64,000 nucleotides of DNA from the NCBI RefSeq assembly GCF_963921235.1, contig NC_086108.1:11346001-11410000 (forward strand), in the 5' to 3' direction. This DNA is from Mobula hypostoma. Taxonomy: Eukaryota. Both the position numbers and the translations under genes were made by a program. The notes under the pieces were generated by a model, which did not search any database, was not told where the DNA came from, and saw nothing but the letters and a program-made list of their open reading frames with translations. Positions 1-64,000 of the stretch are shown piece by piece. Position 1 is the first letter of the stretch. Each line of letters opens with the position of its first letter.

Positions 1-730
1 AAGCTCCTCCTGGGCAGGGCGCGGATCACCACCCGACAGAGGCAAGGGACAGGAAGGGACAGAACCAACTGCAGGTAACGGCAAGATGGCCTGGCTTACC
101 CGATGGGGGCAAGAGACAGGAAGGGACAGAACCAACCGTAGGTAACGGCAAGACGCCCTGGCTTACCTGAGCGGAGGTAAGGGACAGGAAGGGAGCTAGG
201 TACAGGGTGGCTCCAAGACAAGACTGCAGGCGAGATGAGGCGAGAGTTACCAGCAAGACAAGGCAAGGCTTCTGGCAAAGCAAGGCCAGACAGAACTTCA
301 GGCGAGGCGAGAGTTACCGGCAAGACAAGGCAGGGCTTCAGGCGAGGAAATAGAAGGCAGAGGAAGGGATACAAGGAGTAAGGACAAGAACAATCCAGCA
401 GCCACGCCTGGGTCTCTGGAGGTATTTATGCAGCCAGCCCCAACGAGCATCAGCTGCCTCAATTAGCTCAACAAGGACAGAAACAGGGTAGACAGGAAAA
501 CCTGGAGCAAGGGTCGATGGACCGGACCGTGAACCGGAATACGAACTTCACAGACCGCACCATGATAGGAGCGCCCCTCCCCCCCCCCACCACCCCATGG
601 GAGTCTCTTGGTGACCAAACAGGGTATCCAGACTATGGACGACCCGGGCGGGTGGGAGAGTATTAAACCGAAAGGAACCCTGGGTGGCAAGAGGAAAGAG
701 ACAGTGTCTATGTCGCTGGGTCCATGGTGG

Positions 731-742
731 GCTGGATTGTTC
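731..742 (-). promoter_or_regulatory. Self-priming primer-binding site of copy A
   Basis: Element-sense GAACAATCCAGC immediately follows the 5' LTR. It is the exact complement of element-sense GCTGGATTGTTC at 399-388 (1828-1817 in the other LTR, one G-U change), about 24 nt after a CATAAATA box at 430-423. Confidence 0.75.
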
Positions 743-999
743 TGTCATAAGGAGGTGGCTGGGAACGGACCCAAGTGCAAGACACAGACACTGAAGTACT
801 AGGGTCAGGACTAGGATACAGGGCGATGGCAAGGAGATAGACAGGAAAAGCAGGAACCTCGAACAGGACTGGACAAGGGAGCTAGGAGCCCGGGCTTGGA
901 CTCTGAGCCAGAGACTGGACAAGGACCCAGTACCTGGATCTTGCCTCTGGCTCAGACCCCAGAACTAGGCAAGGTCGAGGCTTGGCAGGCAGGCAGGAT

Positions 1000-1500
1000 G
1001 AGGCTGGAGTCTTCAGTCTAGAGGCTAGAGGTGAGGCTTGGCAGGAGGCAGGAGGCTGGAGTCTTCAGTCTAGAGGCTAGAGGTGAGGCTTGGCAGGAGG
1101 CAGGAGGCTGGAGTCTTCAGTCTAGAGGCTAGAGGTGAGGCTTGGCAGGAGGCAGGAGGCTGGAGTCTTCAGTCTAGAGGCTAGAGGTGAGGCTTGGCAG
1201 GAGGCAGGAGGCTGGAGTCTTCAGTCTAGAGGCTAGAGGTGAGGCTTGGCAGGAGGCAGGAGGCTGGAGTCTTCAGGCTGGAGTCTTCAGGCTAGAGGCT
1301 GGGCGGGAGGCTGGAGTCTTCAGGCTTGAGGCTGGGCGGGAGGCTGGAGTCTTCAGGCTTGAGGCTGGGCGGGAGGCTGGAGTCTTCAGGCTTGAGGCTG
1401 GGCGGGAGGCTGGAGTCTTCAGGCTTGAGGCTGGGCGGGAGGCTGGAGTCTTCAGTCTTGAGGCTGGGCGGGAGACTGGAGTCTTCAGGCTTGAGGCTAG
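1000..1500. repeat. Tandem repeats inside LTR: ~5 x 52-bp unit, then ~6-7 x 33-bp unit
   Basis: GCTGGAGTCTTCAGTCTAGAGGCTAGAGGTGAGGCTTGGCAGGAGGCAGGAG, then GCTGGAGTCTTCAGGCTTGAGGCTGGGCGGGAG, read directly. Confidence 0.95.
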
Positions 1501-2271
1501 GTAGGCTCCTCCTGGGCTGGGTGCGGATCACCACCCGACGAAGGCATAGGACAGGAAGGGCCCAACCACAGGTAACGGCAAGACGGCCTGGCTTACCTGG
1601 GCGGAGGCAAGGGTCAGGAAGGGAGCTAGGTACAGGGTGGCTCCAGGACAAGACTGCAGGCGAGATGAGGTGAGAGTTTCCAACAAGACAAGGCAAGGCT
1701 TCTGGCAAAGCAAGGCCAGACAGAACTTCAGGCAAGGCGAGAGTTCCGGCAAGACAAGGCAGGGCTTCAGGCGAGGAAACAGGAGGCAGAGGAAGGGATA
1801 CAAGGAGTAAGGACAAGAACAATCCAACAGCCACGCCTGGGTCTCTGGAGGTATTTGTGCAGCCAGCCCCAATGAGCATCAGCTGCCTCAATTAGAGCTC
1901 AACAAGAACAGAAACAGGGTAGACAGGAAAACCTGGAGCAAGGGTCGATGGACCAGACCGTGAACTGGAATACGGACTTCACGGACCGGACCATGACACA
2001 AATAGATGTCGTGTGGAGGCTTGCGAGCCTCAGGAATTGTGTCAGGTGATGCCATCTCAGGACCAGCCATGTTGAAATGGCTGTGGACAAGATGCCAGAT
2101 GTAGATCGATCCAACCCCGGCTCCTGAACAGACAGACTTGCATCTGCTCCACCTGCTCCTCCGGGCCACACTTCAATTAGAAGTGTGAGTGCCATACAAA
2201 ATGACAATTAATGTAGTTTCCCAACCTCCCAGTGCCAGTCCCCTGTCAAGTTTTAATACCTTGATTTCCAC

Positions 2272-2690
2272 ATTTCAAGTTCAAAGTCCAAAGTATGTTT
2301 ACTTCATACAACCTTGAGATTCATCTCCTTACAGGCAGCCACAAAGCAAAGAAACCCAAAAGAACCCATTAAGAGACTATCAAACACCCAATGTGCAGAG
2401 AGAGAGAAAAAAAAACACAAATCGTGCAAACAATAAAAGTAATCAAGTAGCATTTAGAGCAAAAGTGAGTCCATAGACACAAAGCCCAGAGCAGGCCTCA
2501 GGCCTCAGTGTCAGTTCAGTGCAGAGCAGAGCAAATATCATGGAACCCAGACCCAGAACCTAGAGTAGGCCTTAGGCCTCAGGCCTCAGCCAAGAGCAGA
2601 GTAAATGTCACGAAGCAGCTAGCAGAACCAGCCTGACCATTGCCTCTGGTCCTGAGACACTGCCTTTTCAATTCTTGTGCCATTTAAATC
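2272..2690 (-). mobile_element. Fragment of a non-autonomous retroposon with a Rex1-like 3' tail (here called family X)
   Basis: AAGTTCAAAG...CAGGCAGCCACAAAGCAAAGAAACCC recurs at 6488, 41621, 53085 and inverted at 28850-28925. Confidence 0.65.
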
Positions 2691-2787
2691 ATACCTTACC
2701 TTCATGTTGAATGACAGTATTATTAATTTTCATATGAGATTCTATCATTTATGATCACAGTTCTCTAGTTCCCTCACTATCAGATTG

Positions 2788-3317
2788 TGTCATGATCCCC
2801 ATGGGCCTCTAGAGTGGCTTGCCCTAGAGCTCTGTCCTTCAGGTTTCTCAACCACCTGGATTTACTCATTGTCAAGCCCAGGTACTTTTGGTTTAATCTT
2901 GTCAAGTTAATTTTGAGCGGCACCTGTTTCACGCATTCTATGATTATTTAAAGGGGATCTCTTTGTGCTCTGTTAGCAGAACCCTTGTGAGTTTGTGGAG
3001 AATGATTTGTATCGCAGTGTCACTCGGTTGTGGCTCTGAGGCTCTGTTGGTTTTCCTATGTCTATCCTCTTGTTTCCATCTCTTCATAGGGTGTTCGTAA
3101 CTCCTCCGCTCCTGGGCTGAGTCGTGGTCAGTGACCACCATGACAGAGAAAGTCTGCCGATCCTCTGCTCCTGGGTCGAGCTGTTGCCAGTGTTATCCGT
3201 GACTCAGTCTGCCATCCTCCACATCTGGGTTGAGACGGTGCCAGCGGCCATCGTGACAGGGAGAGTCTGCATTTCCTCGCACTTGGGTTCAGTCCTGTGA
3301 GCATGCATTGTTAATCA
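2788..3317 (+). mobile_element. Probable solo LTR of sushi-like Gypsy type
   Basis: Starts TGTCATGA; has a TATTTAAA box, internal short repeats and a 3' GCACTTGGGT motif like the ends of the other sushi-type LTRs. 3' end and TSD unclear. Confidence 0.4.
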
Positions 3318-3494
3318 GTCCCTTCTAACCCCAAGGCTCAGATCAATGGTTCCCCAACATGCTGGACACTTTATAGATGTACACAGCGTGGAGCAAGCCC
3401 TTCTGCACCAACATGTCATACACCCCAGCAAGTCACTATTTCACACTAGCCTGATCACAGGGCAATCTACCTGTGGATGGATAACTGTGTGGGG

Positions 3495-3725
3495 CACTAG
3501 GGTAGAGAAGTGGTTAGTGTGACATTATCACAGCTCAGGGTCTGTACACCCCTTCCTGTGTGCACATGAGTTTCCTCCAGGTGCTCTGGTTTCAGTTGGT
3601 AGGTTAATTAGTCATTGTAAATTGTCCCGTGATTAGGCTAGGATTAGATCTGGGGACTGCTGGTGGCTTTGCCCGTAGAGCTGGAAAAGCCTGTTCCATG
3701 GTGTATCTGAATAAATAAATAAATC
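3495..3725 (+). mobile_element. tRNA-derived SINE (V-SINE-like), degenerate
   Basis: GGTTAG A-box-like head, TTTCCTCCAGGTGCTCTGGTTTC core and (AATA)n tail; same pattern at 51052, 51899, 59390 and 62640. Confidence 0.6.
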
Positions 3726-3821
3726 CCTAATATTTGTGAGTGTTGGAAATAATTTGCAAGATGTGTAGCCCGGGTGGTTGATGGATTGGTTTGAGTTGTT
3801 CTCTGATCTTGGTGATTTACT

Positions 3822-3863
3822 TGCAAACGTTTCTTGACCATACGAGGAGATATCATCAGTGCA
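3822..3863 (-). ncRNA. Minimal hammerhead ribozyme motif (Penelope type)
   Basis: UGCA-CUGAUGA-[stem II, degenerate]-GAAAC-GUU-UGCA; stem I is UGCA/UGCA. Confidence 0.6.
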
Positions 3864-4223
3864 CTGTTGATTATGGTGTGCCCTCCCAACACGTGGCCTT
3901 TATAAACTTACCAATCTGCTGAATGGTCGCCATTGTGGAAACAGTTGTGATCTAGGTTGATGCGTTTACAGAATTGTTCGTGGAAAACCTCGCTTCTAGG
4001 AAGTCCCTTGACTGCCATATGATTGCTTCTGCCATGACTTTCACTGATGTCCAGTTGAAATTGTGTCTCTCTCGATCTTTATGGGTAGAGACGAGGGAGA
4101 GTTGGTCACATCGCTTCACAGCCAGTCGATGTTCATGGATCCTTGCGGATAGTTTTCTCCCAGACTGGCCGATGTGATATTTGCTGCAGTTGCTGCATTC
4201 AGAGGACACACCACAATCAACAG

Positions 4224-4265
4224 CACACTGAAGATGTCTCCTTGTATGGTGACGAAACATTTGCA
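4224..4265 (+). ncRNA. Minimal hammerhead ribozyme motif (Penelope type)
   Basis: CUGAAGA-U-GUCUCC-uuguau-GGUGAC-GAAAC-AUU-UGCA. Confidence 0.6.
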
Positions 4266-4479
4266 ACTAAATTGCCAAAATTGGGGAACAACTCAAGCCA
4301 ACCATCATCCTCTGATTTATGGTTGACGTAACTAAACAACTTGGTCATGGGCTGAGAGAAGCGATGAAGTAAGTGGGTACTGTGAGCGTCTGTAGCTAGA
4401 CAAAAGTTCTACGTTCTTAGAGTAGTTGGGCTGTCATTTCTCAGATGTGCGGAATGTGCACAAAATTCCGGACCTCAAC

Positions 4480-4695
4480 CATAGCCAATCAGCGACAAGA
4501 CTTTCTCCTCACATCACAGCTAAGTGTCCGAAATGATGATGACCAACCAGCTGATTGAAAAGTACATAAAGGCCATGCATTGCATTCGGAGGGCACGCCA
4601 CAATTGATAGCGAGCTGACAATGATTCCTCGTGTGGTGATGAAACGATTGCAAGTAAATCGCCAGGATCGGAGAACAACTCAACTCAACGTGTAA
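4480..4695 (+). mobile_element. Third copy of the Penelope-type terminal repeat with a decayed hammerhead
   Basis: GGAGGGCACGCCACAATT...CTGACAATG...GGTGATGAAACGATTGCAAGTAAATC aligns with 4200-4300. Confidence 0.6.
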
Positions 4696-5199
4696 GTGTA
4701 AGATGCAAATAAAGCTGATGAATTTGATCTGCAGAAGGTGATAATGTTTAATCTCACTCATCGTTACATCCACCATTTCCCATCTTCCAGTGGGCAGATG
4801 ATCAATATTTTTGCACAGTTGGATTGGTGCTGATACTTCAGCCGAGTTTCAGCTAATCTCTTCAGGAGAGAGGCTGGAAGCTTTGGCTAAGTATAAAGAA
4901 CATTTTAAATTATACATCATCTGTTTTATCTTTGCAGTAAATGCCTTCTGACACAAAGTAGTAAATCCACTGTACTTTTCAGTCGATGTCTGCCAATTAT
5001 TTATGACTAAACATTTGTCACATAATTTCCAGCTCTCTTTGTGAAAAATTAATCATTTTTGCTCTGCTTGCATAAATATCTGAGTCTGCAAAGCCTTGAC
5101 GACCGAGTTATACAGGAAATGTGTGGTCATGTCGAAAGAAAGAATTTACACAGAGTGGCAGAAAAATACCCTACAGCTTTTCATACAGGGGCCATCAGC

Positions 5200-5515
5200 A
5201 TAGAGCAGATACAGAGAGCAAGGTGGGGGTGAGGTAGGAAGAGAGAGGGAGACAGAGTGGAGAGAGAATGATAGAGAGACAGAGAGTGAGAGAGCCAGAC
5301 AGACAGAGAGTGTGTGAATGAGAGAGAGGGGGAAAGAGAGGGGGAAGAGAGATAGTGAAAGATATATATAGAGTGATGGCTGAGGAAAGGAGTGAGAAAG
5401 GCAGGCAAATACAGAGGACAAGGAGAGGGAGGCAGAGATAGAGAGAGCGAGAGAGACAGAAAAAGAGGGAGAGGGAGGGAGAGAGAAAGGCAGGGTAGGG
5501 AAAGGGAGGGGAGAA
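5200..5515. repeat. GA-rich low-complexity tract (a second tract at ~6010-6190)
   Basis: Degenerate (GA)n/(GGA)n, read directly. Confidence 0.9.
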
Positions 5516-6487
5516 TCAAACCAAATCAACTCAAATTTAATGATCATTCAAGTCAAGCATAGATGCAGCTGAATGAGACAGTGTTCCTCTGGGGCTAAGG
5601 GGAAAAACATTCAAAATAGCAAGCAAACATTCAAAACTAGAGAGTAACATATCGAGCAAAGAAGCATATTCACTCAAAAAAAAAATGTATATAGTCCAAG
5701 ACTCTGAGTGACAATGTCTAGCAATCAATGTTACGGTCTCCCGTCAGTGGATAGACGTACACATTCCTGCCTGTCATTCCACTGCTCGAACACAGGAGGG
5801 CAGCACCGATGGGTAAGGTCAGGTCCCAGTCGAGTTCAACCATACTGTAAATGCTTCTGCGTCTCTCACCTCGTCTGCAGCAGCAGGCAAGCCCGAGCTT
5901 TGAGGCCTAGTTCTTGCTACAACTGAGGCTACACAGCTCCCATGTCTACTGTTCCTCCACCAGACAAAGGTAAAAGGCCCGTAAAAGGGTTTGTGAGAGG
6001 TGGCTTTTGGAGAAGGAGATAAAGAGACAGAGTAGGAAGGGGATGCAAGAGAGGGAGAGAGAGGGGAGAGAATGGGGAGAGAGAGAGGGAGGGAGAGAGA
6101 GATCATTAGAGAGAGTGACAAGGGTTTGTGAGAGGTGGCTTTTGGAGAAGGAGATACAGAGTAGGAAGGGGATGCAAGAGAGGATTGAAATAGAGTTTTA
6201 AGGTGAAAGGCTGAAGACTAATTTCAATACCTTTGCTTTAATGAATTTCACACAGTCTAACAATGCAGAGAGAGACTCTACCACCAATTAATGTACACAA
6301 GATAGCCTGACCAGATGTCCGTCAGCAGGCCAAATGGCTTCATTCAGCTCCAATAGCTTATGATCCAGAATTACCAAGTGTCAAACTCATCTCTCAGGTC
6401 AAAGAGTCATGCAACACGAAAACAGGCCCTTCGGCCCAACTGGTCCATGCTGACCAAAATTCATAGCCAAGCCAGACCTGCTTGTGT

Positions 6488-9225
6488 AAAGTTCGAAGTA
6501 CATTTATTATCCAAGTATGTATATTGGAATCTACCTGGAGACTCACCTTGCTGCAGGCAGCCACAAAACAAAGAAACACAAAGAAAAGAAACCACACTCT
6601 GATGATCATCAAACATCCAATGTGTTAAAAAAGAACAAATCTTGAAAACAGTAAAAAGTAAACAAATAACATAAACCACAGAATCTCCGAAAGTGTGTCC
6701 ACAGCCACAGAGCCACTGAGGTGAGTGAAGCTGGTCCACGATCACCACGGCTGCAGGGAACAGCTCAGTGCCCAGGCAAGTGAAGATGGTCCAGGAGCTT
6801 GAAGGCCGCAGGCCACAGTCACAGAGTCAGTTCAGTGCTGAGTGAGTGACGATGGCTGTGACCACAGTCACAGAGTCAGTTCAGTACTGAGCGAGTGACG
6901 ATGGCTGCAGGTCACAGTCACAGAGTCAGTTCAGTACTGAGCGAGTGACAATGGCTGTGACCACAGTCATAGAGTCAGTTCAGTGCTGAGGGAGTGACGA
7001 TGGTGGCAGGTCACAGTCACAGAGTCAGTTCAGTACTGAGGGAGTGACGATGGCTGCAGGTCACAGTCACAGAGTCAGTTCAGTACTGAGCGAGTGACAA
7101 TGGCTGCAGGTCACAGTCACAGAGTCAGTTCAGTACTGAGCGAGTGACAATGGCTGCAGGTCACAGTCACAGAGTCAGTTCAGTACTGAGCAAGTGACAA
7201 TGGCTGTGACCACAGTCACCGAGTCAGTTCAGTGCTGAGGGAGTGACGATGGTGGCAGGTCACAGTCACAGAGTCAGTTCAGTGCTGAGCGAGTGACGAT
7301 GGCTGTGACCACAGTCATAGAGTCAGTTCAGTACTGAGGAGTGACGATGGCTGCAGGTCACAGTCACAGAGTCAGTTCAGTACTGAGCGAGTGACGATGG
7401 CTGCAGGTCACAGTCACCGAGTCAGTTCAGTGCTGAGGAGTGACGATGGTGACAGGTCACAGTCACAGAGTCAGTTCAGTGCTGAGGGAGTGACGATGGC
7501 TGCAGGTCACAGTCACAGAGTCAGTTCAGTACTGAGCGAGTGACGATGGCTGCAGGTCACAGTCACCGAGTCAGTTCAGTGCTGAGGAGTGACGATGGTG
7601 ACAGGTCACAGTCACAGAGTCAGTTCAGTGCTGAGGGAGTGACGATGGCTGCAGGTCACAGTCACAGAGTCAGTTCAGTACTGAGCGAGTGACGATGGCT
7701 GTGACCACAGTCACCGAGTCAGTTCAGTACTGAGCGAGTGACGATGGCTGCAGGTCACAGTCACAGAGTCAGTTCAGTGCTGAGTGAGTGACGATGGCTG
7801 TGACCACAGTCACCGAGTCAGTTCAGTGCTGAGGGAGTGACGATGGTGGCAGGTCACAGTCACAGAGTCAGTTCAGTGCTGAGGGAGTAACGATGGCTGT
7901 GACCACAGTCACAGAGTCAGTTCAGTGCTGAGGGAGTGACGATGGCTGCAGGTCACAGTCACAGAGTCAGTTCAGTACTGAGCGAGTGACGATGGCTGTG
8001 ACCACAGTCACCGAGTCAGTTCAGTACTGAGCGAGTGACGATGGCTGCAGGTCACAGTCACAGAGTCAGTTCAGTGCTGAGCGAGTGACGATGGCTGTGA
8101 CCACAGTCACCGAGTCAGTTCAGTGCTGAGGGAGTGACGATGGTGGCAGGTCACAGTCACAGAGTCAGTTCAGTGCTGAGCGAGTGACAATGGCTGTGAC
8201 CACAGTCATAGAGTCAGTTCAGTACTGAGCGAGTGACAATGGCTGTGACCACAGTCATAGAGTCAGTTCAGTACTGAGCGAGTGACGATGGCTGTGACCA
8301 CAGTCATAGAGTCAGTTCAGTACTGAGCGAGTGACGATGGCTGTGACCACAGTCATAGAGTCAGTCCAGTGCTGAGGGAGTGACGATGGCTGCAGGTCAC
8401 AGTCACAGAGTCAGTTCAGTGCTGAGCGAGTGACGATGGCTGTGACCACAGTCACCGAGTCAGTTCAGTGCTGAGGGAGTGACGATGGTGGCAGGTCACA
8501 GTCACAGAGTCAGTTCAGTACTGAGGGAGTGACGATGGCTGCAGGTCACAGTCACAGAGTCAGTTCAGTGCTGAGGGAGTGACGATGGCTGCAGGTCACA
8601 GTCACAGAGTCAGTTCAGTACTGAGCGAGTGACGATGGCTGCAGGTCACAGTCACAGAGTCAGTTCAGTGCTGAGGAGTGACGATGGCTGCAGGCCACAG
8701 TCACAGAGTCAGTTTAGTACTGAGGTTTCTTGATCAAATCTCACAAATAATAAAAATAAATATTAAAGGAAAACACGAAGAACATGAACTGCAGAGTCCC
8801 CAAAAGTGAACCACAGTTGTTCAGTGCCGAGGCAAGTGAAGCCCGTTCTGGGGCCTGACGGCAGCTCCCCAAACTCTGTGGTACAGGACCCAGGACTTCT
8901 GCACCTTCTGCCAAGAGCAGCGAGAAGTGAGAGAGACGGGTCAAAGGCAAGCAGACGGCTCTATACACCTGTTTTATTGCTACTCTCTACCTCAACAATT
9001 TTAACCTTGCTCGATGCTTTATTCAGCAGAGAATAATGGAGCTGACCACGAGGTCATTTTTCACCATTAGAAAGCGACACAGCCTCGCTCAGCAATGGCC
9101 GCTACACTCCATGCTGAATCTCCCAGGAGATCGTAAAAATGTCTGGTTGTTTAGTCATCTCAGAGGTAATCTTTGAAAGGGAAATTAGAGGCGGCAGTTA
9201 ATGGCATTTCAGAAGAAGTGTGACA
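6488..9225 (-). mobile_element. Family X non-autonomous retroposon hosting a minisatellite; 5' end probably continues at 14406-14475
   Basis: AAAGTTCGAAGTACATTTATTATCCAAGTATG tail and CAGGCAGCCACAAAACAAAG motif. 14406-14475 resembles the reverse complement of the family 5' end at 28111. Confidence 0.6.
6812..8725. repeat. Minisatellite, 49-50 bp unit, about 38 copies
   Basis: Unit CACAGTCACAGAGTCAGTTCAGT(A/G)CTGAG(C/G)GAGTGACGATGGCTG(CAGGT/TGAC), head to tail with no unique spacers. Confidence 0.97.
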
Positions 9226-9229
9226 CCAG

Positions 9230-10300
9230 TGCTGTGGGCTGAATCAGCATATAGGAGAGAGACAGAGAGCTTGGTTGAGCAGTGCGATAGTAACAACCTC
9301 TCACTCAATGTCAGCAAGAACAAGGAGCCGAGTATAGACTTCAGCAGAGGGAAACCAAAGGTCTCATCAGAGGATCAGAGGTGGAGGGGACTAACAGCTT
9401 TCGATTCCTGGGTGTTACTCTTTCAGAGGATCAGTCCTGGGCCCAGAACACAAGTGTGAAGAAAGCACAGCAGCGTCTCTACTTCCTTAAGTGTCTGCAA
9501 AGGTTCAACATGACAGCTAAAACTTTAGCAAACTTCTACAGATGTGGAGTGGAGAGTATATTGACCGGCTGCACCACATCCTGGTACAGAAACATAAATA
9601 TCTTTGAATGGAAAATCCTATAAAAAGTAATGGATTTGGCCCAGTACGTCACAGGTAAAGCCCTTCCAACCATTGAGCACTTCTACATGAGATGCTGTCA
9701 TAAAAAAGCTGCATCCATCATCAGTGACCCCCACCACTCAGGCCAAACTCGCTTCACGGTGGTGTCTGAAAAGAGGATGCTGTCCAAGTTGCATGCCATC
9801 TTGGTCAATGTCTCCCATCCACTACATAATGTACTGGTTGGGCACAGGAGTACATTCAGCCAGAGACTCATTCCACCGAGATGCAACACAGAGCGTCATA
9901 GGAAGTCATTCCTGCCTGTGGCCATCAAACTTTACAACTCCTCCCTTGGAGGACACCCTGAGCCAATAGGCTGGTCCTGGACTTCTTTCCATCTGGCATA
10001 ATTTACATATCATTATTTAATTATTTATGGTTTTATATTGCTATATTTATACTCTATTCTTGGTTGGCGCAACTGTAACGAAACCCAATTTCCCTTGGGA
10101 TTAATAAAGTATGACTATGACTCACACCACCAGCTCCAGGAACAGTTACTACCCCACAACCATCAGACTCTTGAGCATAAGGGGATAACTACACTCACTG
10201 GCCCCGCCATTGAAATGTTCCCCCAATCAATGATCTCACTTTAAGGAATCTTTACCTCATTATTTCATTTTCTCATTATTTATTGCTATTTCTTTATATA
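9230..10300 (+). mobile_element. Rex1/Babar-type LINE 3' fragment, with a second Rex-type 3' end inserted at ~9752-10120; tail resumes at 14240-14405
   Basis: Peptides NNLSLNVSK, FRFLGV, KKAQQRLYFL, FYRCGVESILTGC. The insert ends AATAAAGTATGACTATGACT. The distal tail ATAAAATCTACTTTGAACTTTG matches the equivalent tail at 27083-27105. Confidence 0.8.
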
Positions 10301-10302
10301 TA

Positions 10303-10612
10303 CGAGGGGTGATTGATATGTTCGTGACCTAAGATAGAAGGAGTCAATTTTAGAAAACCTAGCACCTTTATTTTTCAACATACTCCCCTCCTACGTTTAT
10401 ACACTTAGTCCAGCGGTCATGGAGCATACGAATCTTGGAGCTCCAGAAAGTGTCCACAGCAGGGGTGATTGATAAGTTTGTGGCCTAAGGCAGAAGGAGA
10501 TAAGTTATTAACGTCAAACTTTCTGCATAATCATTCAAACAGTTGAACTGCATGTGCATATAACGAGAGCTGCATAACTACCTTAGACCACGCAGTCATC
10601 CATCACCCCTCA
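10303..10612. mobile_element. Tc1/mariner-type MITE
   Basis: TA|CGAGGGGTGATTGATA...CATCACCCCTCA|TA inverted ends with TA flanks. Further copies at ~27233-27545 and ~30577-30700. Confidence 0.8.
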
Positions 10613-10614
10613 TA

Positions 10615-13600
10615 GAAGCTACAAGGAATTAGTCACCCCGAGGCTGCAGGAGTTAGACAAGTGGGGGACTGTCAGGGAAGGGATGGGAAGAGCTTAGATA
10701 GTAGATAGCACCCCACTGGCCAGACCCCTCAGTAATCGTTATCTCGTTTTGGACGCTGCTGAAGGGGTTGATCTGACAGAAGACAACCACGGTGATCGGT
10801 CTCTGGCACTGAGCCTGGTTCTGTGGTGCAGAACGGAGAGAAGAATTTGAGGAATGCGGTAGTCATTGGGGATTTCATAGTGAGGGGACAGACAGGAGGT
10901 TCTGTCAGACTGATAGAGATACTCGCATGGTGTGTTGCCTCCCAGGTGCCAGGATATGGGATGTCTCAGATCGGGTGCAGAGTATTCTGAAGGGAGAGGG
11001 TGAACAGACAGAAGTCTTGGTACACATTGGCACCAATGACAGGAAGAAAAAGTGAGGAGGTCCTGAAGAGAGATTAAAGGAGTTAGGTAGGAAGCTGAAA
11101 AGCAGGACCTCCAGGGTAGTAATCTCAAGGTTGCTGCCTGTGCCACGTACTAACAACTGCAAGAATAGCATGATCAGGCATATTAATGTGCGGCTGAGAG
11201 ACGGGTGTAGAGGGCAGGGCTTTGGGTTCCTGGATCATTGGGGCCTCTTCTCGGGGAGGTACGACCTGTACAAAAAGGAAGTGTTACACCTGAACCCAAA
11301 AGGGTCCAATATCCTAGCTGGCAGACTGATAGGTCTATGGAAGGGGAAAATAGAAATAAATCAAAGATAATGTGCAACAGAGATGATAGAAAGGACAGGC
11401 AGGAGATGAGGTATAATTACAGCCAGTGGGATGAGTTACAGGGCAGTAGAGGTGTGATTTCAAACAGAAAGCAATAAATACTGGACTGAAAATGTTATAT
11501 TTGAATGCATGCAGTATAAGAAATAAAATGAACGACCTTGAAATTCAGCTACAGATTGGCCATCTCTGAAACTTGGCTAAACCATGGCTGCCATTGGGAG
11601 CTGAATGTCCAAGGATATACGGTGTGTCGGAAAGATAGGTTAGTAGGCAGAGGGGGTGGTGTGGCCCTGTGTATAAGAAATAATATTAAATCATTAGAAA
11701 GGGATGACATAGGATTGGAAGGTATAGAGTCTCTATGGGTTGAGTTAAGAAATGGCAAGGGTAAAAGGACCCTAATAGCATTGTAAACAGGCCTCCAAAC
11801 AGCAGCCGAGATGTGGATTACCAATTATAGCAGGAGATAGAAAAAGCGTGTCAGAAGTGAAATGTCATGATAATCTTTGGGGATTTCAACATGAAATTGG
11901 ATTGGGAAAACCAGGCCAGTACTGGATCTCAAGAGAGAGAATTTGTAGAATGTCTAAGGGATGGCTTCTTTGAACAGCTTGTTGTTGAGCCCATTCGGGG
12001 ATCGACTGTTCTGGATTGGGTTTTGAGCAATGATCCGGAGGTGATAAGAGAGGTTAGGGTTAAGGAACCCTTGGGGAACAGTGATCACAATATGATTGAG
12101 TTCACTTTGAAATTCGAAAAGGAGAAACTAAATTCCAATGTGTCGGTATTTCAGTGGAATAAAGCAAATTACAATGGCATGAGAGGGGAACTGGCCAAGG
12201 TTGACTGGAAAGGGACACTAGCAGGAAGGACAGCAGAGCAGCGACATCTGGAGTTTCTGCAAAAAATGAGGGAAGTGCAAGACAGATATATTCCAAATAA
12301 GAAGAAATTTTTGAATGGACGAAGGACACTACCGTAGCTGACAAGTGAAGTCAGAGCCAAAGTAAAAGCAAAAGAAGAGGCATGCAGTGAAGCCAAAGCT
12401 AGTGGCAAGATAGAGGACTGGTACACTTTTAAAAACTTGCAGAAAGAATCTAAGAAGGTCATTAGGAAGGAAAAGATGAATTATGAAAGGAAGCTGGCAA
12501 TGAATATCAAAGAAGGTACTAAAAGCTTTTTAAGTAGATAAAGGGTAAAAGAGAGTTGAGGGTAGATATAGAACCAATAGAAAATGACACTGGAGATATT
12601 GTAATGAGAGACAAAGAGATGGCAGAGGAACTGAATGTGCATTTTCCATCAGTGTTCACAGCGGAAGACATCTGCAATATACCGGACATTCAAGAGTGTC
12701 AGGGAAGTGAAGTATGTGCAGTGAAAATTACGACTGAGAGGGTGCTCAGGAAGCTTATTGGTCTGAGTGTGGATAAATCTCTTGGACCTGATGGAATGCA
12801 CCCTCGGGCTCTGAAGGAAGTAGATGGAGAGATAGTGAAGGCGTTAACTATGATCTTCAAGAATTGATAGATTCTGGCATTGTACCGGATGACTGGAAAA
12901 TTGCAAATGTTACTCCGCTATTTAAGAAGGGTGGGAGGCAGCAGAAAGGAAACTATAGACCTGTTAGCTTGACATCAGTGCTTGGAAAGTTGTTGGAATT
13001 GATAGTTAAGGATGAGATTATGAAGTACCTGGAGGTACATGACAGGATAGGCCCAAGCCAGTTGGTTTCTGGAAAGAAAAATCCTGCCTGATTAACCTAC
13101 TGCAATTTTTTGAGGAAATTACAAGCAGGGTTGACAAAGGAGATGTACTTGGATTTTCAGAAAGCCTTTGACATGGTGCTGCACAGGAGGGTGCTCAGCT
13201 AGATAAGACCTCATGGAATTACAGGGAAGCTACTTGCATGGGTGGAGCATTGGTTGACTGGCCGAAAGCAGAGAGTGGGAATTTTTTTACAATCTATGTC
13301 AAAGATTTGGACTATGAGATTCATGGATTTGTAGCTAAATTTGCCGATGATACAAAGATAGGTGGAGGAGTGTGTAGTGTTGAGGAAACAGAGGGCCTGC
13401 AGACAGACTTAGATAGTTTAGGAGAATGGGCAAAGATGTGGCAAATGAAATACAATGTTGAAAAGTATATGGTCATGCACTTTGGTGGAAGAAATAAACT
13501 GGCAGACTATTATTTGGATAGAGAATTTAAAACACAGAGATACAAAGGGATTTGTGAGTCCTTGTGCAGGATACCCTAAAGGTTAACCTCCAGGTTGAGT

Positions 13601-14240
13601 CGGTGCTGAGGAAGGCAAATGCAATGTTGGCATTCATTTCTAGGGGTATAGAATATAAGAGCAGAGATGTGATGCTGAGGCTCGATAAAGCACTCGTGAG
13701 ACCACACTTGGAGTATAGTGTGCAGTTTTGGGCTCCTTATTTTAGAAAGGATATACTGACATTGGAGAGTGTTCAGAGAAGATTCAGGAGAATGATTCCA
13801 GGAATGAAAGAGTTACCATATAAGGAACGTCTGGCAGCTCTTGGGCTGTATTCCCTGGAGTTCAGGAGAATGGGGGGGATCTTATAGAAACATTCCGAAT
13901 GTTAAAAGGCCTGAACATATTAGATATGGCAAAGTTATTTCCCATGGTAAGGGAGTCTAGGACAAGAGGGCACGACTTCAGGATTGAAGGACGTCCATTT
14001 GGAACAGAGATACAGAGAAACTATTTTAGTCAGAGGGTGGTAAATCTGTGGAAGCGAAGTCATTGGGTGCATTTAAGGCAGAGATAGCTAGGTTCTTAAT
14101 TAGCCAGGCCATCAAAGAGTATGGGAAGACTGCAGGGGAGTTGGGATGGCTGGAAGAATTAGATCAGCCGTGATTGAATGGCGGAGCAGACCCGATGGGG
14201 CTAATGGCCTGCTTCGGCTCCTTTAACTAATGCTCTTATA
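10615..14240 (+). mobile_element. CR1-clade LINE, 5'-truncated and disrupted: ORF1 SGNH esterase plus ORF2 APE endonuclease and RT
   Basis: ORF1 motifs VVIGDFIVRG, VHIGTND, LHLN. ORF2 motifs YLNA, AISETWL, GDFN, SDHN, GPDG, NYRPVSLTS, KFADDTK, RPHLEY. Many stops and frameshifts. Confidence 0.93.
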
Positions 14241-15175
14241 TGTACTTACATAGTTTAGTGCTTCCTGCACTCTGGTTGATCGTTCATTGATTCTGTTATA
14301 GTTACTACTCTCTGGATTTGCTGAGTATGCCCACATGAAAATGAATCTTAGGATTGTATATGGTGACATATATGTGCTTTGATGATAAAATCTACTTTGA
14401 ACTTTGAAGAGTAGTATCTGTTAATTTTATGAGCTGTCTGCAAGGTGTTGCCATTGGTTTCTGGCACCTTCTTGCTATCTTGCTATACCTTCTAAAACTT
14501 TCCCATCCATGTAACTGTCCAACTGGCTTTTACAAGCTGTACCTGCCTGAACCATTTCCCTTGGAGGATCATTCCACATTGACACCACTGTCTGGGTAAA
14601 ATAATTTGTCTTGCCTCTGTCACGGTCCAGTCCATGAAGTCCACATTCCGGTTCACGGTCCAGTCTGTGGATGCCGTATTCTGGCTATTCCTTTTTTCCC
14701 TTGTTCCGTTGGGTGCCTTAATCGAGGCACCTGATTCTCGTTTCGGGCTGGCAACATAAATAGCTCTGGGATCCGGTGATTCCTTGCTGGACTGTCCTTG
14801 TCAGTAACCTCGTCAAAATCCCCGTCAAGTTAACCCGCCAGAGAGAGACTTGAGCCGCTGTCTGTAGTTCCTGGGCCGCGTTGAGGGCTCGCCGCTACTT
14901 GGAGCCTATTCGTGTCAAGATAAAGAACAGACTATCGTTGTGTGGTTTTGTCTCTCCATGTTCTCTCCTCCCCAGGGTAGGTCCAGCCGTTTGCTGCTAC
15001 CCTGAGGGGGGTACGGTCTCAGTGTTCTGTGTCCTGGGTGTAAGAAGAGTTCCGGTTCTATATCCTGTGTCCAAGGAGGAGTCCCGGCTCTGTGTTCTGT
15101 GTCTTGTGCCTTAGTCAAGTCTGAGCCTAGTCCAAGTCAAGAGTCAAGTTCCAAGTCCAAGTCGAGAGTCAAGTT

Positions 15176-16555
15176 CGTGACGGGATCCTGAATTATCCCT
15201 ATGAACTATGCTTTTAAGACAGAGAGATAGAGAGGTGTCCAACACAGACACCTTGTAATTAAGAGAGAGAGAGAGGCGATGACTGCTTGGAGATGGTGTT
15301 CTGGTTTCTCTGCAGAATGTTTACACTTTTGCAAGGACACTGCCAGCTTCTGTGTTCTTACAGAAAGAGAATGGAGGAGCTACGTGATGGATAGCTGGTG
15401 TTCAGCATGGTGAGATAACTAGAAGGTCAGCTGATAGACTGACAGACACATAATTTTGGACACTGGATGAGCTTTGTTGTGCCCACAGAAAGGTGGGTTT
15501 TTGGAGGATTGATCAGGAGGATCAAACAGTGGCTCTCACAGTGTGGAAAAGGTGTGACCGGTGGGGAGTTATCAGTGTGTCAACCCTTGCCTGGGTTGAT
15601 AACCTCTCCACAGAAAATGGTGGTCTCCTTGTTGTGGTCACATTCGGTGACTTTAAAGGAAGAGGAGAGGGGAGAGAAAGGCTTGAAACAGAAGAAACCT
15701 AGTGACAAAGAGGTCACTGTTTGGACTCTCTCTCTCTCTCTCTAAATAGCTTGTAAGGGTGAGTTTGAGTTCCATTCAAATACGAAGGTGTGATTGTCAT
15801 GTAGTTAATCCACTGGAGTGGGTTCTCTGGTGAGGGGAGTACCTTTGTGGATGCCATTTGTGAGTTACCCTTGTCTGGGTGTGGTAGTTCACTGAAGAAA
15901 GGCACCCCTGTGGTAAATCACTGTTGGAGTTATTTCATATGTCGTGGAACTGGTTAAGTGGCCATCACGTTGTGTGTTTGGGGTTGGTTCCCTTGCAGAG
16001 GGTCCCCTTATTGATAAGCTACTGTTGGTGATAATCCATATGCGGATTCTGTTTGAGTATCCTATGGCCACCACTTGGGAATGACTCGTAGCTGAATTCA
16101 GGTGTGGCACCACTTGTGTTGAAAGGGTATTCGTTGAAGATCACTGTTGGTGATACTTCGTGTGTGGAGTGGAACAACTTCGGAGATAAAACCTACTACT
16201 ATTGTTATTTTGTACTGCTGTCATGGAATCTGTGGAATATCGCCGTAATTGCCTTCTCTCGGCATTCACCCTGGATTACAAATATCTCTCTCTCATCACC
16301 TATTCTGTGGATGAACTGAACTTCCATACTTTACCATCTCAAGACTCTAAGCCTTGTGTTCCCCAAGCTCAATAGTTTGGGAGTTATATTTGCACATATA
16401 TATACACGTAACACTGTTAGCATGTTTGATTTATCCGGTTATATATGACTGTATTACGTAGTTACTAATAAAAATAGCTTATGTTAGCACTAATACCAGA
16501 CTCTGGCTGTTTTCCATTTCTGCTGGCTCTTTAACCTGTCATGGGGTGCGTGACG
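15176..16555 (+). mobile_element. Solo LTR (Gmr1-like Gypsy family) inserted in the 5' LTR of copy B
   Basis: Absent from the 3' LTR. Ends CGTGACG...CGTGACG (decayed TG..CA), flanks AGTT/GGTT. 3' part AATAAAA...CCAGACTC...TCCATTTCTGCTGG resembles the LTR end at 43570-43658. Confidence 0.75.
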
Positions 16556-16975
16556 GGTTCCAAGTCCAAATCCGAGTCAAGTCCAAGCCAAGCCGAATCA
16601 AGTCGCAAGACCAAATCGAGAGTCAATTTCCAAATCCAAGTTGAGAGTCAAGTTCCAAGTCCAAGTCGAGAGTCAAGTTCCAAGTCCAAGTCCAAGTCAA
16701 ATCCAAGCCAAGTCCGAGTCAAGTTCCAAGTCCAGGTCAAGAGTCAAGATTCAAGTCCAAGTCGAGAGCCAAGTTCCAAGTCCAAGTCGAGTCAAGTTCC
16801 AAGTCCAAGTTGAGAGACAAGTTCTAAGTCCAAGTCCGAGTCCAGTCCAAGCCAAGTCCTAGTTCTAGTCAAGAGCCAAGTCTAGACCCAGGTACCGAGT
16901 CCCAGCCAAGACCCAAGTCCTCAGTCATCACCTGAGTTTCCTGTCAAGTTCAAGTCCCAAATCCAAGTCCAGATT
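16556..16975. repeat. Degenerate CAAGTC-based tandem array within LTR (also 15110-15175 and 17788-17990)
   Basis: Repeated CCAAGT/CAAGTC/GAGTCAAGTT units; longer in the 5' LTR than in the 3' LTR. Confidence 0.9.
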
Positions 16976-18324
16976 TTCCGATTTGTCACTCAATGTCTAC
17001 CTTCGTGTTATTATTTTGTCCTTGTTCCTTGGCTTCCCTAGCATTCTTAATAAATATAGTCCAGTTCTTCGTACTTCAGTGTCTGTGTCTTGCATTTGGG
17101 TCCACTTCCATCGCCCCCTTATGACAGAATGGCCCAGTCAAACATGGCCCCATTGACACAGACATGGTCATGAAACTCTCGCCATACAGGGTTCCCTCTT
17201 GTTGAAAACACCCCTACCTGCCTGGGTCGTCGATGATCTGGGCGAGCCTGTTGGATCACCAGGAGGCTCCCATAGTAGGGGTGGGGGGGTGGGGTTGATA
17301 CTGTCACGGTCCGGTCCAGGAAGTCCGCATTCTAGTTCACAGTCCAGCCCGTGGATTCCGTATTCTGGCTATTCCTTTATTCCGTTGGGTGCCTTAATTG
17401 AGGCACCTGATTCTCGTTTCGGTCTGGCAACTTAAATAGCTCTGGGGTCCAGTGATTCATTGCTGGACCGTCCTCATGAGTAACCTCGTCAGAGTCCCTG
17501 TCAAGTTAACCCACCAGACTGAGACTTGAGCCGCTGTCTGTTGTTCCTGGACAGGGTTGAGGGCTCGCCGCTACTTGGAGCCTATTCGTGTCAAGATAAA
17601 GAATAGTCTATTGTTGTGTGATTTTGTCTCTCCATGTTCTCACCTCTGCTGGGTAGGTCCGGACGTTTGCCGCTACCCTGAGGAGGGAATGGTCTCAGTG
17701 TTTTGTGCCCTGTGTCTAAGAAGAGTCCCAACTCTATGTCCTGTGTCCAAGAACGAGCTCTGGCTCAGTGTTCTGTGTCCTGTGTCTAAGTCAAGTCTGA
17801 GCCTAGTCCAAGTCAAGGGTCAAGTTCCAGGTCCGGGTCAAGTCCAAGCCAAGTCCAAGTCCAGTCTAAGCCAAGTCCTAGTTCTAGTCAAGAGCCAAGT
17901 CTAGAGCCAGGTACTGAGTCCCTGTCAAGACCTGAGTCCTGAGTCATCACCAGAGTTCCCTGTCAAGTTCAAGTCCCAAGTCCAAGTCTAGTTTTCCCGG
18001 TTTGTCACTTAACGTCTACCTTCGTGTTATCATTTTGTCCTCGCTCCTTGGCTTCCCTAGCATTCTTAATGAACATAGTCCAGTTCCTAGTACTTCAGTG
18101 TCTGTGTCTTGCATTTGGGTCCGCTTCCATCACTCCTTTATGACAGCATCAGAGGGGACGCCACTTCTGAGCAGTCACCATTAATGTGAGGAGATGTTTC
18201 AAGTGGTTTTTGAATGCAGAGGAACCGTTTTTCACAGACTCAGTACAGCTCTGACTCTGTAGATGAGACAGTAGTGTGCAAATAACAGAGTCTGTGCACA
18301 ACGCTGAGAAACTGTCTCTAATAA

Positions 18325-18660
18325 TGGCTCACAGAGGTATAGCCAGAGTGGACGTGGAAAGGATGTCTCTATTAGTGGGAGAGTCTAAGACCAGCACAGC
18401 CTCAGAATACAAGGGCATCCTTTAGATCAGAAATAAGGAGGAATTACTTTAGCCGGACATTGGTGAATCTGTGGAACTGTAAAGGCCACTTCATTAAGTA
18501 TACTTAAAGTAAAGACTAATAGGTTCTTGATTAGTCAAGGTGCTAAAGGTTATGGGGAGAGGACATGAGAATAGGGCTGAGAAGGAAAATAAATCAGCCA
18601 TAATCAAATGGTGGAGCAGACTCAATGGGCTGAATTATCTAATTCTGCTCCTATATTTAA
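18325..18660 (+). mobile_element. CR1 3'-end fragment, old
   Basis: GTGGAAAGGATG...GTGAATCTGTGG...AATGGTGGAGCAGACTC...AATTCTGCTCCTAT, as in other CR1 3' ends in the window. Confidence 0.75.
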
Positions 18661-18680
18661 TGAGAGAGAAAGAGAGAGAG

Positions 18681-19326
18681 AGCATTTATAGCAAGAGGAT
18701 TTGAGTACAGGAGCAGGGAGGTACTACTGCAGTTGTACAAGGCCTTGGTGAGACCACACCTGGAGTATTGTGTGCAGTTTTGGTCCCCTAATCTGAGGAA
18801 AGACATTCTTGCCATAGAAGGAGTACAAAGAAGGTTCACCAGATTGATTCCTGGGATGGCAGGACTTTCATATGATGAAAGACTGGATCGACTAGGTTTG
18901 TACTCTCTGGAATTTAGAAGATTGAGGAGGGATGTGATTGAAACATATAAAATTCTGAAGGGATTGGACAGGCTAGATGCAGGAAGATTGTTCCCAATGT
19001 TGGGGAAGTCCACAACCAGAGGTCACATTTTGAGGATAAAGGGGAAGCCATTTAGGACCGAGATGAGGAAAAACTTCTTCACACAGAGAGTGGTGAATCT
19101 GTGGAATTCTCTACCACAGGAAACAGTTGAGGCCAGTTCATTGGCTATATTTAAGAGGGAGTTAGATATGGCCTTTGTGGCTAAAGTGATCAGGGGGTAT
19201 GGAGAGAAGGCAGGTACAGGGTTCTGAGTTGGATTATCAGCCATGATCGTACTGAATGGCGGTGCAGGCTCGAAGGACTGAATGGCCTACTCCTGCACCT
19301 ATTTTCTATGTTTCTATGTTTCTATG
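18681..19326 (+). mobile_element. CR1 3' fragment (relatively young subfamily)
   Basis: Open ORF YKALVRPHLEYCVQFWSP...NLWNSLP with (TTTCTATG)n tail; nearly the same sequence as 40505-41125. Confidence 0.92.
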
Positions 19327-19389
19327 AGAGTAAACCAGTAGAATTCTCTGCCACTGGAAACAAGTCAAAGGAGATGTTGAAGGACATCA

Positions 19390-19850
19390 CTGGGCTAGGT
19401 AGCCATCTCCTTGACCTGCTGAGATTTTCTAGCTCTTCATGGTCCTGGGGAAGCTCTGTGAGCTAGGCAGCCAGCTCCTCGACCTGCTGAGTTCCTCTAG
19501 TACCTCAAAATCTGGAGAACCATATTGGGTTGGAAGCCTTCTTTTCAACCTGCTGAGTTCCTCTAGCACATCAGAGTCCTAGAGGATCTAAGTGTCCCAG
19601 GAAACCATCTCCTCAACCTGTGGTCCTCTAGCACCTCAAAATCTTAGTGGACCTGAGTGAGCTAGGTAGCCATCTCCTTGACATGCTGTGTTTCTCTATT
19701 GCCTCAGAGTCCTGGAGGCCTTCAGTGAGGTAGGTAGCCAACTCCTTGGCCAGCTGAGTTCCTCTAGCACTGCTGTGTTCTGGAGAAACCCAGTAGGGTA
19801 AGTAGCCATCTCCTCGTCTTCTGAGTTCCTCCAGCACCTCAGAGTCCTAC
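19390..19850. repeat. Degenerate tandem array, ~60-65 bp unit, about 7-8 copies
   Basis: Recurrent GCTAGGTAGCCATCTCCTTGACCTGCTGAGTTCCTCTAGCACCTCAGAGTCCTGG. Confidence 0.7.
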
Positions 19851-20084
19851 TTCTGCAGTCTTCTGTTTCTCCATTAGAGAAGTTGTATTTAAGGTCGCTA
19901 GGATTGAGGGCTGTGGGTAGACAGCTGCCACAGCACACTGAATGGTGACCGGCCATTGTGATTATGAATAACAGAGCATGTTTGATTGGCCTACTCCTGA
20001 TTCCATTTGGGTACTTCTACATTTCCAGGACCATTTCCTGATTCCATTTAGGTACTTCTACATTTCCAAGACCATAGGGTTCAC

Positions 20085-20430
20085 ACCATAAGACATAGAA
20101 GCAGAATTAGGCTGTTCAGCCTATCGAGTCTGCCCTGCCATTTTATCATGGCTGACTTATTATCTCTCTCAGCTCCATTCTCCTGCCGTCTTCCTGTAAC
20201 CTTTGACAACTAACAACCTCTGTTTCAAATACACTCAACAGCTTGGCCTTCACAGCCGTCCGTAGCAATGAATTCCACAGATTCGCCACCTTCTTGTTAA
20301 AGAAATTCCTCGTCTCTGTTCTAAAGTGGCATCCCTCTGTTCTGGGGCCGTGCCCTCTGGTCCGGGACTCCCCTACCATACGAAACATCTCCTCACCATC
20401 CACTCCATGTAGGCCTTTCAATATTTGGTA
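20085..20430 (-). mobile_element. CR1 3'-end fragment
   Basis: Minus ORF GESRTRGH...NLWNSL; CCATAAGACATAG tail. Confidence 0.85.
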
Positions 20431-20821
20431 GTATCTTATTACTGCTTGGAAGTCAGGGAGCGTTTCATCAGACAGAGGAGAGACCAGGCTATGGCAGCAT
20501 GTCGATGACTGGTGGGGCTTTCCTGCACCATTTTCCTGGCTGCTGATTAGATTTTACAGTTGAATGCTAACATTGCCCTGGGAGACCACGTGCATCTCTC
20601 ATTCAAGAGTCACCCTTTGTTATACTGCCAAAGGGAGGCAATTAAAACCGACAATGTAATGACAGCCTGTTATAGACTACCAGTGATTTTTCAGCTGGAC
20701 AACAGGAGGATGGCTCTTGGATGTTCCTTGTTCAATCCCCCACACAGCCCTTATGTCACAGTGCTTTCCTCAGACTGCACTGAGATCCAGGGCAGATTAC
20801 AAAGCTGAAGAGGGAAGATTC

Positions 20822-21515
20822 TGGGAGGGGATTTGATAGAGGTATACAAAATGATGAGGGGTTAGATAGGGTAAATGCAAGCAGGCTTTTTTCCCACTGA
20901 GGTTGGCTGGAACTACAACTTGAGGTCATAGGTCAAAGGCCCAAACTTCAAAGGCTCGTTTATTTTCAAAGTATACAACTCAGAAATTCTTCTTCTCCAA
21001 GTAGCCGTGAAACCAAGAAAGAAAAGGTGAAAAGCGAAAAGATTAAGGGGAACATGAGGGGAAACTTCTTCAATCAGACTGTGAAATGAGCTGACAATGC
21101 AAGTAACCGGAAATCTGCAGATGCTGGAAATTCAAGCAACACACATAAAAGTTGCTGGTGAGCTCAGCAGGCCAGGCAGCATCTCTAGGAAGAGGTGCAG
21201 TCAACGTTTCAGGCCGAGACCCTTCGTCAGACAAAGGATCTCGGCCTGAAACGTCGACTGCACCTCTTCCTAGAGATGCTGCCTGGCCTGCTGCGTTCAC
21301 CAGCAACTTTTATGTGTGTTGACAGTGCAAGTGGTGGATGTGAGCTCGATTTCAAGGTTTAAGAGCTTCGGATAGGCAATGGATGGTAGGGGTATGGAGG
21401 GCTATGGTCCCAGTTGCAGGTCAATGGCAGTAGGCAGTTTAAATGGTTCGGCACAGACTAGATGGGCTGAAGGGCCCATTTCTGTGCTGTACTTTTCTGT
21501 GACTTGATGACTCTA
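20822..21515 (+). mobile_element. CR1-type 3' fragment interrupted by small inserts
   Basis: GGGGATTTGATAGAGGTATACAAAAT...GATGGGCTGAAGGGCC...TCTGTGCTGTA. Confidence 0.7.
21105..21321. mobile_element. Penelope-derived foldback element carrying hammerhead motifs, with ~13-bp TSD
   Basis: 21137-21321 is a near-perfect palindrome centred on 21229. Minus arm reads CTGACGA-AGGGTCTCGGCCT-GAAACGTT-GACTG. Flanks TGACAATGCAAGT (21092-21104) and TGACAGTGCAAGT (21320-21332). Confidence 0.8.
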
Positions 21516-22099
21516 TTTTAACCAAGTCTCCGACCAGTGAATGCAATGTATTTTCTGCTTAAGTGAGCTGCTACAGACTCTAACAACCTTGTAATAAAGC
21601 TAGGTTCCAGGGATAGTTTTAAGACTGTTTAAATCTCCCTGGTTTATGGCCACGTCTCCCACTGAATTAAACACCACATTAAAATGGAATGTGCAGGTAA
21701 ACATACTTCCACCTCCCTCTGCTTTGACATGACCTCTCTATAATTGGATACTGGCTCCCTCCGGGCACATTTACCATTGCTTTGCTTGACTTCCATTGGC
21801 TCAGGTTTGATGCTGCCATCCATAAAACAAGGAGCTTTTAAACCAGGTGGCTCATGAGGTTAATGCGCTGGAGACTTTGGGCTGAAGCCATCAGCAGGAT
21901 TGCTGGAGAATTATGAGAGTGTTCCTGGGGTTTGGCACAGATATTTTTATCCTTCGAAGGTGACAGGATGCGCCCAAGGACAGAGATGCAGGCTGGTGAT
22001 GCAAGCAGAACAGGAGTGAGGTGTATCCAGCAGTTGGTAGAATTAGGGATGTTCTTGCTAAAGGGATGCGCCATTCAGGCCATAGGAATGGAATTACTA

Positions 22100-22757
22100 A
22101 GAATGCAGGGCAGGCTGCACTTCTACTACCTTAGGTGTTTGTAGAGATTCGGCATGACATCTAAAACTTTGAGAAACTTCTATAAAGGGGTAGTGGAGAG
22201 TATATAGACTGGCTGCATCACTGCCTGGTATGGAACCACCAATGCTCTTGAACAGAAAATCCTACAAAAAGTAATGGAATTGGCCCAGTACATCACAGGT
22301 AAAGCCCTCCCAACTGTCGCAAGAAAGCAGCATCCATCTGAGACCCCCACCACCCAGGTCATGCTCTCTTCTCACTGCTACCATCAGGAAGAAGGTACAA
22401 GAGCCTCAGGACTCACACCACCAGGTTCAAGAACAGTTACTACCCTTGAACCATCAGGCTCTTGAACCAAGGGAGATAACTTCATTCAACTTCACTTGCC
22501 AATCATTGAAATGTTCCCATAACCAATGGACTCAATCTGAAGGTCTCTTCATCTCATATTCTCGATATTTATTGCTATTTATTTATATTTATATTTTCCT
22601 ATTTTGTTGGCTTCTCCACTCTGGTTGAACACCAAAGTTGGTCTGGTTTTTCACTGATTCAATTATAGTTATTATTCTACAGATTTGTGTATGCCCACAT
22701 GAAAATGGATCTCAGGTTTCTATATGATGACATAAATATACTTTGACAATAAAATTT
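22100..22757 (+). mobile_element. Rex1/Babar-type 3' fragment; last bases resume at 27083-27107
   Basis: Homologous to 9470-10300 and 14260-14405; its tail is split by the RTE insertion. Confidence 0.8.
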
Positions 22758-25700
22758 CCAGTCATAACTAAATGTTCTAATGTCTCTCCGCATGATGTGT
22801 CCAAAGAACTTTGGTTGCTGTTTTCTGATTTGTTTTTAAGTAATGTACGTTTTGTTTTCGTTCTCTGTAGAACTTCTCCGTTAGTTATCCTGTCCGTATA
22901 TGATATGTATAGCATTCTTCTGAGGAACCACATCTCTGCTGCATTGATTCTTTTTTCCATTGTATTTGTGATGGTCCATGACTCGCAGCCATACATCAAC
23001 ACAGGAAGAATGTAGCAGCTGAGAGTTCTAAGGCGGATATTAATTCTTATTTTCTTGTTCATTAGGATGTTTCTCATTTCTGTGAATGCTGTTCTTGCCA
23101 TTGCTATTCCTCCTTTTATATCTGTTTCACATTTGCCATCAGATGTTACCCATGATCCAAGGTACCTGAGTTGTGAATTTGTTTCAGGATTTTATTTCCC
23201 AATACAATCCTGCAGTTTGGGATATCAGGTTTCTTTGATATTACCATTACTTCAGTTTTCTTTTTGGTTAAGGTTAGGCCAAGTCTTTCGCTCTCTGTGT
23301 TGATGGCAGATACTGGTTTCTGTAAATTTATTTCACTGCTTGCTATCAGTACTGAATCATCCGCATAGTGGAGGTTGTTGATATTGTATCCTCCTATACT
23401 TATTCCAGGTAGGTCTTGTATGGTTCTCATGATGTTTTCACTGTACGGGGAGAGCAGGTCTGGTGATAGAACACAACCCTGTCTGACTCCTCACTTTATT
23501 GGCTGATATTCACCAATCTCATTGTCTATCCGTATGGCTGCACTTTGTTGCCAGTAGAGATTCCTGATTATTCTTATATCTTTTCCGTTGATATTAATTA
23601 AGCATTTTCATGATGACTTGGTGTTTCACTGTGTCAAAGGCTTTTGTGTAGTCAATGAAACACAAGTCTTGTTGTACTTCTATTGACCTTTCGATAATAT
23701 TCCTGGGAATATAAGTGGCGTTTGCTGTTCCCTTGCCTTCAACAAAGCTGCACTGTTCTTCACTGATCTCTGGTTTAATTTTGTTTCTTATTCTGAGCAT
23801 GATGATTCTAACTAGAATTTTTGTGAGGTGGCTCATTAAATTAATTGTTCCGTGTTGTCCACACTCTGTTGCACCTGGTTTCTTTGGCAGTGCAATGAAT
23901 ACTGTCTTTGGCCCAGGCAGTTGTCCCCAGGAGCTTCAAGATCGCCACCATCGTGCCAGTGCTGAAGCATTCCACTGCCACGGGCCTGAATGACTTCCGC
24001 CCAGCTGCACTCACCCCCATCATTGCAAAGTGCTTTGCGAGACTGGTTCTATCACATCTGAAATCCTGTCTGCCCACTACCCTGGACCGCTATCAATTTG
24101 CCTATCGCACCAACAGGTCAACAGAGGATGCCATCTCCACGGCACTTCACTCTGCCCTGACCCACCTGGACAACCCCAACTCGTACGTCAGAATGCTGTT
24201 CATTGACTTTAGTTCAGCATTCAATACTGTGATCCCCTCCAAGCTGATGGCCAAACTTCGCCAGCCTGGTATCAGCTTATCCCTCTGCAATTGGACCTTG
24301 GACTTTCTGACTAACAGACCCAATCATTAAGTTAGACAACCTCTCCTCCTCCACTCTCACCCTGAAGATCGGCGTGCCTCAAGGCTGTGTGCTGAGCCCT
24401 CTTCTGTACTCCCTTTTCACCTATGACTGCATTCCTGTACATGGTTCTAACTCCATAACCAAGTTCGCAGACGACACCACGGTAGTTGGCCTGATCAGGA
24501 GGGACGACGAGACGACCTACATGGATGAGGTCCAGCACCTGGCGGCGTGGTGTGCCAACAATAACTTGGTCCTTAACACCCAGAAGACCAATGAGATCAT
24601 TATGGACTTCAGGCATGCTAGGAGCCACACTCACATCCCCATCTACATCAACGGAGCTGTAGTGGAGCGTGTAACAAGCTTCAAATTCCTTGGTGTCCAC
24701 ATTTCCAAGGATCTCACCTCGTCCCTGAACTCGTCCATCCTGATCAAAAAGGCGCAACAGTCCTTTATTTCCTGCAGAGCATCAAGAAAGCTCACCTCTG
24801 TCCCAGGATACTGATGGACTTTTACCGCTGTACCATTGAGAGCATACTCACCAACTGCATCTCAGTGTGGTATGGCAATTGTCCTGTATCAGATCACAAA
24901 GCACTCCAGCGTGTGGTAGAAACTGCCCAACGGATTATCAGCACCCAATCGCCCACCACTGAGAACATCTACCATAAATGCTGCCTGGGCAGGGCAAAAA
25001 GCATTATCAACGATGCATCTCACCATAACCATGGACTTTTTACTCTCCTCCCATCTGGTAGGCGCTACAGGAGCCTCCGCTCCCGCACCAGTAGGTTCAG
25101 GAAGAGCTTCCTTCCTGAGGCTGTGACCCCGCTGGAACTCACATCACAGCGCTAAGCAGTATTGCACCCATATTGTACTGTCTCAGTACTTTTTTATTTG
25201 TGTGCTGTAGTACTTACTTTTTATTCACAGTTATTTTGTAAATAACACTATTCTTTGCATTTCTGGTTAGATGCTAACTGCATTTCGTTGGCTTTGTATC
25301 TGTACTCGGCACAATGACAATAAAGTTGAATCTAATCTAATCTAAAAGGTCTTCTGGTACTTTGCCACTGTTGAATCTTATTCTATTCAATAAGATTGTT
25401 AATTTCTCTACACCAAAATCGTCTAGCGCTTCATACAGTTCAACCGGAATGTTATCTGGTCCTGATGATTCCCCCTTTCGCATTTTCTTCATAGCATGTT
25501 CCACTTCTTTCAATATTGCTGGGCCCTCGTTGTTGTTGCCAATATCAAAGTTGTCCTCTCGGTCTTTGATGTATTCTGACCATCTTTGCATTATTTTTCC
25601 TTTTTCAATAATTGTAGATCCGTCTTTTGCTTTTATACATCCTGTTGTTGCTGGGCTTTTCTTCCAACTTGTGACCTCTTAGATCTCGTCATGCATACGT

Positions 25701-27082
25701 TTGCTGTTGTTGGTCTTCTGCAATTGTTCTATTAACTCACATTGGTCCTTAAGCCACTTTCTTCTGTTTCCTTGCACTTGGTTGTTACCTGTGCATGCAA
25801 GGATATATAGGCTTTTTCGTTTTCCTTATGTGTTCTTCTTTGTTCCATAAGATTCAGAATTTCTTCTGTCACCCATTTGTTTTTAGCTTTTTCTTTTGTT
25901 TGGGAATCACCTCTTGTGCTGCTCATGTTATGCTGTCTCTGAGGTTTTCCCATTGCTGTTCTATAATAGTGATGTTTTGTAGAGCCTCAAATTTGTTCTT
26001 CACTGTTATTTGGAATTCATTTTTGATGTCACCGCTTTTTTCTCAAAAGTCCCAAATTCAACTTTGGCTCTCCTCTTGGTCTTTTAAGCTTTCTGAGTGG
26101 CAGGTACATCAGGCTGATTATTGGTAAGTTATCACTGTCGCAGTTTGCACCGGGATATGTTTTGCATGATTTCAGAGCATTTCTATACCTTCTCCTTATA
26201 AGCACGTAATCAATCCGGTTTCTGTTGTTATCCCCTGGGCTCCTCTATGTCCATAGTTTTCTTGGGTGTTGCTTGAAGGCGGTATTACCAATTATATAAT
26301 CTTTTCCTGTGACCCATGTAGCTAGTCGTTCACCTCTCTCATTTCTCTCACCTATGCCATAATGCCCAATATTGTCCTCGTCCCTGGTCTTGCCTACCTT
26401 TGCGTTGAAGCCACCTTGAATAATGGTATTTTCTGGGCTCTTACATTGTCTTAATGCTGTTTCTAGTTCGTTGTAAAATTGATCGATGCTTTCTTCACTG
26501 CTGTCTGCTGCTGGGGCATAAACTTGAACAATGTTCATGTCCAAAGGTTTTGCATGTAGTTTCACAAGTAACATTCGATCTGATATTTTCCAAGCGCCTT
26601 TTATTGACTTTGCATGTTCTTCATCGAACATAATTCTAACACCTTTTTCATGTATTTCTCCTCCTGAGTAAATGATGGTATGTCCCTCTGAGCTTGTTTT
26701 GCCTGGCCTGCTGCATTCACCAGCAACTTTGATGTGTGTTTCCTGTTTGATGTTGTCTAGTTTACCAGGTTGGTTAAGGGTTCTTACATTCCAGGTTGCT
26801 AGTCTGATTTTTCTTGCTTTTAATCTGCCAACAGTCGCTGGATAACGGTCGAGGTTCACCTGTGGCGCATGAGATCCTCTACCAGATGAGGTTCCTTCGG
26901 TGAAGAATCCATTCACATCTTTGAACTTAGACCGTAGTTGATTTGCAGAGGCAGATAGAGAGTGAAAATGAATAACATCATGGTTAGAAACAGGGGAGGC
27001 AACAACTACAATTCGGAGGGTCAGGGACCGTGATGGATGGAGAGACATGATCGCTCACGTCGAATGGCAAGGCACCTGAATG
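22758..27082. mobile_element. RTE-clade LINE, near full length, with 5' inversion: 26943->22758 on minus, 26944-27082 on plus
   Basis: Minus strand: LATWNVRTL, VQVYAP, GGFNAKVG, GPDNIP, FIDYTKAFD, NNLHYADD, MYGCESW, LEHLVMTG. Plus strand: RGR*RVKM...RDRDGWRDMIAHVEWQGT* with TGAA tail. TSD AATAAAATTT at 22748-22757 and 27083-27092. Confidence 0.88.
23909..25342 (+). mobile_element. Rex1/Babar-type LINE, 5'-truncated RT, nested in the RTE
   Basis: [49 protein letters not shown]; (AATCT)n tail. It splits the RTE sequence [16 protein letters not shown]. Confidence 0.92.
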
Positions 27083-27232
27083 AATAAAATTTACTTTGAA
27101 CTTTGACGAATGGCCCATCAAAATGCCTGAAGACACAGTGTGCATAAAATATTCAGGCATATCAGCTCTGGAGACTTCTCTGTTAAAGGTACTTCAGGAT
27201 ATACCTGAGATCCGATTAGAGTACACTGTTGT

Positions 27233-27545
27233 ACGAGGGGTGATTGATAAGTTTGTGGCCTAAGGTAGAAAGAGTCGATTTTAGAAAACCTAGCACATTT
27301 ATTTTTCAACATAGTCCCCTCCTACATTTACACACTTAGTCCAGTGGTGGAGCAAACGGATCCCTTCTTTGTAGAAGTCGGCGTCTTGGACCTCCAGAAA
27401 GTGGTCCACAGCAGGGGTGATTGATAAGCTCGTGGCCTAAGGTAGAAGGAGATGAGTTATTAACTTCAAACTTTCTGCATAATCACTCAAAGAGTTGAAC
27501 TGCATGTGCATGTAACGAGAGCTGTATAGCTCATCATCACCCCTG
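27233..27545. mobile_element. Tc1/mariner-type MITE (same family as 10303)
   Basis: TACGAGGGGTGATTGATAAGTTTGTGGCCTAAGG start; ATCACCCC end. Confidence 0.8.
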
Positions 27546-28110
27546 GGAGATGCTCCAGGTTAGACCCAGATATTGTCCCTTCTTCCCTCTTCCTTTGGGC
27601 AGAAGATACAAAAGCTTGAAAGCCCATTCTTCTAAGCTCAAGGACAGCTTCTCGTCTGCTGTCATCAGATTTGAATAAACCTCTTGTCTGACAAGATAGG
27701 CCCTTGACCTCACAATCTATCTCATAATGATCTTGCACCTTATTGTCTACCTGTACTGCACTTTCTCTGTAGCTGTTACACTTTCTTTTCCATTCTGTTA
27801 TTGTTGTACCTTGATCTACCACAATGCTCTGCATAATGATCTGCCCTATGTGAACGGTGGTGTGTGGTTATAATTAACAATAATAATATCAAATCAATAA
27901 TAACCTGGAGACTCCACCTGCATCTCAGGTGAGCTCTCATGATCCCAAAGTACCAGGTGTTTGGCTACAATTCTTTCAATAAAACTTTGGTTCAGTAGCC
28001 ACAACTTTTGGCCTGTGACATCTTCTAGCCTTGGTTGTGTACACTGAGGCCCTCAAATTCCTGATACGTGTAAATGTATACAGTGAATAAAGTTGATCCT
28101 TGGAAGGAGG

Positions 28111-28930
28111 AAAGATGGCGCCAGCAAGCAATGTGACCAATGGCGATGTCATTCAGATGGTCCACGACAATACTTGTTTTACTTCTTTCCTTTCAAATGT
28201 GATTCTGCTACTGTGATCTACACTTTGATGGTGTATTTTCGGGCTGATTGAGCGATCTGGCACTTTGCCGTCTCCGAGAGTGTTCCGACAGGTTTTGTGT
28301 GAAGTGCGTAGCCTGGGGGCAGGGCACAAGGCCATGATCAACTCATTTTTTGCTGATTGAAATGTTAAGGAAGATTGAAATTGTCGAGGCAAGAGGGAAA
28401 GCCAAGTGGGTGTTCAGCACCGTCTGCCAGTCGCTCACCGCTGCTCCCAGAGGAAAGTGCCTACTTGATTGGTCTCCCTCTTTTCATCACTAGACGCTAC
28501 TGGAGGAAGTCTTAGGTCTTGGACAAGGTTTAATCAATGGAGTTTGTGAATTGGACTGTAGTTCATGTTATGATGTACTTCTGGTTACTGGTTGCTCTAT
28601 TCTGTTGCTGGTTTACGTAATTTTGTTCAGGGCAGACTGGTTCTGTGGCCTGTAGTCAATGAATGGCACAGTGCTAGACTGAACTGAACTGAGCAGAACT
28701 GAATATGCGTGGACTGGTTGGATGATTTGTGGTTTGATGTTTTATGTTCTGTGTTTCTCGCTCTTTTTTTGCCATTTGCGTGATTTGATTTTTCTGTGTG
28801 TTGGGGGTTTGATATTTTTCTCTGAATGGATTCCATGGTGTTTCTTTGTTTTGTGGCTGTCTGCAGGAAGACATATCTCAGAGTCGTGTACTGCATCCAT
28901 ACTTTGATAATGAATGTACTTTAGATATTT
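28111..28930 (+). mobile_element. Family X non-autonomous retroposon, plus-strand copy
   Basis: Starts AAGATGGCGCC; ends CATACTTTGATAATGAATGTACTTT, the reverse complement of the ends at 41621 and 53085. Confidence 0.65.
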
Positions 28931-29074
28931 GAAAGCAATAAGGTGCATGATCAGAACGAGGTGTATTGTGAGGCCAGAAGTCCACCTCATTGTACAAGAG
29001 TTCCATTGAAGGTTCTGAAAACTGGGATAGATACTGTCCTTCAGCCTGGTGGTACATGCTTTCAGTCTGATGTA

Positions 29075-29910
29075 TCTTCTGCTTAATTGGGCTAAGATAT
29101 ACTGTTCCTGATGTTTGCAATTAACCGGAATCCACAATTAAACAGCTGCTCCAATTAGCCAAAGTTTCATGGAAATAGTTAGAAAGGTATAAAGAAGACA
29201 AACTACCATTTAACTGAGTAACAAATTATGTATTTAAATGAAACACCGAACAAATTAGAACACCATCAATGCTAATACAGTACTATAAAACTGTATTATT
29301 CCCTAATAGTTATGGACGATGGAATTCATCCAGTGTACGCTGCTGTGTTCTGTTGATTGACTGTAAATGAACAAAATCGCTCAGACACCTCATGTAGATA
29401 ATTGACTGACTTCATACAATAATTTCGACCGTTCAAATCTTTATTTTCATTGTAACGTTCAAGATGTTTGTCAATATCTTCAAATTCTTCATAGCTCCTA
29501 ATTTGCAGAAGTATTGAAATCATCTCATTTTCACTCCTGGTGTTTTCCGGCAATTCCAAGCCTCCGTGCTTGACACCATGGTGAGCAAAACAGTTCTGAA
29601 TTGTCTTACTGCTTATTTCTCACCAACTATCAGTGACAAAAATCACTGCTTTTTGAACACAAAGATACATGAGTGATTGTTTACTCTCTCTAAGCATGCA
29701 GTAGTGTGTAACGGCCACACAAGGGCACACGACTGACGCTAATTAGAAACTGTTCGGCAGCAGTCTCCTGTCCCAATTAAGAAGCATAGTGTCCCAAATA
29801 ACCAAAGAAATCATAGCTATTTTCTCAATTTGTTTCTGAGCTATAAGAGTTGCCCCAAATAAGCAGTTGCTCCGATTATCCAATGGCCCAATTAGCTGGA
29901 ATCTACTGTA
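29075..29910 (-). mobile_element. Probable pogo/Tigger-type DNA transposon derivative
   Basis: Right end GGCCCAATTAGCTGGAATCTACTG|TA with sub-terminal repeats; decayed left end; acidic peptide YEEFEDIDKHL on minus. Confidence 0.5.
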
Positions 29911-29961
29911 CATATTTTTTATTGTAACTTACAGTTTTTATTATTATTTTGAAGGGTCTCA

Positions 29962-30300
29962 GTTAAGTGGATGTGGAGAGGATGTTTCCAATGGTGGGAG
30001 TGTCTAAGACAGTGGACACAGCCCCAGAATAGAGGGCTGTCCTTTTAGAATGGAGATGAGGAAAAATTTCTTTAGCCAGAGAGTGGTGAATTTGCGCAAT
30101 TTGTTGCCACAGGCGGCTGTGGAGGCCAAGTCACTGGGTATATTTAAGGCAGAGGTTGACAGATTCTTGAATGGTTGGGGCATGAAGGGGTACAGGGAGA
30201 AGGCAGGAGGTTGGGGCTGAGACGGAAAATGGATCAGCCATGATAAAATGGTAGAACAGACTCAATGGATCAAATGGCCGAATTCTGCTCCTATCTCTTG
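29962..30300 (+). mobile_element. CR1 3'-end fragment
   Basis: Same 3' end sequence as other CR1 copies. Confidence 0.8.
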
Positions 30301-30576
30301 TACTGTACTTCTGCTGTAAAACAACAAATTTCACGACATATTCCAGTGATAGTAAAACCGATTCCGATTCAGATTTTAAGTCTACTTAACCCATACCTTC
30401 CCTTTGCTGGGACCTCACTGCCCGCACCATTGGCTGGGAGCCAGCTCCTCTGGAATATCCAGAATTCCAGGGATTTCTCTCCGCACAGACTGTAGAGTCG
30501 GCTAAATTCCAAAGAGTTATTAGGTGTGGCAAGTGTCTCTCAAATGACGATGAGTGGGAGATCAGGTCGGAATATA

Positions 30577-30700
30577 CAAGGGGTGATTGATAAGTTCGTG
30601 GCCTATGGTAGAAGGAGATGAGTTATTAACTTCAAACTTTCTGAATAATCACTCAGAGAGTTGAACTGCATGTGCATGTAACGAGAACTGTATAACTCAT
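30577..30700. mobile_element. Partial mariner-type MITE
   Basis: TACAAGGGGTGATTGATAAGTTCGTGGCC, as at 10303. Confidence 0.7.
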
Positions 30701-30750
30701 CTGAACTGAACTGTATAACTTGCTACATGAGGATTTACTGATCGGACACA

Positions 30751-31278
30751 CACTCAGTGGCCACATTATTAGGTACACCTGTATGTCTGCTTGCTATTGC
30801 AAATATCTAATCAGCCAGTTATGTGACAGCAGCACCATGGATAAAAGCATGCAGCCATGGGCAAGAGGTTCATGGTCAATGTGATTGATCTAAGTGCCTT
30901 TGACCATGGAATGATTGTTGGTGCCAGACGGGGAGGTTTGAATATATCAGAAACTGCTGATTTCCTGGGATTTCCACACACAACAGTCTCTAGAGTTTAC
31001 AGACAATAGTGCGAAATGCAAAAAAAAAATCCAGTGAGTGGCAGTTCTGTGGGTGAAAACACCTTGTTAATGAGAGAGGTCAGAGGAGAATGGCCAGACT
31101 GGTTCAAGCTGACAGAAAGGTGACAGTAACTGAAATAACCACATGTTACCACAGTGGTGTGCAGAAGATCATCTCTGAACCTTCAACTGGAAGGGCTACA
31201 TCAGCAGAAGACCACAATCATATACTCAGTGATCACTTTATTAGGTACAAAAGGTACGTAATAAAGTGGGGACTGAGT
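30751..31278 (+). mobile_element. Internally deleted Tc1-like transposon
   Basis: TIR CTCAGTGGCCACATTATTAGGTAC / GTACGTAATAAAGTGGGGACTGAG. Transposase N-terminal HTH remnant DHGMIVGARR...ISETADFLG...TTVSRVY...RRMARLVQADRK. Confidence 0.8.
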
Positions 31279-31574
31279 AGGTTTTAGACTGAATTACCAA
31301 AGGTAATCAGTGAGGCATTGGTGAGCCTGCGAAAAGGCAAACATCCCAGGGTGAGTAATATGTAAATTCCTCGCCCTCAATCCTCAAATGTGAGTGGGCA
31401 GATGAAAGGAACACTCAGTGCCAGAGAAGAGTTACTGGAACTCAGGGACAGAGGCTGCTCTCAAGCCAAGGACCTGGGCGGTGTGGAAAGGATGAGGCCT
31501 ATTAAAGGACGCTAAGTCTGTGAGGGAAGCGCTGGTGTAGACACCAAGCCGGTCACAGGCTCAGCATGTAGGAC

Positions 31575-33685
31575 GGGGGAATGAGAGGATGAGGAGGGTG
31601 TGAGTCATTGAGGGAGTGAGGGAATGAGGGGGTGAGGGGATGAGGAGTTGAGGAGATGAGAGGGAGGAGGGGATGAGGGGATATGGAGATGAGGGATGAG
31701 AGGATGGGGATGAAGGGATGAGAGGGATGAGAGGATGGGGATGAGGGAGTGAGATAATGAGATTAGGGGATTAGGGAATAAGGTGGATGAGGGGTGAGGG
31801 ATGAGGGAGGTGAGGGGGATGAGGGGTATGATGGAGTGAGGTAATGAGATGAGGGATGGGGATATGAGGGGTTGAGGGAATGAAGAGATGAGGGATGAGG
31901 GGGTTGAGGTAATGAGATGAAGGATGAGGGACTGAGGGCTGTGATGGATAAGGGGTTGAGGGGATGAAGGAAGGGGGATGAGTGAATGAGGGGTTGAGAG
32001 AGTGAGGAAGTGAGGGTTGAGGGGATAAGGTGGATTGGAGATGATGAGTGAGGGATGAGGGATGGGGGTGAGGGGGATGAGGGGTATGAGTGGGTGAATA
32101 TATGAGATGAGGGATGAGGGATGAGGGGATGAGGGATGAGGGTTGAGGGACAAAGGGATGAGGAATGGGAGTGATGAGGAGGATGAGGTTATGAGGAGGA
32201 TAAGGGTATCAGGAAATGAGGGGAATAAGGGGATGAGGGGACTAAGGGAATGTAAGGGATGAAGTAATGAGGGGTGATGGATGAGGGAATGAGGGATTGA
32301 GGGAATGAGGAAGTTATGGATGAGGGATAAAGGGATGAAGGGGATGAGTGGGTGAGGGATGAGGGAATGAAGGATAAGGGGATAAGGGGAATCAGGGATG
32401 AAGGATGGGTGGGATGGGGGAATGAGGGGGATGAGAGGATGAGGAGGATGAGAGTGAGGTAATGAGGAGATGAGGGGATGAAGGGAATGAAGGAATAGGG
32501 GGGTTGAGGGAATGGGGGATAAGAGAATGAGAGGTTGAGGGAATGAGGTGAGGGATAAGTGGATGAGGGATAAGGGGATGAGCAGGATGAGGGATGAGGG
32601 GTATAAGGGAATGAGGATGTTGAGGGAATGAGGGATGAGGGGGATAAGGGATAAAGGGATGGAAATGAGGGGGATGAGGGATGAGGGGTATAAGAGAAAG
32701 AGGGCTTTGAGGGAATGAGGAATGAGGGGGATGGGGGATAAGGGGATGAGGGGGATGAGGGGATGAGGGGGATGAGTGTGAGGGGTATAAGGGAATGAGG
32801 GATGATGGGTTCAGGGAATAAGGAGGTGAGGGATGAGGGTGAGGAATAAGGGGATGAGGGTGCTGTGATAAGGGGATGAGGGATGAGGGAGATGAGGAAA
32901 TGAGGAAATTAAGGGGATGAGGGATGAGGGAATAAGGGATGAGTGTTTGAGTGGGATGAGGGGATGGGAGATGAGGAAATGAGGGGTTGAAGGAATAAGG
33001 AGGTGAGGGATGAGGGGATGATGGACAGGGGATGAGGGGTATGAGGGGTATATGGGGATGAGGGGGTTGAGGGAATGAGGGATGGGGATGAGGGGTTGAG
33101 GGAATAAGGAGGTGAGGGATGAGGGGATGAGGGATAAGGGAATGAGGGGGTGAGAGGTGAGCAATAAGGGGAATAGGAATATAGGGATGAGGGAATGTGG
33201 GATAAGGGGATGAGTGGGATGAGGGGTCAGGGGGATGAGGGATGAGGGGGTGAGGGATGCGTGTGGTGAGGAGATGAGGGGGATGAGAGGATGAGGAGGA
33301 TGAGAGATGAGGGAATGAGGTTGAAGGAATAAGGAGGTAAGGATGAGGGGGATGTGAGGGATGAGGGGATGGGAGAATGAGAGAATGAGGATGAGGGTGA
33401 GGGGAATAAGGGGTGGGGGTTGAGCAGGATGAGGGGATAAGAGATGAGGGAATCAGGGGTTGAAGGAATAAGGAGGAGAGTGATGAGGATGAGGTAATGA
33501 GATGAGGGAATGAGGGGATGAGGGAATAAGGAAGTGAGGGATGAGGTGATGAGGGGGATGAGAGGGTGAGGGATGAGGGTTTGAGGGATAAGGGGATGAG
33601 GAATGAGGTGTGAGTGGGATGAGGGGCCAAGGGGGGAAGAGGAAGGAGGGGATGAATGGGATGAGGGGGATGAGGAATGAGGGGC
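31575..33685. repeat. ~2.1-kb purine-rich degenerate (GGGATGA)n low-complexity tract; resumes at 35549-35665
   Basis: Almost C-free G/A tract read directly; interrupted by a Rex-type LINE. Confidence 0.95.
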
Positions 33686-35548
33686 TGAGGCAGTGTAGCA
33701 TACAGGAGGTGTGGACAGGCATTGGTTTCAATCAGCCTAGCTGCAGAGCCTTGGAATGCAGCCATGAATGGGCTAATGAGTTAAACCGATTTTTCAATAG
33801 GTCTGACAATTGCACTCCTGATCACACCCCCCTCAGCACACCAGCCCAGGTGCTGAGGCACCTAATGCTCCTTCAGTACTAAATACTCCCCTCCTCCCTC
33901 CTCCCCCATCCAGTTCAACACGTGGATGAACAACACAGGCTACCTCTGTCTACACCCCATCCTTCCCCTGTACCTACTATCCACATCTCCACATCCCAAT
34001 CTTCACCTCCCCCAGCCCTCACCTTCCTCTAACTCCCCATTCATCATGGACTCATCTTCACTACTGAGCAGGTGAGAAGGGCTCTGGGGATACAGACACG
34101 GCAAAGCATTGGGACCGGATGGTATGATCCTGAAGGAGTGTGCTGAGTAGCTGTGCGGTGTCCTCCAGCGCGTTTTCAACCTGAGTCCCAGCCTGGAAAG
34201 GGTCTCCACTGTGTGGAAAGCACCATGTGTGGCCCAGTGCCGAAGAAGGGACAACCAAAAGTCTTGAATGACTCCCGTATAGTGGCCCTGACCTCACACA
34301 CCATGAAGACCCTTGAGAGGCTGGTCCTGGCTCACCTCCGACCCCAGGTCAGATCGACCCTCGATCCCCTGCAGTTTGCCTACCATGAGCACATTGGAGT
34401 CGACGATGCTGTCATCTACCTGCTGAACAGAGCCTACTCCCATTTGGATAAGTAGGACAGCACTGATTTGGATCATGCTTTTTGATTTCTCCAGTGCTTC
34501 TAATACTATACAGCCCTCATTGCTGGGGGAAAAACTCTGTTCAATGCAGGTTGACACCTCCATTGTATCCTGGGTAATGGACTACCTGACTGGCAGGTCA
34601 CAGTTTGTGTGGCTTCAGAGCTGTAAGCGGCATTGTGGCCTCATAGGGGACTGTATTGGCTCCCTTCCTGTTTACCGTGTATACCTTAGACTTTCGGTAC
34701 AACGCTGAGTCGTGTCATCTGCAGAAATTCTTCGATGACTCAGCAATAGTTGGGTGTATAAAGGGAGGACAGGAGGATGAATACAGAGCCCTGGTGGAGG
34801 ACTTTGTCAAATGGTGCAAGCTGAAATCATCTGCAGCTCAACATCAGTAAGACAAAGGAGATGGTGATGGACTTTAGGAAGCCTAAGCCTGCTACACTGC
34901 TCTGTTACTATTGATGGTGAGGACATGGATATGATGGGAACCTACAGGTACCTGGGGTGCATCTGGATGACAGACTTGAGTGGAGCACCAACACAGAGGC
35001 TGTGTATAAGAGGCGCCAGTCATCTCTACTTCCTGAAGAGACTGGCCTCTCCTTTACATGTTCTACCAGTCTGTTGACACCAGTATAACCTTCTATCTGG
35101 TGGTGTGCTGGGACAGTGGCATCAACACGGGTGATGCCAACAGGTTCAATAAACTGATTAGAAAGGCTGGTTCTGTTATAGGAGTCAAACTGGACACTCT
35201 GGAGGTTGTAGTAGAACAAGGGACCCTGTGGAAATTCCTGGCAAATCCAGACAACATTTCTCACCTTCTGCACGCCACCTTGGCTGAGCAGCAGAGCACT
35301 TTTAATAATAGATTAAGATAACTGCGCTGCTCCAAAGAACACTATATGAGGTCATTCTTGCCCTTGACCATTAGGCTCTATAATGAGTCAACCTATAGCC
35401 GGGGAAGTGATAACCCCTTTCAGTTAGACTGTTTGTGGTAACTTATTTTTTATTCTTTTATACTTCTCTTCTAATATTTATATATGAACACTTGTAATGC
35501 TACTGTGACACTGTAATTTCCTTTGGAATCAATAAAGCATCTATCTAT
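33686..35548 (+). mobile_element. Rex1/Babar-type LINE, degenerate
   Basis: ANELNRFFNR, LNDSRIVALTSH, DPLQFAY, LFDFSSASNTIQP, QKFFDDSAIVG; AATAAAGCATCTATCTAT tail. Confidence 0.88.
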
Positions 35549-35834
35549 GAGGGGGGAGGGAATGAGGAGGATGAGGTATGAGGGGGAGAGGATGATGGGG
35601 ATGAAGGAAGGAGGGGATGAGGGATGCAGGGAGAGGGGATGAGGGATAAGGGGTAGGAAGGGTTTGAGGGTGCGGGGTCTATCCGACTGCCGATTCTACA
35701 CAGGGACGCAATGTAAAGAGGATTAATATTACCTTGAGGTAATGAATGGCTAATGCCAATGCTTTAAACTAATGAACCTACCTGTTGTTAATGGGCCCCA
35801 AACTCCTTGATCCATTAGAGCTAATAAAATGCTT

Positions 35835-37420
35835 TTGAAAAGGAGGAAGGCAGCAGAAAGGAAATTATAGACCAATTAGCCTGACCTCAGAGGTTGGGAA
35901 GATGTTAGAGTCAATTGTTAAGGATGAGGTGATAGAGTACTTGGTAACACAGGACAAGACAGGACTAAGTCAGAATGGTTTTCTTAAGGGAAAATCCTGC
36001 CTGACGAACCTGTTGGAATTCTTTGAGGAGATTACAAGTAGAATAGATAAGGGGGATGCAGTGGAATGTATATTTGGACTTTCAGAAGGACTTTGACAAG
36101 ACGCCACACATGAGGCTGCTTACCAAGTTAAGGGCCCATGGTATTACAGGAAAGTTACGAACATGGTTAGAGAATTGCTGATTGGTAGGAGGCAGTGAGT
36201 GGGAATAAAAGGATCCTTGCCTGGTTGGCTGCCAGTGACTAGTGGTGCTCAGCAGGGGTGGGTTTGGGACCACTACTTTTTATGCTGTATATAAATGATA
36301 TAGATGATGGAATAGATGACTTTGTTGCCAAGTTTGCAGATGATATGAAGCTTGGTGGAGGGGCAGGTAGTGTTGAGGGTACAGATAGGATGCAGAGGAC
36401 TCAGACAGTTTAGGAGAATGGGCAAGAAAGTGGCAAATGAAATGTAGTGTTGGAAAATGCTTGATCATGCACTTTGGTAGTAGAAATAAATGTGCAGTCT
36501 GTTTTATAAATGGGGAGAAAATCCAAAAATCTGAGATGCAAAGGGACTTGGATCTACTTTGGATCCACTTTATTTCTCATACTCCACTCCGTGCATTCAT
36601 ATATAATACTTCTAATCCTTTTAAAGCAATACTTTTACTCCCCTCACCTTTCACATTGATTCCTATTGCACTTGGCCATACTCTCTGATCCCTTCCTGAG
36701 GAAAATTTTTCATTCACTTTCTTGTGCAGAACACCCTGAAGGTTAACTTGCAGGTTGAGTCGGTGGTGAGGATGGCAAATGCCATGTTAGCATTCATTTC
36801 AAGAGGTCTAGAATACAAGAGCAGCGATATGATGTTGAGGCTTTATAAGGCACTGGTGAGGCCTCACCTTGAGTATTGAGTATGGTTTTGGGCTTCTCAA
36901 CTTAGAAAAAGATGTGCTGGCATTGGAGAGGTCCAGAGGAGGTTCACAAGGATGATTCCGGGAATGAAAGGGTTGTCATACAAGGAACATTTGATGGCTC
37001 TGGGTCTGTACTCGCTGGAATTTAGAGGGGGGGGGGGATCTTATTGGAACCTTTCGAATGTTGAAAGGCCTAGACAGAGTAGATGTGGAAAGGATGTAGG
37101 ATGATTTAGGACAAGAGGGCACTGCCTCGGGATAGAAGGGCATCCATTTAAAACAGAGATACGGAGAAATTTCTTTAGCCAGAGGGTGGGTGAATTTGTG
37201 GAATTTGTTGCCACATGCAGCTGTGGAGGCCAGGTCGTTGGGTGTATTTAAAGCAGAGATTGATAGGTTCTTGATTGCACATGACATCAAAGGTTACGGA
37301 GAGAAAGCCAGGAAATGCAGTTGAGGAGGGAGGAGAAAAAGATTAGCCACGAATGTCGGAGCAGACTCGATGGGCGAAATGGCCTAATTCTACTCCTATG
37401 TCTTATGATGTTATGGTCTA
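35835..37420 (+). mobile_element. CR1 RT fragment to 3' end, with ~170-bp insert at 36551-36720
   Basis: NYRPISLTS, KSCLTNLLEFF, KFADD, CR1 3' UTR. Confidence 0.88.
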
Positions 37421-37569
37421 AAATATCCCATCACTTGTTCATTCAAACTGACTGTCTCGTTTAATACAGAGCACGTCCATCAGATTGTCTGGATGTGATG
37501 TCAGATTTGTTTCCCCCATCACCCAGTTGTCCCAAAACAAAATGCAGATTGAAGAGAACTGACACACTC

Positions 37570-38470
37570 TACTCCCTCAAACCTCACTACCTCCTCTCTC
37601 ACACCTCACTATCTCAACATTTCAAACCTCACTCTTCATTCCCTTGATCACTACCTCAAACACTTGAACCTCCCTTCCTTAGCCCCTCGAGGCATACTCC
37701 CTCACAACCTCACACCTCACCATCTCAGACTCTCAACGCAACTCGCTATCCCGTCAAACATTACTCCCTCACGCCCTTGATCTCTCATCACACGTCACCT
37801 CCTCAAACACTCGATCTCGCGTCACCTCACTTCACCTGATCTCTTGTAGTACGTCACCGCCTCACTCCCCCAATCTCCTTCGCCCATTCACCCTTCAATT
37901 TCTCGTCATCCGTCACATCACCACCCCCCTGATATCCAGTCAAAACTTACTCCCTCACCCTGTTGGACTCTTGTCACCACCTCACCCCCTCGATCTCCCA
38001 GCACCACCTCACCTCCTTGATCTCCCGTCACCCCCTCACCCCACTCAATCTCCCGTTACCACCTCATCCCCCTCAATCTCCCGTCACCTCCTTACCCCCT
38101 CAATCTCCTGTCACCACCTCATCCACTTGATCTCCCATCACCACCTCATCCTCCTTGATCTCCTATCACCTACTCACCCCCCTCGATCTCCTATCACTTG
38201 CTCACCCTCTCAATTTCTCATCAACTCCTCACCCCCTCAATTTCCTGCCACCTCCTCACATCCTGGATCTCCCACCTCCACCTCACCCCCCCTCGATCTC
38301 CCGTCACCACCTCAGTCCCTCGATCTCCCACCACCACCTCAGCCCCTCAATCTGTCATCACCACCTCAGCCCCTCGATCTGTCATCACCACGTCACCTCT
38401 CTCGAAGTCTTGATGCCTTTCAGCACCTCACACCCTCACTCTCTCATCCCCTCTCCCCTCCGTTGTCACC
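37570..38470. repeat. Pyrimidine-rich degenerate tandem repeat (~26-bp CCCCTCGATCTCCCGTCACCACCTCA-like unit)
   Basis: Read directly. Confidence 0.85.
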
Positions 38471-39079
38471 CTGAAAGCACATAACATACCCTCAAGGGCT
38501 GCCTCTCAACCTTGTTAAAACAAGTGTTAAATGGTTCCCTAACAACAGGAGGTAGACTCTTGGCCCCATAATCTACCCCTCTGTGATCTTGTACTTCGAG
38601 GTCTACACGCACTGTCCCTCCTCTGTCGCTGTTACACTTTATTCTACATTCTGTTATTGTTTTACCTTGCTCTGCCTCAATGCACTGTGTAATGATCTGA
38701 TCTGTACGAACAGTATGCAAGGCAAGCTTTCCTCAGTACATGTGACAATAATAAACCAATTTCAATTCCAAATCCAGTTCCTTCCTGTACTCCCTTGACA
38801 TCTCTCTCATCTTCCCCAAAGCCCACTATCTACAAACTTGGACACATTAAGCAAGATCCCCTTACCAAAGTTGTGAACCTGCTTATCGCAGTCTCCCATC
38901 AGCAATATAATGCCCTTTCATATCCCTGCCTCCTGCACATTAAACATGTCTGAGCGCACTAGGAATGGCCTCGGGACAGATTGCTGGGAGCTGTGTATCT
39001 GGTGGTTTCAAGGTTAGATAGAGCATGGCAGAGATCATGCTGCATAACTTTAGCTGGAAGAATTTATTTTCCATCTGTT

Positions 39080-39402
39080 GGACCATAAGACATAAAAGCA
39101 GAGTTAGGCTATTTGGCCTATCTATTCTGTTCCCACAATTACATCATGGCTAATTTCATTATCCCTTTCAACCCCATTCTCCTGGCTTCTACCTCTAACC
39201 TTTGAAAACCCTGACGAAGCAAGAACTTATATCAACCTCAGTTTTGAGTATACCCAATGATTTGGCCTTCCCATCCGCCTGTGGCAATGAATTCTACTGA
39301 TTCACTACCTCTGGCTGAAGAAATTCCCCCTCTCTCTTTTCAAAAGGAATGTGCTTGTATTCTAAGGCTGTGCCCCGCTGGCCCTAGGACTCTCCCACCA
39401 TA
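39080..39402 (-). mobile_element. CR1 3'-end fragment
   Basis: Reverse complement of the CR1 3' end; CCATAAGACATA tail. Confidence 0.75.
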
Positions 39403-39404
39403 AC

Positions 39405-39917
39405 CTCATTAGTACCAAAAAATTGATTGTGTACTTCAGAAAGGGTAAGATGCAGCAACACACATCAGACCTCACAGAGGGATCAGAAGTGGAAAGAGTG
39501 AGCAGTTTCAAGTTCCTGGGTGTCAATATCTCTGATGATCAATCCTGGACCCAACATATCGATGGAGCTACAAAAGGAGGCACGACAGTGGCTATATTTC
39601 ATTAGGCGTTAAAGCCGGTGTCGATCATCAAGGACCCCCATCACCCTATCCATGCCTTGTTCTCATTGCTACCATCAGGAAGGGGATACAGAAGCCTAAG
39701 GACACACACTCAGCGATTCAGGAACAGCTCCTTCCCCTCCGCCATCTTGATTTCTGAATGGACATTGAATCCATTGAACACCACCGAACTACTAATTTAA
39801 CTTGTACACACTTCTTACTGTAATTTACAGTTTATATTTTTATATATTGCAATCTACTGCTGCATAATAACAAGTTCATGACAGATGTCGGTGATATTAA
39901 ACCAGATTCTGATTCTA
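39405..39917 (+). mobile_element. Rex1-type 3' fragment
   Basis: VERVSSFKFLGVNISDD, SIIKDPHHP...LLPSGRGYRS; GATTCT tail. Confidence 0.8.
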
Positions 39918-39951
39918 TGGCTTAGCTGATTCATAAGTCCAGGACAGTCAT

Positions 39952-41125
39952 ATTTTCAAAAGGCTTTTAGCAAGGTCCCACACAGGAGATTAATGTGCAA
40001 ACTTAAAGCACACGGTATTGGGCGTAAGGTATTGATGTGGATAGAGAGTTGGTTGGCAGACAGGAAGCAAAGAGTGGGAATAAACGGGACCTTTTCAGAA
40101 TGGCAGGCAGTGACTAGTGGGGTACCGCAAGGCTCAGTGCTGGGACCCCAGTTGCTTACAATATATATATTAATGACTTGGATCAGGGAATTAAATGCAG
40201 CATCTCCAAGTTTGCGGATGACACGAAGCTGGGCGGCAGTGTTAGCTGTGAGGAGGATGCTAAGAGGATGCAGGGTGACTTGGATAGGTTAGGTGAGTGG
40301 GCAAATTCATGGCAGATGCAATTTAATATGGATAAATGTGAAGTTATCCACTTTGGTGGCAAAAACAGGAAAACAGATTATTATCTGAATGGTGGCCGAT
40401 TAGGAAAAGGGGAGGTGCAACAAGACCTGGGTGTCATTATACACCAGTCATTGAAAGTGGGCATGCAGGTACAGCAGGCGGTGAAAAAGGCGAATGGTAT
40501 GCTGGCATTTATAGCAAGAGGATTCGAGTACAGGAGCAGGGAGGTACTACTGCAGTTGTACAAGGCCTTGGTGAGACCACACCTGGAGTATTGTGTGCAG
40601 TTTTGGTCCCCTAATCTGAGGAAAGACATCCTTGCCATAAAGGGAGTACAAAGAAGATTCACCAGATTGATTCCTGGGATGGTAGGACTTTCATATGATG
40701 AAAGACTGCATGAACTAGGCTTATACTCGTTGGAATTTAGAAGATTGAGGGGGGATCTGATTGAAACGTATAAAATCCTAAAGGGATTGGACAGGCTAGA
40801 TGCAGGAAGATTGTTCCCCAACGAGGGGTCACAGTTTGAGGATAAGGGGGAAGCCTTTTTAGGACCGAGATTAGGAAAAACTTCTTCACACAGAGAGTGG
40901 TGAATCTGTGGAATTCTCTGCCACAGGAAACAGTTGAGGCCAGTTCATTGGCTATATTTAAGAGGGAGTTAGATATGGCCCTTGTGGCTAAAGGGATCAC
41001 GGGGTATGGAGGGAAGGCTGATGCAGAGTTCTGAGTTGGATGATCAGCCATGATCATACTGAATGGCGGTGCAGGCTCGAAGGGCCGAATGGCCTACTCC
41101 TGCACCTATTTTCTATGTTTCTATG
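39952..41125 (+). mobile_element. CR1 RT 3' fragment (relatively young)
   Basis: SGVPQGSVLGP, KFADDTKL, RPHLEYC; TTTCTATG tail. Confidence 0.92.
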
Positions 41126-41620
41126 ATGGTCAGACCCTCTTTGGCAGCTTCTGCAGTTCCCCTGCAGAAGGTTTCGTTTTACAGCCCATCATTACTTGGA
41201 ACTATCCTGCTGTGAGTTCTCTCCACTGCCTGGGAAGGAAGTGTACCGTGTGATGATTCAGACAAGAATAATTCCTTTTGAACGAAGGACAAGCTCACAA
41301 TCAGGACACAGTGGGTGAGCAGGAAGGCTGCTGAGGGAGTTCAGGCAGCCTCTAACTACTCTCTCTGTCTCTTGTGCTCTCACCACTCACTCACACAATA
41401 TGAAGTTACACACAAATAAGCTCTCTGCCCTTTCTCAACAGGAAGGTGCCAGGAGGGGTTATAACTGCGTCCAGTTAATGCCGGAGTGGTTCATTGTGAA
41501 ATGTCAGTGTTTAATATGGAGGCTTATTTTAAAGTTGGCATTTTGCAGTGATACCTGTAAAGTAAGAAGGTTTGAGAGACATTGCTGCTGGAGGGGGTTT
41601 CTGACAGTAATATTGACTGT

Positions 41621-42410
41621 TTCAAAGTTCAAAGTACATTTATTATCAAAGTATGTATACATTACACACACTTGAGATTCATCTCCTTATAGGCAGCCAC
41701 AAAACAAAGAAACACAACAGAACCCATTAAAACAAAATAAAACCATCAAACACCCAATATGCAAACAAAACAAATCAATAAATCCTGCAACAATAAGTCG
41801 GCAAATAACATACAGAAATTAAGTTCACAAAAGTCAGTCACAGCCACAAAGCCAGTCATCACTGCAGATGATTTGGAACACGTTAGTTGTAGGCCACAGC
41901 CTTAGTTTAGCACAGAGACGAGTATACGTCACGGAGCAGTGAGATGAACCCCACCCTGTCTCTCGCTCCTGGCCCAAACTTCCTGGCCTGGCGCTTAAAT
42001 CATCCTAACCTTGGCTTGTTCCTCACTTCAGGTCCTGGGTCCTGTTGCTTCAACACACTCTCTGCCTCAATTCGGCCTGTGCCCAACCTTTCTAATCTGG
42101 CCCGGTGCTTCAATCGGTCAAACTTTGGCTTGCTCCTTGCTCTCGGGTCTGGGACCCGCCGTCTCAACTCTGCCTCACGTTGGTTCTGCCACTTCAACTT
42201 GGCTCCAAGTCTGCACCAGCAATGGCATTCAATGCCTTGTTCCTTGTTCTTGGGTCCAGGACCCAGTGCCCTGAATCAGCCGGTATATATTGCACTGCAT
42301 CTGTCCTGCACGCTCAAGACCTCAGTTCACACTGCAAAAATGCCTGGTGGTACAGGCAGTGCAAAAGCTCAACTCTGAAGGGGAAGTTACAAGCTACTGA
42401 TTGCTGTGAT
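41621..42410 (-). mobile_element. Family X non-autonomous retroposon
   Basis: Colinear with 53085-53880. Confidence 0.7.
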
Positions 42411-43662
42411 GGTACAACTCCCCACAGGCTACAGGGGGAATTGAACCTGGGTCGCTGGTACCGTAAAGTGTTGTGGTACCCTCCATGCTACTGTGCCACA
42501 CCCACTTGGCAAATGTGATAAAATGGAGAAGTTGTTTTCTTCGCTGCTTAAACTAGATCCAGAAGACAGAAGTATAAGGCGGTCCCTAATTAAACCTAAG
42601 GCTCTAGAACAACTAGGCTTTAGGGAGGGTGGAACTCCCTCCTCGGGGCAGGATGGGAATGAAATGAAATCAGTGAATTTTGAGTCAACAGAGTGAAGAG
42701 AATGATTGGTAAATCGGTAACTCACTGCTCATTACACCACCGGTGTTTAGGACATATGACGAAAGAGGGTTACAAAAGTACACATAGACTAAGATGTTAA
42801 CTGTCCTGTGCTAGCACCAGTGGGATCAACAGTTGATCTGCCACCTGTCTTCAGGAGAGAGAGATAAGGAAGACAATGGAGCAGCATTTGGAAATGTTAA
42901 TGAAGAGGTGAGAGAGTTTAACGGAAGGAGACACCGGTCTGAGTATTGTCAAGACCAGCTCCTTTTGAACCCTGAACTGTTTGAAGTGTGATGGGCAGGC
43001 GATACCCCAGCAGGGGGATAAAAAGAGGCAGGTTCGCTAAGACACCACACACACGACACCACGAGGTAACGAGACCCTGGAAGCAGCGCGCCCCCACAAG
43101 TCGGTGGGAGTTTTGGAGGTCTGGTTGCGGTATACACGCACAGCCATAGACGCACAGGGTGGAAAGATACGGTCGGCGGGAACCTGGTGTGTGTCCGCCC
43201 TTGCCTGAGTGCCGGATTCACCGCCGAAGAACGATCGTGTCTGGAACGGAGGGGTCACAGTCGGTGACCTCAGATGACATTACAAAGGGCTCGCCTGAAA
43301 GCTAACTGCGAGGAATATCGAAGGTCTGTTTGGAATCCGATTTGCATATTCATTCGTTCTCTCTCTCTCTCTCTCCAACGGCACGACGGCGATTACTGCG
43401 AACTGAACTAAACTGAACTCTATCACTTGTGATTGATCATCTTACCCCTAGACTACGATAGAGCTTGATTGACCCTATTATCCTAGTTCTGTGTACATGT
43501 GTGTTTATTCATTGCTAACCTGTTGCATTTATATCCTTACTATTAGAGTACTGTGTTGCTTATTTCTTTAATAAAACTTTCTTAGTTCCAGTAATCCAGA
43601 CTCCAACTGAGTGGTCCATTTCTGCTGGTTTGGCAACCCAGTTACAGGGTACATAACATAAG

Positions 43663-43689
43663 TGGGGTTCTCGTCCGCGAATTTGAACG
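43663..43689 (+). promoter_or_regulatory. Primer-binding site complementary to tRNA-Pro 3' end
   Basis: TGGGGTTCTCGTCCGCGAATTTGAAC resembles the canonical TGGGGGCTCGTCCGGGATTTGAAC. Confidence 0.8.
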
Positions 43690-43757
43690 CTAAATTTGGG
43701 ACGGAGTAAATTGATTGGGTTAAAATTCCCGAAAGAAAGAAAAGGCAAACAGCAGAA

Positions 43758-46670
43758 ATGGAGATTGAGGAATTTCTAAAGACGCCGACCTTGGAGGCAT
43801 TAGAGGATGCCAGGAAAGCGGAATTGGCAGCTGTGGCCAAACGGTTGAATCTTGTTAAGGGAAAGTCGACAATGAGGAGAGAGGAGATACACAGAGCTAT
43901 CGTAGAGCACTATGTATCTAAAGGTGTGTTTCCCCAAGGGGAGCTGGAGGTGGTATCAATGGGAAAACCTGGTGGAGACGCAGTACAGGTGCAGATTGAA
44001 AAACTGAGACTCAAGCACGAGTTCCGGGTGCGGCAGCTAGAACACGAAGAGAGACAGTTAGAACGGCAAGAGAGAGAGAGAGACAGTTAGAACGGCAAGA
44101 GAGAGAGAGGGACAAGCAGTTGGAGCGAGAAGAGAAACAGAGGGAAAGGGAATTCGAGCTGGAGAGGTTAAAGATGGTGGCAGAGCAGGGGCCCATGCCG
44201 AACCAAGGTGGAGGGTTCAGGGCGACCCAGGAGGTTAGGCTGGTTCCCCCATTTGACGATACTGATGTGGATTGGTACTTTCTCCATTTCGAAAAAGTTG
44301 CTACAAGTCAGGACTGGCCGAGGGATAAGTGGGCTGTTTTGCTTCAGAGTGTGCTTAAAGGGAAAGCCCAGCAAGCTTACTCGGCTTTGTCCGCGGAAGA
44401 TGCCCAGAGGTTCGAGGTGGTGAAAGAGGCCATCCTCAGGATTTATGAGTTGGTCCCGGAGGCATACCGGTAGAGGTTCCGGAATGCGAGGGAACAGTGG
44501 GACCGCACGTATTTAGAGTTTGCCCGTGAGATGCAGACATATTGTGAGCGTTGGTGCGCCTCGAAGGGGGTAAATGGGGATTATGATGGACTGCTACAGC
44601 TGATCCTGATTGAGCAGTTTAAAGGTTGTGTCCCTGAATGTATGAGACCCTACCTAGATGAGAAAGAGGCAGCCACGTTAGCCGCAACTGCTAAGTTAGC
44701 AGATGAGTACGCGTTGAAGCATAAAATGAAGTTTTCCCCGAGTAAAGGCTACTAGAAGGGTAGTCAGGATGGCGGGGAGAGTCCGCCAGAAAAGTCAGTA
44801 AGTACGCCGGGGACTAGTGAGAAGGATAAGGTAGACCGGGAGCAGTCTGGTAGGAAGTCTCCTGGGGTCATCTGTTATAATTGTGGGAAAGTCGGACACT
44901 TTGCGTCCAGGTGCTTTGCCCCAAAGAAGGAGACGGGGAAAGGAAAAACGGCGATTTCGACTGGCTGTATTGGGCTGGTAAACAAACCGCTAGGAGAGGA
45001 CAGGTCTGCCAAAGTTCAGGAAGGGCATGAGAGGTTTATCTCGGTCGGATTGGTGTCGGTGAAGGAGGGGTTAAACCCAGTTCCAGTATGGATCTGGAGA
45101 GACATGGGAGCATGTCAGTCATTGATATTGAAGAGTGTGTTAGAGTTTAGTTCAGAGACCCAGACTGGGGAGGTCAGGGTTAAAGGTATTGGAAAAGGGA
45201 CTGAAGCCGTGCCTTTGCACCAGATACACCTACAAAGCGACTTGATCTCTGGACCAGTCACGATCGGGGTGAGACCCGAACTACCGATGAAAGACGTGGA
45301 GGTCTTACTTGGTAATGACCTTGCGGGGGGAATTGTGTTCCCAGCAGTGAGATTGACAGGTCAGCCTGCCAGCATTGAGGCCCCGCCCATGGACTCACAG
45401 GTTTATCCTGTTTGCGCAGTGACTCGCTGTGTGTCCAGAGAGACTGCTGAGACGTTTCTACCAGCCTTGTACGAGGAGGGGGTAGAAAGTGAAAAGAAGG
45501 AGCGTAATGAAACAGGAGGAAGTGGGGAAACTAAGGTAGATTTATCATTAGAAAAGAAGGACTTTATACAGGCACAGGAGCGAGACGAGGAAACAGCTCT
45601 CTGTGAAACAGAATTAGGAAGGGAGCCAGTGAATTATGGTGTGAAGGGGAAGGTGCTAAGGAAGGAAGGAAGACCAAGTACCGCAGATGAGGAATGGGGG
45701 GTGGTGCAAAAGAGTTATGGGGATGAGATTTTTAACCTGGCCCACAAGGTACCCCTCGGTGGACATTTTGAGGTGCTGAAGGAAACAGTCGGCGGAGCCA
45801 TGAGAGAATTTTTCTGGCTGCACAGGAGGAAGGATGTTATTGATTATTGCAGACGCGAACTGAGACGGTCACAGGCTTTTGATATGCTAACAAACCTAGT
45901 CGGTGTTAGCGCGGAAATCAATGAAGCTAGGGTGCCACCTGATAAAGGGAAAACCCATTTTGAAAAGATGAGTATGGTACCGACCAGATGGGAGAAGGCT
46001 ATTGTTTTGCTGATAAGGTCTCTCCCTTAATCCCCGAACAAAGCGACCCTTTAGGAGAGCTAATTAAACGGCTCGCACACGTGTGTTTGATTGTCCCGAG
46101 GCGATGCAAAGAACTGGGACGTTGGGTGGTGTTTGTTACGTTAGGTTAGCCTAGTGAGCAACAACCCTATAGAATGAGTAATTCAGTGATGAAAGGGCTA
46201 AAGAACACATACGGCTGTCTGAAGCCAGCTTGATAGTGGACCTTGAAAAAAATGAGTTCGGCCACACGAAGGTCACTTATCTGGGAATTGTGGTGACACA
46301 GGGGCAGCTGGCGGCGATGCAAGCTAAGGTGCGGGCTATCTCTGACATCTCAACCCCGACAGACAAGAGGGCCCTCAGAAGGCTCTTGGAGATGGTGGGG
46401 TACTGTAGGAAGTTTTGCAATAACTTTGCGAGTACTACCCCTCCCCCTCCTACTAAGCCTTTGCGAAAGAAAACTAAGTTGGGATGGGATGACCCTTGTT
46501 ATCGTGGTCCGGGACGAAACCCAATGAGAGGTTACACTGATCACAATTCATCAGTGTTTTCGGCCACTATGAAGTTTGCTAAGTTGAAGCCTGGTATAGA
46601 GGATTATTAAAATAACACGTATAAAAGGGGCAGAAAATGTGATTGCTGACTGTCTGTCCAGGTGTTGACA
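43758..46670 (+). pseudogene. gag-pol remnant: SCAN-like capsid, CCHC knuckle, protease, fragments of integrase, RT and RNase H
   Basis: PEAYR*RFR...LILIEQF...LADEY; CYNCGKVGHFASRC at 44873-44914; RDMGACQSLI...LLGNDL; LAHKVPLGGH...FFW...DYCR; VTYLG...VGYCRKF; YTDHN; IKGAENVIADCLSR. Frameshift and stops present. Confidence 0.9.
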
Positions 46671-47690
46671 ACTTAAAAAGTCTCTGTATTAGCCAAATAG
46701 CTGATGAAGATGTATATTTGTGCGTATCTAATAATGTATTCATGCTTGTAAATTTTACCCTGGTAAAAATCCTTAAAAGGGAGGGGTGTGACCAAAGAGA
46801 GTTACAAAAGTACACATAGACTAAGATGTTAACTGTCCTGTGCTGGCACCAGTGGGATTAACAGTTGATCTGCCACCTGTCTTCAGGAGAGAGAGATAAG
46901 GAAGACAATGGAGCAGCATTTGGAAATGTTAATGAAGAGACGAGAGAGTTTAACGGAAGGAGACACCGGTCTGAGTATTGTCAAGACCAGCTCCTTTTGA
47001 ACCCTGAACTGTTTGAAGTGTGATGGGCAGGCGATACCCCAGCAGGGGGATAAAAAGAGGTAGGTTCGCTAGGACACCACACACACGACACCACGAGGTA
47101 ACGAGACCCTGGAAGCAGCGTGCCCCCACAAGTCGGTGGGAGTTTTGGAGGTCTGATCGTGGTATAGACGCACAGCCATAGACGCACAGGGTGGAAAGAT
47201 ACGGTCGGCGGGAACCTGGTGTGTGTCCGCCCTTGCCTGGGTGCCGGGTTCACCGCCGAAGAACGATCGTGCCTGGAAGGGAGGGATCACAGTCGGTGAC
47301 CTCAGAAGACATTACAAAGGGCTCGCCTGAAAGCTAACTGCGAGGAATATCGAAGGTCTGTTTGGAATCCGATTTGCATATTCATTCGTTCTCTCTCTCT
47401 CTCTCCAACGGCACGACGGCGATTACTGCGAACTGAACTAAACTGAACTCTGTCACTTGTGATTGATCATCTTACCCCTAGACTACGATAGAGCTTGATT
47501 GACCCTATTATCCTAGTTCTATGTACGTGTGTTTATTCATTGCTAACCTGTTGCATTTATATCCTTACTATTGGAGTACTGTGTTACTTATTTCTTTAAT
47601 AAAACTTTTTTAGTTCCAGTAATCCAGACTCCAACTGAGTGGTCCATTTCTGCTGGTTTGGCAACCCAGTTACGGGGTACATAACAGACA

Positions 47691-47948
47691 ACAATGAAGG
47701 TCCACCATCTCTGTCTGTCCTAAGCCACTCAGATGTAGAAGGATTCTTCATTGGTGTTTCCATAACAATTGTTAGCCCTGAGCTGAACCCCCAAACCTAG
47801 AGGGCCAGTGGATCACTCTTAGCCTAGCCTCTACCCTTTGACCCGTTTGGTATGGGTGACCCTACCAAGAACCAAAGCAGAAAGCCCTGACTCCACCCAA
47901 CATAGCTCTCTGGGTCATTGGAGCATGCAAGTCTCCAAATCCAAGAGG
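47691..47948. mobile_element. RTE-related short interspersed repeat (host of the Gmr1-like insertion); second copy at ~52470-52705
   Basis: GTTAGCCCTGAGCTGAACCCCCAAACCT...CTCTACCCTTTGACC...AAAGCCCTGACTCC shared between the two sites. RTE affinity is inferred. Confidence 0.55.
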
Positions 47949-47949
47949 T

Positions 47950-50480
47950 TGTTGTTGTGTGTGTGGTTGTGCAAAATTACATATCAATGAAATAAGAGCA
48001 CACAGATGGGAGATAGCTCTAACTGGTGTTTTCACACTGGAGTGAGAGAGAGAGAACAATGCACAGGCACAGACAACAGATCAATACATAACACTAAGAG
48101 GTGGGGGGTGTCATTGCTCTAAAATAAACAGATCCATACATTACCCGTCTTCCCCCTTTAGAGTAATGCAATACAAAGCTGTATATGTACAAAACACTCA
48201 ATTTCCCTCTCATAAACCCATTTTCCAACTAAAAATACTTTCACAATAGCAGTCCACAACTAACTTCACAGTTCTAAACGTTCAATCTTTTGGGTGGCAC
48301 CCTGTTTCTTTCAGGATAGCGCCTCACGACCTGTGGAGTGGCATTGGGTTTGGTGGGTGTCTTGTTTAAGACAATGTTCTCAGTTTCTGGTGTTGCATTA
48401 CTGTCAGTGACATCATCACTAAGAGGCAAATCCAGTGACTGTAATGTATCTGTCTTGTTAGATGTGTTTGACTCAGATGTCTTCTTGAGTTGAGCATCCA
48501 GTATCTGATCTACATGACGTCTCCGTGTATGATCACCAACATCCATTGTGTACATCAGTGGTCCAGTTCTTGTAGCTACCCTACCGGGTGTCCACTTGTC
48601 TTCTCGGTAATCATGCACTAGGACTTCCTGTCCAATCTTATAGCTCCTTGCTGCTTCACTTGACAACTGGCTGAACTGTTCATTCTGTACTTCCCTCTGT
48701 AGGTCTGGTTTCAGGAGGTCTGTACAAGGTCTCAGATTTCCGCTCATGAACAGCATTGCAGGTGTTTGCTTTGTTCTCACTTGAACAGAGATCCAATACA
48801 CAAAAATCAAGCTGTCCACCTTGTGCTGTAGAGGAAAGTCCTCCTTGTTCATCACTTTAATGGTCTTCTTGAAGGTTTGGATAAACCTTTCAGCTAACCC
48901 ATTCATTGCTGGGTGGTGAGGAGCTGACTTGAAATGTCTGATGCCATGAGCTTCGGAGTTCTTCTGACGTGTATCGTGGTCCATTCTGGTAAGCCATTCC
49001 TGGCGAAGACAGTCCTCAGAGCAGAGACAGTCTTTGCTGATGTGTTTGACTTCCTTAGTATAACCTCTGGACTTTTCAAATGAGCATCCACAACAATCAG
49101 AAACATGGAGTCCTTGAATGGCCAAGGAATGTCGATATGTACACTTTACCAAGGTTATTACGGCCACTCCAATGGGTGTAACGGTACCTATGGAAGTGCA
49201 TTTTCAACTTCTTGGTATCCCGAACAAATTTTGGCCAAGTCTTCAATCTGATTATCTATTCAATATTTGGGAGAAGCCGGTGGTAGTAGTTTTCAAAGCC
49301 CAAATATGACCCGAGTTGTGACTTATTTTCTGATTTGGGTGCCTGTAGCACTGCTTCAGTCTTCTCTTGTGACTTATGTAAGCCATGCTTGTCAATGACA
49401 TGGCCACAACATGAGATTTCATTCTTGAAAAACTCATATTTCTCTCTCTTTGTGCACAGACCATACTCACTCAGCCTGTTAAGCACTTTATCAAGGTTCT
49501 GGAGTTGCTCTTCATCATTTTTGCCAATCACAATGATGTCATCAAGGTAACATTGTGTGCCTGGGATATCTTGGAGCACTTGGCCCATTGCTCTTTGCCA
49601 AATTGCTGGAGCTGATCCGATGCCAAAGATGAGATAATTATACTGGAACAGTCCCTTGTGAGTGATGATTGTGAGAAGCGTCCTGATTGACTTCTCAATC
49701 TCCATTTGCAGATAGGCTTGTGACAAGTGTTCAATCTTTGTAACCCTCTCACCGCCTGCTAGAAATGCAAAAGTGTCCTGTATTCGTGACAGGAGATACT
49801 GTACAGTAAGCAGCACCGGACAGATGCTCACCTTGAAATCCCCACATATGTGAACTTCCCTTTCTTGATCACCAGCACAATAGGCATGGCCCATCGCTCC
49901 ACTCAGCCTTGCAGAGAATTCCAGACACCTGCAAGCTCTGCAGTTTAGCATCCACTTTAGGGCGTACTGCATAAGGCACTGGATAGAGGCACTTCATGGA
50001 ATCCTAGTGTTTCTGTTTCATCCAGTTCAATTCTGGCCTTCATGCCTTTGAGTTTACCAATCCCCTTCTCATTAGCATTAAGCAGTTGTTCCAGTTTCTG
50101 TTTAGTGCTACCATTTGGGCTGCCGTTGCCTGTTGATGTCACATTGAGAGTTTTGACTGAGTGCCAGTGGAGTTGGATTTTTCCCAAACCATTCACATCC
50201 GAAAAGTGCTGGCCCTCCTCTTTTCAATACGTAAAGCTCTAATTGCTGTGTTTGGCCTCCATATGCCACCTTCACTTTCAGTTTACCTTTGGGGGACACT
50301 TTTCACTTGTGTACGTCTTTAACATCACTGAAATCTTCTTTAATGGCACCTTAATCTGTTGTAGTCAGCCTCTGGAATTAAAGACAAAGCTGACCCTGAG
50401 TCCAGCTCCACTTTAAGTTCTACACCAGACATATCCATTTTGATTCAGATAATCTTGTGATCCGCTTCAGTAATACTATG
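47950..50480 (-). mobile_element. Degenerate Gypsy element (canonical PR-RT-INT order), 5' part missing, short 3' LTR ~48145->47950
   Basis: LKVELDSGSA protease, ICGDFK, APAIWQR, CYLDDIIV, FLIVVDAH, PHHPAMNGLAERF, RRHVDQ, RRYPERNRVPPKRL; PPT TAAAGGGGGAAG. Most of RNase H appears deleted. Confidence 0.88.
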
Positions 50481-50591
50481 CTGTAAACACATAAGAATCG
50501 CTCGTCCCCTGCATCCACCTCATTGATTTCAATCTTCCACGGCGCTTTAATCAGCGAGATTAGCGAGAGATGGAGTCAAACGTGGGCTCAC

Positions 50592-50733
50592 GCTTCCCAG
50601 CCTCCATGATGGACGCTTCGTTTGAAGCCTCGTGGAACATTCTTGGAAAGAGCAAAGCGCCAGATTGCCCAATCAGCCAGAAATCGCACCATCAGATTGT
50701 AGATATCAGGCTCCATCAGTAGCAGAACCACAT
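50592..50733 (-). other. Candidate host exon (142 bp), product unknown
   Basis: Non-repetitive, CpG-retaining sequence. Acceptor TTTCTTTTACATCTTCTTTTTATTCCAG|, donor AGC|GTGAGC. One open frame: (D)VVLLLMEPDIYNLMVRFLADWAIWRFALSKNVPRGFKRSVHHGGWEA. No homolog recognised. Confidence 0.3.
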
Positions 50734-51051
50734 CTGGAATAAAAAGAAGATGTAAAAGAAATGAAAGGATATGCTTCCTGAACCATGTTGAGGATGTCGC
50801 CTTTGAGGCGTTATTCGCAGGTGCCATCTTCAGGAGAGAGAGGCGGGTTGATGCTGAGGAATGATAATTACTGTGCGGGACAGAAAACTAAGGGAAGAAT
50901 TGGAAAAGAATTTGTTGTGAGAAAGAAGTTGTTTTATTATAATGATGAACTACAAGCTGAACTAATTATCTATAAACATTACCAAGGGCTTGATTAATTT
51001 ATTTCAAGATTCAAGATTCAAGTTTGTTTATTGTCATTCTTCAGCACAAGT

Positions 51052-51330
51052 GGGCAGCACAGTAGCATGGTGGTTAGCACAGCACTTTACAGTACCAGTA
51101 ACCCAGTTCAAATCCCACCACTAACTCCAAGGAGTTTGTATGTTCTCCCCATGACCACATGGGTTTCCTCTGGGTGCCCCGGTTTCCTCCCACAAACCAC
51201 TGATGTGCCGGTTGGTAGGTTAACTGGTCATTGTCAATTGTTCCATGATTAGGCTACGGTTAAATCAGGGGTTGCTGGGCAGAGCAGCTCAAGGGGCTGG
51301 AAGGGCATGTCCCACACTGTAACAATAAAA
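51052..51330 (+). mobile_element. V-SINE-like tRNA-derived SINE
   Basis: TGGTGGTTAG A-box, GTTCAAATCC B-box, GGGTTTCCTCTGGGTGCCCCGGTTTCCTCCCACA core. Confidence 0.8.
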
Positions 51331-51369
51331 TATTTTTTAAAAAATTAAATTTTATTGCTTCAAATCTAA

Positions 51370-51565
51370 GGCAGCATTAAAGTCAGAGGTGGATGCTGGT
51401 TCGATTTCAATATTTAAGAGAAATTTGGAGAAGTACATGAATGTGAGGGACATAGAGAGCTATGGCCCAGGAGCAGGTCGATGGGAGTAGGCAGAATATA
51501 GGGTCATCATGGACTAGATGGGACGAATGGTCTGTTTCTACGCTGCATGATCGATGACTGTAAAA
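51370..51565 (+). mobile_element. CR1-type 3'-end fragment
   Basis: ATTTAAGAG...GTACATG...GGACTAGATGGG...TGTTTC. Confidence 0.6.
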
Positions 51566-51898
51566 AAAAAACAGATTTGCTGAACTGTGAGGCAGAAGCA
51601 GGGAGGGTGTAGTTCTCAGTATGAGCATAGGCATTGACAGGAGGGAGGAGAGGTGTCAACTCCCCCAGGATCCAGGGGAAGATTCTGAACAACCCAGGAG
51701 GATAAAGTTTATACATGCTGGTGTTTATTATATTGTGTTCACTATGTCAGAATAAATCAAAGCATTTTGCACAAAATATATTCTGAGACGTTGTGATTTA
51801 CTTAGACAAACATAATAAGCTCTTAACTGCTGAAATGTAATGAAATTACAAACAGTTCATTTACTTTCTTTTGGATGGATGCTTTCAGTCGAAGAAGT

Positions 51899-52143
51899 GG
51901 GTGGCACTGTGGCTTAGCGGTTAGCACAACACGGTACAGTACAAGCGACCCAAGTTCAATTCCTGCCACGCCCTGTAAGGAGTTTGTGTGTTCTCCCTGT
52001 TGACTGTGTGGGTTTCCAAAGACGTAACGGTTGGAAGGTAAATTGTCCTGTGATGAGGCTAGGATTAAATCAGGGGCTGCAGGGCGATTTGGCACGAAGG
52101 GCCAGAAAGGCCCATTCCCAGCTGTATATCAGTAAGTAAACAA
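51899..52143 (+). mobile_element. V-SINE-like tRNA-derived SINE
   Basis: TAGCGGTTAG A-box, GTTCAATTCC B-box; body matches 51052. Confidence 0.75.
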
Positions 52144-53084
52144 AATCTGCCTTACCCCAGGAGCTTGGCTAGAAAACGCCAAGAGATATTTAACTTCCTC
52201 CAGGATTTACGTATCACTGGAACCTCACCCACAACCTCGACGGACCCCTCGCTAAATTCCAGCATATTCTTGGCCACCTCAGCACAGCCCGAGTTTGGTG
52301 TCCGAAAACTCAGGCGGAGCTTGGACCAAATTGTGTTTAATAATGAAAATTCAGAACCTTATTGCTGTCCCAGTGCCTTAAGTCAAGTTCTGCCAGGGCC
52401 TGACCAAAGCCTGGCATGGATCCTTGCACAAACAAGAGAAAATCTGCAGATTTCTCTGAAGCTCTCTGAACTGAAGTTCTTCCAGCAATTTTGTAACAAT
52501 TTTGTTTACCAGTCAAGGTTGTTAGCCCTGAGCTGAACCCCCAAACCTGGAGGACTGTTAAACCACTCTTAGTCTGTCCTCTACCCTTTGACCTTCTTGG
52601 CATGTGTGACCCTTCCAGGAGTCAAAGCATAAAGCCCTGACTCCAGCCAGCACAGCTCTCCGTGTCATTGAAGCATGTAAACCTCCGAACCCAATGAAAG
52701 GCTGTGATCGTCGTGGAGGAAGAAGGTCCCAAGTTTCAGTGAAGTACCCACCTTCTGGCGGGTGTGTGGAATGCACTGCCAGTGAAGGTGGAGGATGTGG
52801 ATATAATAGGGTTTTTTAAGAGGCTCTTAGATAGGTACATGGAGCTTAGAAGAATAGAGGGCTATGCGGTAGGGAAATTCGAGGCAGCTTCTAGAGTAGG
52901 TTACATGGTCGGCACAACGGTGTCAGAAAAAGGCCGGCAATATCATGAACGATCCCACCCACTCTGCTCACGGTCTGTTTGTCCCACTCCCATCAGGGAG
53001 GAGGCTACATAGCATCCATGCCAGGACCACTAAATTTTATATTTGTATTAAATGTGATTTTTTTGTTCTTTTTTAAATTGTGCC

Positions 53085-53975
53085 CAAAGTTCAAAGTTCA
53101 AAGTACATTTATTATCAAAGTATGAATACATTCTACAGACTGGAGAGTTGTTTCCTTATGGGTAGGTACAAAACAAAGAAACCCAATAGAACCCATTAAA
53201 AAAAGACCGTCAAATATCCAATATGCGGGGGGGAGGGGAATGAATCGTACAAGCAATAAACGTAAGCAATTAGTGTGCAGACCTGAAGTTCACGAAAATG
53301 AGTCCACAGACATGACCCAGTAGCTCATCAATTGCAGACCACAGCCTCAGTTCAGCACAGAATCTCGTAAACCTCACAAAGTGGTGATCTGAACCAGCCT
53401 GTCCATCACCTCCGGCCCCGACACACTGCACTTTTCAATCTGGCCCGGAGCTTAAACTGTTGAAAACTTGGGTCATACCTTGCTCTCGGATCCAGGCCTG
53501 CCGCTTTGATAAGCTCCTGGGCCTGGGCCTCGCTGCCCATAGCCGACCTTTCCAATTTGGCCTGGCGTTTAAACTGATCAAACCTTGAATCTTTCCTCAC
53601 TCTCGGACCCGGGCTCCAGCTCAACTCTGCCTCGCCTCTGCTAGCCTCACCTCATTTCTGCCGCATTGAATCGCCTCCAAGCCCGCTCCAGCAATGGCCA
53701 AACATTGGTTCATTCCCCGCTCTTGGGCACAGGCCCTGTCGCCTGGATTCGGCCTGTACACGCCACGCTGCAGCCATCCTACACCTTTGAGGCTTCAGTT
53801 CACACCACAAAAATGCCAGGATGTACAGGTGATTCAAAAGCTCAGCTCCGATAGGGAAGTGCAGGTTATTGATTGCAGTGACTGTTTACCAGAACAAGTG
53901 TCAGTGATAAAGTATTATTATTTGTTTTGCTTCCCACCGTCAAGTAGTTGCTGTGCTTCACCAGCGTAATCTTAA
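53085..53975 (-). mobile_element. Family X non-autonomous retroposon, apparently full length
   Basis: (AAAGTTC)2 AAAGTACATTTATTATCAAAGTATG tail; colinear with 41621-42410. Confidence 0.7.
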
Positions 53976-54199
53976 ACTTATTTATCCAAATCTCTTTTGA
54001 CAGCTGAATTCCCCTCCATCCTCCCTTCAGACGAAGGTACTCCAAATGTACTCCAGCTCATGCCCTGTGCCAATAATTTTAAATCGTTCTCCACTTGTCA
54101 CTGGCCATTCTGCAAGTCATAGAGAAGTAAAGCCCAGAAACAGGCCTATAGATGCTGCCTGGCCTGCTGCATTCCACCAGCATTTTGTGTGTGTTCCTT

Positions 54200-54710
54200 C
54201 CATCCATCTAGGTTGTGCCAAACCATTTAAACTGTCTACTCCCATCGACCTGCACCAGGACCAAAGCCTCCCATACCCCTACCATCCATTTACCTATCCA
54301 GACTTCTCTTAAACGTTGAAATCTAGCTCACATCCATCATTTGCGCTGGCAGTTCATTCCACATTCTGAGTGAAGAAGTTTCCCCTTAAACTTTTCACCT
54401 TTCACCTGTAACCCATGACTTCTAGTTGTAGTCTCACCCAACTTCAGTGGAAAATGCCAGCTTGAGTTTATCCTATCTATACCTCTCAAAATTTTGTATA
54501 CATCTATTAAATCTCCCCTCAATTTTCTGTATTCCAAGGAATAAAGTCCTAACCTGTTTAATCTTACCATGTAACTCAGGTTTGCCAGTCCTGGCAACAT
54601 CCCTGTAAATTTTCTCTGCACTCTTTCAACTTCATTTACATCTTTCCAGTAGTCACACAGTGCTCCAAATTAGGCATCGCCAGTCTCCTGTGCTCAATAC
54701 TTTGATTTAT
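54200..54710 (-). mobile_element. CR1 3' fragment
   Basis: Minus ORF QRKFTGMLPGL...LGLYSLE...RGDLI. Confidence 0.85.
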
Positions 54711-54984
54711 AAAGTAGAAATGCTGGTAGAAATAGTTTCAATTTATCATCTTAATTGACATCATAATCAAATCCTTCATCTTCTCTTCTGAGGAGAAAAG
54801 CTCCAGTTTCCCTATCTGCCCATGCACTCCTCATCTCTGGGCTGTCCCAGTAAAATCCCTGAACCTCCTAAGGCAGGAGTTCTCGACCTGAGGTACAAGG
54901 ACTCCTTGTTAAATGGTATTGGCCCATGGCATAAAAAAGTGTTGGGAATCCCTGGCCTGGGCCAGGACATCGTTGAGTATGGAA

Positions 54985-55362
54985 ATATTGAATAGGCTAG
55001 GACTTTATCCCCAGGAACATAGGAGATCGATAGAGGGTTATAGATGGGGGTAAATGCAAGCAGGCTTTTTCCACTGAGGTTGGGTGAGACGCAAACTAGA
55101 GTTCATGGGTTACGGGTGAAAGTTGAAATGTTTAACGGCAACATGAGGGGAAGTTTCTTCTCTAAGAGAGTGGCAAGAGTGTGGAATGAGCTGCCAGCAG
55201 ATGTGAGAGATGCCGCTTCAATGTCAACGTCTATGAGCAGTTTGGACAGGTACACGGATGGTTGTGGTTTGGAAGGCTATCGATGAAAGTGGGCAGATTT
55301 GTAATTTGGTACAAACTAGATGGGGTGAAAAGCCTGTTCCTGTGCTGGAGTGTAGTTCTATC
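54985..55362 (+). mobile_element. CR1 3' fragment
   Basis: ASRLFPLRLGE...RVWNELP. Confidence 0.8.
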
Positions 55363-55619
55363 ATTCCTCTAATCCAGTAAAGAAGGCCCAGTGGGTGGGT
55401 TGCAAGAACGACAACACCAACAGGAGCAGGAGTGGGCATTCCATGTGTCATTCCTGCATTGTCGTTAAAGCCTAGTATCCCTTCACACCATTAGAAATGA
55501 GAATATTCCTGCCTTCTTCTTGGATACAATATATTTAGTGACTTGACCTATTGTCTGTGGTAGAAAATTTGAGTGGCTGATGGCTTAGCAGTCAGCATAA
55601 TGTGATCACACCACCTGTG

Positions 55620-57875
55620 ACCCTTGGCACCAGTGATCACAGTGTGATTGAGTTCAACTTAAAATGTGATAGGGAGAGAGTAAAGTCTGATGTAGCAGTA
55701 TTTCAGTGGAGTAAAGAAAATGACAGAGGTATGAGAGAGGAGTTGGCCAAAGTAATTTGGAAGGAGCTGCGGGCAGGGATGTCAGCACATCAGCAATGGT
55801 GTGCATTTCTGGGAAAAATGAGGAAGGTGCAGGACATGTGTACTCCAAAAATGAAAAAATACTCAAATGGTAAAATATTACAACCGTGGCTGACAAGGGA
55901 AATCAAAGCTATTGTAAAAGCAAAAGAAAGGGCATACAACAAAGCAAAAATTAGTGAAGATAGAGGATTGGGAAGTTTTAAGAAACCTACAGAGAGCAAC
56001 TAAAAAATCATTAGAAGGGAAAAGATGAAACATGAAAGCAAGCTAGCAATTAACATCAAAGTGAATAGTATACGTTTTTTCAAGTATGTTAAAAATAAAG
56101 AGAAATAAGACTGGATATAGGACCACTAGAAAATGAGGCAGGAGAAATAATTATCGGGGGACAAGGAGATGGCTGATGAACTAAATGAGAAGTTTGCATC
56201 AGTTTTCACTGTGGAAGACACTAGCAGTTTGCCTGATGTTGTAGTGTGCAAAGGAAGAGAAGTGAGTACAGTTACTGCTATAAGAGAGAAGATGCTCAAA
56301 AAGCTGAAAGACCTAAAGGTACATAAGTCACCTGGACCAGATGAACTGCACCCTAGGATTCTGAAAGAGGTAGCATTAGACATAGTGGTGGCATTGGATA
56401 TGATCTTTCAAAAATCATTGGAGACTGGCATGGTCCCAGAGGACTGGAAAATTGTAAATGTCAATGCATTCTAAGAAAGGAGGAAGGCAGCAGAAAGGAA
56501 ATTATGGACCAATTAGCCTGACTTCAATGGTTGGGAAGATGTTAGAGTCAACTGTTAAGGATGAGGTGATGGAGTACTTGGTGACACAGGACCAGATAGT
56601 ACAAAGTCAGCTTGGTTTCCTTCAGGGAAAATCCTGCCTGTCAAACCTATTGAAATTCTTTGAGGAGTTTACAAATAGAATAGATAAAGGGGATGCAGTG
56701 GATGTTGTATATTTGGACTTTCAGAAGGCCTTTAACAAGGTACCACATATGAGGCTGCTTACCAAGTTAAGAGCCCATGGTATTACAGGAAAGATATAAA
56801 CATGGTTAGAGCATTGCCTGATTGCTAGGAGTCAGCAAGTGGGAATAAAAGGATCCTTTTCTGATTGGCTGCCAGTGACTAGTGGTGTTCCAGAGGGGTC
56901 AGTGTTGGAACCACTTCTTTTTATGCTGTATATCAATGATTTAGATGATGGAATAGATGGCTTTGTTGCCAAGTTTGCAGATGATATGAAGATTGGTGGA
57001 GGGACAGGTAGTGTTGAGGAAACAGGTAGGATGCAGAAGGACTTAGACAGATTAGGAGAATGGGCAAGAAAGTGGCAAATGAAATACAATGTTGGAAAAT
57101 GCATAGTCATGCACTTTAGTAGTAGAAATAAATTTGATGACTATTTTCTAAGTGGGAAGAAAATCCAAATATCTGAGATGCAGAAGGACTTGGGAATCCT
57201 TGTGCGGAACACCCTGAAGGTTAACTTGCAGGTTAAGTTGCTGGTGAGGAAGGTAAATGCCATGTTAGCATTCATTTCAAGAGGTCTAGAATACAAGAGC
57301 AAGGATGTGAGGCTGAGGATTTATAAGGCACTGGTGAGGCCTCATCTTGAGTATTGTGAACAGTTTTGGGCCCCTCATCTTAGAAAAGATGTGCTGGCAT
57401 TGGAGAGGGTCCAGAGGAGGTTCACAAGGATGATTCCAGGAATGAAAGGGTTATCATACGAGAAATGTTTGATGGCTCTGGGTCTGTACTCACTGGAATT
57501 CAGAAGGAAGAGGGGGAATCTCATTGAAACCTTTCAAATGTTGAAAGGCCTAGACAGAGCAGATGTAGAAAGGATGTTTTCCATGATCAGAGAATCTAGG
57601 ACAAGAGTCACAGCCTCAGGATAGAGGGGTGCCCTTTCAAAACAGAGGTGTGGAAAAATTCCTTTAGCCAAAGGATGGTGAATTTGCAGTATTTGTTGCC
57701 ATATGCAGCTCTGGAGGCCAGGTCATATTTAAGGAAGATGTTGATAGATTCTTGATTGGACATGGCATCAAAGATTACGGGGAGAAAGCTGGGACTGGGG
57801 TTGAGGAGAAAAAAGAGATCAGCCATGACTGAATGGCAGAGCAGACTCGATGGGCCAGATGGTCTAATTCTGCTC
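55620..57875 (+). mobile_element. CR1 ORF2 (end of endonuclease through RT) and 3' UTR
   Basis: LGTSDH, SPGPDELHPR, YLDFQKAF, SGVPEGSVL, KFADD, RPHLEYC. Confidence 0.93.
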
Positions 57876-58215
57876 CTGAACCCAAAGGGGTCAAATATCC
57901 CAGCAGGCAGGTTTAATAGAACTGTTAGGGAGGGTTTAAACTAATTTGGTAGGGGGATGGAAACCGGAGTGATAGGGCTGAGGAAGGTGAAAACAAAAAT
58001 AAATCAAGCGTGCAACGGAGATGATAGATAGGACAGGTAGAAGATGAGGCATAATCACAGCCAGTGGGATAAGTTACAGGGCAATAGAGGTGTGGTGCAG
58101 TTAAAACAGAAAGCAGCAAATACTGGACTAAAAGTGTTATACTTGAATGCACGCCGCTTAAGAATTAAAATGGACGATCTTGAACTTCAGCTACAAATTG
58201 GCAACTATGTCATTG
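57874..58215 (+). mobile_element. CR1 ORF1-end/spacer/ORF2-start segment fused directly after a CR1 3' end
   Basis: Aligns with 11289-11560; encodes LNPKGSNI and LKVLYLNARR. Confidence 0.85.
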
Positions 58216-58594
58216 TCTTCTCCTAGTGTGCAATGTAGGCCCAATCAACCCGATCTCCCCATGTACTTTCCTCCGTGCTGAACCCCGGCGTTCAGTCTAT
58301 GCTCTGGTTTACGAGTTCAACGCACTTGTGCGTTTTTAACTGGTTCTACCCACTTTCAGGCTTCTCATTTCCTGTTCTTCTGAGAATTCTACCATGCGGT
58401 TCATGTGCTTCCCTCACCATAACACCATAAGGCAAGGGAGCAGAATTGGGCCATTCAGTCTACCAAGTCTGCTCCGGCATTCCACTGTGGCTGATTTATT
58501 ACCCTTCTCAATTCCATTCTTGTGCCTTCTCTCCATAACCTTTGATGCCCTGACTAATTAAAAACCTATCAACCTTCGCTTTAAATTACATCCC

Positions 58595-58880
58595 TTTGGT
58601 AGAGACGCATCTCCACTCTGCCACACCAAATACATTAGGGGCGTTTAAGGAAATCTTAGATAGGCACATGGGTGAGGGAGCGATGGGGAGCTAGTTAGGA
58701 GGGAAGGGAGACATCCACAGCTCAGGCAGCATCCAACTCCTGCTCCTGCTTCGCGTGACCCTGATCGGGGGGCTAAGCCGGTGCTGCACCTTGCCCAAGG
58801 GTGACCTGCAGGCTAGCGGAGGGAAGGAGCCCCTTACACCTCCTTTGGCAGAGACATATCTCCACCCCTCCACCCTGTCC
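58595..58880. mobile_element. Mosaic of RTE-like 5' fragment and short CR1 piece
   Basis: CCTTTGG.AGAGAC..ATCTCCAC occurs at both 58592 and 58842. Family assignment tentative. Confidence 0.35.
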
Positions 58881-59389
58881 TTTTCAGTTCCGTAATGAAT
58901 GAGCTCACTGACAGCTGGAACTGCTAATGGTTAAGATGTGATAGACAATATAATCACTCAGATGTTTTAATAATGATCTCGTCTGCATCATTTTTCCATT
59001 TCAATTTATAAAAAAGAATCTCATCATTACCATAGAATGAAACTTGAATTAACATGCATTGAATTGCAATGAATCGGTTGTTGCGACATCTTCAATTAGT
59101 GCCTGTTTATCTCCTGTGTGTTTGGGTCGACTGCACTGCAATTCTTCAGAGGAATCTGGTTCTTAAAGGAATTGCTCAAGCGCTGTGAAGATGTTGAGCT
59201 CAACAAGGTTGTCCTTTTATTGACTGGTCTTGCCCTCCCTGCCTGCCCGCTCTCATTTCATCAGCACTGAACACCTGTTTGTGTTCCGACACTCACTGAG
59301 CAACCTTGTCGGAATGAATGCTGAACTTTCGTTAGCACTTGTCTCAGATCAGGCTCCATCAATCAACCTCCCTTTAACTTTCTCTCAGA

Positions 59390-60260
59390 ACCAGTATCGC
59401 AATGGTTAGCATGACGCTTTACTGTAGAGCTGAACTGGGTTCGATTCCCATTCCTGCCTATAAGGAATTAGAATCAGAGTCAGAGTCAGCTTTAATATCA
59501 CCGGCATAAGTTGTGAAATTTGTTAACTTTACGGCAGCAGTACAATACTTGATAAATACAGAGAAAAAAACTGAATTACAGTAAGTGTATGTATGTATAT
59601 ATAGTTAAATTAAAGAAGTAGTGGAAAAACAGAAATTAAAAAAGTAGTGAGGTGGTGTTCATGGGTTCAATGTCCATTCAGAAATGAGATGACAGTTCCT
59701 GAATCACTGAGTGTGTGTCTTCAGGCTTCTGTACCTCCTACCTGATGGTAGCAATGAGAAGAGGGCATGCCCTGGGTGATGAGGGCCCTTAATGATGGAT
59801 GCCGCCTTTTTGAGGCATCACTCCTTGAAGACGTCCTGGATGCTATGGAGACTCTTACCCATAATGAATCTGATTAAGTTTACAGCTCACTGCAGTTTAC
59901 TTCAATCCTGCACAGTAGCCACCACCCCGCACCACCCCACAGCAGATGGTGATCCAGCCAGTTAGAACGCTCTCCACAGTACTTCTGTAGAAGTTTTGAG
60001 TGTTTCAGGTGACAAACCAAATCTCCTCAAACTCCGAATGAAATATATCTGCTGTCTTTTGTACGTACTCCACGTGACCACGTAGGTTTCCTCCGGGTGC
60101 CCAGGTTTCCTCCCACAGTCCAAAGGCGTACAGGCTGGTAGACATTGTGAATTGTCTCATGATTAGGCTCAGATTAAATGGGGGAATTGCTGGGTGGTGT
60201 GGCTCAAAGGGTCAGAAGGGCCTGTTCTGCACCGTATCTCAATAAACAAGTAAATAAATT
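59390..60260 (+). mobile_element. V-SINE-like SINE split by a minus-strand Rex1-type 3' fragment (~59470-60058)
   Basis: Head GGTTCGATTCC at ~59440; core GGTTTCCTCCGGGTGCCCAGGTTTCCTCCCACAG at ~60085; insert has an (AGAGTC)n tail. Confidence 0.75.
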
Positions 60261-60564
60261 ATGGAGCATTCAGTTTTGAAATCATTTGCTATGGAGATTT
60301 GAAATCTTCAGCGAGGTTGCCTCCAGTTTATTGGTCAGGAATTTGCTCAAGATGTTCCTCTGATTGGTTACTATCAGTGACATCAAAATTAATAGCAGCC
60401 TGTTAGGATGAATGCCCGAGGAATCTGATGAGGTATGAAGATTTCGTCAATGGATGCAACATCTTTTATGGTCCGGTAATGTCTAACTCTGCATAGTTTC
60501 AGGAAGTGTGTGCGGAGAGCTGAGTATCTGTCTATCAATGTATGGTCTGCACCTGCTGATAGAG

Positions 60565-61050
60565 TCAAAGACCACTACAGCACAGACAGACCCTTCGGCC
60601 CATCAAGGCTGCCGAGCCATTTAAACTGCCTACTCCCATCAACCTGCATTTGAACCTCAGCTTTCCATACCCCTACCATCCGTGGACCCATCCACATTTC
60701 TCTTAAATATTGAAACCGGCCCTGCATTCAGCACTTGTGCTTGGAATTCATTCCAAAATCACTCAGCCATCTGAGTGAAGAAGTTTCCTCATCTTCCCTT
60801 TAAACTGTTCACCTTTCAAAATTCACCCATGACCTCTAGTTCTAGTCTCACCCAACCTCAGCAGAAAAAGCCTGCATTTAATCTCCTCTTAATCCTCTAC
60901 AATCCAACAAATAAAGTCCTAAGCTATTCAATCAGAATCAAAATTAAAAAGTAATGAGGTTGTGTTCATGGAATCAATGTTCATTCAGAAGTTAATGGTA
61001 GAGGGGAAGAAGCTATGATCCTGAATCTTTCCTTATAATTCAGGTCCTCA
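60565..61050 (-). mobile_element. CR1 3' fragment with small insert
   Basis: Colinear with 54200-54600. Confidence 0.7.
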
Positions 61051-61314
61051 GCTGCTTGTAATATACTTGTCTGACTGAAGAGCTGTAGAGCAGGGGCAGA
61101 GGAGGAGATCAAGTTGGAGCACACTCGAAGGTCCAGCAGACACAAGGATCTGTAATGGTTTCCCCTCTCCGGTATTTGGCCTTGAACTGCTCACTCCATC
61201 ACAGTCCTTGTTGCTTCTTCAGCATCTGCCTGGCCATGCTTTGAGATTGTGTACCAAGCCAATGCCAGTCTGACTTGCTCAGTCACACAGTCACCCTCAA
61301 GGGAAAAGCTGTTG

Positions 61315-61496
61315 GTGCTGGAAATCCGAGCAACACACGCAAAATGCTGGAGGAACTCAGCAGGCCAGGCAGCATCTATGGAAAAAAGTACAGTCGATTA
61401 GTCCATCTGAAGGGTTTTGGACTGAAACGTCGACTGTACTTTTTTCCATAGATGCTGCCTAGCCGGCTGAGTTCCTCCAGCATTTTGTGTGTGTTG
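61315..61496. mobile_element. Penelope-derived foldback element (related to 21105)
   Basis: ~67-bp inverted arms at 61331-61397 and 61430-61496; loop ends in GAAACGTCGACTG with a decayed hammerhead core. Confidence 0.8.
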
Positions 61497-61847
61497 TGCA
61501 CATTCATCCTGGAGGGTTACTGGTTCATCCTTCTCCAAACAAGTCAGCGAAACAACTTGGGCTGATGTCGCAGGTGTGCTTATGGAGGGAGATCTGCATT
61601 GTCAGAGGTACAAACACAGGTTAAACTGAGACCTCAGATTACACCGGAGGTATGCGTGAACAATCTGGGCCACTACCAAATGAAACACAAGGCAAACTTC
61701 CAATAAAACTGGAAGATTCTGAAAATCTTACAGAAAGTTTGTGGAAACACTCGGCAGGTCGGGCAATGTCTGTGGAGAGAGAAACACTCAACAGGTCAAC
61801 GAGACACCTAGCTGGTCAGGCAGCATATGTGGAGAGAGAAAATATTA

Positions 61848-62490
61848 ACCATAAGAGCATAAGTCACAGGAGCAGAATCAGGCTATTTGGCCAATCTAGT
61901 CTGTTCCACCATCCATCATGGCTGATTTATTATCTCTCTCAACCCCATTCTCCCGCATTCACTCTATCATCTTTGACGGTTTTACTAATCAAGAACCTAT
62001 CAACCTCTGCTTTAAATATACCCAATGACTTGGCTTCCACAGGCATCTGTGGCAATGAATTCCACAGATTCACTGCCTCTGGCTGAAGAAATTCCTCTTC
62101 ATCTCTATTCTCAAGGGACCTCCCTCTATTCTGAGGCTGTGTCCTCTGTTCCTAGACTTTCCCACCAAAGGAAACATCCTCTCTACATGCACTCTATAAA
62201 GGCCTTTCACCATTCAATAGGTTTCAATGAGACGTCCCCTCATTCTTCTAAATTCAAGTGAGTGCAGGCTCAGGGCCATCAAGTGTTACTCAGATTTTAA
62301 CCTTTTCATTCCCAGGATCATTCTTGTCAACTTCCTCCAGACATTCTCCAATGTCAGCACACCTTTTCTTCGATAGGGGGCACAAAATTTCTCCTAATAC
62401 TCCAAGTGTTGTCTGGTCAATGCTTTACACAACCTCAGCGTTGCATCCTTGCTTTTATATTCTAGTCCTCTTGACTATGTCTAACATTCC
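61848..62490 (-). mobile_element. CR1 3' fragment
   Basis: Reverse complement of CR1 RT C-terminus and 3' UTR. Confidence 0.85.
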
Positions 62491-62639
62491 CCGCCTGAAA
62501 TCCTTCATCAGTTCTCTCTCAGTTCTAAGTGATCATTTCTGATGTCCTGGCGCCAGGATCAACATCAGCAAAGTAGACTGCCTTCTCTTTGGTATGTGCT
62601 GTGGTCATGGGATCTTGCTGTGCTAAATTCATTCATTTA

Positions 62640-62940
62640 GAGAGACAGCGTGGAATAAACCCTTCTGCCCCTTTGAGCTGTGCTGTCCCAGAAACCCCCG
62701 GCAAACGCAATTTAACCCTAACCCTATCACAGGTCAATTTACAACGATCAATTAAACTACCCAGGCTGTCTTTGGACTGTGGGAGGAAACTGGAGCACGC
62801 GGGGGAAACCATGCACTCCACAGGAAGGGCGTACAGACTCCTTGCAGAAGACGCCGGAACTGAGCGCTGACCTCCGGCACCCTGAGCTGTAATTACCTCA
62901 CAGTAAAACTACAACGCTACTGTGGCGCTCCTGCCCTAGC
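62640..62940 (-). mobile_element. V-SINE-like SINE
   Basis: TGTGGGAGGAAACTGGAGCAC..GGGGAAACC, the reverse complement of the core. Confidence 0.75.
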
Positions 62941-63299
62941 GACAGCCGGTGAAATCAGTTCAGAACTAGATCACTGTATTAGAGCACAGAACATAGAACA
63001 CTAGAGCACAGTACAAGCCCTTCGGCCCACAATGCTGTGCCAACCTTTTAATCTACTCTAAGATCAATCTAACCTTCCCTCCCATATAATCCTTCAGCTT
63101 TCATGGAACATGGAATATCAGACATAGTCAATAGGACTAGAATATAAAAGCAGGGATGTAGTGCTTTATAAGTCATTGGTCAGACCGCTCTTCAAGTATT
63201 GCGAGCAGTTGTGTGCTGATCTAAGAAAGGATGTGCTGTCATTAGGGAGGGTTCAGAGGAGGTTGATAAGGATGATTCCAATTTTCTATCATCCAGGTG

Positions 63300-63540
63300 C
63301 CTATCCAACGTAACTTCATTGGACATGTGATTCGGAAAGAGGAGTTAGAATGCACGGTAATTATGGGAAGGATTGAAGGGAAGAAAGCAAGAGGAAGACA
63401 AAGACGAATGATGACGGAGACAACAGCCAGAGAACTGGAAATGAATACGGATGAATTGATCCACTTGACCCGAAACAGGAGTGCGTGGGCCATGGCAGTC
63501 AAAGCTCAAACTGGGCACGGCACCTGATGATGATGATGAT
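63300..63540 (+). mobile_element. RTE 3' end with (GAT)n tail, next to a CR1 fragment at 63130-63285
   Basis: FIGHVIRKEELE...GRIEGKKARGRQR...W...GHGT* followed by GATGATGATGAT. Confidence 0.9.
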
Positions 63541-63914
63541 CATGTGCCTATCAAAGAGTTTCTGAAATTTCCCTAATGTGTCTGCCCTTGGCAGGGCGTT
63601 CCACACATCCACCACTGTCTGTGTAAAGAACTTACCTCTTAGCTTTGTTTTGGAGAACTCGGGGAACTGCGGAGGAGCTTACTGATGAGACAGACTTTGT
63701 CATTACTGGATCTTACATGACTGGGAATTGGCTGGTGAGTAATGTAACCCATGCTGTCTCAGTGTGAGGGTCATGGGGCAATGTCTCGTTCAAGCAGAAA
63801 CTGGGTGTCAGAATAATCAGCATGGACTTTGGGATTTGCTGAACTGAAACCAGGAGGGTGAGCGGGGTGGGAAGCTCTCAAAGCCCTTCCTGTTCCTGAC
63901 TGCAGGCAGCACCA

Positions 63915-64000
63915 AGATCATTTGGTGCAGGAGCCTCAGGTCCCACACCACCAGGTTCAGGAACAGTTATTACCCCACAACTGCCAGGCTCCTGAACCAG
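63915..64000 (+). mobile_element. Rex1-type 3' fragment (runs off window)
   Basis: CACACCACCAGGTTCAGGAACAGTTATTACCC, as at 22410-22450. Confidence 0.7.

What the first reader, a model, noticed from the sequence alone, without database searches (positions are those of the whole stretch)
388..1828. Self-priming miniature LTR element: PBS pairs with its own predicted transcript start
Seen: directly after the 5' LTR the element reads GAACAATCCAGC (742-731), with no TGG tRNA-type PBS. The exact complement GCTGGATTGTTC sits in the LTR (399-388; 1828-1817 with one G-U-compatible change), about 24 nt downstream of CATAAATA. Known: Tf1/sushi-group Gypsy elements prime reverse transcription with their own RNA 5' end instead of a tRNA. 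Inference: this is a non-coding TRIM-like parasite that keeps the self-priming fold.
Basis: partly seen in the sequence, partly recalled or inferred. Interest (0 to 1): 0.75.

Follow-up and report, generated by a model that had tools for sequence, protein, structure and literature searches.

The report
Gene-less, self-priming-type LTR retrotransposon family
This is an old copy of a multi-copy, gene-less jumping element whose primer site pairs with the predicted first bases of its own RNA, so it likely started copying itself without a host tRNA, a trick already known from yeast Tf1 and proposed for its vertebrate relatives.

Summary
The element lies on the minus strand and is 2,425 bp: 5' LTR 1998-743, a 175-bp internal part, and a 3' LTR running from 567 past the window start. 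It has a near-perfect 5-bp TSD. The 12 nt after the 5' LTR are complementary to a 12-mer 31 nt after the start of the TATA-like box. It belongs to a real family (152 exact hits of one 29-mer, some in tandem arrays). All 48 subfamily-A copies scored keep 10-12 of 12 pairs. Coding chromovirus families in the same genome carry other PBS letters with matching LTR letters at the same offset. A second stem (U5 with leader) holds the PBS in its loop, as in the Tf1 'pretzel'. The internal part is likely a gag start joined to the post-chromodomain tail. 'Miniature/TRIM' does not fit: LTRs are about 1 kb and TRIMs are under 1 kb in total. The transcription start is unmapped, subfamily B pairs imperfectly, and a test for primer-templated PBS correction was inconclusive. 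This is a known mechanism in a new non-autonomous family. The scan noted the same before in this genome (e1-8034992) and in others.

The parts
743..1998 (-). 5' LTR, 1,256 bp, TGTCA...TGACA, with 52- and 33-bp tandem repeats inside the predicted R region
1852..1859 (-). TATA-like box of the 5' LTR, mutated (CACAAATA; CATAAATA in the 3' LTR)
1817..1828 (-). Predicted RNA 5' end and self-primer (12 nt, one G-U with the PBS), 31 nt after the first base of the TATA-like box
   Evidence: start site predicted, not mapped
765..793 (-). U5 arm of the predicted U5-leader stem
731..742 (-). Primer-binding site GAACAATCCAGC, directly after the LTR, no TGG
702..725 (-). Leader arm of the U5-leader stem; starts at an ATG homologous to the gag start of coding relatives
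568..742 (-). Internal domain, 175 bp, non-coding; 3' part resembles the pol tail after the chromodomain
574..596 (-). Polypurine (G-rich) tract before the 3' LTR
   Evidence: length varies among copies
1..567 (-). 3' LTR (994 bp in all; continues 427 bp beyond the window start, ends at G000:C50:11345574)
388..399 (-). 3' LTR copy of the self-primer motif, exact complement of the PBS
423..430 (-). TATA-like box CATAAATA of the 3' LTR
1999..2003 (-). Target-site duplication, upstream copy (ATTTG against ATGTG beyond the 3' LTR, 4 of 5)
14618..18145 (+). Second copy in the window, subfamily B (PBS at 17127, 175-bp internal, TSD 4 of 5, insertion in its 5' LTR)

Best explanation
This is a decayed copy of a multi-copy, gene-less LTR element with 5-bp target duplications, likely a deletion derivative of Tf1/sushi-group chromoviruses, that likely primed its reverse transcription with its own RNA 5' end. 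Shown: LTR-PBS-PPT-LTR anatomy, family-wide complementarity of the PBS to a 12-mer at a fixed offset from the TATA-like box, compensatory changes across families, and homology to chromodomain-bearing Gypsy elements. Inferred by analogy with Tf1: transcription starts at that 12-mer. The RNA 5' end folds back over about 1.1 kb onto the PBS, which sits in the loop of a U5-leader stem. The RNase H of a coding relative's reverse transcriptase, supplied in trans, cuts after base 10-12, and the freed 3'-OH primes minus-strand DNA at the LTR edge. The G tract primes the plus strand and the helper's integrase inserts the cDNA. This copy is probably dead: its 5' TATA-like box and self-primer are both mutated.
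For: Subfamily A: 48 of 48 scored copies pair 10-12 of 12 (30 pair all 12) and 0 of 48 have TGG in the first 8 nt after the LTR. The motif starts 31 nt after the box in 41 of 48. Position R7 is U-A in A (47 of 48) but C-G in B (16 of 18) and C (4 of 5). Coding families have other PBS letters with matching LTR letters; in 11 of 17 coding copies the best complement falls 31 nt after a TATA-like box (read by eye). With 7 families, the true R-to-PBS assignment is matched or beaten by 2 of 5040 permutations, itself included. In the focal RNA each of the 12 pairs has probability about 0.97 across 1,086 nt. U5-leader duplex: -36.3 kcal in 48 A copies against -16.4 +/- 3.4 with shuffled leaders. Perfect 5-bp TSD in 21 of 39 complete copies, at least 4 of 5 in 32 of 39. 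Coding relatives carry gag, DUF4939, RT, RNase H, integrase, SH3_Tf2-1 and Chromo. The A U5-PBS-ATG junction matches two of them at 78-79% over 90-96 nt, E 3e-16 and 5e-14.
Against: No start site was mapped. Subfamily B amplified with a poor duplex: A-C mismatch at R6 in 16 of 18, mismatch at R11 in 18 of 18, mean -9.0 kcal, and its R pairs better with the C-type PBS (-10.2) than with its own. In pseudoknot-free folds of predicted 5' RNAs, the R:PBS duplex formed in 12 of 24 A copies and 0 of 13 others (the crossing U5-leader stem competes in such folds). Within A, the PBS and R are not clearly more conserved than their flanks. No coding element with this exact PBS and LTR was found among 50 coding loci or by two patterns, so the helper is unidentified. 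The host tRNA comparison covered tRNA-Lys(UUU) only.
Confidence: 0.85

Rival explanations
1. The pairing is an inherited relic. The element descends from self-priming chromoviruses but was primed in trans, by the cleaved 5' primer of a helper RNA or of a co-packaged sibling, so its own R:PBS match need not be exact.
For: B amplified with two mismatches in cis. The A-type R pairs with the PBS of coding family D at 11.6 of 12 positions on average. No coding element with the same PBS was found.
Against: Coding-family R sequences pair poorly with the A, B and C PBS (7-8 of 12 pairs, -2 to -6 kcal). R and PBS changed together between the non-coding and coding families and between A and B/C.
Confidence: 0.07
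2. A tRNA or tRNA fragment primes these elements, and the LTR match is secondary.
For: 6 of 18 B copies have TGG near the LTR end. Recalled, not tested: the B-type PBS partly resembles the site that copia-type elements use for a half-molecule initiator tRNA.
Against: The TGG in B arises at a CpG position and is absent from 48 of 48 A, 5 of 5 C and 7 of 7 other copies. PBS letters differ by family and follow the LTR letters. The best match to 9 tRNA-Lys(UUU) sequences was 6 nt.
Confidence: 0.05
3. Chance complementarity in one internally deleted, dead copy.
For: Both LTRs carry tandem repeats and differ by 4-10%.
Against: 0 of 2000 shuffles gave the exact match. There are 152 exact hits of an internal 29-mer against 0 for the control, the internal length is constant, and copies have their own TSDs.
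Confidence: 0.01

Closest known systems
Tf1/Tf2 of Schizosaccharomyces pombe (also Tj1, Tosmo1-3, Tcry1)
   Same: The RNA 5' end is complementary to a PBS that follows the 5' LTR. A flanking duplex forms between PBS-adjacent and LTR sequence ('pretzel'; 10.1101/2022.12.06.519325, passages). Tf1 is cut by RNase H between bases 11 and 12 (PMC7175516, passage). Tandem copies share one LTR (PMC11042837, passages).
   Different: No genes here. The predicted primer is 1,086 nt from the PBS in this copy, across tandem repeats (185-431 nt in 16 of 17 coding relatives). The third duplex is short or variable. Priming is inferred, not shown.
Vertebrate Tf1/sushi (V-clade) chromoviruses, e.g. sushi-ichi; Butler et al. 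2001 (seen only as cited in PMC6317226 and the bioRxiv paper)
   Same: TGTCA...TGACA ends fit the Sushi att motifs (PMC3601003, passage). AATAAA lies near the LTR 3' end in subfamily B. The coding relatives here have chromodomain-bearing integrase and the same R:PBS layout.
   Different: Non-autonomous, with a 138-189 bp internal part. No RT tree with named references was built, so clade placement rests on domain content and DNA homology.
TRIMs (plant TRIMs, biv-TRIM, Cassandra/Helenus/Ajax, zebrafish LTR-11_DR)
   Same: Non-coding short internal domain with PBS and PPT, 5-bp TSD, tandem arrays, and likely mobilisation in trans.
   Different: TRIMs are under 1,000 bp with 100-250 bp repeats and a tRNA-type PBS (PMC6934838, PMC10886601, passages). 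This family is 1.5-2.8 kb with LTRs of about 1 kb and a self-complementary PBS.

Membership tests
Non-autonomous LTR retrotransposon | Two LTRs with TG...CA ends, PBS and PPT, no coding capacity | tested here: met
   internal domain 175 bp; no stop-free frame of 150 aa or more inside it
Non-autonomous LTR retrotransposon | Amplified as a unit with integrase-type TSDs | tested here: met
   152 exact internal 29-mers; 5-bp TSD perfect in 21 of 39, at least 4 of 5 in 32 of 39
Tf1/sushi self-priming group | PBS complementary to the element's own LTR, not to a tRNA CCA end | tested here: met
   subfamily B imperfect
Tf1/sushi self-priming group | The complementary motif is the RNA 5' end | tested here: inconclusive
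   Fixed 30-32 nt offset from a TATA-like box; only contigs were available, which cannot show starts
Tf1/sushi self-priming group | Three-duplex 'pretzel' structure | tested here: inconclusive
   Central duplex and U5-leader duplex predicted; third duplex only 4 bp in A and variable elsewhere; pseudoknot not foldable with ViennaRNA
Tf1/sushi self-priming group | Descent from chromodomain-bearing Ty3/gypsy elements | tested here: met
   DNA homology of U5-PBS-gag start and of the pol tail to coding copies with SH3_Tf2-1 and Chromo
Tf1/sushi self-priming group | Placement in the clade on an RT/IN tree with named references | not tested
   No named reference sequences were fetched; the element itself has no RT
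Tf1/sushi self-priming group | RNase H cleavage that frees the primer | not testable with these tools
   Needs biochemistry or cDNA end sequencing
TRIM | Total length under 1,000 bp, terminal repeats 100-250 bp | tested here: not met
   39 complete copies are 1,509-2,773 bp; 5' LTRs 547-1,378 bp
TRIM | Short non-coding internal domain with PBS and PPT | tested here: met
   138-189 bp in 78 copies
TRIM | PBS complementary to a tRNA | tested here: not met
   No TGG in 48 of 48 A copies; direct tRNA comparison limited to Lys(UUU)

The most novel reading that the evidence does not exclude
The copies record actual use of the self-primer. Daughters of masters with an imperfect R:PBS duplex often carry a PBS rewritten to the exact complement of their own R, as retroviral PBSs revert to the tRNA. 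That would give a purely genomic read-out of self-priming in a vertebrate, on an RNA that closes a kilobase loop of minisatellites. Hints: in A, the exact-match A at PBS5 outnumbers the mirror CpG decay 37 to 10 and is scattered on the tree. In B, 2 of 18 copies fix both faults at once and are not sisters.
Probability: 0.3. Interest if true: 0.55.

Novelty: new member of a known kind. Interest (0 to 1): 0.3.

Why it matters
Self-priming has been demonstrated for Tf1 and implicated in elements from fungi to vertebrates (PMC4600332, passage). A stripped-down family with at least hundreds of copies shows which cis signals survive when all genes are gone: the TATA offset, the R:PBS duplex, the U5-leader stem and the PPT. 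It also suggests that the duplex tolerates loops of about 1 kb and, in subfamily B, two mismatches. It is a warning for annotators, since tools that need a tRNA PBS will miss such elements. It confirms and extends a known mechanism rather than changing it.

Tried and rejected
RNA evidence: the look-up of sequencing runs listed 8 runs, none on record as RNA, all contigs with small shares: no RNA holder listed. Laying 4 of the 8 gave no start or end sites. tRNA set: the Rfam search returned near-identical genes, 9 distinct sequences, all Lys(UUU), so the direct tRNA test is partial. Exact helper: two patterns for this PBS followed by an intact gag start gave 0 hits and 1 hit, and that hit (L202) is another non-coding subfamily whose 3' LTR motif matches its PBS poorly. 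A first unanchored scan of the gag loci picked mostly wrong junctions and was replaced by an anchored one. Primer-templated correction: inconclusive. In 64 distinct A copies PBS4-5 reads CA 26, TG 8 against 323 and 284 at 26 control CpG sites (Fisher p 0.008), but single control sites are as skewed (28:9, 20:4, 7:25), so the p value is not trustworthy. The tree is weak (5 of 61 branches starred). The 'corrected' B state is also the state of A and C, so retention or recombination explains it too. A non-CpG test in one small subfamily had only 9 hits, 7 G and 2 A, and the two A copies are sisters at weak support. Cofolding primer and U5-leader together fails because the structure is a pseudoknot. 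Rfam found nothing near threshold in 1-2100. The Pfam scan of the internal domain did not run because of stop codons. Two Lin and Levin papers are not held. The label 'TRIM' was rejected on size.

Full report
Observation. Both strands of 1-2600 were read. On the minus strand an LTR begins TGTCA at 1998 and ends TGACA at 743. GAACAATCCAGC follows at 742-731, then an ATG at 725, a G-rich tract at 596-574, and a second LTR from 567. The neighbouring genome stretch shows that this LTR ends 427 bp before the window start. The element is 2,425 bp, flanked by ATTTG and ATGTG. The complement of the PBS lies at 399-388 (exact) and 1828-1817 (one G-U), 24 nt after the end of CATAAATA or its mutated 5' copy CACAAATA. 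Of 2000 shuffled LTRs, 0 held the exact complement and 3 a one-mismatch version. The LTRs are 95.6% identical over the first 250 nt, 92% over 470 nt and 90% over the last 390 nt, so the insertion is old.

A family, not one deleted copy. A DNA search of the genome (3.48 Gb) scored 40 of 2027 first-look candidates, all matching; the 30 fetched have the same short internal part. A second copy lies in the window at 14618-18145 and brought in 30 more loci. An internal 29-mer has 152 exact hits against 0 for the control. Only 15 of 29 and 4 of 29 known copies match that pattern, so copies with an internal part number at least in the hundreds. Of 85 copies analysed, 7 were dropped (3 without a recognisable 3' LTR, 4 without a findable R), leaving 78: A 48, B 18, C 5, other 7. 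One row filed as A (L054) falls outside A on a later tree. Internal parts are 138-189 bp. Of 39 copies with both ends in reach, 21 have a perfect 5-bp TSD and 32 at least 4 of 5. They are 1,509-2,773 bp long with median LTR identity 91.5%. Five of five clustered sites fetched are tandem arrays in which internal parts share LTRs.

Pairing across copies. In A, 30 of 48 copies pair all 12 positions, 14 pair 11 and 4 pair 10; none has TGG. The motif starts 31 nt after the first base of the TATA-like box in 41 of 48, 30 nt in 3, and the box was not found in 4 (the first four R letters helped place the motif). Position 8 is G-U in 27 copies and U-A in 15, so the exact match in the focal copy is one of two common states. 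Position 7 is U-A in A and C-G in B and C, a true compensatory change. Against the reading: B has an A-C mismatch at position 6 in 16 of 18 and at position 11 in 18 of 18, and pairs better with the C-type PBS than with its own.

Coding relatives. Pfam searches found many DUF4939 and SH3_Tf2-1 loci (150 scored each). Natural ORF pieces of two copies carry gag, RT, RNase H, integrase and SH3_Tf2-1, and a third has Chromo at E 1e-9. From 50 coding loci, 17 with a clear LTR-PBS-gag junction and a 5' R were used; L158, L161 and two false junctions were left out. They form four groups with different PBS letters, each with a matching LTR motif. The motif was found by searching for the best complement, yet in 11 of 17 it lands 31 nt after a TATA-like box. 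Across 7 groups ('other' left out), own-family duplexes average -9 to -19 kcal, while coding R against non-coding PBS gives -2 to -6. The true assignment is matched or beaten by 2 of 5040 permutations; families are related, so this is not a strict probability. The A junction from U5 through PBS to ATG matches L158 and L170 at 78-79%. The 3' part of the internal domain matches the pol tail after the chromodomain: 84% over 38 nt at E 5e-6 for B, and only E 0.009 for A. The internal domain is therefore likely a gag start joined to a pol end. No coding copy with this exact PBS was found.

Structure. The predicted RNA from 1828 to 690 folds with all 12 R:PBS pairs at about 0.97 probability. U5 (793-765) can also pair with the leader (725-702) in a stem of about 22 bp with the PBS in its loop: -36.3 kcal in A against -16.4 shuffled, -31.6 in B, and -18.7 to -30.3 in coding groups (weak in D against its shuffle). 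The two helices cross, so standard folding gives one or the other: R:PBS won in 12 of 24 A copies and 0 of 13 others. Tf1 needs such a three-duplex 'pretzel' (10.1101/2022.12.06.519325, passages) and is cut by RNase H between bases 11 and 12 (PMC7175516, passage).

Mechanism. Shown: anatomy, family, complementarity, covariation, fixed TATA offset and chromovirus ancestry. Inferred: start at the motif, fold-back, cleavage by a helper's RT/RNase H, priming at the LTR edge, PPT priming and integration. Tandem arrays resemble those that Tf1 forms by integrase-independent insertion (PMC11042837, passages); unequal LTR recombination would give the same, and this was not tested. I looked for a genomic trace of primer use, a PBS rewritten to the exact complement of R. 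Counting the 81 rows by hand gave CG 32, CA 37, TG 10, TA 2. Control CpG sites are individually as skewed, the tree is poorly resolved, and the B cases may be retained ancestral states. The result is inconclusive.

Comparison and novelty. Self-priming is the described hallmark of the Tf1/sushi group in fungi and vertebrates (PMC6317226, PMC4600332, passages). Sushi LTR ends fit (PMC3601003, passages). TRIMs are defined as under 1,000 bp with a tRNA PBS (PMC6934838, PMC10886601, passages), which this family fails. Searches for TRIM with self-priming, for non-autonomous with self-priming and for shark/chondrichthyan Gypsy terms gave 1, 1 and 0 papers, and none describes such a family. Butler et al. 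2001 and the Lin and Levin papers were seen only as citations, and Repbase could not be searched, so prior annotation is possible. That the host is a ray comes from earlier scan notes and was not tested. Those notes already report the same finding on another piece of this genome. Verdict: real, well supported, known mechanism, new non-autonomous family; interest 0.3.

Noticed in passing
window 14618-18145 (+): Second copy of the family (subfamily B) with an imperfect R:PBS duplex and AATAAA 78 nt before the LTR end.
   Followed up: yes
window about 15175-16556 (+): Insertion of about 1.4 kb inside the 5' LTR of the second copy, with similar 'GTGACGGG' words at both edges; it looks like a solo LTR of an unrelated family.
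   Followed up: no
5' LTR ends of 78 copies: AATAAA or ATTAAA in the last 200 nt is present in 16 of 18 B copies but 2 of 48 A, 0 of 5 C and 0 of 7 others. Three of five coding copies printed lack it in their last 135 nt. How A-type RNA is 3'-processed is unexplained.
   Followed up: partly
L292-L296: Tandem arrays LTR-internal-LTR-internal-LTR with shared LTRs, up to at least four internal parts in L292.
   Followed up: partly
L076:2227-3247: A subfamily-A LTR is inserted inside the gag region of a coding chromovirus copy.
   Followed up: no
window 390-415 (-) and homologous LTR sites: The end of U3 is partly complementary to the start of R (TCCAG...CTGGA in this copy and in B). In the 3' LTR such a hairpin could mask the second R copy from the PBS.
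   Followed up: no
window 6793-8725 and 31600-33800: A 49/50-bp-period tandem array, and a long purine-rich GAT/GAG low-complexity tract with strong GC skew.
   Followed up: no
window 21137-21321 and 61331-61496: Near-perfect inverted repeats: 92-nt arms 1 nt apart (95%) and 67-nt arms 32 nt apart (96%).
   Followed up: no
G000:C90 about 4.0-4.3 Mb: Dense cluster of near-identical tRNA-Lys(UUU) genes.
   Followed up: no

What the first reader, a model, noticed from the sequence alone, without database searches (positions are those of the whole stretch)
14618..18145. Second diverged TRIM with the same 175-bp core and compensatory PBS/R changes
Seen: copy B has largely different LTRs but an internal region of identical length (17127-17301) that aligns with copy A. 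Its PBS is GAATGGCCCAG and its post-TATA motif is GCTGGACCGTCC (17462-17473; GCTGGACTGTCC at 14786-14797). Relative to copy A, AA->GG in the PBS is mirrored by TT->CC in the LTR, though two mismatches are present. The core looks like a gag start (MDPA...ATQGS-like) fused to the extreme 3' end and PPT. Inference: an old, diversified lineage of self-priming TRIMs propagated in trans. TRIMs are best known from plants, so a vertebrate self-priming family may be poorly described.
Basis: partly seen in the sequence, partly recalled or inferred. Interest (0 to 1): 0.75.

Follow-up and report, generated by a model that had tools for sequence, protein, structure and literature searches.

The report
Gene-less self-priming LTR retrotransposon copy
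This is one old, decayed copy of a multi-copy, gene-less jumping element that keeps only short end-pieces of a sushi-type retrotransposon's genes and whose primer site and repeat change together across related lineages, so its RNA likely primed its own reverse transcription using enzymes likely borrowed from full-length relatives, a mechanism already known for this group.

Summary
The element is real: LTR (14618-17126, split by an unmentioned 1.38-kb nested solo LTR), 175-bp core, LTR (17302-18145), with a 5-bp target duplication (4/5). The core recurs hundreds of times in the genome. It aligns to the gag start and pol end of a resident chromodomain-bearing Gypsy (Tf1/sushi-like) family.

Across seven lineages the primer site (PBS) and the post-TATA motif covary at five positions; only the true matching of lineages (1 of 5040 permutations) reaches 66/70 Watson-Crick pairs. 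Complementarity for the other two duplexes of the Tf1 'pretzel' is also present.

Corrections: the identical 175-bp length is coincidence (range 158-185). Copy B's two A-C mismatches are inherited by its lineage (15/17, 17/17), which has the weakest duplex. At about 2.1 kb it fails the TRIM size definition. No helper with matching LTRs was found (0/46).

Self-priming is already described for vertebrate Tf1/sushi elements, and this scan noted similar self-priming mini-elements in other genomes. Verdict: new member of a known kind.

The parts
14613..14617 (+). Left target-site duplication GCCTC
   Evidence: 4/5 match to the right copy
14618..17126 (+). 5' LTR of copy B (TG...CA; about 1125 bp without the nested insertion)
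14755..14762 (+). TATA-like box of the 5' LTR
   Evidence: 31 nt upstream of the R motif, a spacing shared by most mini-lineage copies
14786..14797 (+). Predicted self-primer (R1-R12) in the 5' LTR; transcription start inferred at its first base
   Evidence: start site not measured
15176..16555 (+). Nested solo LTR of an unrelated abundant family, 4-bp duplication (3/4 match); inserted into B's 5' LTR
   Evidence: 1336 candidates, 40 of 40 scored match; ends defined from 9 other copies
16557..16918 (+). Expanded 6/25-bp tandem repeat inside the 5' LTR (shorter in the 3' LTR, 17784-17901)
17077..17103 (+). U5 arm of the U5:leader stem
17127..17138 (+). Primer-binding site abutting the LTR end; does not start with TGG; complementary to the R motif with two inherited A-C mismatches
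17135..17201 (+). Remnant of the gag start, out of frame, doubling as the leader arm that pairs with U5
   Evidence: z 5.4-7.9, 0/300 shuffles, against 4 helper copies
17205..17236 (+). Probable remnant of the integrase linker just before the chromodomain (chromodomain itself absent)
   Evidence: z 4.1-7.0 for B, 7.0-9.1 for lineage E, 0.8-3.7 for A and D; an alternative alignment to the post-chromodomain tail also exists
17236..17272 (+). Remnant of the extreme pol 3' end
   Evidence: z 5.7-9.6
17277..17294 (+). G-rich polypurine tract, variable in length across copies
17302..18145 (+). 3' LTR of copy B, 844 bp
17462..17473 (+). R motif in the 3' LTR, 31 nt after the TATA-like box at 17431
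18146..18150 (+). Right target-site duplication GCATC
1..1998 (-). Copy A (sister lineage): 5' LTR 1998-743, core 742-568, 3' LTR from 567 running off the window

Best explanation
Copy B is an old, decayed insertion of a multi-copy, gene-less LTR element whose core aligns to the gag start and pol end of a resident chromodomain-bearing Gypsy family, and whose RNA likely primed its own reverse transcription Tf1-style with enzymes likely supplied in trans by full-length relatives. Shown: two LTRs, 5-bp target duplications, solo LTRs and tandem arrays, hundreds of cores, homology of the core to the helper's ends, and R/PBS covariation across seven lineages including the helper. Inferred: origin by internal deletion from a sushi-like ancestor; transcription starts about 31 nt after the TATA box; the first 10-12 nt pair with the PBS, which lies in the loop of a U5:leader stem; helper RNase H would cut off this 5' end as the primer; helper Gag/Pol would package, copy and integrate the RNA. 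B's lineage spread with a weaker duplex: one internal A-C mismatch at R6, an unpaired R11 and partial extra pairing into the U5 end.
For: Multi-copy: 346 and 519 candidates for the B and A cores, 40 of 40 scored matched each time; 218 exact hits to a junction pattern against 0 in the control. Integrase footprints: perfect 5-bp TSD in 8 of 17 two-LTR elements and 4/5 in one more; 21 of 46 B-type LTR loci are solo LTRs with at least 4/5 TSD. Helper family X: gag (PF03732; PF16297 below cut-off), RT, RNase H, integrase, SH3_Tf2-1 and Chromo; gag nearest PEG10 and RT nearest Ty3 among solved structures; the top 10 relatives are 62-66% identical and the named relatives are teleost Gypsy proteins; 626 candidates. 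Core versus helper ends: 0/300 shuffles for B against 4 of 4 helper copies at both ends. Covariation: in 100 elements 93% of R1-R10 cells pair; two-sided changes between lineages at R3, R4, R6, R7, R8; 66/70 lineage-level Watson-Crick pairs, reached by 1 of 5040 permutations (mean 53.6). A core tree without the PBS columns recovers A (100/99) and D (96/87) and groups B with C3 (100/97). U5:leader stem: 90.6% of 746 cells paired versus 23-40% in slid controls. The three-duplex pretzel is described for Tf1/sushi elements.
Against: Nothing here measures a transcript start, cleavage or mobilisation. B's lineage has the weakest duplex (median -10.8 kcal/mol for R12:PBS12 versus -18.5 in A and -16.8 in X), and B-type R pairs better with a C-type PBS (-12.4) than with its own (-9.7). 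In whole-transcript folds the R:PBS helix had probability 0.0 in 4 of 4 B copies; this is partly a pseudoknot limit of the program, since it reached 0.8 in only 2 of 8 helper copies and 0.89 in 7 of 11 A copies. The U5:leader stem shows no more covariation than shuffles (1 two-sided pair). Lineage E was split by its R7 state for the permutation test, which flatters it slightly, and 12 of 112 typed rows were dropped, one of them a helper-type copy (L031) whose PBS mismatches its R at two positions. Helper X shares only LTR termini with the minis, so it is a relative and not shown to be the mobiliser. No named sushi-ichi reference was placed on a tree.
Confidence: 0.82

Rival explanations
1. The family is self-priming, but B's own lineage had largely lost cis priming and was primed in trans by the short primer cut from a co-packaged sister or helper RNA, or in another register.
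For: A-C at R6 in 15 of 17 and C-A at R11 in 17 of 17 B elements. A- and C-type R motifs pair with B's PBS as well as or better than B's own (-11.4 to -13.9 versus -9.7). B's PBS change lets it fold back on U5 locally (mean PBS unpaired probability 0.13-0.38 in 3 B copies versus 0.52-0.78 in 6 others).
Against: B still tracks the compensated C:G at R7 (15/17) and keeps R2-R5 and R10 paired. The R11 mismatch also occurs in D and E, so it looks tolerated. Sister primers would carry the same R6 mismatch. B copies are older than A copies (K2P about 0.13 versus 0.07), which lowers their median energies.
Confidence: 0.1
2. The minis were mobilised by a cognate autonomous family with the same LTRs, now lost or missed, rather than by the unlike-LTR sushi families seen here. 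This concerns who the helper was and is compatible with self-priming.
For: Helper X shares only about 30-45 nt of the U5 end and the LTR start with the minis. Searches score only the best 40 candidates. 11 of 46 B-type LTR loci could not be classified.
Against: 0 of 46 B-type LTR loci lie beside helper-like internal sequence. Junction patterns demanding an in-frame gag start gave 1 and 13 hits: helper-type or other sushi-like copies with unrelated LTRs, or further minis. Minis with cores of about 160-175, 200 and 300 bp share blocks of LTR with each other, which suggests long independent evolution.
Confidence: 0.25
3. The R/PBS complementarity is incidental or a relic, and the elements were primed by a host tRNA or a tRNA half.
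For: Copy B alone is only marginal against shuffles. No tRNA library was compared with the PBS.
Against: The PBS lacks the TGG start in every lineage and changes at five positions in step with the element's own LTR, which a fixed host tRNA would not produce.
Confidence: 0.03

Closest known systems
Tf1/sushi group of chromoviruses (S. pombe Tf1/Tf2; Takifugu sushi-ichi and the V-clade)
   Same: PBS complementary to the element's own post-TATA sequence; potential for all three pretzel duplexes; a resident full-length relative with chromodomain integrase; core pieces homologous to its gag and pol ends; LTR start fits the sushi motif TGTYANR.
   Different: No coding capacity; LTRs of 0.8-1.3 kb with internal tandem repeats; the invariant duplex is 10 bp (R11 unpaired in B, D, E) whereas Tf1's primer is 11 nt; B carries an inherited internal mismatch; the LTR end matches CNTNACA at only 6 of 7 positions in copy B.
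TRIMs (plant TRIMs, PbTRIM, Ta-TRIM, biv-TRIM, Helenus/Ajax/Cassandra)
   Same: Two terminal repeats around a short non-coding core with PBS and PPT; TSDs; solo repeats; tandem LTR-core-LTR arrays; mobilisation in trans inferred.
   Different: Total 1.8-2.8 kb and LTRs 0.8-1.3 kb, against under 1000 bp and 100-250 bp; not tRNA-primed; no tRNA, 5S or ribozyme match (one chance-level miRNA hit, E 0.58, in 7 loci).
Internally deleted non-autonomous LTR retrotransposon derivatives (general class)
   Same: Keeps only cis signals and terminal gene remnants of an autonomous family.
   Different: Here the cis signal is a self-priming structure with lineage-level covariation; whether this family is catalogued in Repbase or Dfam could not be checked.

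Membership tests
TRIM | Total length under about 1000 bp | tested here: not met
   Copy B about 2.1 kb without the nested insertion; 16 A-E two-LTR elements summarised span 1820-2752 bp; definition from passages
TRIM | Terminal repeats of 100-250 bp | tested here: not met
   5' LTRs 808-1300 bp; B's 3' LTR 844 bp
TRIM | PBS complementary to a tRNA | tested here: inconclusive
   No TGG start and covariation with the element's own LTR argue against; no direct comparison with a tRNA set was run
TRIM | Short non-coding internal domain with PBS and PPT | tested here: met
TRIM | Target-site duplication and multiple copies | tested here: met
Tf1/sushi self-priming group (as non-autonomous derivative) | PBS complementary to the predicted 5' end of its own RNA | tested here: met
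   93% of R1-R10 cells paired in 100 elements; five covarying positions; weakened in B
Tf1/sushi self-priming group (as non-autonomous derivative) | Two further duplexes between PBS-adjacent sequence and the LTR (pretzel) | tested here: met
   U5:leader stem 90.6% paired versus 23-40% slid, conserved but not covarying; R extension pairs with the U5 end in copy B's duplex folds and lowers median energy most in A, D and C3, little in C1/C2
Tf1/sushi self-priming group (as non-autonomous derivative) | Descent from a chromodomain-bearing Ty3/Gypsy element | tested here: met
   Core ends align to family X; X has RT, RNase H, IN, SH3_Tf2-1, Chromo
Tf1/sushi self-priming group (as non-autonomous derivative) | RT/IN phylogeny places the helper with sushi-ichi/Tf1 | not tested
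   Only similarity evidence: teleost chromodomain Gypsy proteins including Takifugu entries, PEG10 and Ty3
Tf1/sushi self-priming group (as non-autonomous derivative) | Transcript starts at the self-primer and is cleaved by RNase H | not testable with these tools
   No RNA holder listed; only contigs available
Cassandra/Helenus/Ajax/retrozymes | 5S, tRNA or hammerhead sequence in the LTR | tested here: not met
   Rfam on 7 loci: one hit at E 0.58; ARAGORN 0 genes in the window

The most novel reading that the evidence does not exclude
A long-lived radiation of self-priming parasites of sushi-type chromoviruses in a vertebrate genome, in which the primer is 10 rather than 11 nt, an internal mismatch is tolerated, and R/PBS covariation arises partly because plus-strand synthesis copies the self-primer back onto the PBS, so that a single R mutation can be compensated in one replication round.
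Probability: 0.22. Interest if true: 0.58.

Novelty: new member of a known kind. Interest (0 to 1): 0.36.

Why it matters
Self-priming was worked out experimentally in fission yeast Tf1; the papers read describe it for vertebrate sushi elements as a shared or predicted feature. Five covarying positions across seven lineages in one genome are natural comparative support for it. The lineages also show which pairs are dispensable (R11, and R6 in B), which can be tested in the yeast system. For annotation, such elements lack a tRNA PBS and exceed TRIM size limits, so pipelines may miss or mislabel them. The mechanism and the non-autonomous lifestyle are both known, and copy B itself is a dead, interrupted insertion.

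Tried and rejected
Primer-templated rewriting of the PBS: inconclusive, kept only in the novel case. For it: in 39 A copies PBS4-5 reads CA 20, CG 16, TG 1, against CA 227, CG 604, TG 159 at 27 other CpG sites (Fisher p 4e-4), and the state is not clustered on the tree (11 changes, shuffled mean 12.7). Against it: two other sites have similar CA fractions (0.49, 0.53 versus 0.54), another asymmetric site is equally scattered, and the tree is poorly resolved. R variants shared by both LTRs were matched in the PBS in 0 of 4 automated cases; reading by eye adds three matched cases and two more unmatched ones.

Matching-LTR helper: not found.

Expression: no RNA holder listed. Three guessed-RNA contig sets of the same species label cover family LTR pieces but not core 17135-17234; this says nothing on start site or expression.

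Small-RNA or ribozyme content: none.

Whole-transcript folding cannot hold both helices at once (pseudoknot), so it was not used as a test.

'Identical core length' as evidence: rejected.

Literature: searches listed no paper describing a self-priming non-autonomous LTR family in a vertebrate. Subscription journals, Repbase and Dfam were not searchable, and no supplements were opened (the Helenus/Ajax family tables might list related elements).
Full report
OBSERVATION. The sequence at 14618-18145 is LTR, core, LTR. The 5' LTR runs 14618-17126 and is split at 15176-16555 by a 1380-bp solo LTR of an unrelated abundant family with a 4-bp duplication. The 3' LTR is 17302-18145. The two LTRs are 86-87% identical (K2P 0.136 and 0.107) and the flanks read GCCTC / GCATC. 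Copy A lies at 1998 to off-window on the minus strand; its core aligns with B's at 71% over 161 nt. Both cores are 175 bp, but 76 of 78 measurable cores span 158-185 bp and only 4 are 175, because the G-run varies.

FAMILY. The B core gave 346 candidates and the A core 519; all 40 scored matched each time. A junction pattern gave 218 exact hits and 0 in the reversed control. B's U3 gave 2119 candidates. Of 46 distinct B-type LTR loci, 21 are solo LTRs with at least 4/5 of a 5-bp TSD, 14 flank a mini core, 11 were unclear and 0 lie beside helper-like internal sequence. Of 17 two-LTR elements, 8 have a perfect 5-bp TSD and one 4/5; several of the rest are tandem arrays or had ends miscalled by the script. 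A tree of 91 cores without the PBS columns recovers LTR types A and D as single groups and joins B with C3 (100/97), while C1 and C2 are scattered. Further minis with cores of about 200 and 300 bp (lineage E) share 75-81% blocks with B's LTR.

ORIGIN. A junction pattern demanding an in-frame gag start found one locus, a degenerate Gypsy element with stops and frameshifts: gag, RT, RNase H and integrase. Its family X has 626 candidates and carries SH3_Tf2-1 and Chromo domains. Among solved structures its gag is nearest PEG10 and its RT nearest Ty3. Its named relatives are teleost Gypsy proteins, Takifugu among them. B's core positions 9-75 align to X's gag start and 66-168 to X's pol end and PPT, with 0 of 300 shuffles as high for 4 of 4 X copies at both ends; copy A's pol-end match was weaker (z 1.2-5.7). 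The middle piece (17205-17236) also aligns to the linker before the chromodomain (z 4.1-7.0 in B, 7.0-9.1 in E, weak in A and D), so the chromodomain was probably cut out separately. X shares only LTR termini with the minis, so it is a relative; that it or another sushi-like family (L197, L198) supplied the enzymes is inferred. The host was not identified; the relatives fit a fish-like vertebrate, and my impression of a cartilaginous fish is recalled, not tested.

COVARIATION. LTR type was assigned from the sequence between TATA and R, independent of R and PBS; 112 of 131 junctions could be typed. Twelve rows were dropped: six with anchors off by one, three misassigned or interrupted, two tandem partners, and L031, an X-type copy whose PBS mismatches at R3 and R4. 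In the remaining 100, 93% of R1-R10 cells pair. Between lineages, R3 is T:A in minis and C:G in X; R4 is G:C in A-D and A:T in E and X; R6 is A:T but T:A in D; R7 is T:A in A, D, X and half of E, and C:G in B, C and the other half of E; R8 is C:G in B, E, X, T:A in C, and T:A or T:G in A and D. At lineage level 66 of 70 pairs are Watson-Crick, reached by 1 of 5040 permutations (mean 53.6); E was split by its R7 state, which flatters this slightly.

COPY B'S LINEAGE. Its mismatches are inherited: A-C at R6 in 15 of 17, C-A at R11 in 17 of 17, G-U at R1 in 12 of 17. R11 is also unpaired in D (9 of 9) and E (5 of 6), so the invariant duplex is R1-R10. B has the weakest median duplex (-10.8 versus -18.5 in A), copy B alone is marginal against shuffles (33/500 and 10/500), and in copy B pairing extends past R12 into the U5 end. 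Two B-core elements (L008, L182) pair perfectly over R1-R10.

THE REST OF THE STRUCTURE. On 33 sequences from six groups, 23 pairs are 90.6% paired against 23-40% for slid controls, but only one pair changes on both sides and covariation does not exceed shuffles. With the R:PBS helix and the R-extension:U5-end helix, this matches the three-duplex 'pretzel' described for Tf1/sushi elements. Nested folding cannot hold both main helices, and gave the R:PBS helix probability 0.0 in 4 of 4 B, at least 0.89 in 7 of 11 A and at least 0.8 in 2 of 8 X copies.

MECHANISM. Shown: anatomy, copy number, TSDs, homology to the helper's ends, covariation. Inferred from Tf1 biology: start at R1, RNase H cleavage, priming, packaging and integration by helper proteins. 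Primer-templated rewriting of the PBS is plausible because about half of Tf1 cDNA ends in a single-stranded PBS copy, but my tests were inconclusive.

WHAT IS KNOWN. Passages read: PMC6317226 (self-primers described in the Tf1/sushi group from yeast and vertebrates), PMC7175516 (Tf1 11-nt primer), bioRxiv 10.1101/2022.12.06.519325 (pretzel), PMC11042837 (PBS copy on cDNA, tandem elements), PMC3601003 (sushi LTR end motifs), PMC6934838 and PMC10886601 (TRIM definition, animal and fish TRIMs). Butler 2001 and Lin and Levin 1997 were not seen, only cited in these. Searches listed no paper on a self-priming non-autonomous LTR family in a vertebrate; Repbase and Dfam could not be searched. The scan's own notes hold three similar self-priming mini-elements in other genomes, two fungal and one of 1797 letters, and no sequence look-alike.

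VERDICT. A real and well-supported non-autonomous derivative of a Tf1/sushi-like chromovirus. It works like a TRIM but is not one by the size definition. The mechanism is known; the covariation series and the tolerated mismatches are the useful part. New member of a known kind; interest 0.36.

Noticed in passing
window 42757-47686: Another LTR element: 902-bp LTRs 96.8% identical, broken gag/protease/RT-like frames, about 3.1-kb internal region, TGG-type PBS a few bases after the 5' LTR; younger than copy B.
   Followed up: partly
window 15176-16555: Nested solo LTR of an abundant family (1336 candidates) with 4-bp target duplications; several other copies carry an extra 5' segment.
   Followed up: partly
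L186-L196 (e.g. L189, L193, L195): Sister mini-elements with cores of about 200 and 300 bp, an in-frame gag-like start and LTR blocks 75-81% like B's; R7/PBS6 covaries within lineage E in 6 of 6 copies.
   Followed up: partly
L039, L055, L056/L057, L103/L104, L189/L190; G000:C1:78.77-78.79 Mb: Tandem LTR-core-LTR-core arrays and local clusters of the mini-elements, as reported for TRIMs and Tf1.
   Followed up: no
L008, L182: Two B-core elements whose PBS matches their own R over all of R1-R10, including variants that depart from the B norm.
   Followed up: partly
L197, L198: Two further sushi-like gag starts with other LTRs and related PBS sequences, so more than one potential helper family exists.
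   Followed up: no
window 6804-8724; 31609-33690; 19382-19838; 37968-38405: Tandem arrays: 49/50-bp unit x39, GA-rich simple repeat, 68-bp unit, 27-bp unit.
   Followed up: no
window 21137-21321; 61331-61496: Long near-perfect inverted repeats (92 nt at 95% with 1 nt between; 67 nt at 96% with 32 nt between).
   Followed up: no
window 48274-49203 (-): 309-aa stop-to-stop frame that reads like a Gypsy integrase C-terminal region (resemblance recalled, not scanned).
   Followed up: no
window 17060-17134: The U5 end shared by all lineages has high summed depth in three guessed-RNA contig sets, with loose ends running into other sequence; not interpretable as expression.
   Followed up: no

Follow-up and report, generated by a model that had tools for sequence, protein, structure and literature searches.

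Ostertag and Kazazian are said to have described, in 2001, twin-primed mammalian L1 insertions with an inverted 5′ part. LINEs of the RTE clade have a single open reading frame (ORF) of about 1,000 aa, which starts close before an AP endonuclease and continues into the reverse transcriptase (RT). They have no C-terminal CCHC finger, and a very short 3′ UTR is followed by a microsatellite tail.

In twin priming, as outlined for L1, both cut DNA ends prime the copying of one RNA (PMC2912911, PMC4245944, PMC12016303). Nearly all documented cases are mammalian L1s, and PMC4476161, PMC13174262 and bioRxiv 2024.12.14.628481 tie the process to that element. In the cell assays of PMC4245944, which tested three LINEs, RTE not among them, L1 in human cells was the sole source of 5′ inversions apart from one insert of Nimb-2_DR. 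In that paper inversion goes with L1 in human cells and with 3′ overhangs of at least 10 nt, and the authors' proposal is that an overhang of ~5 nt does not suffice for priming; inverted L1s have target site duplications (TSDs) of 10-20 bp. RTE TSDs peak at 10-12 bp in the same source, a stagger at this threshold, so that natural RTE inversions test overhang length against the host.

Our literature search, which covered a minority of subscription papers, found no report of twin priming or inversion for RTE. Ichiyanagi and Okada reportedly surveyed RTE junctions in 2008, and a prior report could be held there. The available sections of PMC2881922 make no mention of inversion, and in those of PMC5389967 and PMC2718515 twin priming appears only in the references.

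Here we analyze an insertion in a 64,000-nt stretch of the Mobula hypostoma genome (the window), which is rich in LINE fragments and simple repeats; these repeats resemble those of rays. The 5′ inversion of this RTE-type insertion is real and well formed, and it probably records one RTE-clade retrotransposition event by twin priming, as far as one fossil copy allows this to be judged.

RESULTS

Layout of the locus

Residues are numbered after P0001, a Logan-derived protein of 685 aa from an unnamed single-member cluster. In window coordinates, the features are as follows.

22250 to 22757, plus strand: host repeat, the 3′ end of an older LINE, whose tail is the target (translation HALFSLLPSGRRY; paralogues cross the insertion point; left limit approximate)
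22748 to 22757, plus strand: left TSD copy, AATAAAATTT, whose last T's are the putative second primer
22758 to 23908, minus strand: inverted RTE segment, RT to thumb region, 1,151 nt (P0001 245-632 by tblastn, 80-92% identity; Pfam RVT_1)
23909 to 25342, plus strand: nested 5′-truncated LINE, 1,434 bp, with an (AATCT)n tail (Pfam RVT_1 and ALKBH8_N)
25343 to 26944, minus strand: inverted RTE segment, from near the start Met through endonuclease and linker, 1,602 nt
26700 to 26740, no strand assigned: 41-nt patch of an unrelated palindromic repeat (95% to 21280-21320 by alignment, with loose ends)
26944 to 26946, no strand assigned: inversion junction, where ~1 nt may be common to both parts
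26945 to 27082, plus strand: non-inverted RTE 3′ end, 138 nt (P0001 651-685 at 94%; codon walk)
27083 to 27092, plus strand: right TSD copy, AATAAAATTT, of which the first three bases, AAT, prolong the TGAA tail (3′ overlap, 3 nt)
27093 to 27106, plus strand: rest of the host repeat's tail, (ACTTTGA)2 (alignment to the intact repeat copy)

The inserted bases number 4,325 in all, including the 1,434 of the nested LINE. Of the RTE itself, 2,753 nt are inverted and 138 nt forward, so that ~95% of the element length is flipped. As the original prediction had it, the plus-strand piece at 26945-27082 encodes the RTE C terminus and tail, and the minus-strand part closes with LEHLVMTG next to the left TSD, where the last codon is that of Gly632. 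Without any sense remnant, the inverted part abuts the TSD edge exactly. The forward part runs from the Ser639/Arg640 codons to the stop codon, which begins the TGAA tail; it ends in TGAATGA and passes into the TSD with a 3-nt overlap, as an intact 3′ tail. By codon walk, Arg640 lies at 26947 and 8 nt have been deleted near 26971.

Everything upstream of the forward part had been placed on the minus strand, and this was wrong: the plus-strand LINE at 23909-25342 had been overlooked. We take this nested element to be Rex1/Babar-like. Its own duplication is at most 1 bp, and it splits the RTE ORF between L244 and K245; in the P0001 alignment the RTE frame resumes exactly across it. A joint from 23908 to 25343, skipping its 1,434 bases, was present in contigs of three of the four public runs used, out of 24 listed (X1, X5 and X9, but not X21; of the sampled words, no public run contains more than 0.39). 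The nested LINE entered the inverted part later. The 41-nt patch replaces part of the endonuclease-coding sequence, leaving 14 residues where relatives have 21. The RTE copy is dead and decayed, and a single dead copy has no evident function.

At its 5′ end the element was copied almost to the start of the ORF. The first inverted codon lies 2 to 3 codons downstream of the first Met in 13 of 15 top relatives, which were chosen for N-terminal coverage and whose Met positions were read by eye; the other two have a longer N terminus with a Met at the same place. The earlier statement that nearly the whole element had been copied thus holds for the ORF but not for the element, since the inverted part contains no 5′ UTR.

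Assignment to the RTE clade

Pfam RVT_1 matched above the cut-off, and Exo_endo_phos_2 fell below it (E 1.3e-4). The inserted element is collinear with EN-RT relatives of 965-995 aa, endonuclease then RT in a single ORF, and a CCHC-like pattern was found in the last 120 aa of none of 120 relatives. Among 69 endonuclease matches 16 were named, 13 of them 'craniofacial development protein 2-like', a name that presumably traces to the BovB/RTE endonuclease. No named RTE reference came up for comparison of the RT, and the PDB search returned only L1, R2 and other RTs. Architecture and TSD, rather than a tree, would thus place the element in the RTE clade, and we call it RTE-type.

The target site is a reconstructable empty site

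The TSD had been predicted to bracket the RTE, and it does so with 10 bp beginning with A, both copies lying where they had been located. Its length fits the RTE peak of 10-12 bp as well as the 10-20 bp of inverted L1s (PMC4245944), and its first base agrees with RTE insertions (PMC6007223). On the plus strand of the window AATAAAATTT occurs at these two places only. For random pairs of points, a direct repeat at least 10 bp long lay by chance within ±8 nt of both in 5 of 4,978 cases, and in none of 4,966 when the right end was fixed. When the flanks were joined across one TSD copy, they aligned through the join to an intact copy of the repeat at 14283-14410 (81%, 128 columns, E 3e-30), and shorter copies of the rejoined repeat lie at 41.6 and 53.1 kb. 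An older LINE thus served as the target: the RTE inserted into its (ACTTTGA)n tail and duplicated 10 bp. The TSD is a true duplication of this site, and a single TSD flanks the entire insert. The host repeat, like the nested LINE, is presumably Rex1/Babar-like. A T-stretch at about P-10 has been described for RTE targets (PMC6007223); it is absent at this target, which has TTT at P-4 to P-6 instead, and we rejected that signature.

Both strands carry one RTE family

We compared both parts with P0001 by tblastn. Its residues 6-632 matched the minus strand at 74-92% identity, broken by frameshifts into five pieces, and its residues 651-685 matched the plus strand at 94% identity. As P0001 covers the minus and plus parts at like identity, they belong to one RTE family, and the possibility of two different families, considered at the outset, did not materialize. 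The RTE at 63360 that had been proposed for comparison turned out to be of another family even though its linker length is identical; with 36% identity over 74 aa and only 14 nt aligning as DNA, it was rejected as a same-family comparator. The window holds no second copy of the inserted family. A search for DNA of that family gave four distant loci in metagenome contigs (28-56% identity) and none in the viral contigs or prokaryote genomes searched.

Family depth at the RT end, the endonuclease end and the plus-piece bin was 7,960, 433 and 7,627 in X1, 52,522, 2,360 and 46,234 in X5, and 3,522, 289 and 2,931 in X9. In these three of four runs depth declines along the minus part towards the endonuclease end and returns to a high level in the bin with the plus piece, a gradient that is expected for one 5′-truncating family. 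X21 had no RTE coverage and covered the nested LINE only.

Internal breakpoints are adjacent and do not overlap

The two breakpoints had been predicted to lie a few codons apart, and in P0001 the distance is 7 codons, with seven residues between Gly632 and Arg640. For the family this linker length rests on the one sequence, and distant relatives back it up: among 105 pattern-matched relatives, out of 120 examined, 92 share the 7-residue linker. Depending on how shared bases are assigned, the template gap is 17-22 nt, so the non-adjacency that would have spoken against the original reading was not seen. In human L1s, the two ends lie within 20 bp in 132 of 287 inverted insertions (PMC12016303).

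No sequence is duplicated between the parts, which cover residues 6-632 and 639-685 of P0001. This bears on snap-back synthesis, in which the 3′ end of the cDNA primes a copy of itself, as for R2. Such synthesis does place antisense element sequence at the upstream junction (PMC11371274), as seen here, but it predicts an inverted part that duplicates sense sequence, and the parts share none. Snap-back was rejected because 17-22 nt of template separate the internal breakpoints, and there is neither overlap nor inverted duplication. It would require that nearly all of the sense copy had been lost later, exactly to within 22 nt, and we give it next to no credence.

The adjacency also weighs on a different course of events at the time of insertion, in which the second DNA end used another RTE RNA as its template, or end-joining repair captured a broken long cDNA in reverse. 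Either would leave the same TSD and orientations as twin priming, and both the short microhomology of 2-3 nt at the 5′ junction and the unusual length of the inverted part would suit them. With two independent RNAs, however, breakpoints no more than 22 nt apart are unlikely (we estimate ~1.5% if the template is 3 kb long). Breakage of a single cDNA would account for the adjacency, yet nothing at this locus supports it directly. We regard events of this kind as unlikely, if still the most serious competitor of twin priming.

Microhomology at the left junction was read from codons rather than from a family DNA consensus. The last TT of the TSD face the AA of Lys633, so that 2 nt are forced. A third pair exists if Gly632 is encoded by GGA, and 15 of the 29 aligned Gly codons in the RTE copy end in A. 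The fourth base cannot match, because Lys needs A or G. The contiguous 5-nt AAATT overlap that had been suggested therefore lacks support: 2 nt are forced and 3 likely, and five of six pairs can form only with one mismatch or a one-base slip. In about 70% of inverted L1s the 5′ microhomology is 2-5 bp (PMC2912911). The junction is within this usual range, which is weak evidence by itself; a 2-nt match is expected by chance roughly 1 time in 10. The shared base at the inversion junction was judged from a single X1 contig, derived from another copy, that aligns up to 26945.

The position of the outer breakpoint at the TSD edge suggests an inversion made at insertion time; an orthologue with the inversion junctions was absent among the contigs listed. 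We also considered a later genomic micro-inversion: an ordinary 5′-truncated RTE would have inserted in plus orientation, and 2.75 kb at its 5′ end would have been turned round afterwards, either alone or together with the nested LINE. Adjacent internal breakpoints and a small deletion would then follow automatically, and the locus does show later damage (nested LINE, 41-nt patch, 8-nt deletion). Nevertheless, the outer breakpoint would have had to fall within a few bases of an intact TSD, for which we estimate a chance of about 1 in 500-1,000. Inverted-repeat arms at both breakpoints were absent among the 25 longest of 42 pairs, and recombination between inverted repeats was rejected. A later inversion is thus very improbable compared with one that twin priming would have produced in the act of insertion.

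Contig support and age of the junctions

A 226-nt contig of X1, which may be the source sample, matches 27030-27255 across the 3′ junction with 0 differences. A 227-nt contig of X5, an organism and study with other labels, matches the same junction with 10 differences. Because contigs of both X1 and X5 contain it, the 3′ junction is real and probably older than the split between the two organisms. Among the contigs listed for the four runs none spans 22757/22758 or 26944/26945, and an opposite-strand joint at the inversion is absent from the 15 joints displayed (319 others are not among them). The check for misassembly that had been called for thus confirmed the 3′ junction and left the inversion junctions without a spanning contig among those listed. 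This, together with the repeat-rich setting, is what an assembly artefact joining pieces of different RTE copies would have in its favor. A misjoin would not, however, yield a TSD matching the empty site and breakpoints 7 codons apart, and the 3′ junction was recovered from two organisms, so that we hold an artefact to be highly improbable.

DISCUSSION

The original reading of the locus as twin priming is supported by the TSD, the inverted 5′ segment at its edge, the tailed forward part, the small gap between breakpoints and the lack of duplication. The endonuclease would have cut the two strands of the older repeat's A/T-rich tail with a stagger of 10 nt. The first 3′-OH would have primed at the TGAA tail of the RNA, giving 138 nt of cDNA. 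The 3′ overhang of the second strand (...TTT) may then have paired with an A-run ~155-160 nt from the 3′ end of what was presumably the same RNA, at the Gly632-Lys633 codons, and primed a second cDNA of ~2.75 kb reaching just inside the start codon. The two cDNAs would have been joined head to head with an overlap of 0-1 nt, the 17-22 nt of RNA between them being lost, and gap filling would have made the TSD. Insertion of a different LINE into the inverted part and decay of the copy would have followed.

Against this scheme stand the single decayed copy, the short microhomology, the missing T-stretch near P-10, the near confinement of inversions in cell assays to L1, and the lengths of the two parts. 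The inverted and forward parts stand in a ratio of 20:1, which is extreme; the medians of human germline inverted L1s are 751 bp inverted and 571 bp forward (PMC12016303). With 138 nt in the forward part, the second strand would have been cleaved very early.

The mechanism itself is known, and the locus seems to illustrate it cleanly in a group of LINEs from which it has apparently not been described. A broader proposition is that RTE-clade LINEs twin-prime routinely in the non-mammalian vertebrate germ line, cutting the second strand before 140 nt have been reverse-transcribed; the second cDNA, which ends 2 to 3 codons from the start Met, may in addition have stopped at the foot of a structured 5′ leader. 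We put this forward tentatively, at slightly less than even chances; our evidence is one decayed copy without a family DNA consensus, and one locus gives no rate. If it were true, 5′ inversion would follow overhang length (at least 10 nt) and not L1 or mammalian host factors, a dependence implied by the model of PMC4245944. The value of the finding lies in a family-wide count that sets RTE against clades with short TSDs (L2, CR1, Rex1) in the same genome.

Like ordinary RTE-clade insertions, the locus has a single EN-RT ORF, a TSD in the 10-12 bp range whose first base is A, and a microsatellite tail that overlaps the target (PMC6007223, PMC4245944); it differs in its inverted 5′ part and in lacking the T-stretch near P-10 upstream of the site (PMC6007223). 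The R2 snap-back junctions of PMC11371274 likewise have antisense sequence at the upstream junction, but there sequence is duplicated and here nothing is. The single 5′-inverted Nimb-2_DR insert obtained in chicken DT40 cells (PMC4245944) resembles our case as an inversion in a non-L1 LINE with a TSD peak near 12 bp, whereas it belongs to a different clade and comes from an engineered cell assay rather than a fixed germ-line copy. The closest likeness is to 5′-inverted mammalian L1 as described in the L1 papers cited above: a TSD of at least 10 bp, an inverted 5′ segment at the TSD edge, a tailed forward segment, internal breakpoints within about 20 nt and a putative short 5′ microhomology are common to both. 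In contrast to L1, the element described here is a single-ORF RTE-type LINE with a TGAA tail instead of poly(A), it resides in a non-mammalian host, and its forward part of 138 nt and inverted part of 2,753 nt lie far from the L1 germline medians given above.

Structure of the inverted RTE insertion

The inverted, minus-strand cDNA of the RTE-type LINE ends at 26941-26945, two to three codons inside the predicted start Met. This point would be the boundary at which a putative structured RTE leader starts, and the cDNA may have stopped there either by chance or at a reverse-transcriptase stop.

Within the RTE endonuclease sequence, approximately 60 nt are replaced at 26700-26740 by 41 nt of an unrelated palindromic repeat. 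The patch is derived from the end of that repeat, a copy of which is located at 21138-21320, and the RTE reading frame is maintained across it. Its appearance suggests either a patch left by repair or what remains of an insertion.

The plus-strand LINE inserted later into the inverted part (23909-25342) is 5′ truncated, with a duplication of at most 1 bp and a 3-nt overlap between its tail and the target. In the public sequencing runs X1, X5, and X9, its family was far more abundant than the RTE.

Other repeats in the window

Several copies of palindromic repeats, about 190 bp in length and ending in long inverted arms, are present within the window, as at 21111-21321 and 61305-61496. The window also contains two long tandem arrays:

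6801-8725, tandem array, unit of roughly 50/100 bp, about 90% identity
31571-33690, tandem array, degenerate purine-rich simple repeat

At 42757-47686, gag-like open reading frames (ORFs) lie between two 902-bp direct repeats that are 96.8% identical, resembling a young LTR retroelement; no long pol ORF was found there among the ORFs listed. Reverse transcriptase- and integrase-like ORF pieces on the minus strand (48274-49993), judged by eye from the ORFs, appear to belong to another LTR-type retroelement.

A second RTE family is represented at 63300-63540 by a short 3′ fragment with a (TGA)n tail, directly after a CR1-like fragment.
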